From: Gammaproteobacteria bacterium
Lineage (GTDB): Bacteria; Pseudomonadota; Gammaproteobacteria; Poriferisulfidales; Poriferisulfidaceae
Assembly: GCA_026713705.1 (NCBI GenBank)
Contig: JAPONY010000051.1
Location: 1-62,014, forward strand
Length of the DNA: 62,014 bases
Direction: 5' to 3'
Part shown: in pieces, positions 1 to 62,014 of the stretch
How positions within the stretch are numbered: position 1 is the stretch's first letter
Layout: each line of letters begins with the position of its first letter
Position numbers and translations under genes: made by a program
The notes under the pieces: generated by a model
Database searches by the model: none
What the model saw: the letters and a program-made list of their open reading frames with translations, nothing else
Told to the model about the DNA's origin: nothing

Positions 1-154
1 ATCTTTACCCCTCTTGTGCAGTTGGAGAAAGGCACATTGTGGCAGGGGCGCGTCAAATCAGGGACACTTCAATCTTGCTATAATCCTTTGAAATACTTGG
101 CTCTTTGCTCTGTAGGCCGAAAGTTAACCGGACACTAGTGATGTTAAACGAAGT

Positions 155-1144
155 ATGCGTGTTCCATTCACATTACAGGCCGAATACATCTTTATTGAGA
201 AGAATCTATCGAACTACGAGCACCTAAACCAATACTTGTCAGAACAAGGCCTTACTCCCCGTTTTGACAAAGATATTCATTTATTACATGGTGAATTCAC
301 ACAGAAACTTGATGAAATTATCGCGCGCATTAAAAGGTCCCGGCGTTGTATTTTCTTGCTGGATCAATATGGGTATAGCGAGGTTCCATTTGGCGATATC
401 CGCGCCATTTTTCATAAGCTTCCTAATGCAGAAATAATCCTTACTTTTGCCACGGATTGGCTTATTGACTATATGGCTAACACACCTGAGTATTGGAAAG
501 CACTCCAACGTACTGGGATAGACCAAGTGTTGGATGTCGGCCGCCTGTTGGCAGAAAAGAGTGACAACAAAGACTGGAGGCGACTGGCTCAGTTTGAGCT
601 ACACCGTGTAATCAAGTCGCAGAGCAACGCGAAGCACTACACGCCTTTTTTCATTGTGTCCAAGGAAGCAAATCGAACATTTTGGCTTGTTCACTTGTCA
701 AACCACCCTCGTGCACGTGATGTTATGACAGAACTGCACTGGCGTTTAAAAAACCACTTCGCTCATTACGGCGGACCCGGGATACGAATGTTTGGCTATG
801 ACCCAGCAAAGGATGAACACGTAACCGGCGTAGCTGATCTATTTAGTGAAACCGAATATTCCTTTGACGAAACTGCGAAGAATAGAACTTTGCAAAGTAT
901 GGCCGTAGAACTTCCTGAGGTTATCCACCAGTCTCCGGATGGTATCCAATTCTCAGAACTTTACAGATTGATCGCTAACACTACACCAGCTACATCGCAA
1001 CATATCAAGGAAGCTATTACCCGTTTATCTGATGCAAAAGAATTAGAAATTCTAGGGCCCAATGGCGAACGTCGGCGCAAGGCAAACCGTGTGAGCAATG
1101 CCGATGTTTTGCGGCTTCCTCAACAGAAGACATTTACTTTTTAG
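155..1144 (+). pseudogene. Three-Cys-motif partner protein (TcmP-like, Rossmann MTase-like plus C-terminal wHTH), apparently 5'-truncated
   Basis: Motifs YIFIEK, FLLDQYGY and WLVHLSNHPRARDVM resemble TcmP-family proteins. The N-terminal KH..L..YL and DGFAGxG...GSP segment is absent, and there is an in-frame TAA at 125-127. Confidence 0.65.
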
Positions 1145-1188
1145 TGAGAATCACATACAAAGGTTACAAATTACGAATGAAACTAATC

Positions 1189-1446
1189 TTAGGTGTGATC
1201 CGATAGGGCGTTTACTATTTGTTCTGCTTGATGGGGCAAGAGGTATACCTCGATTGAATCTTGAAGAGGGATTGAAGCGCGGTCAGAATTATTTTTATCT
1301 GACGTCCGAAGATCGTAGTGTTCGAAAGACAGGCTAAGTCTCAATATAACATTGGAGGGGTTGTTTTTCTGTTGAAGAGGCGTTTCTTCCTTACGAGTCT
1401 TATTTGCACGGATTTCATGAATCTCACGTATAGCAAAAGTATGCAT
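1189..1446 (-). CDS. Hypothetical protein (~85 aa)
   Basis: ATG at 1446 preceded by GGAG; no recognisable motif. Confidence 0.45.
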   Translation of the reverse strand: MHTFAIREIHEIRANKTRKEETPLQQKNNPSNVILRLSLSFEHYDLRTSDKNNSDRASIPLQDSIEVYLLPHQAEQIVNALSDHT

Positions 1447-1481
1447 GACTGTTTCTCCGATGTTGTGTGGTTTGAAAAGAA

Positions 1482-1835
1482 TTAGCGACAGAAATACCAA
1501 GCAGTAGCGCCGTATTTACCTAGCGCTTGGTCTAATTGCGCTTTTGTTCCCGGCCAGTGTTTATCGCACTCGCCTTGTGCCGCTGCGTCCCATTCGGCTC
1601 TGGTTTCAGGCGTAAACGGCAGACTTCCCAGCCCACCAGAATATAACCTGATCTTGCCTGTCTCCCCGAAGTTCTTAATTCCAGTAGCCGAAGGCGGTAT
1701 GCAGCCCGCGACCAGCAGTCCTGCTATAGCGAGCATTGCATAAGCAGGCCGGAAGCAAACCCGCATCTCAGATTTTCTGTTTCCAGAAGTTTTTGCAACG
1801 GCTTGGCTCCACTCCTCAAATCTAGACTTCCGCAT
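1482..1835 (-). CDS. Hypothetical small lipoprotein
   Basis: Hydrophobic stretch ending in lipobox LVAG-C; two further Cys; the start could be 1835 or 1766. Confidence 0.55.
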   Translation of the reverse strand: MRKSRFEEWSQAVAKTSGNRKSEMRVCFRPAYAMLAIAGLLVAGCIPPSATGIKNFGETGKIRLYSGGLGSLPFTPETRAEWDAAAQGECDKHWPGTKAQLDQALGKYGATAWYFCR

Positions 1836-1900
1836 GGCGCATCCCCCTGTCTTGTAAGGCGATTTTACTAAACCAACGACAGGTCAAGCCATATTCCCAT

Positions 1901-1930
1901 AAAAAAAGCGCCGCACAAGTGCGGCGCTTT
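1901..1930 (-). terminator. Rho-independent terminator after fae
   Basis: Inverted repeat AAAGCGCCGCAC-AA-GTGCGGCGCTTT; the A-run at 1901-1907 gives a U-tract on the minus strand. Confidence 0.9.
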
Positions 1931-1948
1931 CTCGGGCATGATGCCTGA

Positions 1949-2473
1949 TTAGAAGCCCTGGAACGGATGGTCGGTGCTGTCCTTTTGGGAAAGCATGTCG
2001 TCCACGGTGGGAAATCCGTTTACGGCGTTGGCGATCGCCTGCTTGGTTGCTTTGTAATTGTTTTCATAGATCGCCGCATCGCTGTCAGCCTCCCAATGGA
2101 TGAACACGCCAACACAAACGTACAGGTTGCCGCTTTCTTCCTTCGGGATAACCCCAGCCTCAACTGAATCCGCAACAGCCATGGCGACAGCCTTCTGGGC
2201 GGGTCCGAACATCTGGACGGCCTGTTTGGCGCCCTTGATCGTGACCTTGTTGTACATCATGGTGTCCGGCTTACACTGAAGATTCGGTGCCACTACAGCG
2301 AGCAGTGTCGTGAATCCATCCTTGTTGTTGACCATACCGTTGCAAAAAGCCGTTTCCACGGCAGAGCCACGCGGGCCAATAAGAAGATCGATGTGAGCGA
2401 TTTCAGCCATTGTCCCCGAAGGGTCATTATCATTGACCAAAGCCTCTCCAACGAGAACTTTATCGATTGCCAT
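1949..2473 (-). CDS. fae: Formaldehyde-activating enzyme
   Basis: VGEALV...[19 protein letters not shown] and GVFIHWEA motifs; start refined to MAIDKV (ATG at 2473). Confidence 0.97.
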
Positions 2474-2526
2474 TGTTGATTTACTCCAGTTTTTGTTTTT
2501 TGTTTGCAAACAACGGATCCGTCAAA

Positions 2527-3462
2527 TCACACAGACGCACCCGGTGGGTTTCGGGAATTATCTCCCTGTGACAAGGACGTCCCGCCCTTGTCGTCACTCC
2601 ACCCGTCGAGCCGTGCGGCGAGAACCCCCGCTAGGGTCAGATCCGCCGTGGTCCCCGGGCTGAGACCGGAGCTTTTCAAAGAAGCATCCAGTTCCAGGAG
2701 CCTGGGCCGATAATTTTCCGGAGACTCAGCCCCGCAGAATTCATCGGCTAACTTTTTAATCTTACCACTAACTGACCTTGCTATCTCTTCGCCATGCACA
2801 CGAGCGATGTGAGAATCTGGATAACGACCGAGAAGAGTCAGAAAAACTCCGGCCATCGCCCACCGCTCATCGCCCCAGCGAAGGCACAGTGCTTCCCACT
2901 GTGGGCGGGCTTCATTGAAGATGATCGGAAACCCATCCCGATACTCCGCTGCGACCCGGTCCCGCTCAGCGGCCAAGGCCATGGCCTCACGCAACGCGAT
3001 CTTTGGGCGATCACGGACATCGGCTTGTGGCACCCGCCCTAGTCCTGCCGGCTTCATCAACTGGATGGCCCGGTATACGTCCCGCGCGTCGTCGACCGTA
3101 GTTTCAGCCAGGACCTCTTCCACTCGCTGATTTAGAACCGGAGGGTTTTCCCGGTAATAGGCGGAAACAAGCGGTGCGGTCAAGAGCAGGACACCGATAT
3201 TGGTATTACAGCCCGCCACGCTCCAACTTGCCCGGGCCGCTTCACGCACTCGGCGGCCCAAGCTCCAATCCGGATGGGTGATGAGCTCGGCCGCTGCTTG
3301 GGCGCTTCGTCGGAAGTCCTGAGTGGTCTTTCCGTGCCCCTCCCCGTGCAGCCCGACATTACCCGGCTTCAAGGCTTGCATATCTAGCAGGCAAGCGTAA
3401 AGGAACTGTCGCGAGGCAAAACGCCAGGGAGGATCGTAGTAGGCACGCAAGTACTTGGCCAT
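2527..3462 (-). CDS. CitG-like triphosphoribosyl-dephospho-CoA synthase homologue (orf7 of H4MPT clusters)
   Basis: KPGNV, NTNIG, PDSHIARVHG and SPGTTADL motifs; position in the cluster. Confidence 0.9.
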   Translation of the reverse strand: MAKYLRAYYDPPWRFASRQFLYACLLDMQALKPGNVGLHGEGHGKTTQDFRRSAQAAAELITHPDWSLGRRVREAARASWSVAGCNTNIGVLLLTAPLVSAYYRENPPVLNQRVEEVLAETTVDDARDVYRAIQLMKPAGLGRVPQADVRDRPKIALREAMALAAERDRVAAEYRDGFPIIFNEARPQWEALCLRWGDERWAMAGVFLTLLGRYPDSHIARVHGEEIARSVSGKIKKLADEFCGAESPENYRPRLLELDASLKSSGLSPGTTADLTLAGVLAARLDGWSDDKGGTSLSQGDNSRNPPGASV

Positions 3463-3474
3463 CGAAATCTCCGT

Positions 3475-4386
3475 TCAGGCAGGCGAAGCTCCTCCGTGGC
3501 AGTGGTCCAGAAATCCCTCGATCAGGAGATCCGCGATATTCTCCGAGTGTACCCCCTGTAAGCCTCGCCACGCCGGAATGCTGTTGACTTCGGTGACCCA
3601 AGCGGTCTCCTGCCGATCGCGCATCAGATCCACTCCAGCGTACGGCATCGCGACTGCAGCCACTGCACGCTCCGCCAACCGGGTCAATTCCGGCTCCAGC
3701 GGTGCTGGATGACCTTGACCGCCATTGGCAATGTTGCTAATCCAATCCTCGCCTTCCCTTCGCATGGTCGCCACCGCCTGGCCCTTGATGACCAGTCCCC
3801 GCCAGTCGCAGCTGCGGGACGCAATCGGTTCGATATATTCCTGCAGATAGTAGACTCCACGGGACAGATCATAATCGGGATGAGGGTCGTCTCGCGACAA
3901 AAGCTTTAACCCTTTGCCCTGAGAACCGAAAATGGGCTTTGCCACCACATGGCGGTGATTCTCGAACCAGTCGTGCAGGAACTCGCGCATCTGCCCAACA
4001 TCCCGTACCGCGAAAGTCCGAGGGGTTGGAACGCCATGGAGTGCAAACAGAAAACTGGCGCGGACTTTATCGACACTGCGCTCAATCGCGCCAGCATCGT
4101 TGTAGACTTGAATGCCCAAAGCTTCCAGGGCGTGCAGGATATCCAGATAGAAAATCACTTCTTCGAGGCTTCCCCCTGGCACCTCGCGGATAAACACTCC
4201 CGATGGCAGTTCGTCCTCAAAACCGGGAATGCCGATTTTTGGTGCGCCGTTTTGCACTTCCAGACGACATTCCTGCAAACGCACGAAGTCGCTTTCCAAG
4301 CCCTTGGCTTCCAGAGACCGACGCAGCTGGTGGCCGTGCCAGCCCGGCTGATCGGTCACGATGGCATAACGCCCGTGCGCGATCAT
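3475..4386 (-). CDS. RimK-family ATP-grasp glutamate ligase (orf5 of H4MPT clusters)
   Basis: KPIFGSQGKG, YLQEYI, GVDL and EVNSIPAW motifs; overlaps the mch stop. Confidence 0.9.
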   Translation of the reverse strand: MIAHGRYAIVTDQPGWHGHQLRRSLEAKGLESDFVRLQECRLEVQNGAPKIGIPGFEDELPSGVFIREVPGGSLEEVIFYLDILHALEALGIQVYNDAGAIERSVDKVRASFLFALHGVPTPRTFAVRDVGQMREFLHDWFENHRHVVAKPIFGSQGKGLKLLSRDDPHPDYDLSRGVYYLQEYIEPIASRSCDWRGLVIKGQAVATMRREGEDWISNIANGGQGHPAPLEPELTRLAERAVAAVAMPYAGVDLMRDRQETAWVTEVNSIPAWRGLQGVHSENIADLLIEGFLDHCHGGASPA

Positions 4387-5345
4387 TCCTTGAATGACTG
4401 CTCTAGTAAGTCGAGATCGATGGCGCCGGCGGAAAAGGAGCGACCCGTCCGGATATTGTTGACCAAAACCCGGGCCGGGCTGAACAGCATTGGATCGATC
4501 TGAAAGAAGTCGTGGTCATGCTCCTTGAAAACTTCAGCGAAGGGTTTGCCGTAATCTCGGGACGTACTGCTGGGCAACTCCGTGGCGAGCCGTTCCGCTT
4601 CCTCGTCGCTGGACTGGACGAACAGCTTGATCTGTCCACCGAACAGGATGGCGTCGTTGGTGCGGCCCATCATCCGCACCATGTCCGAATTATCCAGCGG
4701 CGGAATCGGCGCGCTGCCAATGCCGTCCACCACGCAGTTCAGGTCGAAACCCAATTCATGTGCCTTGTGCAGCCCGACCTCCAAGACCCGGCCGACCACC
4801 TGTACCGTTCCGGCGAGGCTTGTGGTGGGGGTCAGAATTAAAGTCAGGTTGTACGGTTCGACTCCACAATCCTGGCAGATTTTCTCGCGCACCGCGCGTG
4901 GCGGCACCTTGTCGACTTCCATCACCAACGTCGTGTAGATATATGAATCCTTGTAGCCGATCTTCTCGAACAAGTCTTCCTTTTGTGCCATGCTGCGGGC
5001 CGGTCCGGAACCCAGCGCATGAAACCCGCTTTCCTTGTCGCTTAGAGACCATCCCGCGTATTGGCTTGCCAGACAGGCCAAGACCGGATGCTGGGGGTGG
5101 ACGTGTATGGTGAGGGGCCACTCTGCCGACCCGCCATAGGTCAGCGTGGCCTGTCCCATCCCGCCCATGCAGATTTCCGCAATTTGGCGCCCTGCCTCGA
5201 TGCCTCCGATCGCATTAATGCCGGCATCCACCACCCAGACCCCTTCTTCCGTAGGGGATTCCACGATGCGCAGGCTCCATGCCTGATCAGACAGAGAGCG
5301 AACTAGAGGTTCAACCTGGCGGTTGAGGCTAATGGGCAACTTCAT
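4383..5345 (-). CDS. mch: Methenyltetrahydromethanopterin cyclohydrolase
   Basis: ACLASQYAGW, LGSGPAR, MGRTNDAILFGG and IDPMLFSPA motifs. Confidence 0.97.
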   Translation of the reverse strand: MKLPISLNRQVEPLVRSLSDQAWSLRIVESPTEEGVWVVDAGINAIGGIEAGRQIAEICMGGMGQATLTYGGSAEWPLTIHVHPQHPVLACLASQYAGWSLSDKESGFHALGSGPARSMAQKEDLFEKIGYKDSYIYTTLVMEVDKVPPRAVREKICQDCGVEPYNLTLILTPTTSLAGTVQVVGRVLEVGLHKAHELGFDLNCVVDGIGSAPIPPLDNSDMVRMMGRTNDAILFGGQIKLFVQSSDEEAERLATELPSSTSRDYGKPFAEVFKEHDHDFFQIDPMLFSPARVLVNNIRTGRSFSAGAIDLDLLEQSFKE

Positions 5346-6516
5346 GGGCTAGGCATCCGGAGGAAATCGAGTGGAGGGAATCGGGGTTTAGGAGTGTCAG
5401 AATTTGATGGTGAAGATCCTGCAGGCCGGCATGAGCCTCGTCTGCATCGTGGTAATGGCCTCGCACGGTACACAGGGGTTGCCCGGCATCAATACTGGTT
5501 TTGGCATTTGGCAGGTCGGCAGTTCCGGCCGGCCACGCCCAATTTTCCGCGCCAGCAACCGGGCATGGAGCATAGATGACCTGCATTCCCCGAACGTTCT
5601 GCCCCCGTTCTGAGGCGGGAGCCAAGTGTCCGTCCGGGTTTCCGGTGAGGCAGGTTTCAATGTGCGCGCTCATGTAGTCGGAGGTAAAAGAATCCGCGTA
5701 AAGCTCGCAGGTGGCCACCAATCTTGGATTAAGATCCACAACTTGTACTTCTTTCTTGGAATCAACTATAAAATCAATACCGCAGAGGCCGAGAAGATCA
5801 AGATCGCGTGCTAGGATTTGTGCCATCCATTGTACTTGCTTGAAAACCTTAGGCAAAACCTTGATCGGGCCGATTGCACCACTCCAGGCATAGGGCGCGT
5901 CTGCCTTTCCGGAAGGCAATAATTCGCTGATTCCGACGACTTGGGCTTTCCTTCCCCCTGCCAAGAACAGTGCAGAATGCGGTGTGCCGGCACATTGGCG
6001 CTGCCAATAGCAGGAACTCGGACTGTCTGGGGTTCGCGAGGCCGGATGCACGTGACATCCTCCCGAGCGCCCTTCTTTCTTGACCAGCCAGCCTTTCAGA
6101 GAATCCGGCAGCTGGCTTCGGGTTTCCGGGCCGGCTATCCCAAGTTTCGCAAAACGGTCCGACAACCGTACAGGGTCGGCACACAGGCGAATGGCATCGG
6201 GGGCATTGCCCAGAACCTGGGCGGAGGCTTGCAATCGCTCCAGCAGTTCCGGATGGGCTTCGAAGCCGGAACCGTAGGCCAGCAGATCCCCTGGACGGCT
6301 TCTCTTGGAGATGATTTCCAGGATTTCCAAAGGGAACTGGCCGTCTTCCAGAGTTGCTTGAGCAACCTCGTCGGCGTTCAGATCCGCATCGAGAAATCCA
6401 TCGACCGCCACAACCGGGCGCTGACGATGCATGGCCGCTTGCGCATGCGCCCGCGCCGAAGCAGACAGCAGGAACAGTTTTCTGCTATTCCGCGGCACAC
6501 TGACGCGCCACTTCAA
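5329..6516 (-). CDS. ATP-grasp protein (orfY of H4MPT clusters)
   Basis: SARA.A, DGFLDAD, GSGFE and GIDF...DLNPRL motifs; lies between mtdB and mch; the start may be the GTG near 6498. Confidence 0.8.
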   Translation of the reverse strand: MKWRVSVPRNSRKLFLLSASARAHAQAAMHRQRPVVAVDGFLDADLNADEVAQATLEDGQFPLEILEIISKRSRPGDLLAYGSGFEAHPELLERLQASAQVLGNAPDAIRLCADPVRLSDRFAKLGIAGPETRSQLPDSLKGWLVKKEGRSGGCHVHPASRTPDSPSSCYWQRQCAGTPHSALFLAGGRKAQVVGISELLPSGKADAPYAWSGAIGPIKVLPKVFKQVQWMAQILARDLDLLGLCGIDFIVDSKKEVQVVDLNPRLVATCELYADSFTSDYMSAHIETCLTGNPDGHLAPASERGQNVRGMQVIYAPCPVAGAENWAWPAGTADLPNAKTSIDAGQPLCTVRGHYHDADEAHAGLQDLHHQILTLLNPDSLHSISSGCLAHEVAH

Positions 6517-7384
6517 AGGCGTGTTCGAAATGGAAATAGACCGGTTCTTCCGTTTCCCGCATCTGTTGGAGCAACCGATGCTGGGTTTGATATTTCACAT
6601 TTCCGATGGCAAGCGCCCCAATGCCGACAGCCCCGCTCTGGGAATCCTCGATCGGGCTGGCGTCGTCCATCACCCCGAGGCCGTGAATGCCGGAAGGTGG
6701 GACTGCATTGACATCCGCCGCCACCTTCAGTTTCGGGGCATTCGACATCTGCTCCTTCGACACCAATTGGATCCCGGCAGCGGCCGATGCGAACACGACA
6801 TCGGTATCGCCCAGCAACTGGTCGAGCTGGTCGTTGGCTTCTCCGTCAACGGCCGGATCCGCACCGTATTTCTGGTTGCATAACTCAGCGGCTTGGTCGC
6901 TTTTCTCTTTCTTGCGTCCCAAGATGGTGACGCGGGCTCCCGCATTCGCAGCAATCACCGCTGCTGCCGAACCGACCGGTCCGGTCCCGCCAAGTGCCAG
7001 GATGCGCTGTCCCGAAAGCTCCGTGCCATGTGTATCGCGTAATGCTTTCTCAACTTTAGCGACCATGGCCGCTGCCGTCGTGAATGCCCCGCTGGGATCG
7101 GCAAACGCCGAGACCACGAACGGAGGAACCATGGATTTCTGGCAAACTTCCAGCGCTTCCATGGCTTGGTGCATGTCGCGCCCGCCGATAAACAAGCCGG
7201 TGCGCTTGACGCCATTCGGCCCCCGCGAGAAGATCGCGTCCTCCACCAGACCCTTAACTTCGTCAGTTTCCACCTGGATATAGGGGATACAGGCATCCCA
7301 GCCTGCGTCGTAGGCCATGTTGGCATCAAACGGACTCAGGTTCTTCGCCGAAGTCAGCATATGCAAAAGGTATTTTTTCTCCAT
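6485..7384 (-). CDS. mtdB: NAD(P)-dependent methylene-H4MPT dehydrogenase
   Basis: SPFDANMAYDAG, DAIFSRGP, ADPSGAFTTAAAM, GGTGPVG and DVNAVPP motifs. Confidence 0.95.
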   Translation of the reverse strand: MEKKYLLHMLTSAKNLSPFDANMAYDAGWDACIPYIQVETDEVKGLVEDAIFSRGPNGVKRTGLFIGGRDMHQAMEALEVCQKSMVPPFVVSAFADPSGAFTTAAAMVAKVEKALRDTHGTELSGQRILALGGTGPVGSAAAVIAANAGARVTILGRKKEKSDQAAELCNQKYGADPAVDGEANDQLDQLLGDTDVVFASAAAGIQLVSKEQMSNAPKLKVAADVNAVPPSGIHGLGVMDDASPIEDSQSGAVGIGALAIGNVKYQTQHRLLQQMRETEEPVYFHFEHAFEVARQCAAE

Positions 7385-7397
7385 GAAATTTCCTTCA

Positions 7398-8402
7398 TTA
7401 GGTTTTTGTTTGAGATCCCAGTTCTTTATAGTCGGATCCCGTTTCCTCCATTCCTGCCATGACGGTCAATTGATGGCCATGGTTGGAGGCGCCGACGATT
7501 CGGAGTTCCAGTCCTACATCAATAGGCTGAAGCTTCCGAACGAGTGCATGAGCCTGAGTTTCGCTGTCCGTCAAGATGAATCCAGTCGGACCCCAGGAAC
7601 TTTGCCCAACCCCTTGAAAACCAAGTTGTTTCGCTTGTTTCAGGAGGTGCCTGATATTCAGGTGTGAAAATTGCCCGCCTTGGGCAGGGGCGAAATAATC
7701 TCCGATCTTGTCCTGCAGTTCGCCGATCCCCTGGGCGAACCCTGACAAATCCGATTCCAGCAACGATGGCAGGATGCGCATGAGGATCAGGCGGCATAGA
7801 TGCGCCGCGTCCGAAGCGGGAAATTCGGGAAGAGTGCCAAAAGCCCGACGTTCTGCCTCTCCTGATAGTCCTTCTTTGTCGCTTCGCGCCATCAACAGCA
7901 CGATCCGCCAATGTTCAGGGAAAGGATGCCGAGCAATAATCGGCGGGAGCTGGTTGCCGTCCCCTCTTCCGCCATCGACCAGGAAACCGCCCTGCTCGAA
8001 CGAGCCAATACCGATCCCGGAACGTCCTCCCCGGGCAAGTTTCTCCGCAATTTCGTAGGGAGTCAGGCCCAATTTGAACAGGTGATTGATGGCGGTGCCG
8101 ACGGCCAGGGCCATCTGTGTGCCAGATCCTAGCCCCGCATGCTGCGGGATCGCCTGGCGAACCTCGATACTGACCGTATCCTCGCACCCCATCATGCTCA
8201 GCAGGCGCTGGGCATATTTGAGTGCGCGCTCTGAGTCAGGTCCTTTGGCGGAGAATTCCTTGCTGCGGGCACATTCCACGCAGGTCTGGATTTCATTCAG
8301 GCTGACCCCGACTCCGCCGAAACGCCGCCCGAGGTCTCCTTGGATATCCAGGAAACCGAGATGCAGACGCGCTGGCGCCTCGATTTGGATGATTTGATCC
8401 AC
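7398..8402 (-). CDS. mptG: Beta-ribofuranosylaminobenzene 5'-phosphate synthase (GHMP family)
   Basis: APARLHLGF, PQHAGLGSGTQ, RSGIG and GQSSWGPTG motifs. Confidence 0.93.
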   Translation of the reverse strand: MDQIIQIEAPARLHLGFLDIQGDLGRRFGGVGVSLNEIQTCVECARSKEFSAKGPDSERALKYAQRLLSMMGCEDTVSIEVRQAIPQHAGLGSGTQMALAVGTAINHLFKLGLTPYEIAEKLARGGRSGIGIGSFEQGGFLVDGGRGDGNQLPPIIARHPFPEHWRIVLLMARSDKEGLSGEAERRAFGTLPEFPASDAAHLCRLILMRILPSLLESDLSGFAQGIGELQDKIGDYFAPAQGGQFSHLNIRHLLKQAKQLGFQGVGQSSWGPTGFILTDSETQAHALVRKLQPIDVGLELRIVGASNHGHQLTVMAGMEETGSDYKELGSQTKT

Positions 8403-8444
8403 CTGTCGGCTTGGGAATGGTTGGCCGAAAAAGTATACAGGAAA

Positions 8445-12302
<3,858 letters not shown>

Positions 12303-12366
12303 GAATGCGATGGTTGGCGGATCGGTTCGTGCTGGCAGGCAGGGAACTCTACATCGTATTATCCCG

Positions 12367-12372
12367 TATAAT
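12367..12372 (+). promoter_or_regulatory. Sigma70 -10 box for ssrA
   Basis: Perfect TATAAT 15 nt upstream of the mature tmRNA 5' end. Confidence 0.6.
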
Positions 12373-12387
12373 GACCAGAGATGACTT

Positions 12388-12744
12388 GGGGGTGACCTGG
12401 CTTCGACGGCGGTTACTGAATCCAAGGCGCATGCCGAGGCGGCAACGACCTCGTAAAAAAGGGTTGCGAAAAAATAGTTGCCAACGACGACAACTACGCA
12501 CTAGCCGCTTAATCCCGGTTAGTCATCCTTTCGGGAGATGCTTGTGGACCCCGATATGGATGTCGACTACACAAGATCGCCGTTCGGTCTGTCTGGAGCT
12601 GAAAGGTTAAATTCAACATGCAGGCTGGTGGTCATCGGGCCTTGTCCGTCGGGTGTTGACCATAAGACTAAAGACGGTGCTAAGCATGTAGGGCCGAAGA
12701 GGATGAACTGCCGGACGCGGGTTCGATTCCCGCCACCTCCACCA
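12388..12744 (+). ncRNA. ssrA: tmRNA; tag ANDDNYALAA* at 12480-12512
   Basis: 5' GGGGGTGACCTGGCTTCGAC; 3' T-arm GGTTCGATTCCCGCCACCTCCACCA; internal tag reading frame ending in TAA. Confidence 0.98.
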
Positions 12745-12746
12745 CG

Positions 12747-13493
12747 TTATTGCTTTCTCGCTGCTTCAGCAGCTATATGACCAGCAAACTCTGTCACAAA
12801 AGTACCCAAGCTCGTCATTTCGCCCATTTCCGAGTATTTGCCGCTGTCCACAGCGTCCCGGGGAGACGTCAGCAGACACGCGGAGGAATACAACTGCTCC
12901 TGGATGAGTTTTTTACACAAGATGTGATATCGACCCGCATAGGTGGTGTCGCGGAAATCGTCGAAAACCGGGAAATGGTGAGACTGGTTCTTAACCGGCG
13001 TACGTGATTTGGGCGCATCTTCCAGCAACATCAACCAACCAAGGAAAGGACGCGGCTGTTCCCCGAAAGATCCTTCCCGGTATGCGGTCCATAGATCTAC
13101 GGCGGATCCGATTGCCTCTTCCGTTCGATTGTTGAAATTATTGCCGAATGAAGGTCCGACTTGTGATTTGAACTCCAGGGCCGCGATTAATCGATCATTC
13201 CGAAATACCAGAAAATCCCAAAGCTTGGTGGGCCGAAAGTAGCCAGGAAGAGTCAAGACACGGCCTTCATGCAATACGACCGCGTCGGACAGCCCATTTC
13301 GATAGACCAGTTCTTCCATTAAGGCCACAAAACCGTCCATGTTTTTCCCGGCCGTCACACCGGCCCGCTCCCCTTGGTCGGCTTTTCCGGTACTAATTTG
13401 CCGCTGTCGAGCCTTCTCGCGGCTAGCCCAGAACACTTGAACAGCACGTCGGGCTTTGGGCTCGTAGTTCGCAAGATCAAGAGGCATGGTCAA
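12747..13493 (-). CDS. PaeR7I/XhoI-family type II restriction endonuclease
   Basis: [29 protein letters not shown] and [23 protein letters not shown] motifs. Confidence 0.92.
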
Positions 13494-15182
13494 TCACCTT
13501 CCGTTAGTATCAAAAGCGAATCGTTCGGTCTTCTTTATTCCGTATAACTCAAAGACTGCTTGGTTGCGGCTATCGATATCCCCGCGTTCAATTGCAGTTG
13601 CGAGTTTTTTCCTCAGGTTTTTTGGCACGTCCTTCCAGAATGGGATACGAATGCGTCTCAAGTATTGCGCCTGGAAGCGAAGGTATCCGCCACGCATTTT
13701 CGTCGAGTAGGCACCTACGAATAATTTAGCAATACCGGAAAGCAAAACAGCCTGCAATATCCGGAGGTTCCATTCGTCTGATGTGATGTAGTAAAGGTTG
13801 TGGTGGGGATAGTACCGCCCATCTTCATAAACGACATGAGCCTCCCCTTTGATGTCTGGAATAAGAAGTTTCGGTTTGCTGGCCAAGGTCGGGTCGATGC
13901 GGTCGATCGTCCGGTACCAATTATTGGGATTCTTTTGTGAGATATGACGTTTTCTCAATGCGTCCCCGAAGCCGTTCAGGTAGGCACTCAGCTTGGGATA
14001 GCGACCTAGGGAAACCAAATTGCCTTCGTCGTCGAAAGGGTTGATGACACCGTCTCCACGCCAGCGTACTTCTCCCGAGCGAATGTCGCGGGTGGTCACG
14101 AGAGGCAATTTTCGGTCTACTTCCACGTCAAGTTCATCGAATGGCGCAACATAGAGCTTGTCTGCGCCTGTAGCGACTCCGATGCCGACTTTACAGCCTG
14201 CCTCCTCTAGTGTTGGAAATTCGTGTTCAAGACGGCGCACGACCTCCAAACGATCCAGTGAATCCAGAATCCAAGGATCGGCCCCAGTTGCGACCGCTGA
14301 GATCTCCTCGATATCTCCGCGTTTTGGGGCTTTTTTCGCCAACATTTCTCTGGCTAAAGCCGCCAGATTGCCCGCTTCGATCTCGGGCCTACGGGTCACA
14401 CGGGTCGAACCTGCTGGAGCCCTGGAGATCACGGTTATTGCCGGATAAGCGGTCACTTCGGAATGGAATGCCGGGGTGTCCACCATGTCTACATAAAACT
14501 TCAAATGGTGGCTCTCGCCCACCCACTTGCGTAACGGGGCTCCGTAGCGGTTTTTCATCCAGCGATCGGAACAAATGAACCCCAATGTCCCGCCCTCACG
14601 CAAGAGAGATAGAGATTTTTCTATAAAGGGGATGTAAATGTCTGCACGGTCATGGATGGTTCGGAATCGATGCCGATACTCTGTCATCAATTCGGCGGGA
14701 ATTGCTTCATGCCGAATATATGGGGGATTTCCAACTACATAATGAAAACAATCGGGAAGGGTTTCCAGCAGAAAATCGCCTTGAATCAGCCAGCTTTCTA
14801 ATAAATCAGACCGAGTTTCCAGAGAGAAGCCCCCTTGGGCAAGAAGGTCATCCAGTCGGTTTCGGGTTTGTTGAAAAGAATCGTTGTGCAACTCGACCGC
14901 ACGAATCGCGTCCGTCAATTGCGGCAGAGTGCCCTCTCGATTACGCCAAGCCTGCAGAAGGCGTTCTACAGCCGCAAGAAGAAAATCCCCATTGCCGAAA
15001 GAAGGCTCAAGGAGACACTGCTTGTAGAGTGTCTTGTGGGCAGCATATCCGGTTAGATCAAGTATAAAGTCGACTACTTCGCGTCGCGTAAATACGGCCC
15101 CCCTCTCCTCCGTATTGCTCATGGCCATCCTTGCCACGGCTGCTTCGGTGGGTGACAAACCAGACAAAGACGCTTGACGCAC
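13494..15182 (-). CDS. Cognate N6-adenine DNA methyltransferase (M.PaeR7I/M.XhoI-like, gamma order)
   Basis: Motif [12 protein letters not shown] precedes motif IV VVGNPPY; abuts the endonuclease gene. Confidence 0.92.
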
Positions 15183-15687
15183 AGAAAGGATCCCCTATCG
15201 GCCAATGATCCCAGCTCTAAGCACATGCATGCCTCCAATCGGCATGTGCGCTTCTGGCACATCATAGTACCCTATTTAAACGCGAGTAACTTGCAGCTCC
15301 TCCTCTCTTCGCTGAAATATTTGTTTTCTCAAGATTTATCTGGCGCATCGCGGTTTTGTATGGAATCTCATCATGCTCTGGTCTGTCGCGAGCACGCTCA
15401 CGGCGAATTCGCTCCGCCTTTCATTCTCTTCGGCCAGGCCGGCGAAAGATTCTTGGCCATAGTCGGAAACGCTTGTAGGCCAGCCCTCCTCACCCGCCAA
15501 CCCCACCTTGGAAAACCAGGTGTTACAGGAACCTGCGCGAGACCTGCGGCAGACGCCATGGCGAGAGACCTTTCGGGACTTTCCGCACACTTCCGCGAAG
15601 AGCTATTTATCTGCTTACGGACTCTAAGCCCTAGCAATCCGATATACTGTCCGCACTCCAAATTTCATGCGTAATCCTGCCTGACCC

Positions 15688-16011
15688 ATGACTTTCGTCG
15701 TTCTTGAAGACTGCATCAAATGCAAATACACCGACTGCGTGGAAGTCTGCCCCGTTGAGTGTTTCCATGAGGGTCCGAATTTCCTGGTGATCGATCCGGA
15801 AGAGTGTATCGACTGCGCCTTGTGCGTGCCGGAATGCCCAATCGATGCCATCGTGCCTGAAAAAGATGTTCCTGAGGATCAACAGGAATTCATCCAGATC
15901 AACGCCGACCTGTCTGGGGAATGGCCGGAAATCAGCCGCCAGAAGCCTCCTCCGCCCGATGCGGACGAGTGGCGCGGCAAACCCGGGAAGAAAACACTGC
16001 TTGATCTCTAA
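15688..16011 (+). CDS. fdxA: FdxA-type 7Fe/8Fe ferredoxin
   Basis: [14 protein letters not shown] and [12 protein letters not shown] motifs. Confidence 0.96.
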
Positions 16012-18818
16012 TGAGACGGACTGTCTGCCCCCTGCATGTCCCGCTGGGCGATTATTGCGCCGAAGTCATCCTGGAGCGCCATGCGGAAACCCTTCCGGAT
16101 CTAACCAATCTCGCGATCCTGACGCCGAACGCCACCTCGGGTCGGGCTTTGCGCTCGGAACTAATGCATCGCGCCGAGCAGCGAGGACACCAAGGACTGC
16201 TACTTCCACCCATTCTCCCCTTTCCGTTGTGGGCGCACCAAAACAGCCCATACAGCGGTTCGGAAAACCACCTGTCCGAGCTATTGGACCTAGTAGAGGT
16301 CCTGCATCAAAATAAAGTCCTCCGGGCCCTGAGCCAGGCAGACTCTTGGTCCGTGGCCCGCGAAATGATGAGCCTGTTCGATCAACTATGGCTCAACGAA
16401 ACCTCGTTGCCGTCAGACCGGGAAGAGTTAACGTCTCAGCTACAGGAGGCCTACCGTATTGAAGGTAAACCGCCCGATCAGTTGGGCGATGAAGCTCGCA
16501 TCATCCATCTTCTCTGGACCGCTTGGAGCGAAGACTCAGGAGATCTCCTCAGTTCCGGGAAATGCTACCGCGAAGCCTTGCGGCGTCTCCGCCTTCCCCC
16601 GGAAACGGAAGCCATCTACGTTTGCGGGCATGACCGGCTCACGCGCGCCGAAATTGAAGCATTGACACGGATGGGCGAGGAGGTTCCGGTTTCCATTCTC
16701 ACCCGTCCGCAGGCCCTTATTCCGCTGGATACGGACCCACTTCCTGCAAGCAGCCCATGCCCCCCCTACGCTGCCGTCTTAGAGGAAGCCTTTGCGTGTG
16801 AACAAGCCACCGTAGTGGAACGCGCACGTGCCTGCCGCGCGGATCACCCCGAAGATCCCTTGAAAGGCCGGCTCTTCACTTTCATTGCCGAACAGGCGGA
16901 GCCTCACGCCCGCGGAATCGACATCCAGATCCGGCGCTGGCTGAACGAGGGGCACCGAAACATTGGATTGGTCACGGAGGACCGTAAGCTGGCGCGCCGG
17001 GTACGCGCCTTGCTGGAGCGTGCCGGCATTCAGATTCAGGACTATGCCGGTTGGGCCCTGTCCACCACCAGCGCCGCCAGCACAATCGAACGATGGCTCG
17101 AATGCTTGGATCAGGATTTTCACTATTTGGCGCTGCTGGACATCCTTAAATCGCCATTCGTGCGTTTGACGGCATCTCCCGACCACTTGAACCAAGTTGG
17201 GGATTTTGAGCAATCGCTGCATCGAAACAATATTCACGGTGGCTTGCAGAACTATCGGAAAATTGCGGAAGAAGAACCTGAATGGCTGGATTTTCTGGAT
17301 CAGGTCGAGGAAGCCTCTCGCCCCCTTCTGGCACTTCAAGACCAGCCAACCGGCAGAGAATACATGGAAGCGTTGCTGAAAAGCTTGGATTCGCTAGGTT
17401 GTCGGCCTGGCCTGGCCGATGATGAGGTCGGAGAAAAAGTGCTATCGGAACTGGACCGGATGTATTTCCAGTTGGAACAAAACGAAACGCGACTGCCCAA
17501 ATCCCAGTGGCGCGCCTTGCTGCGCCGGGCATTGGAACAGCATAACTATCGGCGAAAATCATCCCAGAGCGCGGTCTCTTTGATCAATCTGGGCCAAGCC
17601 CACCTGACTCGCTTCGATTGCCTGATCGTCGCCGGGATGGACTCCCGCCACTATCCGGGTACGGATTCCTCCTTTCTCGTCTTCAACGACTCGGTGCGCA
17701 GCGATTTGGGGTTGCCAACCTGCGCCGAACTGAGAAAATTAGGTCTTCAGAGATTCCTGTCCCTGATTTTGTCCTCCGGACAGGTTCTCCTGACCTACCA
17801 GAAGACTGATCAGGACGAACCGCTCTTGCCCAGCAGCTGGTGGACTCAGGTCGCCGTATTTCACCGCTTGGTTTACGGAACTTCACTCAAAGAACTCTCT
17901 CTGCCTGTACTCAGTCTGCACCCGGACGCCTGGGTGCGCCCTCCTGGCCTCCAAACCCGTGAACCTGCCCTTGATGTCATGCCCAATCCCTCTGTCCGCC
18001 GGGAATTGCTGCCGAATCGGATCTCAGCCAGCGGACACCAAGCTCTGGTCGATTGCCCGTATCGTTTCTATGTCCGGTACATGCTACGCATTCGGGAAGC
18101 CGACATCATCCGCGAGGAAATGGACAATCTGGAGTTTGGAGGCTACGTCCATCGGTGCCTGGAGGCCTTTCACACGGGGATTTCCGGTGCTCCGGGGCCT
18201 TGGCCAGGTCGAATCGCCGAAAACGAGGCTTCCGCGCTTAGCTTGTTGCGGGAAATTGGTGAGCATCTTATGGAGCAACTTGCCCCGAGTCCTTCGAACA
18301 TCGTATTCCTCGAGCGATGGAAGACCATTGCCCGACGTTATGTTCAGCGTCAGAAATCCATGGAAAATCATCAAGCCCCTATTGAAAGCGAGCAAGTGAT
18401 GGAATGCAAAATCGATGAAAACCTGGTGCTGGACGGACGCATTGACCGGGTGGATCAAGACGAAAATGGCGATTGGGTCGTAATCGACTATAAAACCGGC
18501 ACTCACAAAATTTCCAAGGATGAGGTGCAAAACGGAGAACAGGTCCAATTGCCCAGCTATGCGTTGATGGCGGAATCCATCCAGCGGGCGGAATACTGGT
18601 GGCTGAGCCAAGCCTCCCAGAAAGATATCCCGCTGACTTCTCTGAGTGGAAAGGATCTTTCAGACCTCAGCCGGAAAGTGCACGCCCGGCTACATGACGT
18701 ATTCCAGAATCTGTATGCGCGGGGCGGAATGCCAGCCAACGGGAATGAGGAAGCCTGTAAGCACTGCTACGCCCAGGGAGTGTGCCGCAAGGATCTGAGC
18801 GAAATTGAGAGAGTCTAG
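16011..18818 (+). CDS. addB: AddB-like double-strand-break repair protein (inactive helicase plus PD-(D/E)XK nuclease with Fe-S Cys)
   Basis: DRKLARRVRALL, GWALSTT, DCPYRF, GRIDRVD...IDYKTG, QLPSY and CKHCYAQGVC motifs; TAATG overlap with fdxA. Confidence 0.85.
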   Translation: MRRTVCPLHVPLGDYCAEVILERHAETLPDLTNLAILTPNATSGRALRSELMHRAEQRGHQGLLLPPILPFPLWAHQNSPYSGSENHLSELLDLVEVLHQNKVLRALSQADSWSVAREMMSLFDQLWLNETSLPSDREELTSQLQEAYRIEGKPPDQLGDEARIIHLLWTAWSEDSGDLLSSGKCYREALRRLRLPPETEAIYVCGHDRLTRAEIEALTRMGEEVPVSILTRPQALIPLDTDPLPASSPCPPYAAVLEEAFACEQATVVERARACRADHPEDPLKGRLFTFIAEQAEPHARGIDIQIRRWLNEGHRNIGLVTEDRKLARRVRALLERAGIQIQDYAGWALSTTSAASTIERWLECLDQDFHYLALLDILKSPFVRLTASPDHLNQVGDFEQSLHRNNIHGGLQNYRKIAEEEPEWLDFLDQVEEASRPLLALQDQPTGREYMEALLKSLDSLGCRPGLADDEVGEKVLSELDRMYFQLEQNETRLPKSQWRALLRRALEQHNYRRKSSQSAVSLINLGQAHLTRFDCLIVAGMDSRHYPGTDSSFLVFNDSVRSDLGLPTCAELRKLGLQRFLSLILSSGQVLLTYQKTDQDEPLLPSSWWTQVAVFHRLVYGTSLKELSLPVLSLHPDAWVRPPGLQTREPALDVMPNPSVRRELLPNRISASGHQALVDCPYRFYVRYMLRIREADIIREEMDNLEFGGYVHRCLEAFHTGISGAPGPWPGRIAENEASALSLLREIGEHLMEQLAPSPSNIVFLERWKTIARRYVQRQKSMENHQAPIESEQVMECKIDENLVLDGRIDRVDQDENGDWVVIDYKTGTHKISKDEVQNGEQVQLPSYALMAESIQRAEYWWLSQASQKDIPLTSLSGKDLSDLSRKVHARLHDVFQNLYARGGMPANGNEEACKHCYAQGVCRKDLSEIERV

Positions 18819-18934
18819 ATCAGAAAGTAATACATGCAATATCAAATATATAAATTTAGTACCTTATAAACATATAGAAAACAGATTTTTTGAAGAGGAG
18901 CCGCGTCAGAAGTGACTACTTTGGCCTTTTTCGA

Positions 18935-19711
18935 CTACGTGGTCGAGACGCCCAAATCCTCAAGCAAGTCGCACAATAGCATAAGGTCTTCGAACGCCTG
19001 GGCTTTGCCTTGGGGGCGGCGCAACAGGTAGGCCGGGTGATAAGTCGGAATCACAGGAATCCCAGATCCTGACATTTCATGGACAGCCCCGCGCAACCGA
19101 CCGATCGGCGTCTCCACGTCCAAAAGATTATGGGCTGCTACAGCCCCCAGCGCCAAAATTGCCTTGGGCTGGATCAATTCGATCTGGCGATTCAGATACG
19201 GTCGACATTTCTCCGCCTCATTCGGTGTCGGGTTTTCGTTGTTTGGCGGGCGGCACTTCAGAATATTTGCGATAAATACGCGTTCCCGGCTCATTCCAAT
19301 CGCTGCCAGCATGCTATCCAACAGTTTCCCAGCGCGGCCGACGAATGGTTCTCCTTGGGCATCCTCATCCGCCCCCGGCGCCTCGCCAATCAGCATAAGG
19401 TCTGCGTCTTCGGCCCCTACCCCGAAGACTGTGTTCTTTCGAGTCCGGTGCAATTCGCACAGGACACACTCCGAAACCTCCTTGCGTACGATCCGCCATT
19501 GACGCAAATACCGTCCTTCGGCGTTCAGCGTCAGCGTCGTGGTACTGATTTTCTCCTCTTCCACGTTTCCCGCGACTCCAGCTGTCGGAGCATTCGTTTC
19601 CCCTGCTTCGTTCCCTGATTCTTCCATCTCATTCGAATCCCGATGGCGCCATTGGCCCAAGCCCAGCTCCTTAAGATGCGCGTCGCTGGGTGTGGTTCTG
19701 CCGTTCGACAT
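18935..19711 (-). CDS. Family-4 uracil-DNA glycosylase
   Basis: [29 protein letters not shown] and YHPAYLLR motifs. Confidence 0.95.
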
Positions 19712-19722
19712 CGAATCCCACG

Positions 19723-21261
19723 TTATATATGGTCCAGTTGCGGATGCATTCGCCCTGATTCCCGAATCAACTTGCCTAGTGCGTTCAGGTACGCGTGTGC
19801 GGAAGCAATGACGATATCCGTATGGGCGCCTTGCCCGTTGACCACCATGCCGTTCTTCCGCAGGCGAACGGTAACTTCTCCCTGGGCATCTGTTCCGGTC
19901 GTGATGTTGTTGACCGAATACAGCTGCAATTCGGACTCCGAGTTGACGATGTTTTCAATAGCGCGGAATGAGGCGTCCACCGGTCCGCCCCCGGAGGCTT
20001 CTCCCTCGAACTGCTTGCTGCCCTGCGCCAAGGTGACCCGTGCCACAGGCGTCGTACCTATTTTCGAGGTTACCTCAAGATCGACCAATTGGTAGACCTC
20101 CTCGTCTGTCGCCTCTGTTTCCATCAGCGCCAGCCTCCTCAGGTCGTCATCATAGATCTCATGTTTTCGGTCTGCCAGCCCCTTGAAATGGGCGAAAAAA
20201 GCATCCATCTCGTCGTCCCCGATTCTGAGGCCAAGTTTCTGGATGCGATCCATGATAGCGCGTCGTCCGGAATGTTTGCCCAAAACGATCCGATTGTCGG
20301 ACCAGCCCACATCCTGAGCACGCATAATCTCATACGTCTCGCGATATTTGAGCACCCCATCCTGATGAATGCCGGATTCGTGCGCGAATGCATTGGCCCC
20401 CACGATCGCTTTGTTTGGCTGCACCGGGAATCCGGTCACGCTGGAAACCAAGCGCGACGTTGGAACGATCCGGGTGGTGTCGACCTCGCTATCGCAATCG
20501 AATACGTCCTGCCGCGTACGCACGGCCATGACGATTTCCTCGAGCGAGGCATTTCCGGCCCGCTCCCCCAAGCCGTTGATGGTGCATTCGACTTGGCGGG
20601 CACCATGGCGTACTGCGGACAGGGAATTGGCAACGGCCAAGCCCAAGTCGTTATGGCAGTGCACCGAAAACACAGCTTGATCCGAATTCGGGACCCGTTC
20701 GATTAACTCTCCGACCAACTCGCCGAATTGGAATGGAAGGCTGTATCCCACGGTATCCGGAATGTTGATGGTCCGCGCCCCGGCCGTGATCACCGCTTCG
20801 ATGACCCGGCAGAGGAAATCCCGGTCCGACCGCCCGGCATCCTCGGGAGAGAATTCCACATCATCAGTATATTGCCGGACCCGTTTTACCGCGGCTACGG
20901 CATGTTCTACCACCTGCTCCGGTTGCATGCGGAGCTTTTGTTCCATATGAATCGGGGAGGTTGCGATGAAGGTATGGATGCGCGGGCGCGCAGCCGCCCT
21001 CAGTGCCTCGGCCGCCCGATCGATGTCCTTGTCCAGGGCGCGCGCCAATCCGCAAACGGTGCTGTCAGTCACCTCTTGGCCGATTCGCCGCACGGATTCG
21101 AACTCGTCCGGACTTGCGATCGGAAACCCGGCTTCAATAACATCGACACGCATTCCTTCCAAGGCACGAGCGATGTTTAGTTTTTCGTCTCGCGTCATGG
21201 AAGCCCCGGGACTCTGCTCGCCATCCCGAAGCGTGGTGTCAAAAATGATCAACTTGTCCAT
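19723..21261 (-). CDS. leuA: 2-isopropylmalate synthase
   Basis: [28 protein letters not shown] and HESGIHQDG motifs; regulatory domain containing GGGPVDA. Confidence 0.97.
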
Positions 21262-21557
21262 TTCTGGATTTTCCCTTGGCTTTGGCCCCTTGTTTCAAGG
21301 GCATGGGGTCAACTTGTTGGTGTCAGGCGTTTTATGCGCCAAATCAATTGTCAAAGTAGTAAATCATGCCGCTACCGCGGCAGGAGGAAAGCAGCCCGAA
21401 GCAGAGCAACACGGCGCGTCGCCGTGTCGGGAGAGGAGAAATCGCGCGAAATCTTCATCATGATGTTCAATTGGTACGGTTCCTAGAATAACCGAATTTC
21501 GACTTTTCCGCTAATGGAAATTGGGCACGAACCCGTTCGCGGCAAAAAGGATCTGTA

Positions 21558-22364
21558 TCAGGCGAACGAAGGCCGCCGCCGGTGATAATGCTTTACGTCG
21601 CGGAAACTTTCACCACCCTCGTCGGTTGAGGCTCCCAAATACAACTCCTGCACATCTGACCGCCCCATCAGTTCCTTGGAGGGACCGTGCAGCATGACTC
21701 GCCCGTTTTCAACCACATAGGCTTCGGTCGCATAGTTAAGCGCGATCCTGGCGTTCTGCTCGGCAACCAAGAAACTCACCCCTTCATTCTTGTTGAGGCT
21801 CTGTACGATTTCGAAGACCTCTTCAACCAGCTGCGGGGCAATACCCATGGACGGTTCGTCAAGCAGAATGAGCTTCGGGCGCGACATCAAGGCCCGACCG
21901 ATGGCGACCATCTGCTGCTCCCCGCCAGAGGTGTAGCCAGCCTCGCTTTTCCTGCGTACTTTGATGCGCGGAAAATATTCATAGACCAATTCAAGGTCCT
22001 TTTTCGCCTGAGCTCGGTCTTCATGGATGAATGCGCCGGTCATCAGGTTCTCTTCCACCGTCAGGTGTGCAAAGCAGTGTCGCCCTTCCAGCACCTGCGA
22101 GACACCGCCTTTCACCAGATCGTATGCGCTCATTCCCGCAGTGTCTTCGCCCATAAGTTCAATCGAACCCTTGCTGATCTGTCCGCGTTCAGCCGGCAAC
22201 AGGTTGGAACATGCCTTGAGGGTTGTCGTCTTGCCTGCTCCGTTGCCGCCCAGCAACGAAACGATGTCACCTTTCTTTACCTGCAGACTGATGCCGCGCA
22301 AAGCCAGAATCACCCGGGCATAGGTGACTTCGATATTGTTGATTGATAGCAAGACATCAGTCAT
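21558..22364 (-). CDS. LivF-type ABC ATPase
   Basis: GGNGAGKT, SGGEQQM and LLDEPS motifs. Confidence 0.93.
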   Translation of the reverse strand: MTDVLLSINNIEVTYARVILALRGISLQVKKGDIVSLLGGNGAGKTTTLKACSNLLPAERGQISKGSIELMGEDTAGMSAYDLVKGGVSQVLEGRHCFAHLTVEENLMTGAFIHEDRAQAKKDLELVYEYFPRIKVRRKSEAGYTSGGEQQMVAIGRALMSRPKLILLDEPSMGIAPQLVEEVFEIVQSLNKNEGVSFLVAEQNARIALNYATEAYVVENGRVMLHGPSKELMGRSDVQELYLGASTDEGGESFRDVKHYHRRRPSFA

Positions 22365-22446
22365 GATTCTAGTTCCAGTCGTATGGGGCTGAGTCTGAGG
22401 CGAAGCGAAGCACGCTTGGCGTCAGAGGCAACCTTTTGCCAAATCA

Positions 22447-22489
22447 CCCCCCGGAGGGGGAAGAGGTCAGGCGGGGGTTGCCCCCCGCC
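22447..22489 (-). promoter_or_regulatory. Tandem GC-rich hairpins 3' of the substrate-binding protein gene
   Basis: Minus-strand GGCGGGGG-GCAA-CCCCCGCC (GNRA loop) followed by CCCCC-TCCG-GGGGG (UNCG loop); no long U-tract. Confidence 0.7.
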
Positions 22490-22515
22490 GTCCCTCAAAT
22501 ACAAACCGCTCCGAA

Positions 22516-23862
22516 TTAGACTTCGAAGTCGTCGCGCTGTGCGGGGTCGTTGCAATCACGCGGGGTAATCCCCTCGTTTGCGATTGCGTTTTCCGCTTTG
22601 GCATCGATGATGGCTTGAGAAAGCTCAACGTCACCGTCAATCCAGTCACTTGCGACTTCCCACTTCGTCTCGGCATACACCCACCGCATGAATTTGGCCT
22701 GGTGGCCGCCTACATGGTCCATGCAGTTGGTTTTGATCTCCGGAACTAGACCGTTAGCGCCCAACTCGGTCAGGCGTGCAGTATCCAGGTTCAGGTTCTC
22801 AAAGCCCCAGCGTACCTGAGCGGAGTTGACGTCAGCCCCGAAACGAGCCTGAGCGACACGAACCGCTTCCAAGTGAATGACACCAGCCATCACGCCGAGG
22901 TTCCAGTAGTTGGAACCGATGCGGGATTTGTCTTCCAGGTCACCCTTGCCCTGCTCATACAGGTTTGCAACGATCTCGTCAATTACCTTAGCCACGCGGC
23001 CCGTCGGGTGCGTGGTGATGGCCTGATAACCGTTGGCGGAAGAGCCAGCCGGCTTCACGTCACCGTCGTCGTTGCTCCAAATGTTACCGATCAGGTTGGA
23101 AATCGGGAAGCCCATGCGGACACCAGTCTGCATAGCCACCGGATTCATTACACCCCAACCGCGCAGCACCACGTAGTCAGGCTTCGAGCGGCGGATTTTC
23201 AGCCACTGTGAAGTCTGCTCGTTGCCCGGGTGAGGAACTTCGATCGCTTCAGATGAGCAACCATGCTTCTCGCAAAGCATGTGCGTGAATTCAACTGCCT
23301 CACGGCCATAGGTTGAACCGTGGAACAGAAGGACAATCTTCTTGCCCGCCAGATTCTCCATGCCGCCTTCCAACTGGCCGATGTAGGCCGTGATGATGGA
23401 ATGCTCGTCATAGGTGTTAATACCTGGCATGAAGTAGTACGGGAAGACGTCTCCACGCTGACCTTCGGTACGACCGTGGTTGACCGCGATGATAGCGATC
23501 TTGTCCTTACGGCCCTGCGCGACTAGAGAGGTGGAAATACCCACGGACAGAGGATCGAAAAACAGAGCTTGTTTGCCCTGGAATTCTTTCTGCCGGTGAT
23601 AACACTCCACGCCCTTCTGGTCGTTGTAGTTGGTCTCACACTCATTCCAGATGATATTCATGCCACCAACACCGCCTTCCTTCATGTTCATCAATGTGTA
23701 GTAATCGATGATTCCACCGAAGTAGCCGGTGCCACCTGTCGCGTACGGTCCCACTCGATAGACCGGCATGGGAATGTAGACGTCCCCTTCGGCCATCACT
23801 GGAGCGGTTACGGACATGGCGGTAGCCATAGCGAGACCCGTTATCCAAATTTTGGTTTTCAT
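22516..23862 (-). CDS. ABC substrate-binding protein, LivK-like (PBP1) family
   Basis: Signal peptide; YRVGPYA, ECETNYN, HPGNEQTSQW and GWGVMN motifs. Confidence 0.9.
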   Translation of the reverse strand: MKTKIWITGLAMATAMSVTAPVMAEGDVYIPMPVYRVGPYATGGTGYFGGIIDYYTLMNMKEGGVGGMNIIWNECETNYNDQKGVECYHRQKEFQGKQALFFDPLSVGISTSLVAQGRKDKIAIIAVNHGRTEGQRGDVFPYYFMPGINTYDEHSIITAYIGQLEGGMENLAGKKIVLLFHGSTYGREAVEFTHMLCEKHGCSSEAIEVPHPGNEQTSQWLKIRRSKPDYVVLRGWGVMNPVAMQTGVRMGFPISNLIGNIWSNDDGDVKPAGSSANGYQAITTHPTGRVAKVIDEIVANLYEQGKGDLEDKSRIGSNYWNLGVMAGVIHLEAVRVAQARFGADVNSAQVRWGFENLNLDTARLTELGANGLVPEIKTNCMDHVGGHQAKFMRWVYAETKWEVASDWIDGDVELSQAIIDAKAENAIANEGITPRDCNDPAQRDDFEV

Positions 23863-24035
23863 AATTTCTTTTGCCCTCCTATAAGAGGCTTTTTAGTTAT
23901 AGCTTGCAGTTAACTGCTTTTCAGCAAGCCCGTTTTACACCCAAACTTCCCTTTTAGCAAGTATGCTGAGGAAAATTCGCGAGTAATCTTGAAAAATCAA
24001 GGAATTAGATTTCACTGCTCCGGGTCCGGCACAGG

Positions 24036-25127
24036 TCAGTGCGGAAATGGCCAAGTTCGCAGTTTCTGCTTGGCCGTCAGCCACAGCGCGGCCAGTCCAC
24101 CCGGTTCGCGAATCAGCAACGCGATAATCAGGATGCCATATAAGATCTTGGCGACGTTGTCCACCACCGCAGTGTCGAATGCCCCGCCTAACAGGTAGTC
24201 GCCTGCCCAGGAAAAGAGGATCGGGAACTCGTACACCAGGACAGTGCCGTAGAACGACCCGGCGATCGAGCCGAGCCCGCCGATAATCACCATGAACAGG
24301 ATCTCGAACGAGCGGTTCATCTCGAAGGTGCGAATCCCAAGCACCTGCAGGTAGGCGTAGCAGAACAGCGCTCCGCCCACGCCGCAATAGAAGCAACTGA
24401 CGAAGAACGCCAGCATCTTGGTGCGTATCACAGGGATGCCGATCACGCTGGCTGCGATGTCCATGTCGCGGACCGCCATGAAATTTCGTCCGGTCGAACT
24501 TCGCATAAGGTTCTTGGCAAATAGCGCGAGTGCGCAGACAATCCCGAGGGACAGCAGGTATTTGGCCTCAAAGCTAGCCATATCCACGCCGAAGGCATCC
24601 CCGATCCCGAAGAGGTCGAAGTGATGATCCGGCAGGGTGACCGTGGCCGTCGCATAGTTCAGGAAGTACGGGTAGGAGCGGAAGAACCACAGCGCGAAAT
24701 ATTGCGCCGCCAGCGTCGACACCAGCAGATAGAAGCCTTTAATCCGGATGCTGGGTAGGCCGAAAATGACGCCGATCACGCCGGTCACCGAACCTGCCAA
24801 CACCATTGCCAGCGGCAGATTCATCCATTCCGGGCTGCGCAGCATGATGTTGAACGTAAAGAATGCGCCAAAGCACATGAAGCCCGCCGTGCCGAGCGAC
24901 AACTGCCCGGTCATGCCGGTGAGGAGGTTCAGGCCGAGTGCGGCACAGCCGTAGGCCAGGATCGGGATCAGGTGGGCAGCCAGCCAATAGTCGCTGGCGA
25001 TAAGGGGCACGACGAATACCATGAACAACAGGAACACGCCCATCGCCCATTTGTCGAAAGGAATCGGGAAGAGTTTCCGATCCTCGATATAGCTGGTGCT
25101 GAATGTGCCGGTTTCGCGATAAATCAT
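24036..25127 (-). CDS. LivM-type ABC permease
   Basis: GLNLLTGMTGQLSLG, RIKGFYL and MVIIGGLGS motifs. Confidence 0.92.
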   Translation of the reverse strand: MIYRETGTFSTSYIEDRKLFPIPFDKWAMGVFLLFMVFVVPLIASDYWLAAHLIPILAYGCAALGLNLLTGMTGQLSLGTAGFMCFGAFFTFNIMLRSPEWMNLPLAMVLAGSVTGVIGVIFGLPSIRIKGFYLLVSTLAAQYFALWFFRSYPYFLNYATATVTLPDHHFDLFGIGDAFGVDMASFEAKYLLSLGIVCALALFAKNLMRSSTGRNFMAVRDMDIAASVIGIPVIRTKMLAFFVSCFYCGVGGALFCYAYLQVLGIRTFEMNRSFEILFMVIIGGLGSIAGSFYGTVLVYEFPILFSWAGDYLLGGAFDTAVVDNVAKILYGILIIALLIREPGGLAALWLTAKQKLRTWPFPH

Positions 25128-25129
25128 GG

Positions 25130-26071
25130 CTAAACTCTCTCGATGGCTTTCAGCCCGAACAGCCCGGAAGGTTTAAACAGTAGGAAAACCAAGGCGATGA
25201 AGTAGGAGAACCAGGTCTCGATGCCTTGCACGCCCATCAAGTCGCCCAGATAAATCTCACCCATTTTTTCACCGACCCCAATGATCAGGCCGCCGACAAT
25301 GGCGCCAGGAATCGAGGTCAGGCCCCCGATCAGGATTACCGGCAACGCCTTGAGTACCGCCTCCACCAGCGTGAACGACACGCTAACCCGCTCGGCCCAC
25401 AGCAGACCCGCGATCAGCGCGATGATGCCGGTCACGGCCCACACCAGTGCCCACACCCGGGACAGCGGGATACCGACCGCCATGGCCGCCAAGTGGTCGT
25501 CGGAGACGGCGCGCAGCGACATCCCGGTTCGGGTCTTCTGGAAAAAGACTGCCAGTACCAGAATCATGGTGCCGGCCACAATCGTGGCAAAGACATCGAA
25601 TTTGGAGATCAGAATGTCCAGCCAATCAATGTAGTCGACGACGAAAACCGTCATATTGACTGGATCCAGCAGGGCCAGATCCAAGAAGTCTGCCAGCTGC
25701 AGGCCATGAATGGCGGAATCCCAGATATATTGGGACATGCCCTCGATCAAGATCGCCAGGCCGACCGTTGCCATGAACAGCGATAGCAAAGACTGGTTGG
25801 CCAGCGGGCGCATCATGAACCGCTCGACGAGAATCCCGAACACCACCATGGTGGCCATCGTGACGGCTAGCGCCACCCAGAAGTTCACGCTGCCCTCGGT
25901 CAGCTTCACGAAAGTCAACGCCGCAAACAGCAGCATGGTGCCCTGCGCGAAGTTGAAGATCCCGGAGGACTTGTAGATCAACACAAAGCCGATCGCCACC
26001 AGCGAGTACATGACGCCGGACATCAGCCCGCCGACAATCAGCTCGATGAAAAAGACCCAGTCGAAATCCAT
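25130..26071 (-). CDS. LivH-type ABC permease
   Basis: YSLVAIGFVLIYKSSGIFNFAQG and PSGLFG motifs. Confidence 0.92.
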   Translation of the reverse strand: MDFDWVFFIELIVGGLMSGVMYSLVAIGFVLIYKSSGIFNFAQGTMLLFAALTFVKLTEGSVNFWVALAVTMATMVVFGILVERFMMRPLANQSLLSLFMATVGLAILIEGMSQYIWDSAIHGLQLADFLDLALLDPVNMTVFVVDYIDWLDILISKFDVFATIVAGTMILVLAVFFQKTRTGMSLRAVSDDHLAAMAVGIPLSRVWALVWAVTGIIALIAGLLWAERVSVSFTLVEAVLKALPVILIGGLTSIPGAIVGGLIIGVGEKMGEIYLGDLMGVQGIETWFSYFIALVFLLFKPSGLFGLKAIERV

Positions 26072-26081
26072 GCTCGTTCCC

Positions 26082-26858
26082 TCAGTGCGTCACGCCCAGA
26101 TAGGCATCGATGACTTCCTGGTTGTTCTTGACCTCATCCGGAGTGCCGTCCCCGATTTTCGCGCCATAGTCCAGCACCACCACATGATCGGAAATATCCA
26201 TCACCACGCTCATGTCGTGCTCGATCAGCACAATGGTGGTCCCGTACTCGCGATTGATCTCAAGCGCGAAGCAGGACATGTCTTTCTTCTCTTCCAGATT
26301 CATGCCGGTCATCGGTTCGTCCTGCAGTAGCAAGGTCGGTTCGGCCACCAAGGCCCGGGCCAACTCAACGCGTTTCTGCAGGCCGTACGGCAACTTGCCG
26401 ACCGGTGTCTTCCGGATGCTCTGCAGGTGCAGGAATTCGATGACTTCCTCAACTAGTGCGCGGTTTTCCACTTCTTCGCGCCGGGCGCGGCCGATGTTGA
26501 GGCCCTGTTCGATCCAGGTCGAACGGATCTTCAGGCTGCGGCCAGTCAGAATGTTCTCCAATACGGTCATGCCTTGGAAAAGCCCGATGTTCTGGAATGT
26601 TCGCGCCATGCCCAATTTGGCAATCTGCCTGGGTCGCATCTGGGTGCAGTCTTGCCCCCTGAAGATGACTCGGCCTGACTGCGGAACGTAGACGCCGTTG
26701 ATGACGTTCAGCATGGAACTCTTGCCAGCGCCATTGGGGCCGATGACCGCACAGATCTCGCCTTCCGCCACATCGAAACTGATGCCGTTCAGCGCGGTTA
26801 CACCGCCGAACGCCAGATTAATGTCATCAATTTGCAGGATCGAATTTCCAGAAGCCAT
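26082..26858 (-). CDS. LivG-type ABC ATPase
   Basis: GPNGAGKS, RTFQN, LPYGLQKRVELARAL and EHDM motifs. Confidence 0.93.
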   Translation of the reverse strand: MASGNSILQIDDINLAFGGVTALNGISFDVAEGEICAVIGPNGAGKSSMLNVINGVYVPQSGRVIFRGQDCTQMRPRQIAKLGMARTFQNIGLFQGMTVLENILTGRSLKIRSTWIEQGLNIGRARREEVENRALVEEVIEFLHLQSIRKTPVGKLPYGLQKRVELARALVAEPTLLLQDEPMTGMNLEEKKDMSCFALEINREYGTTIVLIEHDMSVVMDISDHVVVLDYGAKIGDGTPDEVKNNQEVIDAYLGVTH

Positions 26859-26859
26859 T

Positions 26860-28716
26860 TCAAACGTTCCCCAAGGGCACGGTGTAGGGTTCCTCGTCCA
26901 CCGGATCAGTATAAGTGTACTCTAACGCGTCGCTGTACAGCGCGTTGATCAGACCCCGGTGCTTCTCCTCTACTTCATGGCAGCGTACCTTCCGGGTCGG
27001 CGTCACTTCGCCGGCCGAGGCCATGAATTCACGGTTCAGGACAGCGAAGCGGCGTAATTGCATGCCGGAGGTTTCCGGGTCTTCCGCGAGGCGCTCATTC
27101 ACTGTCTGGATATATTCGCGCACCAATTCCTGCACTGAAGCGTGAGCCGACAGGTCGGCGTAGCCCGTATAACGCAAACTGCGCCGGTCCGCCCAGGTGC
27201 GGGTAATCGTGCCGTCAACCGTCACGATGGTGACCGGATAATCCCGGCCTTCCCCGACGACAATCGCCTGCTTGATGTATTCAAAGGAGCGCAGGAGGGT
27301 TTCCAACATATCCGGCGCAAACGCACCGCCATCGCCCAGCTTGCCCGTGCGGGCGATCTGCCCGTGCACATGGAGGCGCCCCTGATCGTCCAGATGGCCG
27401 GCGTCATGAGTCCGCACCCAGCCGTCCTTGATGCTGTCGGCCGTTGCCTCGGGGTTCTTGTAGATTCCTTTCATCTGGCCCGGCCCGCGGAACCAGATCT
27501 CGCCATCTTCAATGCGCACTTCCGTGTCATCGAGCGGCTGACCGACCGAATCTGAATTCCAGTCTTCGGACGATTGCAGAGTCACGCAGGCGCAGCCTTC
27601 AACCTGTCCGTACGTCTCACGCAGGTCAATGCCGATCGCCCGGAAGAAGTTGAATACCTCCGGCGAGATTGCGTCGCCGCCGGTCAGCGCCAGGCGCAGG
27701 CGGCTCAGGCCGTAGATGTTGCAGAACGGGCTGAACGTGGTGGCGCGTGCGAACATGAAGCGCAACCAGTCGGTGAAAGTGGCTTTACCCCCTTCGGCCC
27801 GATGGGAAGCGACCGTCATCACAGCTTGCAGGGCCGCCTTGTAGATCTTGGTGTCGAACGTCTTGGCGCTTTCGATCCGGTTGGAGGCGTGGGTATAGAT
27901 GTACTTGTAGACGTAGGGCGGCCCGAACAGGATGGTGGGGCCGATTTCCTGCATGTTTTCCAGTACCGTGTCGTCACTCTCCGGGCAGTTCATGGTGCAA
28001 CCGGTCACCATGGACAGAGAAAAGGAAAACAGGAAGTCGCTGGAGACCGACAATGGCAGGTACGCCAGCAGGCTGTCCTTCTTGGTGATCCTTTCACGCC
28101 GTGCAATGCTGCGGGCCGTGGAAATCAAGGCGCCATGCGACAATTCGACCGGACGTTCCGCCCGGCCAGTCCCGGACGTGAGCAGGATGGTTGCGGTCTC
28201 ACCCGGGTCCCGCTGTCCTTCCATCTGTTCCAGGAATGCGGTTGAAGCCTCAATCCCTTCCAGACTCTCCGGAAACGACATCAGTTCCGGCTGAGCGTAG
28301 TTCTCCATGCCCCGCCGATTGATGTATAAAATTCTCTTCACACAAGTCTGCCCACACTCCAGCAAGGCATCCACATGCTGCTGCTCGAATGAGAGGATGT
28401 GTTCAACGTCGGAACTGTGGACCTGCCGCTTGAGATCCTCGCCGAACAGGTTCGAGTCGATCGGCACCACGATCCCCCCGAGGCTGTGCACCGCGAGGTA
28501 GGTCAGATACATTTCGGTGCGGTTAGGGCCGAAGACCCCGAACGGGGTTCCTGCCCCGACGCCCTGCTGGCTCAGCATCTGGGCCAAAACGGAAACTTGG
28601 TCGCAAGCCTGCCCCCAAGTGGTCGTGTCCCAGATACCCAAGCACTTGGTGCGCAGGGCCGGGTGATCCGGATTCTTTCTTGCTTGCTCCAGCAATAGCG
28701 CGAGGAATGTATCCAT
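26860..28716 (-). CDS. Long-chain acyl-CoA synthetase-like AMP-binding protein with degenerate motifs
   Basis: FAA1-like architecture (TSG, LAYLPL, YGQ.E, TPTRKV), but the core adenylation motifs diverge. Confidence 0.8.
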   Translation of the reverse strand: MDTFLALLLEQARKNPDHPALRTKCLGIWDTTTWGQACDQVSVLAQMLSQQGVGAGTPFGVFGPNRTEMYLTYLAVHSLGGIVVPIDSNLFGEDLKRQVHSSDVEHILSFEQQHVDALLECGQTCVKRILYINRRGMENYAQPELMSFPESLEGIEASTAFLEQMEGQRDPGETATILLTSGTGRAERPVELSHGALISTARSIARRERITKKDSLLAYLPLSVSSDFLFSFSLSMVTGCTMNCPESDDTVLENMQEIGPTILFGPPYVYKYIYTHASNRIESAKTFDTKIYKAALQAVMTVASHRAEGGKATFTDWLRFMFARATTFSPFCNIYGLSRLRLALTGGDAISPEVFNFFRAIGIDLRETYGQVEGCACVTLQSSEDWNSDSVGQPLDDTEVRIEDGEIWFRGPGQMKGIYKNPEATADSIKDGWVRTHDAGHLDDQGRLHVHGQIARTGKLGDGGAFAPDMLETLLRSFEYIKQAIVVGEGRDYPVTIVTVDGTITRTWADRRSLRYTGYADLSAHASVQELVREYIQTVNERLAEDPETSGMQLRRFAVLNREFMASAGEVTPTRKVRCHEVEEKHRGLINALYSDALEYTYTDPVDEEPYTVPLGNV

Positions 28717-28776
28717 TAACTCCAGCCTTGTAGAAAGTTCGAGACAGGTGTCGTACTCATCTGCTTTCCGCGAATA

Positions 28777-28802
28777 TCCGCATGATGCGGAAACGCATTA
28801 TA
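28777..28802 (-). promoter_or_regulatory. -10 box plus palindromic operator candidate for the ABC operon
   Basis: Minus-strand TATAAT at 28797-28802, followed by the palindrome TCCGCAT-G-ATGCGGA at 28777-28791. Confidence 0.5.
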
Positions 28803-28854
28803 CCTAATGTTGAGTATGGCCCATCTAGGGGGATTTGAGGGAAACACCCCAACA

Positions 28855-29316
28855 TCACCGGCGCTCCCGGAAGAACTCCCGAAGCAATTCTCCGCACTGC
28901 GCCGCGCGGACTCCCGAGGTCACCGAGAAATGATGATTCAGGAAAGTCAGCCCACCTGCATCATATGCCCCTCCGAGGCAACCCGCCTTGGGATCTGCGG
29001 CACCAAAGACCAACCGTTCCACGCGCGCCGCGACCGCCGCGCCGACGCACATCAGGCAAGGTTCAAGCGTCACGTACAGGGTGGCGCCCGGCAAACGGTA
29101 GTTGCCGACCTTCCGTCCAGCCTCTCTCAGTGCGACGATTTCAGCGTGCGCACTGGGGTCGTTTCGCTCAATGCTGAGGTTGTGCCCGGTGCCGACCACG
29201 GAGCCTTCCAGCATCACCACCGCACCGACCGGCACTTCCCCGGCGTCGGCCGCCTGTCCCGCCAGTTCCAGGGCCCGGCCCATCATCTCTTCGTCGAGTG
29301 CGCCCGCTTCCGTCAC
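28855..29316 (-). CDS. tadA: tRNA adenosine(34) deaminase
   Basis: [11 protein letters not shown] and TLEPCLMC motifs; GTG start overlaps the guaA TGA. Confidence 0.95.
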
Positions 29317-30872
29317 TCCCACTCCACGGTCGCAGGCGGCTTGCCGGAAATGTCGTAGCAGACCCGGGCGATGCCGTCGATCTCGTTGATGATGCGCCGT
29401 GCGCACCGATCCAGGAACTCGTCCGGCAAGCGCGCCCAGCGGGCAGTCATGAAGTCCTGCGTCTCCACCGCGCGCAGGGTCACCACGTAATCGTAGCGTC
29501 GGCCGTCGCCCATGACGCCAACCGCCCGCACCGGCAGGAACACCACGAACGCCTGCGCCACCTTGTCGTACAGATTCCAGGCGCGCAATTCCTCAATGAA
29601 GATATGGTCCGCCGCGCGCGCCAGTTCCACGTATTCGCCGCGCACCTCGCCCAGGACGCGGACGCCCAAGCCTGGCCCCGGGAATGGGTGGCGGCCGATC
29701 AGTTCCTGCGGCAGGCCCAGCGCCCGGCCGACCCGGCGCACTTCGTCCTTGAACAGTTCACGCAGAGGTTCGACCAGTTTCAGGTGCAGCGTTTCCGGCA
29801 GGCCGCCCACATTGTGGTGCGACTTGATCAGGTGCGCCTTGCCGGTCGCGGCGGCCGCGGACTCGATGACGTCCGGATAGATGGTGCCCTGGGCCAGCCA
29901 GCGCACGTTCGTCAGCTGTTCGGCCTGCTCCTGGAACACGTGTATGAATTCGCGCCCGATCACTTTCCGCTTGTCCTCCGGGTCTGTCACCCCGATCAGG
30001 GCGGACAGGAATCGCTCCCGGGCATCCACCTGGATCATCTGTATGCCTGGATGCTCGGCGAAGGCCTCGCGCACCTGTTCCGCCTCGCCGGCCCGAAGCA
30101 GGCCGTTGTCCACAAAAACGCAGGTCAGCTGTTCTCCGATGGCCCGCGCCAGCAGGGCCGCCACCACCGACGAGTCGACGCCTCCGGACAGCGCCAGCAC
30201 CACGCCGTCTTCCCCCACCTGCGCACGTACCGCCTCGATGCGGTCCTCGATGATCGCACTGGCCTCCCACAGGCCTTGACAGCCGCAGTACTGCCGCACG
30301 AAGCATTCGATCAACCGCTGCCCGCCCGGGGTATGCGTCACTTCCGGGTGGAACTGCAAGCCGAACCAGGGGCGCGACTCGTGCGCGAGCGCCGCGATCG
30401 GGACGCTCTCGGTGGATGCCACTACTCGGAACCCTTCCGGCACCGTGTCCACATGGTCGCCATGCGACATCCACACCTCGGCTTCCGGGCCCTCGCCCAG
30501 CGCCTCTATTAAAGGGTGTGATCCGTCGCGGCGCAGGGTGGCCAGGCCGAACTCCCTGCGTTGCCCGGCATGCACCTCGGCGCCATGCCGGCGGGCCAGC
30601 GCCTGCATGCCGTAGCAAATCCCGAGTACCGGAACGTCCAGGTCGAGCACCGCGTCCGGCACGGGCGGATGGGTCTCGTCGGTGGTGGTCTCAGGCCCCC
30701 CCGACAGGATCACGCCGCGGGGATCGAAGTCCCGGATTTGTTCCCCGGACGCGTCGCAGGCGTATATCTCGCAGTAGCAGCCGGCTTCGCGCACCCGGCG
30801 TGCGATTAATTGAGCATATTGCGAGCCGAAGTCCAGTACTAGGATTCGCTCGGAATGGATGTCCGCGGTCAC
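29313..30872 (-). CDS. guaA: GMP synthase
   Basis: LDFGSQY, GICYGMQ, QFHPE, SGGVDS and KPPATVEWE motifs. Confidence 0.98.
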
Positions 30873-30875
30873 CGA

Positions 30876-32342
30876 TTAGATCTCGGTCCGGTAGTTGGGT
30901 GCCTCTTTGGTGATCAGCACGTCATGCGCGTGGCCTTCCCGCAGGCCTGCGAGCGTCACCCGGATCAGCCGGGCGTGACTGTGCAGTTCGCCCAGGGTGC
31001 GGGCGCCCACGTAGCCCATTCCGGAACGTACGCCGCCGATCAGTTGATGGAGTACATCGGACAGCGGCCCCTTGTAGGGGACTCGTCCCTCGATTCCTTC
31101 CGGCACCAGTTTCGAGGCTTCCCGCTCCTCGCCCTGGAAGTACCGTTCCCGGGAACCGTGCTGCATGGCGCCAAGCGACCCCATGCCGCGGTAGAGCTTG
31201 TACGACCGGCCCTGATAGAGTTCCACCTCGCCAGGCGCTTCGCTCGTGCCGGCGAGCAGGCTGCCGACCATCACGGTCGAGGCCCCGGCCGCCAGCGCCT
31301 TGACCGCATCGCCAGAATAGCGGATACCGCCATCCGCAATCACGGGAATCTCCCGATCCTTCAGGGCCGCGCAGGCGTCGCCGATGGCGGTGATCTGGGG
31401 CACTCCGACCCCGGCCACCACCCGCGTGGTGCAGATCGAACCGGGTCCGACTCCGACTTTGACCGCACTCGCCCCGGCATCCGCCAGCGCCAAAGCGCCC
31501 TCCTTGGTCGCGACATTGCCTGCGATCAGCTCCAGATTCGGGTGGGTGGCACGGATCTCCCGCACCCGCTGCAGCACCCCTTCCGCGTGTCCGTGCGCGC
31601 TGTCCAGCGTCACCACGTCCGCACCGGCCTCAACCAGCGCCTCCACGCGTTCCATGCCTCCCGCCTCGGCGCCCACCGCACCGCCGACCCGCAGCCGGCC
31701 CTGCTCGTCCTTGCAGGAGTTCGGGTAGTCGGTTGACTTCTGGATGTCCTTGACGGTCACCATCCCGCGCAGGTGGAAGTCCGGGTCCACGATCAGGAGC
31801 TTCTCGATGCGGTGTTCCCGCAGCAGTTCCTGGACAACCTCGAGGCTAGTCCCCTCCGGCGCCGTGACCAGGCGATCCTTCGGCGTCATGATGGTGCTCA
31901 CCGGTTGATCGAAGTGCGTCTCGAAACGCAGGTCGCGGTGCGTGACGATTCCGACCAGGTCCTCGCCGTCCACCACCGGCACGCCGGAGATGTTGTGCGC
32001 GCGGGTCAACTCCATCACCTCGCCCACGCTGGCGCCCGGATGGATGGTCAAGGGCTCGCGGATCACGCCGCTTTCGAATTTCTTGACCCGTCGCACCTGT
32101 TTGGCCTGTTCGTCGACGCCCTGATTCTTGTGCACCACGCCCAATCCGCCTTCCTGGGCCATCGCGATGGCGAGGTCCGCCTCGGTCACCGTATCCATGG
32201 CGGCCGAGATGAAAGGAATGCGGAGTTCGATGTTCGGGGTCAGCCGCGCCGTCAGCTCGACGTCCCGCGGCAAGACTTCTGAGTGGCCCGGCACCAGAAG
32301 CACATCATCAAATGTCAGCGCTTCTTCGATCGAGACGGCCAT
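30876..32342 (-). CDS. guaB: IMP dehydrogenase
   Basis: [11 protein letters not shown] pair, GPGSICTTR and YRGMGS motifs; start refined to MAVSIEE. Confidence 0.98.
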
Positions 32343-32410
32343 CAGGCTTCGGAGATATCTGAAATGTCCATACACTATCATAATGTATTGCCCTTAAAAA
32401 TTCAAAATTA

Positions 32411-33298
32411 ATGTCTCCTCCCCGGTCCTTTTCCGCTCTCCAAACCCGGCTCGAAATCTACGCCCGGCTGATCCGCCTGGACCGCCCGGTCGGCATCTGG
32501 CTGCTGTTGTGGCCGACCTTGTGGAGCCTGTGGCTGGTCTCCGGTGGCCTCCCCGCGACCCGCCTGCTGCTGATCTTCATTGCGGGGGTGATCCTGATGC
32601 GCTCGGCCGGATGCGCCATTAACGACTATGCGGACCGGGATCTGGACCGACAGGTCGACCGGACCCGCAACCGCCCACTGGCGCAAAAGGAGATTCCACC
32701 GCGCGAGGCGCTGTGGGTCACCGCCGCCCTGCTCGCCGGCGCGCTGGGGCTGGCCCTGATGCTGCCCCCGCTGACCCTGGCGCTGGCCGTGCCGGCTGCG
32801 CTGCTGGCCGCCACCTACCCGTTCGCCAAGCGCTGGCATCACCTGCCGCAACTGCATCTCGGCCTGAGCTTCGCCTGGGCCGTGCCGATGGCCATCAGCG
32901 CGTACACCGGAGGCTGGCCCGAAGCTTGGGGGTGGCTCGCGTTCATCGCCACCGTGCTGTGGGTCGTCGCCTACGACACGCTGTACGCGATGTCGGATCG
33001 GGAAGAAGACCTGGCGGCCGGCAATCGATCCACCGCCATCCTGTTCGGCTCCGCCGACCTCTTCATGGTGGGGCTGCTGCAGGGGCTATTCCTGCTGGCG
33101 CTGCTGCTGGTCGGAATTCGGCTCTCCCTGCCCCTCGCCTATTACGGAGGATTGGCGGCAGCCCTTACGCTGATCGCGAACCAGATGTGGCGGATCCGCG
33201 ACCGGAATCCGGAAGCCTGTTTCTGGGCCTTCAACAACAATGTCTGGGTCGGGGTGGCGGTCTGGGCAGGCATTGTTTCAGCAACATCCAGCCTATAG
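32411..33298 (+). CDS. ubiA: 4-hydroxybenzoate polyprenyltransferase
   Basis: RLDRPVGIWLLLWP, GCAINDYADRDLD and YDTLYAMSDREED motifs. Confidence 0.96.
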   Translation: MSPPRSFSALQTRLEIYARLIRLDRPVGIWLLLWPTLWSLWLVSGGLPATRLLLIFIAGVILMRSAGCAINDYADRDLDRQVDRTRNRPLAQKEIPPREALWVTAALLAGALGLALMLPPLTLALAVPAALLAATYPFAKRWHHLPQLHLGLSFAWAVPMAISAYTGGWPEAWGWLAFIATVLWVVAYDTLYAMSDREEDLAAGNRSTAILFGSADLFMVGLLQGLFLLALLLVGIRLSLPLAYYGGLAAALTLIANQMWRIRDRNPEACFWAFNNNVWVGVAVWAGIVSATSSL

Positions 33299-33390
33299 GA
33301 TGGAGAAAAAAGTAGTATGTAGACTGGAGTATTTGACAGCAACTAAAACTTGCTTTGAGAGCCAGGAGATTTCTCTCCGCAACTATTTAT

Positions 33391-34086
33391 TCAACATCTG
33401 TCCGTCCAAGCGTACAAGTTCCATAAGGGACCAATATAGTTATCATTACTTGGATACACCCTTTTTATTAGTTCTCGGATTTTTCTTACGTGTGATGCCT
33501 GCATAGTTTTAATCAGGTCAATCTGATCGTCATACCTATGTCCCAAGTCTGAGTGGTGTAGACGTAATTGTCTTGGCCCATGCCCTCCTGGGCCAGGTAT
33601 GTCATACAGGACTAATTCCATCGCCAGTTCACAAGACGCTTTACCAGTTTGAAGAAACTTGTTGACTTTTTTCGAGGAGGTCAGAGCTGGGAGAATTGGT
33701 TGCCGAGAGATTGAAGATTTGTGTTCTGTATTTTGCTGTTTGTGGATTTGACGCTTTTGATCTGCTAATTCTCGTTCACGGCGTTTTAATTCCTCTGTAC
33801 GGTGCCGCATCTCGGATTCCAGTTCTTGTTCACGTTTGCGGAGCAGCGTTTCTCGTTCATAGACTTGACGCTCTCTGCGTTCTAATTCTTGTTCACGGCG
33901 CTCCAAATCCTGCTCACGTTCGCGAAGCGTCTCTTCTTGCTCGCGGGTCTGACGTTCCTGTTCAGCTTGTTGACCAACTACGTCATCCAATATCCTCAAA
34001 ATAGTTCCCGCTTCACTTCCGACACTGATCTTCATTGGTAATAATGACATTACCAGCACTAAGAACAACGCAAATAGGGATTTCAT
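33391..34086 (-). CDS. Orphan secreted coiled-coil repeat protein
   Basis: Signal-peptide-like N-terminus from MKSLFALF; E/R/Q-rich heptads; AT-richer than its flanks. Confidence 0.65.
33765..33900. repeat. Degenerate internal repeats encoding RRE(Q/R)EL heptads
   Basis: CTAATTCTCGTTCACGGCG (33765-33783) and CTAATTCTTGTTCACGGCG (33882-33900) match at 18/19; further partial copies lie between them. Confidence 0.7.
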
Positions 34087-34153
34087 CTCAGACAGAGATT
34101 CGAGTGATTTAATGCAAATTATAATGTCCCGTTCAAGCACTCAACTTACTTTC

Positions 34154-35122
34154 ATGTCCCTTACTCCTCGCCACGACTGGACTCTCGCCGAAGTCCACGA
34201 TCTTCTGAACCGCCCGTTCAGCGATCTGATCCATCAGGCGCAAACCATCCATCGTGCCTGCCACGACCCCAATCAGGTGCAGGTCAGCACCCTGCTGTCG
34301 ATCAAGACCGGGGGGTGCCCGGAAGACTGCGCCTATTGCCCGCAGAGCGCGCATTACCAGACCGGATTGGACCGCGAGAAGCTGCTGGACCTAGATGCGG
34401 TTCGGGAAGCCGCCCGCCACGCAGTAGAAAGCGGCGCGACCCGGTTCTGCATGGGGGCGGCCTGGCGCGCACCGACCGACCGCGACCTGGACGGCGTGGT
34501 GCAGATGATCGAGGTGGTTCGCGAACAGGGACTCGAGACCTGCGTGACGTTGGGAATGCTGAGTTCCGAACAGGCAAAACGACTCTCAGACTGCGGCCTG
34601 GACTACTACAACCACAACCTGGACACGTCGCCGGAGTTCTACGGCGAGATTATCACCACCCGGACCTACCGGGATCGACTGGAAACCTTGCAGCATGTCC
34701 GAGACGCCGGCATCCGGGTGTGCTGTGGCGGCATCCTCGGGATGGGCGAATCGCGGCAGGACCGCGCTGGCCTGCTGGTTCAGCTCGCCACCCAGGACCC
34801 GCATCCGGAATCGGTTCCGATCAACCTCCTGATCCGGGTTCCCGGCACCCCGCTGGGCGAAACAGAGGCGCTGGACCCGCTCGAGTTCGTACGCACCATC
34901 GCGGCGGCACGAATCACCATGCCCTATTCCATGGTCCGCCTCTCCGCAGGCCGCGAAGACATGACCGATGAGCTGCAGGCACTGTGCTTCGTGGCTGGCG
35001 CCAACTCCATCTTCTACGGCGAAATCCTGCTGACCACGCCCAACCCCGACACCGCTCGCGATCAGGCGCTGTTTTCCCGCCTGGGCCTGACCGCACAACC
35101 CAACTCCTCTCCGGCTTCCTGA
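34154..35122 (+). CDS. bioB: Biotin synthase
   Basis: [30 protein letters not shown] and GANSIFYG motifs; start refined. Confidence 0.97.
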
Positions 35123-35130
35123 GCCCTCCC

Positions 35131-36264
35131 ATGAAGGATTGGCGCCGCCCGCGCCCGGTGACTCTTCGGCGGCAACGGATCCTACGCGGAGAAGGTTCCC
35201 TGGATGGCCGCACGCAGTCGATCTGGTGCGACAACGACTATCTAGGCCTGAGCCACGAGCCCCGGGTTCGTGAAGCGCTGACTGTCGCGGCCAGCCTCTA
35301 CGGTACCGGCGCGGGCGCCTCGCCGCTGATCACCGGCTACACCGAAGCCCATCGGCACCTGGAGGAACGCCTGGCCACCTTCACCGGGCGCGACCGTGCA
35401 TTGGTTTTCAGTGCTGGCTACCTCACCAATCTCGGGACCGTGCAGGCGCTGGCCGAGCGTGGCGACACCCTGATCGAGGATCGCCTGAACCACGCCTCGC
35501 TGCTCGATGCCGCTCGCCTGTCTCGCGCCAAATGCCTGCGCTATCGCCATGCCGACGCGGCCGATGCAGCCAGGCTGTTGCAGGAGCACCCCGCCCGGCT
35601 GATTCTCACCGACGGTGTCTTCAGCATGGATGGCGACACTGCGCCGGTCGCCGAACTGGCAGCCGCTGCCCATGCGCACGACGCCCTATTAATGTGCGAC
35701 GACGCTCACGGCATCGGGGTCCTCGGAAACCAGGGCGGCGGCCTGCTTGAGGAAGCCGGGCTTTCGCAGGCGGACGTGCCGCTGCTGGTGGGAACCCTGG
35801 GCAAGGCGCTTGGCGCCCAAGGGGGATTCGTCGCCGGGCCTGCCGACCTGATCGAGTACTTGCTCCAATACGCCCGCAGCTATGGCTACAGCACCGCGCT
35901 GGCCCCGCCGCTTGCGGCCGCCGCCGACCGGGCTTTGCAACTGCTGACCGAGGAACCGGAACACCGGGCGCGCTTGCGCGACAACATCGACTACTTTCGC
36001 CAATGCGCGGATCAGCAAGGATTGCCGCTGCAGCCTTCGCGCACGGCCATCCAGCCCTTGGTCCTCGGTGATCCCGAATCCGCGCTCGCAACAAGCCGGT
36101 CCCTGTCGGAACGGGGTTTCGCCGTGAGCGCCATCCGCCCTCCTACCGTCCCCGAAGGCACATCCCGGTTACGCATCACCCTGTCAGCGCGTCACACGCG
36201 CGGGCAAATCGAATGCTTCTGCGAGGCGTTGGCCGCCTTCTGCTCTGTTAAACTGGCGCAATGA
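35131..36264 (+). CDS. bioF: 8-amino-7-oxononanoate synthase
   Basis: NDYLGL, NHASL, DGVFSMDGD, DDAHG, TLGKA and IRPPTVP motifs; start refined. Confidence 0.94.
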   Translation: MKDWRRPRPVTLRRQRILRGEGSLDGRTQSIWCDNDYLGLSHEPRVREALTVAASLYGTGAGASPLITGYTEAHRHLEERLATFTGRDRALVFSAGYLTNLGTVQALAERGDTLIEDRLNHASLLDAARLSRAKCLRYRHADAADAARLLQEHPARLILTDGVFSMDGDTAPVAELAAAAHAHDALLMCDDAHGIGVLGNQGGGLLEEAGLSQADVPLLVGTLGKALGAQGGFVAGPADLIEYLLQYARSYGYSTALAPPLAAAADRALQLLTEEPEHRARLRDNIDYFRQCADQQGLPLQPSRTAIQPLVLGDPESALATSRSLSERGFAVSAIRPPTVPEGTSRLRITLSARHTRGQIECFCEALAAFCSVKLAQ

Positions 36265-37505
36265 CCCTTAGACACAGAAAAGTCCTGCTCGGCGTTACCG
36301 GCAGCATCGCCGCCTACAAGGCCTGCGAACTGGTGCGCCTGCTGGTCCAGGACGGGGCCGAAGTGCAGGTCGTGATGAGTCCGGCCGCGGAACAATTCGT
36401 CGGCGCCATGACGTTCGAGGCGTTGAGCCGCAAGCCCGTACGCACCGCCTTGTTCGACCGCGAGGCGGAAATGGCGATGAGCCATATCGAACTGGCTCGA
36501 TGGGCGGATGCCGTGGTCATTGCGCCAGCCTCCGCCAACTGCCTGGCCCGGCTCGCGATGGGCCTGGCCGACGATCTGCTGACGACCTTGTGCCTGGCTA
36601 CGCGCGCTCCGGTCGTAATTGCCCCGGCCATGAACACGGCGATGTGGGAGAACCCTGCGACCCAGGCGCATGTCCATGTCCTGATTGAGCGTGGCGTTCA
36701 GGTGGTCAGCCCGGATGTTGGAGAGCAGGCATGCGGAGAAACCGGCCCGGGCCGCCTGCCCGACCCGGAATATCTGCGTGCAGTCATCGAGGATCTCGGC
36801 ACGGACCGCGCCCTGCAGGGCATCCATGCCATCGTCACTGCAGGACCGACCCGGGAGCCCATTGACCCGGCCCGCTTCATCAGCAATTTCAGCACCGGCC
36901 GGATGGGCTGCGCGCTCGCCGACGCACTACTGGAGCGTGGCGCCCGCGTCACCCTGATCCACGGACCGATCGACATCCCGCCGCCCTCGGACGCCGACTG
37001 CGTGGCCGTCACGACCGCTGCCGAAATGCTCGAAGAAACCTTGAAGCGCTCGGAAGACTGCCAGTTGCTGGTCGCGAATGCGGCCGTGGCAGACTGGCGC
37101 CCCTGTGCGCCCACCGACCGCAAGACCAAGAAGGCCCAGGAGGTGCGGACCCTAGAACTGGAGCCCACTCCCGACATCCTGGCCACTCTCGGGCAGCAGG
37201 CATCGCGGCCGTATCTTGTAGGGTTTGCGGCGGAGACCGAAGATTTGGAAGAGAACGCACGCGCCAAGCTGCGTGCCAAGAATGCGGATCTCATGGTTGC
37301 CAACCGAATCGGCCTGAATCACGGGTTTGGAGATACGGACACCACGCTTGAGGTGGTGGACGCCGATTCCGCCACGCGGCTTGGCCCCGACTCCAAGAAC
37401 ACCCTGGCGCGACAGCTGGTCGATCACATCACGACCCGACTGTCCCCCGCCTCTTCGGTGGTCGACTTCCTCCATGCTGCCCGTCGAACTACGCATTCTG
37501 GATAA
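36261..37505 (+). CDS. coaBC: Phosphopantothenoylcysteine decarboxylase/ligase
   Basis: [26 protein letters not shown] and GFAAET motifs. Confidence 0.97.
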
Positions 37506-37929
37506 ACGGCTCGGTGATTCCATCGAGCTTCCGACCTGTGCGACCGAAGGCTCGGCCGGGCTGGACCTTCGTGCATGCCTCAAAGAGCCCCTGGCGCTCG
37601 AACCCGGTCAGTCCGAACTGATTCCAGCCGGATTCGCCATCCACATCGAAGACCCCGGGTATGCCGCGCTGATCCTGCCGCGTTCCGGGCTTGGCCACAA
37701 GCACGGCATCGTGCTCGGCAACCTGGTCGGGCTGATCGATTCCGACTACCAGGGCGAGATCATGATTTCATGCTGGAACCGCGGCCACGAGGTTTTCACG
37801 GTCGAGGTCGGCGAACGCATCGCGCAACTGATTGTCGTGCCGGTGCAACAAGTCGACTTTAAAATTGTCGATGAATTCCCGCAAAGCGCACGCGGTGCGG
37901 GCGGATTTGGACATAGCGGGAAACAATGA
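37474..37929 (+). CDS. dut: dUTP diphosphatase
   Basis: [21 protein letters not shown] and [10 protein letters not shown] motifs. Confidence 0.97.
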
Positions 37930-39299
37930 ACGCCATTCCGGAACACATTTTTCGAGCCTACGACATCCGAGGCATTGCCGGCAGTGAACTGGATGAGGCG
38001 TTCGCCCGGAGACTCGGCCAGACCGTCGCCGCCGAATACCCTGGCGCCCAAGAAGTCGCCGTCGGGCGTGACGGGCGACATTCGAGCGATGCCCTGGCCG
38101 CCGCCCTGATCGAGGGGCTTGCTGATGCCGGCGTGACGGCCCATGACGTCGGACGGGTCCCGACTCCGGTCCTGTATTTCGCGACCCACGAACTCGGCCA
38201 TGGTTCCGGCATCATGGTGACCGGGAGCCACAACCCTCCCGAATACAACGGATTCAAGATGGTCTTCCAAGGCCACACCCTGGCGGGAGACGACATCCAG
38301 GCCCTGCGCGCCCGCATGTTGCAGGACCTGCCCTGCCCCGGCGGAGGCCAGCGGCTTGAGAAAAACGTGTCGAGGGCTTATGTCGAGCGGATTGCCAGCG
38401 ATATCCAGGTGGCCCGCCCCATGCGCATCGCGCTGGATGCCGGCAACGGCGTCGCCGGCCCCATCGCCGCCGAAGTGCTGCGCGCCTGCGGCGTGGAAGT
38501 GACGGAGCTGTACTGCGACGTGGATGGCGATTTCCCGAACCACCATCCAAACCCCAGCGACGCGAAGAATCTGCAAGACCTGAGGACCCGGGTGCTGGAA
38601 GACAAGCTGGATTTGGGACTGGCGCTGGATGGCGACGGTGACCGGTGCGGCGTGGTCGATGACCAAGGAGAGATTCTGTGGGCGGACCGCCAGCTGATGG
38701 TCCACGCCGTCGACGTGCTCGATCGCGAACCGGGCGCCACCGTGGTGTTCGACGTCAAGTGCTCCAGCCTGCTGCCTCGCGTCATTGAGGAATCAGGCGG
38801 CGCGCCGGTAATGGCACGGACCGGGCACTCGTTCATCAAGGCGAAAATGAAGGAGACCCAGGCCGCCCTGGCGGGCGAGATGAGCGGGCACCTGTTCTTC
38901 CAGGAACGCTGGTACGGATTCGACGACGGAATCTACGCCGGCGCACGGCTCCTGCAGATCCTGGCCGAGAAGGAGGAGCCGGCCAGTGCGGTTTTTGCCG
39001 CCCTGCCGCAGGCCTGCGTGACACCGGAAATCAACATCCCGTTCGAAGTCGACGGGGATCAGCACCGGTTCATCGAGAAATTCTCGGCCTGCGCCGAATT
39101 CCCCGGAGCACGCCTGACCAAGATCGACGGCGTCCGCGCCGACTTCGAAGACGGTTTCGGGCTAGCACGGGCATCCAATACCACTCCGTACGTGGTGACC
39201 CGATTTGAAGGAACGACCTGGGATGTCATCGAACGAATCCAGGCCGAGTTCCGCAGGCAAATGCTCGCCGTGGACCCTGGGCTAGAACTTCCGTTTTAA
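37926..39299 (+). CDS. algC: Phosphomannomutase/phosphoglucomutase
   Basis: [20 protein letters not shown] and GEMSGH motifs. Confidence 0.95.
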
Positions 39300-39309
39300 C
39301 CTTCCAGCT

Positions 39310-39813
39310 ATGTCTGAAAACCCTCCTTCGGAAACCGCCCCCTTTTCAGTCCTGTTCATTTGTACGGGAAACATGTGCCGCAGCATCATGGCGGAGGCCC
39401 TTCTCTCCCACCATGGCCGCGATCGCGTCCGCGCATGCAGCGCCGGCAGTCATCCTGCCGGAGTCGTCCATCCCCTAGCCCTGGAAGTGCTGGCTGAACT
39501 CGGCATTGATGCAAGTGATGCCCACAGCAAATCCTGGGACGAGTTCGCCGGCCAACCTTTTAATACGATCTTGACCCTCTGCGACTCCGCGGCAGGCGAA
39601 GCCTGCCCCTGGTTTCCTAGTTCCGTCATCCGGGCGCATTGGGGGACCCGGGATCCTTTCACCTTCACTGGAAACGAAGAGGAAACCCTTGCCTGTTTTC
39701 GAGAGGTCCGAGGCCATCTGGAGGCCCGTATCCGGGCTCTGCTGGCTCTGCCGCTGGAAATCCTGGACCCGTCGGAGCTACAGAAAGAACTGTCTGCGAT
39801 CGGACTGAGCTGA
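39310..39813 (+). CDS. arsC: LMW-PTP-fold arsenate reductase-like protein
   Basis: CTGNMCRS P-loop, LCD...EACP and HWG..DP motifs. Confidence 0.8.
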   Translation: MSENPPSETAPFSVLFICTGNMCRSIMAEALLSHHGRDRVRACSAGSHPAGVVHPLALEVLAELGIDASDAHSKSWDEFAGQPFNTILTLCDSAAGEACPWFPSSVIRAHWGTRDPFTFTGNEEETLACFREVRGHLEARIRALLALPLEILDPSELQKELSAIGLS

Positions 39814-39825
39814 CGTGCCTACCCC

Positions 39826-39831
39826 TATAAT
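39826..39831 (+). promoter_or_regulatory. -10 box for rraA
   Basis: TATAAT followed by GC-rich GGCGCCG, 30 nt before the ATG. Confidence 0.5.
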
Positions 39832-39861
39832 GGCGCCGTCTCAAATCTGCCGGATTAATTC

Positions 39862-40341
39862 ATGACGCTCGCCACTGCCGACATTTCCGACCAACACCCA
39901 GACGAAGTCCAGATTGCTGAACCGGGGTTTCGCGATTACGGAGGAATCCCTGCATTCGCGGGTCCGATTTCCACGGTGAGTTGCCAGAATGACAACTCCA
40001 AGGTCCGGGAAGCGCTGGAAGAGGAAGGAAATGGCCGTGTCCTGGTTGTGGACGGGTCCGCTTCCATGCAGTGCGCGTTGCTCGGCGACATCCTCGCCGC
40101 CATGGGACACGAACACCACTGGGCTGGTGTCATCGTCAACGGCTGCATCCGCGACTCCGCAGTCATCGCCACCATTCAGATCGGTGTCAAGGCCTTGGAC
40201 ACGAACCCTTTGAAAAGCGTGAAGCGGGGAATCGGGGACCGTGATGTTCCAGTCCGCTTTGCCGGAATCGACTTTACGCCCGGCCACTGGGTCTGCGCCG
40301 ACCCGGACGGCATCCTGGTCTCGCCCCGGGCACTTGTCTGA
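39862..40341 (+). CDS. rraA: RraA-family protein (RNase E regulator / HMG aldolase)
   Basis: TADISD, DNSKVR, VLVVDG, ALLGD and GCIRD motifs. Confidence 0.92.
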   Translation: MTLATADISDQHPDEVQIAEPGFRDYGGIPAFAGPISTVSCQNDNSKVREALEEEGNGRVLVVDGSASMQCALLGDILAAMGHEHHWAGVIVNGCIRDSAVIATIQIGVKALDTNPLKSVKRGIGDRDVPVRFAGIDFTPGHWVCADPDGILVSPRALV

Positions 40342-40362
40342 TCGTCCGGAAGTCCGTTCCGG

Positions 40363-41127
40363 TCAGGATTCGATATCGCCCCGGCGCCCACCCCGGCGCC
40401 TCAACCGGATCAGGTACAGCACTGGCCCTGACAGCGCATAGCCACCGAACAGCAGAAGCAACACGTTAGGCGGATTGATCGAAAATAGCAGCAGCCCCCC
40501 CAGAATAATCAGCCAGGTGACCAGGCCGACGCGGAATTTAGGCTGGGTTTCCTTGAAGCTGTAGTAGCTGAACCGGCTAACCAGCAAGACGGCAATCAGC
40601 AGGGTCGCCGCCAATGCCGCTTCCTTGAGTTCAACGCCGGTATAACCGTAGCTGTCGGCAACCCACATTCCCGCCATCAGGATTCCTGCCGCAGCCGGGC
40701 TCGGCAATCCTCGGAAAAAGGCCCGGTCCTGAGAGTGGGCATGCGTGTTGAAGCGTGCTAGGCGCAGGCCGACGGCCGCCATGTAGAAAAATGCACCTAG
40801 CCAGCCGAGCTTGGCCCATTCACCTCCGACCGGTTGCATGAACTGCAGGGACCACTCGTACATCACCAGTGCCGGCGCCACCCCGAATGCGAGCATGTCG
40901 CTCAGGCTGTCGTAATGCAGGCCGAATTCGCTGGCAGTGTGGGTAAGGCGGGCGACCCGCCCATCCAGCGCATCAAGAACCATGGCGACGAAGATCGCCA
41001 ACGCGGCCGGCTCGAAACGCTGTTCGATGGCGAAGATCACCGCGGAGAAACCGGCGAACATCGCCGCCGTGGTAAACAGGCTCGGCAGCAAATAGATGCT
41101 GCGGCGATAGCGACGGGGACCCTTCAC
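40363..41127 (-). CDS. pssA: CDP-diacylglycerol--serine O-phosphatidyltransferase
   Basis: IYLLPSLFT, DALDGRVAR...G..YDSLSD, RLARFN and GLPSP motifs; start uncertain (GTG at 41127 chosen). Confidence 0.93.
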   Translation of the reverse strand: MKGPRRYRRSIYLLPSLFTTAAMFAGFSAVIFAIEQRFEPAALAIFVAMVLDALDGRVARLTHTASEFGLHYDSLSDMLAFGVAPALVMYEWSLQFMQPVGGEWAKLGWLGAFFYMAAVGLRLARFNTHAHSQDRAFFRGLPSPAAAGILMAGMWVADSYGYTGVELKEAALAATLLIAVLLVSRFSYYSFKETQPKFRVGLVTWLIILGGLLLFSINPPNVLLLLFGGYALSGPVLYLIRLRRRGGRRGDIES

Positions 41128-41366
41128 GGGATGGGGGTTTGAGGAGATGGCGTCGCGGCGGGAAATCGCCGCGACATAAGCGTTTGGCTTTGGCTTAGAC
41201 GAGGTTGACGACGCACCACGCGAGCAATGCGTATATCGCCCAAAACACAACCATCGATACGAGGTTGCCGATCATCTTTGTTCCTCCAGAGTTGCCAGAG
41301 TATTGTCATCGCGCAAATTTTCTGCGCTCTTCAATTCTAACATGACATCAGTCTAGCAAGTGCCCC

Positions 41367-42927
<1,561 letters not shown>

Positions 42928-42928
42928 G

Positions 42929-44656
42929 TCAGGACAAAATCATTTCGTTATGCGCCGCGCCCGGGGCGATCATCGGGAACACGTTCTCGCGCGGGTCGGT
43001 TATGAAATCGGCAAAGACCAGCCGGTCCTTGAGGCTAAGGATCTCGCGCAGAGCCGGCTCCACGTCTTTCGGCTTCTCGATCTTCATGCCGACATGCCCA
43101 TAGCTCTCCGCCAGTTTCACGAAGTCCGGCAACGCATCCATGTACGACATGGCGTAGCGGGAATCATAGAAGAAATCTTGCCACTGGCGAACCATCCCCA
43201 TATACCGGTTGTTCAGGTTGATGATCTTGATCGGCAGGCCGTATTGCCGGCAAGTCGACAGTTCCTGGATGCACATCTGGATACTCGCCTCGCCGGTCAC
43301 GCAGCACACCAATTCATCCGGATGGGCCAGTTGCACGCCCATCGCCGCCGGCAGCCCAAAACCCATCGTGCCAAGCCCGCCGGAATTGATCCAGCGTCGC
43401 GGTTGAGTGAATTTGTACAGTTGCGCCACCCACATCTGGTGTTGCCCCACGTCGGATGTCACGAACGCATCGCCGCCCGTCTGTTGGTACAGCTGATCCA
43501 GAACATACTGCGGCTTGATCTCTCCGTCCATGTCCTGTTGGTACGCAAAGGAATCCTTTTTCGCCCACTCACGGATTTGCCCCCACCACGGGGAAACGTC
43601 GGGCAGTGAATGCTTGCCGTCGCGCAACTCGTCCGTCAGTGCACGCAATACCTTTCGGGCATCGCCCACGACCGGGATATGCGCTCGGAAGTTCTTCGAG
43701 ATGGACGACGGATCGACATCCACGTGGATCACCTTGGCGTAGGGGCAGAAGCCATCCAGTCGCCCCGTAATCCGGTCGTCGAAGCGGGCTCCGACGGCAA
43801 TCAGGACATCGCTGTGGTGCATCGCCATGTTTGCTTCGTAAGAGCCGTGCATGCCCAGCATCTGGATGAACTGCGGGTCAGTGCCGGGGAAGGCACCAAG
43901 GCCCATCAGCGTGTTGGTGATGGGAAATCCGGTCAATCGCGTGAATTCGGCGAGTTCCTCATGGGCGCCGCTGGAAATCACCCCGCCGCCACTGTAGATG
44001 ATCGGGCGCTCGGCCTTCGCGATCAACTTGGCTGCCCGCTTAATCTGCCCCGCGTGCCCTTCCAGAGTTGGTTGGTAGGAGCGCATGTCCGGATCCTGCG
44101 GGTAGGAAAACACCCTGGACTGTTCCGTCACGTCCTTCGGGATATCCACCACCACCGGCCCCGGCCGCCCGGTCCCCGCGATATGAAACGCCCGCTTGAC
44201 CGCCAGCGGCAGATCCTCCACCTTCTTCACCAGAATGTTGTGCTTCACGCAAGGCCGCGTGATGCCGACGGTGTCGACTTCCTGGAAGGCGTCGTTGCCG
44301 ATCAGCGCAGTGCGCACCTGCCCGGTGAACACCACCAGCGGCACGGAGTCCATGTAAGCATCAGCAATACCGGTCACGGCGTTGGTCGCACCTGGACCGG
44401 AGGTCACCAGAACCACCCCGACTTTTCCGGTCGATTTGGCATAACCCTCGGCCGCATGTACCGCGCCTTGCTCGTGCCGGACCAGGATGTGATCCACTTC
44501 CTGTTGCTTGTGCAGTTCGTCGTAGATATGCAGCACGGCGCCGCCAGGGTAGCCGAACACGGTGGTGGCCCCTTCCTCAACTAGGCAGCGGATGAAGATC
44601 TCCGCGCCGTTCAGTTCCTGCGTCTCAGGATTCGAGCTTTGTTTCAAGTTGTCCAT
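42929..44656 (-). CDS. ilvI: Acetolactate synthase large subunit
   Basis: FGYPGGAVL, RHEQ, TSGPGATN, DVGQHQMW and GEASIQM...NN motifs. Confidence 0.97.
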   Translation of the reverse strand: MDNLKQSSNPETQELNGAEIFIRCLVEEGATTVFGYPGGAVLHIYDELHKQQEVDHILVRHEQGAVHAAEGYAKSTGKVGVVLVTSGPGATNAVTGIADAYMDSVPLVVFTGQVRTALIGNDAFQEVDTVGITRPCVKHNILVKKVEDLPLAVKRAFHIAGTGRPGPVVVDIPKDVTEQSRVFSYPQDPDMRSYQPTLEGHAGQIKRAAKLIAKAERPIIYSGGGVISSGAHEELAEFTRLTGFPITNTLMGLGAFPGTDPQFIQMLGMHGSYEANMAMHHSDVLIAVGARFDDRITGRLDGFCPYAKVIHVDVDPSSISKNFRAHIPVVGDARKVLRALTDELRDGKHSLPDVSPWWGQIREWAKKDSFAYQQDMDGEIKPQYVLDQLYQQTGGDAFVTSDVGQHQMWVAQLYKFTQPRRWINSGGLGTMGFGLPAAMGVQLAHPDELVCCVTGEASIQMCIQELSTCRQYGLPIKIINLNNRYMGMVRQWQDFFYDSRYAMSYMDALPDFVKLAESYGHVGMKIEKPKDVEPALREILSLKDRLVFADFITDPRENVFPMIAPGAAHNEMILS

Positions 44657-44878
44657 GCGATTGCTTAAAAGCCTCACGGAGAGCACGTCATGCCCTCGCG
44701 CGCTATTGTGCTCCAAAAGCCTTTATTTTTCAAATTGAAATGGCGATAAATACTTATTCCTCATCTAGAGAAAACGTTTCTTGTACTGCTTTGGTCAACC
44801 TATATACTCGGTTAACACTACACTTTATTTCTAACGGGCAAAAATCAAGCAGGTTCACCCTCTTACCAATAGCAGGTA

Positions 44879-46213
44879 TTATTCCTGATCAGGTATAGCA
44901 GCCCAACATTGAATCCATCTTTGTGTATCTGTACTTTCACCTGAATCAGCGCCATTAATTTCCACGTATAAATCCGGAGACCACTTTTGTTCCCATACTT
45001 TAATCGAAACCTTTTCTCCTGAGGCTTGTTCTTTTTCCGCCATCAGACTACACACCCACGTTTCATCCTTCGCTTGTGGACTGCGGAATCCATTCTCTTT
45101 TACATCAAAACCATCTTTGTACATTCTTTGCAACAACCCATTACGCATCTCAGCCTTTTCCCCGTCCATCCTTATTGCTGAGTCGGGAACCTCTTCCTGC
45201 ATAATTTCTTCTAAATTCCATGGAATATCTTCGAATCGAGTCTTGTCAGCATTCCATCGTATCCCGAGCCCAGACATCGTATTCCCTTTTGCGCGTTCAA
45301 TGAAGTACGCTAAGCTCGTTTGATTGCTGCTCTCGCGCAAACTTTTGATTCTTTCCAGCCATACACGCAACAAGTTTGCTAACCAGTCAGGATCAGCCGT
45401 CTCTTCTGGCGGTATCCCCCGATAGTCATTCCAAATCAATTGGGCAAATGCATTTAGCGGATGTCCGTGTTCTTCATACCATTTTTGCAAATCTCCTGTA
45501 CTATCAGCCGGTCTTCCATCGCTACTCTTGCGCCACAATCTTGGCTCCCGATATATTCTTTCCAGAATGTCTTCAAATTCCTTCAATAATTTCAGTTCGG
45601 GCATCCAAATTCTTTGCTTAGGGTGTTGTTGATGTGTCATCCACTGTACACATGCATCCCAAATAGCCAGCATGCAATCCACGCTATTGGGAGGGATTGG
45701 GCCTGGCTCGATTAGTGCATATCTCCATTGCTCATACCCCTTTCCTCCTGTCCCCGATACTTCTTTTAAGAACTTTTGCAAAGTCTTAATCCTTATGTAA
45801 TTGTGCAGTGACTGGAATCTTTTGTAATACTCGCTCAATACTCGCTTTGTTCTCTTGTCCATTTGCCCAAAAAGGCGGCTCAAATTGTGAGTGCGTAAGT
45901 TCGATTCTTCATCACTTAATAGGCATTCAATAGTTACCCCTCTTTCCATTGCAATCATGAATTTGAAACTCTGTTCAATTCCTGAATAGCCTGCAGCGAC
46001 AAATGCCCACCAGCTTGCTATTTGCGTTCCAGAATGTAGGTCCCATCCCCTTTCAGTTTTTTCGAATGCTTCTTGGCTTCTCTTTTGAGCACTTTTTAAT
46101 CGTTGAAATATTTCCCGCTGTTCATCCTGGGTCATCACATTTCCATTTTTTCTTTTACCTTTCGTCCTCTTGTGACGCGTGATCTTCAAGAGTATCGTCT
46201 TGAAAATTCTCAT
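44879..46213 (-). CDS. Hypothetical protein with an N-terminal HEPN-like domain
   Basis: Pattern GIEQSFK...RTHNLSRLF...YEQWRY matches the HEPN E..K / H.L..L / RY layout; ATGA overlap with res. Confidence 0.55.
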   Translation of the reverse strand: MRIFKTILLKITRHKRTKGKRKNGNVMTQDEQREIFQRLKSAQKRSQEAFEKTERGWDLHSGTQIASWWAFVAAGYSGIEQSFKFMIAMERGVTIECLLSDEESNLRTHNLSRLFGQMDKRTKRVLSEYYKRFQSLHNYIRIKTLQKFLKEVSGTGGKGYEQWRYALIEPGPIPPNSVDCMLAIWDACVQWMTHQQHPKQRIWMPELKLLKEFEDILERIYREPRLWRKSSDGRPADSTGDLQKWYEEHGHPLNAFAQLIWNDYRGIPPEETADPDWLANLLRVWLERIKSLRESSNQTSLAYFIERAKGNTMSGLGIRWNADKTRFEDIPWNLEEIMQEEVPDSAIRMDGEKAEMRNGLLQRMYKDGFDVKENGFRSPQAKDETWVCSLMAEKEQASGEKVSIKVWEQKWSPDLYVEINGADSGESTDTQRWIQCWAAIPDQE

Positions 46214-49200
46214 ATTGCAGCACGCATGTTGGCCTGCGCCAACACTTCGATTGAATCATTAATTTCAGATACCTCTTCGACCATGCGATAACACCATCTA
46301 CCATGACGATCATCCGCATTGACAGCTCCAACCCAACGTTCTGCAGCTGCCCTCTTGATCTCTTTCAAGTCATCATAAAACAACTTAGTCTCCAAAATTA
46401 GAATCAATTCTGCATCAGTACACTTCAGCCGAACTAAGAAATCTGGAATGTAGTCATGCATTTCGCCGTTGTGAAAATAAGGAATGCCGAAGCCCATCCC
46501 CTCATTCTTAGCGAATGCCAAAACCTTGGGGTGGTTATCCAAACAGTAGGCCGCTTTCCGTTCAAGCCCGCTGTCCGGCACCACCGCATTGATGTGACTC
46601 TTGAGTACAGGATAAGGCTCCCGTTTGGAGTAGAAATCGACATCGCCCGTTGATCCCATTTCACGCTGCCGCTCACAGCGCGGCAACTCAGGAATATCTC
46701 CGGCAGACGCATCCGGCTTAATGTATTGACACAAAGTTTCAACAATCCATCCATAGTAAGGGGCAAGGAAAACATCTTTTTTATCAGAAGGATGAGAGGC
46801 AGTGACTTTCCGTTCAATGTACGCGCACACTATTGGGAACAATTGCTGGAACAGAATGTTTGGAGGCAATTGGCAGCTAGCCTCTTCCGCATAGAACTTG
46901 GCTAGGGTTCCGGTGAGCTCATAGGCTCTTTGCTGCAGGCGGGTTTGACGAAAGCTTTTTAGATCTACTCCGCGCAATTCCCCGGGTCCGCTGATCGAGG
47001 GGATTCCCGAATTGGATGGCAGGCCGGCTTTCATCTGTACCTCTGGCGGGATTTTCTCGGCATTGATACACACGGGGGGTATCTTCTTCATATCGCAACT
47101 TAGCCCAATTCTTATGCTTTGGTAATACCCTTCCACACGCGGAAAACTGATTGCCAGGTCTTGTCTGTCTGGTAGGGCATGGATGTGGTGCCGTGCAACT
47201 TTCTTCGGAGAGTCCCCTCCTTTTTTCACTTTGACCGTAAAGGCAGATAGCGGAACACCCAGTACTGTCGCGATTTCCTCGGGCAAGTGTCCGTTTTTGC
47301 CTATTTCGTAGGAAGTGCGCCGCAAGCCCCGTCCAATCACCTGTTCGCATAGCAACTGCGACATGAATGGGCGCAATCCGATTATGTGCGTCACCGTATT
47401 GCAATCCCAACCTTCGGTCAGCATCCCAACACTCACGATGCAACGGACGTCACGGCCTGGCGGATATTTCTCACGCCCCAGTTTGTCGGCCAATTCCACG
47501 AAACCCTCAGGGTATTGCTCTCTGCCTTGCCTGTCACGAGGCCAATTACCTCGGCCAATCGTGTCGAGCGTGTGCCGCATCCAACGGGTCTCGTCGGTTC
47601 TCGCGACGCCACTCTCAATCTCCACCTGCATATCCGAGTACACGCAGATGGTGTTTTCTTGATTCAGAGCATTCTTAAGTTCGGGCAGGCCAGCCCGTGG
47701 GATGGTCGGCGTTGGAGGCTGATCTTCGGCAATCCAGTCATACACGATGTTTGCCAGTTTTTTCGTCTTGCAGATGACGATCAGAACCGGCTGGTACGAA
47801 TCTTCCAGTTGACCCAGTTCCTGATGCAGGTCCTGCCACATGCCTCCCATCATGGCGATTGGAGTATGAGCGTATTTGAGGGTTGCTTCCGGCTTAGCGC
47901 CTGCCTTCTTCCCCCCACGCTCGGTCGCCGTGAGCTTTGGCAGTATCCATTTCCAGATGTTGAAATAACCAGGCACGGTGGCTCCGCTGGAGTCGCGTGC
48001 CGCAAGTTGCGGGATTTTCACCAGGCCAGATTCGATGGCGTCCTGCAAACCGAAGCTGCTCGCAGTCCATGGAAATATGCGGTTGGTGTTCGCACCTGCC
48101 TGACCCAAAAAGTACGGTGTAGCAGAAAAGTCCACGCAGAAATTTATGCCACGTAGATTATTGATCTTATCCAGCCCATCTACCCAGGTGGTCGCCTCTC
48201 TATAGTAGTACTCGGCGGCCTCGTCCTCTTCGTCGATAATGCCGTTACCTTCTCCAGAGGACTGTAGTCGGTAGGCATGGTGCGCCTCGTCATTGAGCAC
48301 GAGAATGTTCTTCTTGGAGCCGAGTTCCTTCTCCAATACGCGCCTCACCAAGGCGGCATCAGTTTCCATGTATTTCTCCGATTCAACCTCGACTTTTTTC
48401 AAACTGCCGCTTGAGTCGCGATGTTCGTTCCGCACTCGCAGCAGATTCAGCGCCTGTTGCTGGCGAAGGTGGTCCTCAGTCATGTATCGTTTGCCACGTG
48501 CCGTCATGGCCTTGTCGCCAATGAAAACAGTTTCCTTTACGAGAACGCGCTGACCCGCCTTGACCACCTTGCTGCCCCCCTGAGTGCTACGTGGCTCGAA
48601 TATGTGCCAGTTGGTAGTAAAAAATTTCCCTTTCGTCAAATCAGCCATCATGGCTGGTGGAACCAAGTCTCGGGTTTGGTAGATGCTCGCGTCTCCCCTT
48701 TGCGGGTTCAATTCTGCCAAGCGATCTCGGATAGTTACATTCGGACACACTACCAGGATGGCATCCGAAAACCTCGTGTCACCCTTGTTTGCCACCTTGT
48801 TCAATATGCTCCATGCCGTCAGCATGGCCATCACCGTAGTCTTGCCTGTGCCTGTGGCCATCTGGCAACAATACCTTTTGAAAGCCTTGAATCCGTCCCG
48901 CTGTTTTTTCTCCCCCATCTCCTCAAGCGGAATGTTGATGCCCTGCTGAAAATCCAGTCTGGCCTCGGTCAAGAAGATGATGGCTTCGGCCGCTTCCAGT
49001 TGGGCGAAGAACAACGGCTGCTCACGCCCTTCGCGCCGCCAGTATTTCAGCAGGTCCATGGTCGTGCGGCTCACCCCCCCCTCACCCTGCAGGGCATGGG
49101 GGCGCCAGTCAGCCAATCGTTGCCGAATCAGGGCGACTTGCTCTAATTTTATTTCATAACCGACATCCTGTTCCTCGTCGTCGTCTGCCACTTTTCCAGT

Positions 49201-49335
49201 CGGCAGGTACATGTAGGTCGGTTCGCGCCGGCTGTTGATTAACTCTGGTGGCTCGTGTTCATGGATTTTCCAATGCCGCGAGGGCTCTTCGTAGGGAGAG
49301 CTGATAATCGGCTCATTGACTTCGTGTGCAGGCAT
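46210..49335 (-). CDS. Type III-like restriction Res subunit (SF2 helicase plus nuclease; BPTD_3080-like)
   Basis: SPYEEP.RHW, MATGTGKT, NDEAHH, SATP, LTEGWD and QVIGRGLRR motifs; C-terminal PDF...ETK. Confidence 0.88.
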   Translation of the reverse strand: MPAHEVNEPIISSPYEEPSRHWKIHEHEPPELINSRREPTYMYLPTGKVADDDEEQDVGYEIKLEQVALIRQRLADWRPHALQGEGGVSRTTMDLLKYWRREGREQPLFFAQLEAAEAIIFLTEARLDFQQGINIPLEEMGEKKQRDGFKAFKRYCCQMATGTGKTTVMAMLTAWSILNKVANKGDTRFSDAILVVCPNVTIRDRLAELNPQRGDASIYQTRDLVPPAMMADLTKGKFFTTNWHIFEPRSTQGGSKVVKAGQRVLVKETVFIGDKAMTARGKRYMTEDHLRQQQALNLLRVRNEHRDSSGSLKKVEVESEKYMETDAALVRRVLEKELGSKKNILVLNDEAHHAYRLQSSGEGNGIIDEEDEAAEYYYREATTWVDGLDKINNLRGINFCVDFSATPYFLGQAGANTNRIFPWTASSFGLQDAIESGLVKIPQLAARDSSGATVPGYFNIWKWILPKLTATERGGKKAGAKPEATLKYAHTPIAMMGGMWQDLHQELGQLEDSYQPVLIVICKTKKLANIVYDWIAEDQPPTPTIPRAGLPELKNALNQENTICVYSDMQVEIESGVARTDETRWMRHTLDTIGRGNWPRDRQGREQYPEGFVELADKLGREKYPPGRDVRCIVSVGMLTEGWDCNTVTHIIGLRPFMSQLLCEQVIGRGLRRTSYEIGKNGHLPEEIATVLGVPLSAFTVKVKKGGDSPKKVARHHIHALPDRQDLAISFPRVEGYYQSIRIGLSCDMKKIPPVCINAEKIPPEVQMKAGLPSNSGIPSISGPGELRGVDLKSFRQTRLQQRAYELTGTLAKFYAEEASCQLPPNILFQQLFPIVCAYIERKVTASHPSDKKDVFLAPYYGWIVETLCQYIKPDASAGDIPELPRCERQREMGSTGDVDFYSKREPYPVLKSHINAVVPDSGLERKAAYCLDNHPKVLAFAKNEGMGFGIPYFHNGEMHDYIPDFLVRLKCTDAELILILETKLFYDDLKEIKRAAAERWVGAVNADDRHGRWCYRMVEEVSEINDSIEVLAQANMRAAI

Positions 49336-50993
49336 TACAGGTTGAAATGGTCCGCGACAGTATCCAGGGTCTCAATCACATTGGGATGGATTTCATCAGG
49401 CAGCATGGCCGAGGCAATCTCATCGTAGCGGGTGTAGGAAAAACCATGCAGCCCGGCCCGATCAAGAACAAGCGGCAGAATGTCGCGGCGGGCCTTCAGG
49501 GCTACCAGCGTAGCGTGATCGCCCAGAGGGTCATTGATCGCACTTTCGGGCAGGATGCCCTCCAAGGCTTTCTTCATGGATTGAATGGAGGCCAGGGGTG
49601 AATTCTCGCCCGCTGCCATCCCCACAAATCGAGCAAGAGAGTCAGGGTGCACCAAATAACTCTCAATTTCGTAACGAGCCCAGCACAATTTCAGAAGATT
49701 GCCTCCAGCCGCCTCCTGTCGGGCTGGAATGTTTTCATTACCATCCCGGTCAACGACCTGCACTCCTCGCATTCCCTCCTGAACCAGTAAAAGTGCATCG
49801 AAATGCTCTTGAGCCTTAATCCCTTTCCCTTGGCTTCGCATTTCAAACACCACCGGCTTCCAAAACGGTCGTTGCAGGAAATCCGCCAGTGGATGTTCTA
49901 GGGACGACGCCCATTCCATCAGGATGTTCAGGTCGGTCCGCCCTTCGACATAGAGGATTCGCTCTTTTTCCTGAGCCAGCAAAATATCCGTATTCGAAAG
50001 AATGGAAAGCGAGCGAATCAGTGACGACTTACCATCTTCGCTTGCCAATTTTCGAGGGTGCCCCAGCATAGCAAGCAGGTCTCTTGGCTCAACCGCATTG
50101 ATGACCGCGTCGGAGTGAGTGGCGATGATAAGTTGGGAATTGGATTTCCGCGCGATTTTCTTCAACTGTCCATATATTGTGTCCTGCAGAATCACATGCA
50201 GGTGCGCATCCGGCTCATCCAATAACAGGACACTACCCTTTTGCTGAATCAGAAAAGTCAGCAAAAGCAGTGCCTGAAGAAACCCGCTGCCTGCCGAATT
50301 GATGTCAAGCCTAACTCCATCGGGACTCTGCCGGTACTCGGCAAGGATATGCGCACCAGTATCATCCGGCGGCAGCAACTCGTAACCGAACATGCGCTCA
50401 ATTAAGCCTGTCAGACAATCCCATGCGTCTTGGTCGCTGCTGATTTCGGCTAAGAGGTTGCGCAAAACATCGCCGGATTTCCCTTGCCCTAGCAATTGGT
50501 TGATTTTCGGCCTCTGGTATACAGGCTCATCGACCCCTAGACCACTCACGGAGGGAACAAAAAACACCTGGTAAGAATCCTTCGCTTTCTTGAGAATTTC
50601 AAGTGTCACATCCTTGGACGGTCGGACATACACCTGTTCACTGCTGTCTCTCTCCACCTCTATGCAGATTGACCCCATATCGGTCGTAATGCCTAGTTCG
50701 ATCCTGTTCTGACCATTAAATTTCCCATCACTCCACAGTAGGTCAAAGTTCCGCAACGGGACGGAATAAAATGTCTGCCGCGTGACGGGAGCCTTGGCGT
50801 AGAAGCCTCCATGTTTCTGGAAATCGTTCAGTTCAAACCAACGCTCCAGCGCCAGCGACCATGTCGCGATGGCCTGAAGCAAAGTCGTTTTTCCGGAGTT
50901 GTTGGGTCCGGCAACAGCAAGATTACCTTCAAGATCAAATCTTTCCTCATGGAAACACTTGAAATTTCGAATGACGGCTTGGGTGATTTTCAT
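49335..50993 (-). CDS. ABC-type (AAA_15/21-like) ATPase fused to a TOPRIM domain (OLD/PARIS-like)
   Basis: Walker A GPNNSGKT, signature SAGSG, Walker B LLLDEPDAHLH, ATHS; TOPRIM motifs YVEGRTD, DRD and RYEIESYL. Confidence 0.8.
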   Translation of the reverse strand: MKITQAVIRNFKCFHEERFDLEGNLAVAGPNNSGKTTLLQAIATWSLALERWFELNDFQKHGGFYAKAPVTRQTFYSVPLRNFDLLWSDGKFNGQNRIELGITTDMGSICIEVERDSSEQVYVRPSKDVTLEILKKAKDSYQVFFVPSVSGLGVDEPVYQRPKINQLLGQGKSGDVLRNLLAEISSDQDAWDCLTGLIERMFGYELLPPDDTGAHILAEYRQSPDGVRLDINSAGSGFLQALLLLTFLIQQKGSVLLLDEPDAHLHVILQDTIYGQLKKIARKSNSQLIIATHSDAVINAVEPRDLLAMLGHPRKLASEDGKSSLIRSLSILSNTDILLAQEKERILYVEGRTDLNILMEWASSLEHPLADFLQRPFWKPVVFEMRSQGKGIKAQEHFDALLLVQEGMRGVQVVDRDGNENIPARQEAAGGNLLKLCWARYEIESYLVHPDSLARFVGMAAGENSPLASIQSMKKALEGILPESAINDPLGDHATLVALKARRDILPLVLDRAGLHGFSYTRYDEIASAMLPDEIHPNVIETLDTVADHFNL

Positions 50994-51292
50994 TGGGAAA
51001 TTTCTTTGCGGTGAAGTATTCCGTCCGGACTTTCTGCAGCATACTCTGATCCATCAACCTTTTCGCAAGACACCGTATCCGGATTCTTCCACGGACTCAC
51101 CACAACATCCCGACCTAGACTTTGAGGTGTCGCAATATGGAATTCGTTTGATGCGATTTGACGTGCTTTGTTCTCATCGCTCGCCCGCACGATTAATTCC
51201 CCCTTGAATGTACTTGCGTTCCAATTCCTGCTCGCAGGGTCGATAGGCATCAACCTCCAGATGAATTTATCCTGCGCTATTTGCTGTGCCAT
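50990..51292 (-). CDS. Small hypothetical protein (~100 aa) inside the R-M operon
   Basis: Strong RBS AAGGAGG before ATG 51292; stop overlaps the ATPase start (ATGA). Confidence 0.7.
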   Translation of the reverse strand: MAQQIAQDKFIWRLMPIDPASRNWNASTFKGELIVRASDENKARQIASNEFHIATPQSLGRDVVVSPWKNPDTVSCEKVDGSEYAAESPDGILHRKEISQ

Positions 51293-51314
51293 CTGCCTGC
51301 CTCCTTCCAACTGC

Positions 51315-53999
51315 CTATTTTGCAGTAACCTTTTTGATCACCATCAGCTCATTCCCCCGGTCGTCGATCACCTTGACTGCGACCTGCTCCCCAGCAATAA
51401 ATGGAGCACTGACAGACCCCCGTAAGTGATCCCAAACAGTGTCGTCAAAATCTGCTTTCACTGCCTTGCGGATTTTCTCCCACGCGCCCGTACGCGGAAA
51501 AAACACCTGCCCGGCACGGAAACATTGCCCATCGTAGTCGGGATCCAGCATCCAGCAAGGCACATCGTCGCCTTGTCGTGAATCGACTTCCATGTTCGCT
51601 GGATCAAAAACGTCCAGCCCCAGCAACTCCACTTGCCATAGCTGATCTCCCTCCTCTGTCTTTTCGTCCACCTTCCTCAGTTCAATGTCGGGCAACCCGC
51701 ATACTGAGAAAATTTGACTGGAACGCATGTTCTTTAGGAGATCGGACATCACCACATCGGTGCTGGCTTGAACATACGTGGATGGTAAATCGAGACTTTC
51801 CTCACTGTGTTCAATGGTTTCGCGGGCGGCAGGCTCTATCGCAAATGCGATCACCAGCAATTGGGCGTAATCTTTATTGCGCGCCTCTCGTCCAGCATCC
51901 ACCACCGACCGCTCACTAATAGCCCCGTTGGCAGGGCCGAAAACAATAGCGAGCAATTGGCTGTCGTCGGCAGATTCGGCTTCGGCATGCAGATTCAAGG
52001 ATTTTGCGGGCGGGCGGATGTTTTTTATCTTGAAAGTCTTATTGTCCGGCAAGCGTATGGTTGGCACCAGTCTCAATATCTCGATCATTCGCTCGATATG
52101 ATCTCTTTCGCCCTCTACATCCACTCTGTTACCAGTCTGCTGTGGTTCGACGCCCTCTACTTCATCCTTCGATGCGACATCAGGCGCAACAGGTATCGGC
52201 AAAACAGCTTCCACGCAAAAAGGACCGCTAATTCGGGTCACTTTCCGATCAACTTCCGGTTGGTCCACCAGAACTTCCTCGACTGGAGGCTCATCGTTAG
52301 CAATGGATTTCAGCGTGATGCGTGGCACAATGCCCCCCACCTCTTCGCCTTTTGCGTTTTTCTTTCGTATGTACACGAAACCAGCGCCAGGCCCGCGCTG
52401 TCCATCCTTCAGCTGATAGTAGGGATACGTGGCGGTCAGCAGGCGCTGGCGAGTCAGAGCTAACGGAACTCGGGAAATGTCGCTGGTAATCCAGCGCCGC
52501 CCCCATTTTTCCGCCACAAAAGCGCTGGTGCCTCCACCGCAAGTGGGATCAAAAATAAGGTCCCCTGGGTCAGTGGTCATCAGCAAGCATCTCTGAATGA
52601 CCTTAGCGGATGTTTCGACAACATATTGTTTGTCGCTCGCATATCCTGCGATTCCCGTGTCCGGCCACATGTTGTTAATTTTTTTGCAGGGAAAGTCGTG
52701 CAGATAGCGGATATATCCAAGATTTTTTCCGACAATGCCAATCCGCCTTGCTGCAATCAGTTTGTCCATGCCTAATCGACCGGTTTTCCAACTGCCTTTA
52801 GAAATCTCGAACGTCCGCCCTTCAAACTCAATGGAATATTGTCCCCCTTTTGATGCGGTCTGGCTTCGCAAGTCGCCGTATCTGAACACCCGACACTCAT
52901 CGGGCAATGCCTTTCGCCCTTCTCTTTCTTCTTTCGTCATAGCGCGGCGAGTACCGTCCTGTAATTCAACGTGTCTATACGCGCCATCTGGTTCCATAGC
53001 CTTTCTCAACCAGATCTTTCGAGTCTTGACTTTATCTATATCTTTCGCAAACCAAACGAGATAATCCCCGGTGGTTTCCAAGTTCTTGTTGCCTAAACCT
53101 GAAGTGGTCGCATAGCTGATTAAACTGACGAAATTCTCCCGACCGAATACCTCATCCATGATGTTGCGGACGAGATGCACATTCTCGTCTGAAATCTGGA
53201 CAAAACAGGAGCCAGACTCTGTTAGCAGGTCCCTCGCTAAAAACAGACGGTCCCTCATATAAGTTAGCCAAGAATGCGTGCCTAACTCCCATGTATCCCG
53301 GTATGCCTGAACCATTTCCGGTTCGCGGCTGATGTTGTCGTCATCCCCGTCCTTTACTTCCCGATTTCGAACAAACGGCTGGAAATTACTTCCGTACTTC
53401 ACTCCGTAGGGCGGGTCCATGTAGACCATCTGCACCTGCCCTCCCATATTTTCATACTCCAAGAGTGAATTCATTATCTGGAGGGAGTCTCCGAGAATCA
53501 ACCGATTCTGCCAGCCGTTCATGTGCTCGTATGCGCCGCGGATTTTCTCGCCGATGGACTTCTCCCCTTCCCCAAACAGATCCAGCGTCTGCTGCCGGTC
53601 TCGCTTATGCCGCTTCAAAGTTTTGAGGACAGCCTCCGTGGAAAGTCGCTCATGCACGAAGAGAGGCAAGGTCGGGACGGAAATCTTTTCGCGCTCAGCC
53701 TTGCCCGCCCAATCCAAGAACGGTCGCGACATGTTTTTCAGTTTCTCTGCGGCTCGCCTAGCCTCGTTCAAACTATCGCTGTCGATAATCTCGCCTATGA
53801 GCCGCTCACCCTCGCTTCGAGCCTGCGCCTCATCCCAAGCAAGCGTTGGAGCTAATGAAGAATCGTAACGATACGATTTCGGTCCCTTTTTCTTCGAAGA
53901 CGGGAACATATCCTGAGAACCGCCCTCCGGCCTCAGTAAGGCTTTCTTGTCGCCATGACGATAGTCGCGTGGCGGCGGCTTCGGGGTTGACCTAGGCAT
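51315..53999 (-). CDS. Type III-like Mod DNA methyltransferase (beta order)
   Basis: NRLILGDSL, motif IV DPPY preceding motif I DPTCGGGT; C-terminal VKVIDDRGNE. Confidence 0.92.
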   Translation of the reverse strand: MPRSTPKPPPRDYRHGDKKALLRPEGGSQDMFPSSKKKGPKSYRYDSSLAPTLAWDEAQARSEGERLIGEIIDSDSLNEARRAAEKLKNMSRPFLDWAGKAEREKISVPTLPLFVHERLSTEAVLKTLKRHKRDRQQTLDLFGEGEKSIGEKIRGAYEHMNGWQNRLILGDSLQIMNSLLEYENMGGQVQMVYMDPPYGVKYGSNFQPFVRNREVKDGDDDNISREPEMVQAYRDTWELGTHSWLTYMRDRLFLARDLLTESGSCFVQISDENVHLVRNIMDEVFGRENFVSLISYATTSGLGNKNLETTGDYLVWFAKDIDKVKTRKIWLRKAMEPDGAYRHVELQDGTRRAMTKEEREGRKALPDECRVFRYGDLRSQTASKGGQYSIEFEGRTFEISKGSWKTGRLGMDKLIAARRIGIVGKNLGYIRYLHDFPCKKINNMWPDTGIAGYASDKQYVVETSAKVIQRCLLMTTDPGDLIFDPTCGGGTSAFVAEKWGRRWITSDISRVPLALTRQRLLTATYPYYQLKDGQRGPGAGFVYIRKKNAKGEEVGGIVPRITLKSIANDEPPVEEVLVDQPEVDRKVTRISGPFCVEAVLPIPVAPDVASKDEVEGVEPQQTGNRVDVEGERDHIERMIEILRLVPTIRLPDNKTFKIKNIRPPAKSLNLHAEAESADDSQLLAIVFGPANGAISERSVVDAGREARNKDYAQLLVIAFAIEPAARETIEHSEESLDLPSTYVQASTDVVMSDLLKNMRSSQIFSVCGLPDIELRKVDEKTEEGDQLWQVELLGLDVFDPANMEVDSRQGDDVPCWMLDPDYDGQCFRAGQVFFPRTGAWEKIRKAVKADFDDTVWDHLRGSVSAPFIAGEQVAVKVIDDRGNELMVIKKVTAK

Positions 54000-54102
54000 G
54001 CACTGCATTTTACGATACCCTGTGGAAACAATCACAAGTTCACTTCTCTGACCACTGGATGCCGAAATATCGGAAATACTCCTTGTTTCGACCCAGAATC
54101 AA

Positions 54103-54333
54103 ATGACCCTGCTAGCCACAGTCCGCAAGCATCTTGGAATCAAAGGCGGCGATGTCATGCTGCTGAATGGCCATGGTGGAGAAATAACCCTAAGGTCCGG
54201 TATAACCATTGAAATCCAGCACTACAGCGACGAACAAATTGCGCAATGGGACGCCAATGACCAACTGGAACCACAGGAGAAAGCCCGCATACTAGACACT
54301 GTATCCCGTCTCAAGAGTAAAACGGTTTCCTAA
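54103..54333 (+). pseudogene. AbrB/MazE-like antitoxin, probably degenerate
   Basis: QMTLLATVRKHLGIKGGD resembles GQ.TLP..R..LGI..GD; similarity appears to extend upstream (EILLVSTQNQ) without a start codon. Confidence 0.6.
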
Positions 54334-54425
54334 CCCCTGACACCATTCACTGCCGCACACAACCCGAAGCGTATGGAATCCTGGTCACGACCGTTGCGGC
54401 ATTTCTGAAGTCGCTCTCGGAATGA
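54320..54425 (+). pseudogene. Remnant of a PIN-domain toxin with an internal deletion
   Basis: FTAAHNPK (54346-54369; PIN N-terminus-like) joined out of frame to YGILVTTVAAFLKSLSE* (C-terminus-like). Confidence 0.5.
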
Positions 54426-54567
54426 CCGAATGCAACCTCTTGATCCCCACTTCGGCTTGCGCGCACAATGCTAGAATCCAAACTTCACGAAAGTTTCTAG
54501 CTTTGACTAGGAGCGATCAGCGCGTCATGATCTTGGCATCCGAACCGCGAGGCGCATTCTCGAGGCA

Positions 54568-57500
54568 ATGAATCCGAGCAACGGCAATTCGGCGGAACCA
54601 GGCGGGCCGATCGCCTACATGGCGGGCAACGGTGTTGCCGCCAACCTGTTCATGGCCGCCATCCTGTTCGCCGGCCTCGTGGCGTTGACCGGCCTTGAGC
54701 GAGAAGCCTGGCCCACGCTGCCTTTCAACCAGATTGAAGTTTCCATGGCCTACCCCGGGGCCACTCCCGAGGAAGTCGAAGAATCGATCGTCGTCAAGAT
54801 CGAGGAACAGGTCGAATCGCTGGATGACGTAAAAACGGTCAAATCCATCTCGGCACCAGGCATGGCGTCCGTCAAAATCGAGGTGAAATCGGGCACGGAC
54901 ATCAACCGGACCCTGGACGACATCGAATCGGCCGTCAACCGAATCCAGTCCTTTCCAGTCAGCGCGGAACGCCCTGAAATCAGGGAGCTGACCAACCGGC
55001 AAAGCATGATTCGCCTCATCGTCTACGGTGACGTCTCCGAGCATTCGCTGAAGGAACTGGCCTACCAGATCGAAGACAGCCTTGCCTCGCTTCCCGCCGT
55101 GTCCCAAGTCGAAACCAGCGGCACGCGCAATTACGAGATATCCATCGAAGTGCCCTTGCATCGGCTGCGGGCTCTCGGCCTTACCCTCGGCGACGTCGCG
55201 AATACGATTCGCCGCAGTTCCCTTGATCTATCCGCCGGTCGCATCGAAACCCAAGAGTCCCAGGTACGCGTGCGCACCCTTGGCCAGCGCTATGACCAGC
55301 AGGACTTCGAGGAAATTGTCGTCCTCAGCCGTGATGATGGCACGGTCGTACGTCTCGGCGATATCGCCGAAGTCCACGACGGTTTCGAGGATGTCGACCT
55401 GATCGTCCGGCATCAGGGTCAGCCAGCCGCCTATATCGAGGTCTACCGGGCCGACGGCGAGAAGGTGATGGACGTCGCCACGACGGTACAGCAGCACATT
55501 GCGAATGTGATTACTCCCTCCCTCCCCGGCGGCGTGAAAATCACCATCTGGAACGACGAATCCCAGACCTATGCGGAACGAGTCGATCTTCTCCTCAAGA
55601 ACGGCCTCCTGGGGCTGATGCTCGTCTTCATCGCACTGGCTTTGTTTCTCGAGATCCGGCTCGCCCTGTGGGTGGCCGCCGGTTTGGCCATTTCGGGGAT
55701 CGGCGCCCTGGCAGTCATGCTGGTCCTCGATATTGCAATCAACACCATTTCCCTGTTCGCATTCGTTCTCGCCATCGGCATCGTCGTCGATGACGCGATC
55801 GTCGTGGCAGAGCATATCCACTATGAACGGAAGAAGGGTCGATCGGGTGTGGTCGCCGCGATCCGAGGCGCGCGGCGAATCAAGGTTCCGTTGACTTTTG
55901 CCGTACTCACTTCGGTCGCCGCCTTCATTCCCCTGCTCTTCATTCCCGGAGGCATCGGAGAAATCTGGGGCGCATTGCCGGTCATCCTCATCTCCATGCT
56001 GCTGATTTCGTTGACCGAATCGCTGCTGATCCTTCCGAATCACCTGTCCCATCTGCACGGCCCCGAGTGGTCGCCGACCGGCGCGATCGACCGGTTCTTC
56101 TCGCGAACCCAGAGTCACGTGGACCACCTGCTGCACAAGTTCGTGGAAGGCCCCCTGGACCGGGGGCTGCGATTCGCGACCGGTCAGCCCGCCATCACGC
56201 TCGCGGGCGCCATCGGAATCTTCATCCTCAGCATCTCCCTGCTGCCGGCCGGCATCGTTGCGACGACTTTCGCAGATACGGTGGAGGGCGACTTCGTGAC
56301 GGCCACGCTCGAGATGCCCGACGGAACGACGGCACAGCGGACTTCCGAGGTGGCGGCAGAGCTTGAAGCCGCCGGTTTGCGGGTTATCGAGCGGTTCTCG
56401 CGCGAGCGCCCCGAGGGGGCGCCCTCCCTGCTGTCCGGCTCGACGGTGACCGTCGGCCAGGGTCCGCGAGTCGAAGGCGGAGGGCTTGACCCCAAACTTT
56501 CGCTGAGGCCGGAGGCCAACATCGCGGCCGTCGAATTCAAACTGCTGAGCGCACAGGAGAGGGAGATTTCCACCGGAGACGTCGTGCAGGCATGGCGCGA
56601 CGAGGTCGGCACCCTGCCCTACGTCCGCGGCATCGTCTTCAGTGGTGAAATCATCGACCTGGGGAATCCTGTCGAGGCTGTACTGTCGCATTCAGACCCG
56701 GACCGACTCGGAGAAATCGCAGACGCGGTGGTCAACGGCCTGCGTGGCATCGGAGGCGTCTACGACGTGCGTTCCGACCACACGCCGGGCATCCGGGAAA
56801 TCCAGCTCGAACTGCGACCCGAAGCGCGAACGCTCGGGCTCACCCTCGAGGGGATGGCTCAGCAGGCGCGCGCCGCCTTCTTCGGCGCGGAAGCCTTGCG
56901 TGTGCAGCGAGGCCGGGAGGAAGTCCGGGTTTACGTCCGCCTGCCCGAGGACGAGCGCAATGCCATCACCGACATCGAAAGCTACTTGATTCGAACCCCG
57001 GCCGGAGCCGAGGTCCCGCTCAACCAGGTCGCCCAACTGAATTCAGGCACGTCGCCACCGACGGTCCGGCGCAAGGACGGGCAACGGGTCGTCACGGTCA
57101 CTGCGGATGTCGACGACACCGTGATTTCCGGCAACGAGGCCAACCGGATCCTGGCCGACTCCATCCTCGCGAAACTGGGCGCCTCGGATCCCGGCCTGAC
57201 ATATGCGTTCGGAGGCGAGCAACAGCAGCAGATCGAATCCCTGGATTCGCTCTACCGCGGCTTCGCGATCGCGCTGTTCATGATTTTCGTCCTGCTGGCC
57301 ATCCCTCTTCGCTCCTACACCAAGCCGTTCATTATCATGGCCGTCGTTCCGCTTGGAATCGTCGGCGCGATCATGGGCCACTGGATCCTGGGGATCGCCA
57401 TGGGCGCGGTCTCCTTCATGGGAATTTTTGGCCTCAGCGGCGTGGTGGTGAACGACTCCCTCGTCATGATGGACTTCATCGACCAGCGGCTCCGCGAGGG

Positions 57501-57780
57501 CGACCCGGCGCGAACCGCGATCATCGAGGGTGCCAAGGGACGTTTCCGGCCGATCTTTCTCACCTCCGTCACCACTTTCCTCGGCTTCACGCCCTTGATT
57601 CTTGAGCGCGCCATCCAGGCCCAATTCCTGATTCCCTTTGCCGCCTCGCTGGGTTTCGGCATCATGATTACCACGGCCATGCTGATGTTCGTAGTCCCCG
57701 CGCTCTCCACGATTCACTTGCGAGTGATTTCCCGGCGCGGAAGTCTCGGCTCCCCCGCGCAAGCCCAAACCGCAGGCTAG
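54568..57780 (+). CDS. RND efflux permease (AcrB/AcrD/AcrF family)
   Basis: YPGATPEEVEE, GIVVDDAIVV.E, GVVVNDS and RFRPIFLTS motifs; 1070 aa. Confidence 0.95.
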   Translation: MNPSNGNSAEPGGPIAYMAGNGVAANLFMAAILFAGLVALTGLEREAWPTLPFNQIEVSMAYPGATPEEVEESIVVKIEEQVESLDDVKTVKSISAPGMASVKIEVKSGTDINRTLDDIESAVNRIQSFPVSAERPEIRELTNRQSMIRLIVYGDVSEHSLKELAYQIEDSLASLPAVSQVETSGTRNYEISIEVPLHRLRALGLTLGDVANTIRRSSLDLSAGRIETQESQVRVRTLGQRYDQQDFEEIVVLSRDDGTVVRLGDIAEVHDGFEDVDLIVRHQGQPAAYIEVYRADGEKVMDVATTVQQHIANVITPSLPGGVKITIWNDESQTYAERVDLLLKNGLLGLMLVFIALALFLEIRLALWVAAGLAISGIGALAVMLVLDIAINTISLFAFVLAIGIVVDDAIVVAEHIHYERKKGRSGVVAAIRGARRIKVPLTFAVLTSVAAFIPLLFIPGGIGEIWGALPVILISMLLISLTESLLILPNHLSHLHGPEWSPTGAIDRFFSRTQSHVDHLLHKFVEGPLDRGLRFATGQPAITLAGAIGIFILSISLLPAGIVATTFADTVEGDFVTATLEMPDGTTAQRTSEVAAELEAAGLRVIERFSRERPEGAPSLLSGSTVTVGQGPRVEGGGLDPKLSLRPEANIAAVEFKLLSAQEREISTGDVVQAWRDEVGTLPYVRGIVFSGEIIDLGNPVEAVLSHSDPDRLGEIADAVVNGLRGIGGVYDVRSDHTPGIREIQLELRPEARTLGLTLEGMAQQARAAFFGAEALRVQRGREEVRVYVRLPEDERNAITDIESYLIRTPAGAEVPLNQVAQLNSGTSPPTVRRKDGQRVVTVTADVDDTVISGNEANRILADSILAKLGASDPGLTYAFGGEQQQQIESLDSLYRGFAIALFMIFVLLAIPLRSYTKPFIIMAVVPLGIVGAIMGHWILGIAMGAVSFMGIFGLSGVVVNDSLVMMDFIDQRLREGDPARTAIIEGAKGRFRPIFLTSVTTFLGFTPLILERAIQAQFLIPFAASLGFGIMITTAMLMFVVPALSTIHLRVISRRGSLGSPAQAQTAG

Positions 57781-57850
57781 CGAATCGGTCGGGGTTTCAT
57801 TTTGCGCGCAGGCAGTCGCGCGGACCCTTTTCCGCAAACCGCTCCCTGAC

Positions 57851-59059
57851 TTACTGAACCGCGTCAGTCCCGGTCTGCACCCTCATGCCTTCGGTGGCGA
57901 ACTGGAGGCCGCCAGTGACCACCTGCTGCCCATTTTCGAGAGGCCCCGCAACATAGGCTTCATCGTTGACACGCTGCAGGACATGCACCGGGACAATATG
58001 CACGGCACCGTCGCCGTGAACCACCCAGACTTCATTGCCCGGCTGCAAGGCCGCCCGGGGAACTCGATAATACGCCCCTGAAGTGAGACCTTCGATCGCC
58101 ACTTCCACGAACTTGCCGACTAAAAGCGGCGGGGCCCCGCTGGCCCCGTTCGATGAAACATCCCTGGAGAAAGGGTTCGGCACGCGCACGATCACGTCGA
58201 TCGTTCGCGTCTGCTTATCCAGCGACACTTCCGCCCGGTCCACATAGCCTTCCCAAGTGTGGTTGCCCTCGCCATAGCGGGCAATCACGTGTGCAGGCAC
58301 CTGTTGTTCGGAATCTCCGGCCCGAAGCTCCCACAGTCCGGGAATCAAAGCCGCATTCGCATCGGACAGCGGCACGACCACCTCGACGGCATCCGTGGCG
58401 AAGATACGGCCGACAGCCTGTCCCGCAGTTAAAAATTGTCCCAAATCCACCGATTCGTCTCGCACATAGCCATCAAAGGGTGCCCGAACCTGGGTACGGG
58501 ACAGTGCCAGTTTGGCGTCAGCGACCCGGGCTTCCTCACGATCAAGCGCGGCCTCGGCCGCCTTCAACTGGGGTTCCCGCAGGGTCAGCGGATTCGCCCG
58601 GCGCGCCGAAGACTCTCCCTTGGAGCGCCGGCCGGAGAACTGTTCGTATTCGGTACGGGCAATTTCCGCTTTCTCCCTGGCCTCCAGGAGCTCCACGCGC
58701 TTGGCCTCAAGATCCGCCTCCGCTTCGCGTACGCGGTACAGGTAGTCCTCTTCCTCGATCCGGAAGATCGCCTGATCCGCTTCGACCCGGCCGCCACTCT
58801 GGAAACTCGGGTTGATCCAGACCACCTTGCCGCTGATTTGCGGAATGATGTCGACTTCCGCGCTGGGCCGCACGGTTCCGGCTCCGTACACCGGGATGGA
58901 GCCGTCGCCAAGCACGACGCGGCCGGTCTGCGCAAATGGAATCTGGGGCGGAGGCTCACGCCGCTCGGGCTCGGGCGCCAGTGACACCAATAGGGTCGCC
59001 AACCCGACAGAGGCGGCAATGATGACAACGGCAACCAGGAAACCAGTTCGTCTGCCCAT
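57851..59059 (-). CDS. RND periplasmic adaptor (MFP)
   Basis: N-terminal anchor; PQISGKV, RTQVRAPFDG and TRT motifs. Confidence 0.92.
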   Translation of the reverse strand: MGRRTGFLVAVVIIAASVGLATLLVSLAPEPERREPPPQIPFAQTGRVVLGDGSIPVYGAGTVRPSAEVDIIPQISGKVVWINPSFQSGGRVEADQAIFRIEEEDYLYRVREAEADLEAKRVELLEAREKAEIARTEYEQFSGRRSKGESSARRANPLTLREPQLKAAEAALDREEARVADAKLALSRTQVRAPFDGYVRDESVDLGQFLTAGQAVGRIFATDAVEVVVPLSDANAALIPGLWELRAGDSEQQVPAHVIARYGEGNHTWEGYVDRAEVSLDKQTRTIDVIVRVPNPFSRDVSSNGASGAPPLLVGKFVEVAIEGLTSGAYYRVPRAALQPGNEVWVVHGDGAVHIVPVHVLQRVNDEAYVAGPLENGQQVVTGGLQFATEGMRVQTGTDAVQ

Positions 59060-59116
59060 ACTAATTCGGGGAATTGATTCGGACCAAATCGTCTGCCGCC
59101 TATCCTAGCACCCTGT

Positions 59117-60679
59117 TTAGTCGGCGGATGCCGCTGCGGACTGTGAATCCACCGTACGGGCGGAATTGCCCGGCTGAGACGTCGTTGCTCCGGAAGTCAC
59201 CCACGTACCTCCCAAGGCACGGTGCAGCGTCAGGCGCGCATAACCCAAGTCGCGCTCTGCCGCCGCGAGGGCGGAATTTGCGCTGACGAGAGTCTGCGAG
59301 GCAGTCAAGTAGTCTTCGTAGTCCGCCACCCCGGATTGATATCGCCGTTCCTGATACTCCGCTTCAGCCCGCGCCTCCTCGGCGAAAGATTTCCGCAGGG
59401 TATAGAAGCGATGACGGGTCGCCCATCCGGCCAGGGCGGCCTCGACTTCATTCACCGCAGTGACGACGGCATGTCCATAGGCGGCAACGGCCTCGTTCCA
59501 CCGGTTTTCGGCAAGCGTCACATTTTGCTGCAGGCGGGATCCCTGGAACACCGGGCCCAGCAAGTTCACGGTCAGGTTGCGGAACCATTGGTCGGGGTGG
59601 AACCAATTTTCGAAGTCTGAATTCTGTAGCCCGATGGAACCGCCCAGCGACAAGGACGGCCGCAACTCTGCGCGCCGCACGCCAACCATGTAACGGGCCG
59701 CCTCCATTCTCTGCCTTGCCGCACCCACGTCAGGACGCTGCGTTAAAAGATCCGCCGGGATTCCCGCCGGGACGGGTTCAAGCTCCCCCAAGGACGGCAA
59801 CGTCTCAGGCAGCAGATCCGTCAAGTCCTCACGGAACCCTCCCAGCAGCACCCACAGGCGCGCTTCCGCATCGGCCAGCCGTCCTTCGATGGCCGGCAGT
59901 TCGGTCTCCGCGTCCCACAGGCTTCGGCGCACCCGGTAGAGATCGCGGGCACTGTCCACCCCGCTGTCGTACCGGAACGCGGTCAGTTTTTCGCGTTCCC
60001 TGAAAATCTCCGCGATTTCTTCCGACAGTTCCCATTGGCGCCGCAGATGGGCGATTTCCAAGTACGTGCGCACGGTCTCGGCCACGACCCCGATGCGGGC
60101 AGCGCGGTAATCCCATTCCGAAGCCAGAAGCTCGGCTCCGGCAACACGCGCCTCATTGAGGTTGCGGTCCCAGAAATCGACCTCATAGGAGAAGTCGATG
60201 CTGAAGGTATAGGTCGTCAGGCCAATCCGGTCTGGGAGCTGCAGTTGAAAGTTCTGATCCAACTCGTCCACTTGTGCGCCGATCCCTGCATTCGTCGGCG
60301 CGCTGGTGTCTTCGAGGCCGGCGCTCGGCTGAATCCGTGGAGCCCTGATGGAATCCGCGATTCGCTCTCTTGCCCTCGCCTGCTCCACCCGGGCCACCGC
60401 TTCCGCCAAATCAAAGTTCGAGGTGAGGACGGTCTCGACCATCCGGTTTAAGGCCGGGTCGTTGAATGCATTCCACCATTCCGATGGGGCATATTCGCCA
60501 GATACGGCATCGACCGAGAATTCTTCGGGTAATTGCGCCACCGGCCCAGAAGCCGGAGGAACCAGCGAAGGCGAGCAAGCGGCAACGAGGCAACTGGCCA
60601 AGATCGGAAATACCGCCGCCGGTACGGTGTACCCTCGCGGTCTTATGATTGCAGTCCGAAAATCCGGCATAGATTGCAT
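59117..60679 (-). CDS. Outer-membrane efflux lipoprotein (NodT/OprM family)
   Basis: Lipobox LVAAC; WW.AFNDPAL, YEVDFW, LLTQRPDV and RALGGTW motifs; start uncertain. Confidence 0.92.
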   Translation of the reverse strand: MQSMPDFRTAIIRPRGYTVPAAVFPILASCLVAACSPSLVPPASGPVAQLPEEFSVDAVSGEYAPSEWWNAFNDPALNRMVETVLTSNFDLAEAVARVEQARARERIADSIRAPRIQPSAGLEDTSAPTNAGIGAQVDELDQNFQLQLPDRIGLTTYTFSIDFSYEVDFWDRNLNEARVAGAELLASEWDYRAARIGVVAETVRTYLEIAHLRRQWELSEEIAEIFREREKLTAFRYDSGVDSARDLYRVRRSLWDAETELPAIEGRLADAEARLWVLLGGFREDLTDLLPETLPSLGELEPVPAGIPADLLTQRPDVGAARQRMEAARYMVGVRRAELRPSLSLGGSIGLQNSDFENWFHPDQWFRNLTVNLLGPVFQGSRLQQNVTLAENRWNEAVAAYGHAVVTAVNEVEAALAGWATRHRFYTLRKSFAEEARAEAEYQERRYQSGVADYEDYLTASQTLVSANSALAAAERDLGYARLTLHRALGGTWVTSGATTSQPGNSARTVDSQSAAASAD

Positions 60680-60872
60680 AGGGGGGGCCAGACCGTTCCG
60701 GCTGTCTGAGACCCGATAAATGAGCGGCAAGCTGGCTCTCATCGTGATCTGCATAGCAGCGGCATGCCGTCTGCTCCCCCAAGGTTGGTGGCACTCTATT
60801 ATATGGGTCTGGATTCAACTCGTTACTGCTACAGATTGAAAAACCTCGCACGACACCCTGAATCCCTGGGGT

Positions 60873-60910
60873 TACCTTTCGTATACTTTAGTGTCTACCT
60901 TTGGTATGCT
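60873..60910 (+). promoter_or_regulatory. Direct-repeat operator/promoter of the TA pair
   Basis: TACCTTTCGTATACT (60873-60887) and TACCTTTGGTATGCT (60896-60910) match at 13/15; each ends in a -10-like hexamer. Confidence 0.55.
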
Positions 60911-60932
60911 ATTCGGCAAGACCTGAATCACT

Positions 60933-61346
60933 ATGGGAGATTTCGTTATGCCTGCGACCCACATGACGACAACCAAAATTGACCGCGATTCTCTCGCCAA
61001 ACTTCGCATGCTTGCGGATCGCGAGAAACGTAGCCAGCCTGGCCAACTGGCCGTTTTGATCGACGCTGCGTTTCGGTCAAACCCGGCTGAACTTGCCGAT
61101 CAGGAATTCCTCGGCGGCGTCATGGATTCCCTCGTCGAAAACGCCGAAGCTGGAATGGCCGCCGAGACCGCGATTCAACATGCCAAGGAATTCTCGGCCG
61201 CCGGCCGCATTAGCTGGGGCGAAGAAGACGGGAAGATCATCGGCGTATTGCCCGATGGCTCTCGCTGCGACGTTGACGGCAACGTCTTGAACAAATCACG
61301 GTCTGCCCCGGCACAACCTATCTCTGCGACTGCGGCCGAGTCGTGA
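60933..61346 (+). CDS. Putative ribbon-helix-helix antitoxin
   Basis: TTTKIDRDSLAKLRMLADREKRSQPGQLAVLID is RHH-like; lies upstream of the zeta-like gene; the start may be 60948 or 60963. Confidence 0.6.
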   Translation: MGDFVMPATHMTTTKIDRDSLAKLRMLADREKRSQPGQLAVLIDAAFRSNPAELADQEFLGGVMDSLVENAEAGMAAETAIQHAKEFSAAGRISWGEEDGKIIGVLPDGSRCDVDGNVLNKSRSAPAQPISATAAES

Positions 61347-61379
61347 CCGTCGGCCGTATTCAGGGCGGCCATTAACAAT

Positions 61380-62014
61380 ATGGCTGCTGAGAAGCCCGTA
61401 TTAATCCTCATTTGCGGCATCAATGGTGCGGGGAAAACCACGTTCTACTACGAACAGGTCAAGCCCCTCCTTGATCGGTCCGGGCGCGAGTATCCATTCG
61501 TCAATGCGGACGAAATAGAGGAAGCCAAGTTTCCCAATGAAGTCGGAGAACACGGCCCAGAGATAGGCAAGCTGACCGCTGAAATCCGCGACCAGTACTT
61601 AAAGGCGAGGCAGTCTTTCATCACCGAAACGGTTTTCTCTCATGAGTCGGAAAACCGACTCGTTGAAGATGCCCAAAAAGCCGGATTCGAAGTCATGCTG
61701 AACCATATCCATGTCAATTCCGCGAGACTGGCTTACAAGCGGGTTCGAGATCGGGTCGGCTCCGGCGGCCACGACGTGCACAAAGACAAAATCTTCTCGC
61801 GTTACGACCGCACCGTGGGCAATATCCAAAAAGCGAGCATGGTTGCCGATCGCACCTATGTTTGGGACAACTCCCGCCAATCCGGCCACTCAGGCGTGAT
61901 TTACCGGTTCGTTATGACGATGGCCATGGGCAAAATCATCAGACTTGCGGGCCCCCTACCCGACTGGGCGCATAAGATGTACCGAGCCCAGATCGAAGAC
62001 TTTAATAAAAGACG
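61380..62014 (+). CDS. Zeta-toxin-like P-loop ATPase, incomplete at the window end (absent from the ORF track)
   Basis: Translated by hand: MAAEKPVLILICGINGAGKTT...FVNADEI...FITETVFSHES...RVRDRVGSGGHDV...SRYDR...WDNS; no stop before 62014. Confidence 0.85.
   Translation, partial: MAAEKPVLILICGINGAGKTTFYYEQVKPLLDRSGREYPFVNADEIEEAKFPNEVGEHGPEIGKLTAEIRDQYLKARQSFITETVFSHESENRLVEDAQKAGFEVMLNHIHVNSARLAYKRVRDRVGSGGHDVHKDKIFSRYDRTVGNIQKASMVADRTYVWDNSRQSGHSGVIYRFVMTMAMGKIIRLAGPLPDWAHKMYRAQIEDFNKR

What the first reader, a model, noticed from the sequence alone, without database searches (positions are those of the whole stretch)
44879..53999. Candidate new defence system: type III-like Mod/Res operon with an embedded small protein, an ABC-ATPase-TOPRIM fusion and a HEPN-like effector
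Seen: five co-oriented genes in the order mod, 100-aa ORF, ATPase-TOPRIM, res, HEPN-like. They are joined by a 22-nt gap containing a strong RBS and by ATGA, TAATG and ATGA overlaps, so they form one coupled operon. Known: type III mod and res are normally adjacent; PrrC (ABC-ATPase plus HEPN) sits inside a type I R-M locus and fires when restriction is inhibited; PARIS (ABC-ATPase plus TOPRIM) senses the anti-restriction protein Ocr. Inference: a layered system in which restriction acts first and two effectors act as guards or abortive-infection back-ups.
Basis: partly seen in the sequence, partly recalled or inferred. Interest (0 to 1): 0.85.

Follow-up and report, generated by a model that had tools for sequence, protein, structure and literature searches.

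The report
Type III restriction operon with passengers
A horizontally acquired five-gene operon combines a widespread three-gene restriction-modification module, in which an OLD-type ATPase-nuclease gene always sits between the methylase and the restriction gene, with two rare add-on genes, one of them a new HEPN-like putative RNase.

Summary
Five co-oriented minus-strand genes (mod, a 100-aa ORF, an ABC-ATPase/Toprim gene, res, a 419-444-aa gene) are joined by a 22-nt spacer with GGAGG and by ATGA, TAATG and ATGA overlaps.

The five genes are not one co-evolved system. The core is mod-OLD-res. An OLD-family ATPase/Toprim gene lies between mod and res in 6 of 6 close genomic relatives. In metagenome loci mod lies upstream in 51 of 57 testable cases and res downstream in 50 of 52. 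Its divergence tracks that of Res (Mantel r 0.81).

The 100-aa ORF has no sequence relative. The last gene belongs to a rare unnamed family. It has an HEPN-like N-terminal fold, a candidate Rx4HxY motif and a predicted symmetric dimer. It also occurs away from this operon.

In this R-M family the mod-res interval and the 3' end carry varied defence cargo.

A related organism has an empty site, so the 9.4-kb block behaves as an island.

The guard or abortive-infection logic is plausible but untested. I found no description in print. I rate it a new variant of known kinds, of moderate to high interest.

The parts
44744..54133 (.). Approximate bounds of the acquired 9.4-kb island. It lies between ilvI (42929-44716, minus strand) and an AbrB-like small ORF (54103-54333, plus strand).
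   Evidence: GC is 0.44-0.55 inside the block against about 0.59-0.66 in the flanks. One contig of run X7 (1426 nt, depth 80.3) joins 44743 to 54134 with 169 other letters between, which is an empty site in a related organism. No flanking direct repeat was found. The flanking genes were identified with Pfam.
51315..53999 (-). mod: a type III-like beta-class N6-adenine DNA methyltransferase of 894 aa.
   Evidence: Pfam N6_N4_Mtase at 1.3e-24. PADLOC MTase_III PDLC03632 at 513 bits. DPPY at residue 195 lies N-terminal to FDPTCGGG at residue 483.
51293..51314 (-). 22-nt spacer with a GGAGG ribosome-binding site ahead of the small ORF.
   Evidence: Read directly from the sequence.
50990..51292 (-). 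100-aa orphan ORF. It is a window-specific replacement at the junction between mod and the OLD-family gene.
   Evidence: It is the only match to itself among 5.8 billion proteins. The blastn match to the same-genus locus breaks at 50994-51326. There is no tblastn hit in the 80 metagenome loci or the 18 genomic loci. ESM Atlas gives leads only: score 0.93 (222 of 256 features) and TM 0.77-0.86 to clusters of unnamed proteins of about 90 aa. Contigs from two other sponge-metagenome runs cover it without differences: X6 spans the whole ORF, X5 reaches 51206.
49335..50993 (-). OLD-family ABC-ATPase/Toprim nuclease of 552 aa. It is the conserved third gene of the module.
   Evidence: AAA_15 at 83.6 bits and AAA_21 at 80.3 bits. 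PADLOC AriA, NsnB and AriAB. phmmer to OLD 6p74 at 9.8e-07. AF2 model pLDDT 85. Foldseek: 6p74 at E 8.7e-13 over 638 columns, and GajA 8sm3 over 647 columns. Motifs: GPNNSGKTT at 29, SAGSG at 233, LLDEPD at 257, YVEGRTD at 348, DRDG at 415, YEIE at 441.
46210..49335 (-). res: an SF2 helicase with a C-terminal PD-(D/E)xK-like nuclease, 1041 aa, of the BPTD_3080 family.
   Evidence: NF046055 at 922.6 bits against a cut-off of 800. Pfam ResIII at 1.1e-09. Motifs: GTGKT at 162, DEAH at 349, PDF at 964 and ETK at 982.
44879..46213 (-). Last gene ('g5'), 444 aa from the ATG at 46213 (the ATG at 46138 that opens the 419-aa form is the likelier start). It has an HEPN-like N-terminal domain (1-175), a helical middle domain and an alpha/beta C-terminal domain. 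Predicted abortive-infection RNase.
   Evidence: No hit in Pfam, PADLOC, NCBIfam, PHROGs or PDB sequences. AF2 model pLDDT 88.2 and pTM 0.87. In the VIA-align wide search the top nine rows are all HEPN-fold chains, Z 6.9-7.8, over residues 1-175. R107x4H112xY114 occurs in 22 of 25 sequences, and H84 and H112 in 25 of 25. Predicted homodimer scores 0.46 against 0.00 for the best control.

Best explanation
The locus is a 9.4-kb horizontally acquired defence island with two layers of history.

(1) The core is a widespread, stably co-inherited three-gene module, mod-OLD-res. It is a divergent type III-like restriction-modification system. Mod is a beta-class N6-adenine methylase. Res is an SF2 helicase with a PD-(D/E)xK-like nuclease, of the BPTD_3080 family. 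An OLD-family ABC-ATPase/Toprim nuclease gene is fixed between mod and res and translationally coupled to res.

(2) Two lineage-specific passengers have been added at the two positions where this R-M family generally accepts cargo. One is an orphan 100-aa gene at the mod/OLD junction. The other is a rare HEPN-like gene after res.

Inferred mechanism:
- Mod marks host DNA, and the Mod-Res complex cuts unmodified invading DNA.
- The OLD-like protein is functionally tied to the R-M enzyme. It either acts as a latent nuclease released when restriction is blocked (PrrC/PARIS-like guardian) or as a second ATP-driven nuclease acting with it (like MAD3-MAD4 in MADS).
- The HEPN-like protein acts as an independent dimeric RNase that stops translation in infected cells (abortive infection).

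Shown here: gene identities, motifs, synteny, co-inheritance, island status, fold and predicted dimer.

Inferred only: every step of activity, the trigger, and any physical coupling.
For: Core module:
- All 6 loci with a close Res (63-75% identity, from 6 of the 61 related genomes searched) have the ATPase gene between mod and res. None of the 12 loci with a distant Res (about 30% identity) has it.
- Among 66 metagenome loci with an ATPase of at least 41% identity, mod lies upstream in 51 of 57 testable cases (50 within 120 nt). Res lies downstream in 50 of 52 testable cases (47 within 120 nt).
- Mantel correlation of pairwise distances over 23 complete loci: ATPase-Res 0.81, ATPase-Mod 0.73, Mod-Res 0.90, each with 0 of 999 permutations reaching the observed value.

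OLD identity and intact motifs.

Precedents:
- PrrC is embedded in a type Ic locus and PARIS acts as a guardian (PMC12707154, passages).
- The MAD3-MAD4 OLD-like module is required in a methylation-based system (PMC13662399, abstract and Introduction).
- More distant homologues of this ATPase (36-40% identity) sit next to an MmeI-like enzyme and inside DUF1156/DUF499 methylase loci.

Cargo slots in relatives:
- PD-T4-4_A-like, NsnB/PDC-M55A-like and HEC-01A-like ATPases with small partners.
- AAA_21 with DUF4276.
- E2/E1-JAB/DUF6527 cassettes.
- A TIR protein and a Fic protein between mod and res.
- An AbiJ_NTD4/DUF7014 (HEPN-related) gene after res.

Last gene (g5): HEPN-like fold, conserved polar residues and a symmetric dimer through the HEPN-like domain.

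Island status: GC dip and an empty-site contig.
Against: - No experiment or expression data exist. No RNA run was listed.
- Conserved synteny and correlated divergence can result from hitch-hiking of an autonomous gene inside a mobile operon, without functional coupling.
- Res keeps its own helicase and nuclease motifs, and the distant Res subfamily lacks the OLD-like gene. Restriction therefore probably does not need it.
- Single-gene OLD-like proteins defend on their own (HEC-04, in 10.1101/2024.01.29.577857 section 7).
- The HEPN assignment rests on Z scores of 7-8. The tool says these can arise from common helical arrangements. Foldseek gave nothing at E <= 0.001, and no HEPN sequence model matched.
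- The candidate arginine is missing in 3 of 25 family members, and I could not check that the motif sits at the canonical HEPN position.
- 6 of 57 and 2 of 52 metagenome loci lacked mod or res. Two of the mod misses (L080, L094) are explained by cargo next to the ATPase gene on short contigs. The others were not explained.
Confidence: 0.55

Rival explanations
1. Pure embedding without coupling. The OLD-like gene, the 100-aa gene and the HEPN-like gene are each autonomous defence or toxin genes. They merely ride inside an R-M operon, which gives them co-transfer and co-expression. None senses or assists restriction.
For: Embedding of unrelated defence genes inside multi-gene systems is common. 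It has been used to find working systems, including HEC-04, a single-gene ABC-ATPase/Toprim (10.1101/2024.01.29.577857, abstract and sections 7 and 10). This R-M family carries many different cargo types at the same positions. The last gene occurs without the operon. Distant homologues of the ATPase occur in other contexts.
Against: The other cargo is variable, but the OLD-like gene is fixed: 6 of 6 genomic relatives, and 51 of 57 and 50 of 52 metagenome loci. It is usually within a few bases of both neighbours. It has diverged in step with Res (r 0.81). According to the same preprint's Figure 6 legend, PrrC is a precedent for a gene found almost only embedded in one R-M type, and PrrC is functionally coupled.
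Confidence: 0.3
2. One integrated five-gene system. All five proteins co-evolved and act together as a layered restriction-plus-two-guards machine.
For: Tight translational coupling of all five genes in the window. The same five-gene layout, at about 94-100% identity, is present in other sponge-metagenome runs.
Against: - The small ORF is absent from the same-genus relative, from all 80 metagenome loci and from 5.8 billion proteins.
- The HEPN-like gene follows res in 1 of 6 close relatives and in 0 of 25 testable metagenome loci.
- The HEPN-like gene also stands beside an unrelated type II R-M, near an Abi_C gene, or alone.
- The runs that share the layout are near-identical populations, not independent lineages.
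Confidence: 0.08
3. The OLD-like protein is the main or an obligatory DNA-cutting effector of the system, as the MAD3-MAD4 module is required in MADS. Res serves chiefly as translocase and sensor.
For: MAD3/MAD4 are required for MADS defence, and the complex cleaves DNA (PMC13662399, Introduction and abstract). The gene has a fixed position and co-diverges with Res. Relatives of this ATPase occur in DUF1156/DUF499 methylase loci.
Against: Res retains a PD...ExK-like motif and matches its curated full-length model. The sister Res subfamily works, or at least persists, without this gene. The match to the curated MAD3 model is 46.3 bits against a cut-off of 420.
Confidence: 0.15

Closest known systems
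Type III restriction-modification (EcoP1I/EcoP15I kind)
   Same: A beta-class Mod with DPPY before FxGxG. A Res with N-terminal SF2 helicase motifs and a C-terminal PD-(D/E)xK-like nuclease. mod lies upstream of res in one operon.
   Different: The canonical curated Res model is not matched (NF012027, 19.5 bits against 564). The PADLOC REase_III match is only 30 bits. mod and res are separated by two genes here, and by one conserved gene in relatives.
OLD-family nucleases: Class 1 (P2 Old, Thermus scotoductus OLD 6p74) and the single-gene HEC-04
   Same: An ABC ATPase followed by a Toprim domain in one polypeptide. There is a full-length structural match to 6p74 and to GajA. The Toprim E and DxD residues are conserved.
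   Different: Class 1 is defined as stand-alone genes in variable neighbourhoods (PMC10568477 and PMC12796447, passages). This clade has fixed Mod and Res neighbours. No Pfam Toprim or DUF4435 model matched the C-terminal half.
PrrC with the EcoprrI type Ic R-M
   Same: An ABC-ATPase-containing effector gene embedded inside an R-M operon. An HEPN-type nuclease is present in the locus.
   Different: In PrrC the ATPase and the anticodon nuclease are one protein, and the host system is type I (PMC12707154 passages). Here the ATPase is fused to Toprim, the HEPN-like protein is a separate and dispensable gene, and the R-M is type III-like.
PARIS (AriA/AriB, including fused forms)
   Same: An ABC ATPase with a Toprim nuclease. 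PADLOC AriA scores 88.9 bits and AriAB 63.4 bits. Fused single-gene forms exist (PMC9122126 passage).
   Different: DUF4435 was not detected. The AriAB match covers only part of the model. PARIS is typically carried on phage satellites or prophage hotspots, whereas close relatives of this gene were not found in viral contigs (best 35% identity).
MADS (mad1-8) with its MAD3-MAD4 module
   Same: A methylation-based defence that contains an OLD-like ATPase/Toprim module needed for function (PMC13662399).
   Different: MADS has eight genes, a split ATPase and nuclease, and a different methylase. The curated MAD3 model is not met (46.3 against 420 bits).
HEPN toxins and Abi proteins (HepT, AbiV, Csm6 HEPN, RnlA, AbiJ)
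   Same: The N-terminal fold of the last gene. A candidate Rx4HxY motif like that of HepT. A symmetric dimer through that domain. An AbiJ-like gene occupies the same 3' position in relative L028.
   Different: There is no sequence-model match. The protein has two extra domains. No cognate antitoxin or MNT partner is nearby. The position of the motif in the fold was not verified.
Genes embedded in defence systems ('guilt by embedding')
   Same: Cargo nested inside a multi-gene defence operon. Several cargo proteins in relatives match models derived from that study (HEC-01A, PDC-M55A, PDC-S32).
   Different: The study's sections that I read covered Hma, BREX, DISARM and type I R-M, not type III-like R-M.

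Membership tests
Type III restriction-modification | Mod is a beta-class N6/N4 methyltransferase, with motif IV (DPPY) N-terminal to motif I (FxGxG). | tested here: met
   DPPY at residue 195 and FDPTCGGG at residue 483. Pfam N6_N4_Mtase. PADLOC MTase_III at 513 bits.
Type III restriction-modification | Res has SF2 helicase motifs and a C-terminal PD-(D/E)xK nuclease. | tested here: met
   GTGKT at 162, DEAH at 349, PDF at 964 and ETK at 982. Pfam ResIII at 38.8 bits. Pfam RE_endonuc falls below its cut-off (16.8 against 23.4). The nuclease is therefore supported by motif only.
Type III restriction-modification | Match to the curated canonical type III Res model (NF012027). | tested here: not met
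   19.5 bits against a cut-off of 564.
Type III restriction-modification | mod and res are adjacent genes. | tested here: not met
   They are separated by the 100-aa ORF and the ATPase gene. In relatives they are separated by at least the ATPase gene.
Type III restriction-modification | ATP-dependent cleavage that needs two inversely oriented unmethylated sites, with hemimethylation by Mod. | not testable with these tools
   Biochemical property.
BPTD_3080 family restriction endonuclease (NCBIfam NF046055) | Full-length score above the curated cut-off. | tested here: met
   922.6 bits against 800, covering residues 7-1030 over model positions 2-967 of 970.
OLD family nucleases | N-terminal ABC ATPase with Walker A, signature and Walker B motifs. 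| tested here: met
   GPNNSGKTT at 29, SAGSG at 233, LLDEPD at 257. AAA_15 and AAA_21 above their cut-offs.
OLD family nucleases | C-terminal Toprim domain with a conserved glutamate and a DxD motif. | tested here: met
   YVEGRTD at 348 and DRDG at 415 are conserved across 34 sequences. Foldseek aligns the full length to 6p74 (E 8.7e-13) and to GajA. No Pfam model matched residues 282-552.
OLD Class 1 | A stand-alone gene in variable neighbourhoods. | tested here: not met
   Mod and Res are fixed neighbours.
OLD Class 2 (Gabija) | [quoted passage not shown] | tested here: not met
   The downstream gene is the BPTD_3080 Res.
OLD Class 3 (retron effectors) | A neighbouring retron reverse transcriptase and ncRNA. 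| tested here: not met
   No such gene appears among the five genes or the flanks scanned with Pfam. The ncRNA was not searched for.
PARIS | An AAA_15/AAA_21 ATPase together with a DUF4435 Toprim protein or domain. | tested here: inconclusive
   The ATPase part matches (PADLOC AriA 88.9 bits). The fused AriAB model matches in part (63.4 bits, model positions 321-552 of 694). Pfam DUF4435 was not found at E <= 1.
PARIS | Triggered by anti-restriction proteins such as Ocr; the effector cleaves tRNA. | not testable with these tools
   Needs experiment.
PrrC | An ABC ATPase fused to a C-terminal anticodon nuclease, embedded in a type Ic hsd locus. | tested here: not met
   The ATPase is fused to Toprim. 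The HEPN-like protein is a separate gene. The host system is type III-like.
MADS | Match to the curated MAD3 model (NF047739) and an eight-gene mad operon. | tested here: not met
   46.3 bits against a cut-off of 420. The operon has five genes.
HEPN superfamily (last gene) | A four-helix up-down HEPN fold. | tested here: inconclusive
   The top nine rows of the wide structural search are HEPN chains, Z 6.9-7.8, over residues 1-175. By the tool's own note, these Z scores lie within the range of common helical arrangements. Foldseek found nothing at E <= 0.001.
HEPN superfamily (last gene) | An Rx4-6H motif at the active site. | tested here: inconclusive
   R107x4H112xY114 occurs in 22 of 25 sequences, and H112 in 25 of 25. 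Its position relative to the canonical helix was not verified.
HEPN superfamily (last gene) | Match to a HEPN sequence model. | tested here: not met
   No Pfam, PADLOC, NCBIfam or PHROGs hit. No PDB sequence hit at E <= 10 with the family profile.
HEPN superfamily (last gene) | Dimerisation through the HEPN domain. | tested here: met
   Prediction only. ipSAE is 0.46 against 0.00 for the best of 3 controls. The mark was reached by 20 of 30 solved pairs and by 1 of 23 single chains in calibration. The runs agree in at least 92% of contacts, and the partner pLDDT is at least 81. The interface comprises residues 2-74 and 139-148.

The most novel reading that the evidence does not exclude
The OLD-family protein is an obligate partner of a widespread three-component type III-like restriction enzyme. 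That would make it a further, context-defined class of OLD nucleases. It would either guard the enzyme against anti-restriction proteins or add a second ATP-driven nuclease. In addition, the mod-res interval and the 3' end of this R-M family would be general docking sites for abortive-infection modules. This would make the family a rich 'guilt-by-embedding' source whose cargo includes a new HEPN RNase family (the last gene) and a new small protein.
Probability: 0.35. Interest if true: 0.75.

Novelty: new variant of a known kind. Interest (0 to 1): 0.6.

Why it matters
OLD-family nucleases are classified by gene context: stand-alone, Gabija, retron, PARIS and an archaeal class. A recent phylogeny left at least 11 clades uncharacterised (PMC12796447 passages). 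A clade fixed between mod and res of a type III-like R-M would be a further class with a clear and testable partner. It bears on a current question: how first-line restriction is wired to second-line nucleases, as in PrrC, PARIS and MADS.

The locus also shows that type III-like R-M operons of the BPTD_3080 family accept many kinds of defence cargo. The embedding study that I read did not analyse this class of host system. The locus also yields a rare, unnamed family with an HEPN-like fold whose defence role can be tested directly.

Tried and rejected
Literature. I found no paper describing a mod-OLD-res module or the BPTD_3080 family. The searches were ('BPTD_3080': 0 papers). PMC10853773 (passages) and PMC12392090 (0 occurrences of my terms) gave nothing relevant. 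Supplementary tables were closed. They may bear on novelty, in particular the OLD clade lists of PMC12796447 and the PDC tables of 10.1101/2024.01.29.577857.

Small ORF. It has no family in Pfam, PADLOC, NCBIfam or PHROGs and no sequence relative. The ESM Atlas rows are leads only. I did not fold it myself.

Last gene.
- Foldseek against the PDB found nothing at E <= 0.001.
- The family profile matched no PDB sequence.
- Ten distant or fused family members had no Pfam family above threshold.
- It has no relative in viral contigs.
- It was found in only the window's own genome among 400 genomes of the class.
- The resemblance of its C-terminal domain to KA1, the RNase H3 N-domain and the RnlA NRD (Z 5-6.7) is too weak to use.

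Expression. No RNA holder was listed. All the runs laid were contigs, so nothing can be said about transcription.

Signals. The promoter and terminator scan gave no more sites than shuffled sequence (9 against 9.5, and 12 against 10.5). No simple-sequence repeat suggesting phase variation was found in mod. No flanking direct repeats of the island were found.

Chromosomal position. The same-genus relative does not carry the module next to ilvI or acrB.

Rejected reading. I rejected a phase-variable epigenetic regulator ('phasevarion'), because mod has no repeat tract and Res is intact.

Unexplained misses. Metagenome loci L037, L058, L077, L090 and L096 lacked mod or res and were not examined further.

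Full report
**1. The observation**

Five minus-strand ORFs fill 44879-54035.
- 51315-53999: 894 aa from ATG. A GTG at 54035 would give 906 aa.
- 50990-51292: 100 aa from ATG.
- 49335-50993: 552 aa.
- 46210-49335: 1041 aa.
- 44879-46213: 444 aa, or 419 aa from the ATG at 46138.

- A 22-nt spacer with GGAGG precedes the small ORF.
- ATGA joins the small ORF and the ATPase gene.
- TAATG joins the ATPase gene and res.
- ATGA joins res and the last gene.

**2. Gene identities**

- Mod matches Pfam N6_N4_Mtase and PADLOC MTase_III (513 bits). DPPY lies ahead of FxGxG, which is the beta-class order.
- Res exceeds the curated cut-off of NCBIfam NF046055, 'BPTD_3080 family restriction endonuclease' (922.6 against 800 bits). 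It carries GTGKT, DEAH and a C-terminal PDF...ETK motif. It does not match the canonical type III Res model (19.5 against 564 bits). I therefore call it type III-like.
- The 552-aa protein has AAA_15 and AAA_21 domains. Its best PADLOC matches are AriA, NsnB and the fused AriAB.
- Its conserved YVEGxTD, DxDG and YEIE motifs fit a Toprim domain. Its model (pLDDT 85) aligns over its full length to the Thermus scotoductus OLD nuclease (Foldseek E 8.7e-13) and to GajA. It is an OLD-family ATPase/Toprim nuclease.
- The 100-aa ORF and the last gene match no model in Pfam, PADLOC, NCBIfam or PHROGs.

**3. What is conserved**

Genomes. NF046055 was searched in the window's own genome and 60 relatives; 13 of these 61 genomes had a match above the cut-off. 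I fetched 18 stretches around these matches.
- The six loci whose Res is 63-75% identical to the window's all have the ATPase gene between mod and res.
- None of the twelve loci with a Res of about 30% identity has it.

Metagenomes. A scan with the ATPase alignment found 504 relatives, of which the best 80 were kept. Among the 66 with at least 41% identity:
- mod lies upstream in 51 of 57 loci with enough flank (50 within 120 nt);
- res lies downstream in 50 of 52 (47 within 120 nt).
- Two of the mod misses (L080, L094) have an AAA_21/DUF4276 pair or a DUF4276 gene directly upstream on short contigs. This suggests cargo between mod and the ATPase gene.

Co-divergence. Pairwise distances of the three proteins over 23 complete loci are correlated. 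Mantel r is 0.81 for ATPase-Res, 0.73 for ATPase-Mod and 0.90 for Mod-Res. In each case 0 of 999 permutations reached the observed value.

The unit mod-OLD-res is therefore widespread and inherited together. Kinship among loci inflates such statistics, and co-inheritance does not prove co-function.

The ATPase superfamily is large. 7298 of the 8000 scored candidates had E <= 1e-20.

More distant members (36-40% identity) lack this Mod/Res. Of the four such loci whose neighbours I scanned with Pfam:
- one sits beside an MmeI-like enzyme;
- two sit inside DUF1156-methylase/DUF499 loci, one with a SNF2 helicase and the other with a Schlafen/AlbA_2-type ATPase and a Swt1-HEPN-DUF499 fusion;
- one sits next to a SNF2 helicase and a NOV_C-domain protein.
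Relatives of this gene are thus repeatedly found inside modification-based systems.

**4. What is not conserved**

The small ORF.
- It has no sequence relative among 5.8 billion proteins.
- The nucleotide match to the same-genus relative (72-77% identical) breaks at 50994-51326. There the relative has about 118 nt in place of 332.
- ESM Atlas places it near clusters of unnamed proteins of about 90 aa (score 0.93; TM 0.77-0.86; one cluster half viral). These are leads only.
- It is probably a real small gene of a fast-evolving kind. Its role is unknown.

The last gene.
- It follows res only in the same-genus relative among the six close loci.
- It follows res in 0 of 25 metagenome loci with a complete res and more than 500 nt downstream.
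- Its family is rare. The word-based search found 26 proteins. The exhaustive profile search of 1.84 billion representatives found 360 at E <= 0.001 and 96 at E <= 1e-30. That search included shorter forms of about 285 aa without the C-terminal domain.
- The scan of 185,579 species genomes found four loci. Among 400 genomes of the class, only the window's own genome had it.
- In the three other genomic loci it has different neighbours. In one it stands just upstream of an Eco57I-like methylase and a BsuBI/PstI-like endonuclease. In another it follows RNase R, with an Abi_C gene nearby. In the third it lies among small ORFs.
- It is thus a portable module that tends to sit in defence neighbourhoods. 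It is not a subunit of this R-M.

**5. Cargo slots**

In relatives of both Res subfamilies the space between mod and res holds varied genes:
- AAA_15 ATPases of about 490 aa with partners of 150-190 aa (PD-T4-4_A-like);
- AAA_15 ATPases of about 435 aa with partners of about 190 aa (NsnB/PDC-M55A-like);
- AAA_21 with DUF4276;
- a HEC-01A-like ATPase;
- an E2/E1-JAB/DUF6527 cassette (5 of the 12 distant-subfamily loci, one of them in the window's own genome on another contig);
- a TIR protein;
- a Fic protein.

After res, one close relative carries an AbiJ_NTD4/DUF7014 protein with a weak HEPN match. It occupies the position that the last gene has in the window.

Embedding of defence genes inside multi-gene systems is already described for Hma, BREX, DISARM and type I R-M (10.1101/2024.01.29.577857, abstract and sections 7 and 10). 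PrrC is the classic case (PMC12707154 passages). The present family extends this to a type III-like host system.

**6. The last gene in detail**

- The AF2 model is confident (pLDDT 88.2, pTM 0.87).
- Foldseek found no match at E <= 0.001.
- The Foldseek-independent search of 48,161 chains put nine HEPN-fold proteins in the first nine rows over residues 1-175. They were a Csm6 HEPN domain, HepT toxins, AbiV, YutE, TT1696 and HI0074, at Z 6.9-7.8. The tool warns that such Z values are common for helical bundles. The support comes from the uniformity of the list, not from the scores.
- Family-wide conservation: S52-G-I/V-E-Q-S57 and K59 occur in 23 of 23 sequences. H84 and H112 occur in 25 of 25. 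R139 occurs in 24 of 25. R107x4H112xY114 occurs in 22 of 25.
- From my own recall, this motif resembles the Rx4HxY motif of HepT toxins. No call confirms this.
- The homodimer prediction passed. The score was 0.46 against a best control of 0.00. The mark was reached by 20 of 30 solved pairs and by 1 of 23 single chains in the tool's calibration. The runs agree in at least 92% of contacts, and the partner pLDDT is at least 81.
- The predicted interface is symmetric and made of residues 2-74 and 139-148. It therefore includes the conserved SGIEQS segment and R139.
- This supports, but does not show, an HEPN-style dimer with a composite site.
- I put the HEPN-like RNase reading at about two in three.

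**7. Island status**

- GC falls to 0.44-0.55 across 45-54 kb, against about 0.59-0.66 in the flanks.
- The flanks are housekeeping genes: ilvI/H/C on one side and an AcrB-type pump on the other.
- In one coded run, a 1426-nt contig at depth 80 joins 44743 to 54134 with 169 other letters between. Its two sides differ from the window by 15 and 27 letters, so it comes from a related organism with an empty site.
- The same run holds low-depth contigs about 94-95% identical to the operon. They include the small-ORF region. They also carry a 65-letter replacement at 46155-46222, which argues that the last gene starts at 46138.
- Two further sponge-metagenome runs hold identical pieces, one of which bridges res, the ATPase gene, the small ORF and the start of mod. 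These are the same population and are not independent evidence.
- No integrase, transposase or flanking repeat was seen.

**8. Mechanism**

Established knowledge of type III enzymes gives the first layer: methylation of self DNA by Mod and ATP-dependent cleavage of unmodified DNA by Mod-Res.

For the OLD-like protein I consider three readings.
- A guardian held latent by the R-M enzyme, like PrrC or PARIS.
- A co-effector nuclease, like MAD3-MAD4 in MADS (PMC13662399, abstract and Introduction).
- An autonomous passenger, like single-gene OLD or HEC-04.

The fixed position, tight coupling and co-divergence favour some functional tie. The intact Res nuclease motif and the OLD-less sister subfamily argue against an obligatory role in cutting. 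I therefore rank guardian or assistant first, autonomous passenger second and obligatory effector third.

The last gene most likely acts on its own as an abortive-infection RNase. What keeps it inactive is unknown.

**9. Novelty**

- OLD classes in the papers I read are stand-alone, Gabija, retron, PARIS and an archaeal class, with at least 11 uncharacterised clades (PMC10568477 and PMC12796447, passages).
- None of my seven searches found a mod-OLD-res module or the BPTD_3080 family in print. Subscription papers and supplements were not visible.
- Each part belongs to a known kind.
- Three things appear undescribed: the fixed three-gene combination, the use of this R-M family as a cargo carrier, and the family of the last gene.

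**10. Verdict**

- Observation: confirmed.
- Novelty: new variant of known kinds.
- Interest: 0.6.

Noticed in passing
L020 = own genome, contig C92, stretch 22500-42000: The same genome carries a second BPTD_3080-family R-M. Between its mod and res lie an AAA_15 ATPase (NsnB/PDC-M55A-like) with a 189-aa partner, and a Prok-E2_E / ThiF+JAB / DUF6527 cassette (a ubiquitin-like conjugation module). The same layout recurs in 5 of the 12 distant-subfamily loci.
   Followed up: partly
window 54103-54333 (+): A 76-aa ORF runs divergently from mod. By eye it resembles AbrB/MazE-type proteins, but it has no hit in Pfam, PADLOC or PHROGs. Its first 31 nt lie inside the island boundary implied by the empty-site contig.
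   Followed up: partly
window 12388-12744 (+): A tmRNA gene with tag peptide ANDDNYALAA.
   Followed up: no
window 61380-62012 (+), cut by the window end: A zeta-toxin-like / AAA_33 kinase ORF (Pfam Zeta_toxin at 1.8e-12). It may be part of a toxin-antitoxin pair.
   Followed up: no
L110 11798-15133 and L103 6519-12258: Distant homologues of the OLD-like ATPase sit inside DUF1156-methylase / DUF499 loci. L103 also has a SNF2 helicase. L110 instead has a Schlafen/AlbA_2-type ATPase and carries a Swt1-type HEPN fused to DUF499.
   Followed up: no
L018 6976-7800; L015 7747-8892: A CAP12/Pycsar-type TIR protein (L018) and a Fic/SoFic-like protein (L015) are embedded between mod and res in other members of this R-M family.
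   Followed up: no
window 1-2000, 33001-34000 and 24001-26000: Other composition anomalies in the window: GC 0.445-0.471 at 1-2000 and 0.498 at 33-34 kb, against about 0.55-0.67 elsewhere; and AT skew +0.21 to +0.24 at 24-26 kb.
   Followed up: no
L027 14721-17397: In one close relative (G017), mod is read in two pieces (622 aa and 259 aa ORFs). It may be frameshifted, while the ATPase gene and res remain intact.
   Followed up: no
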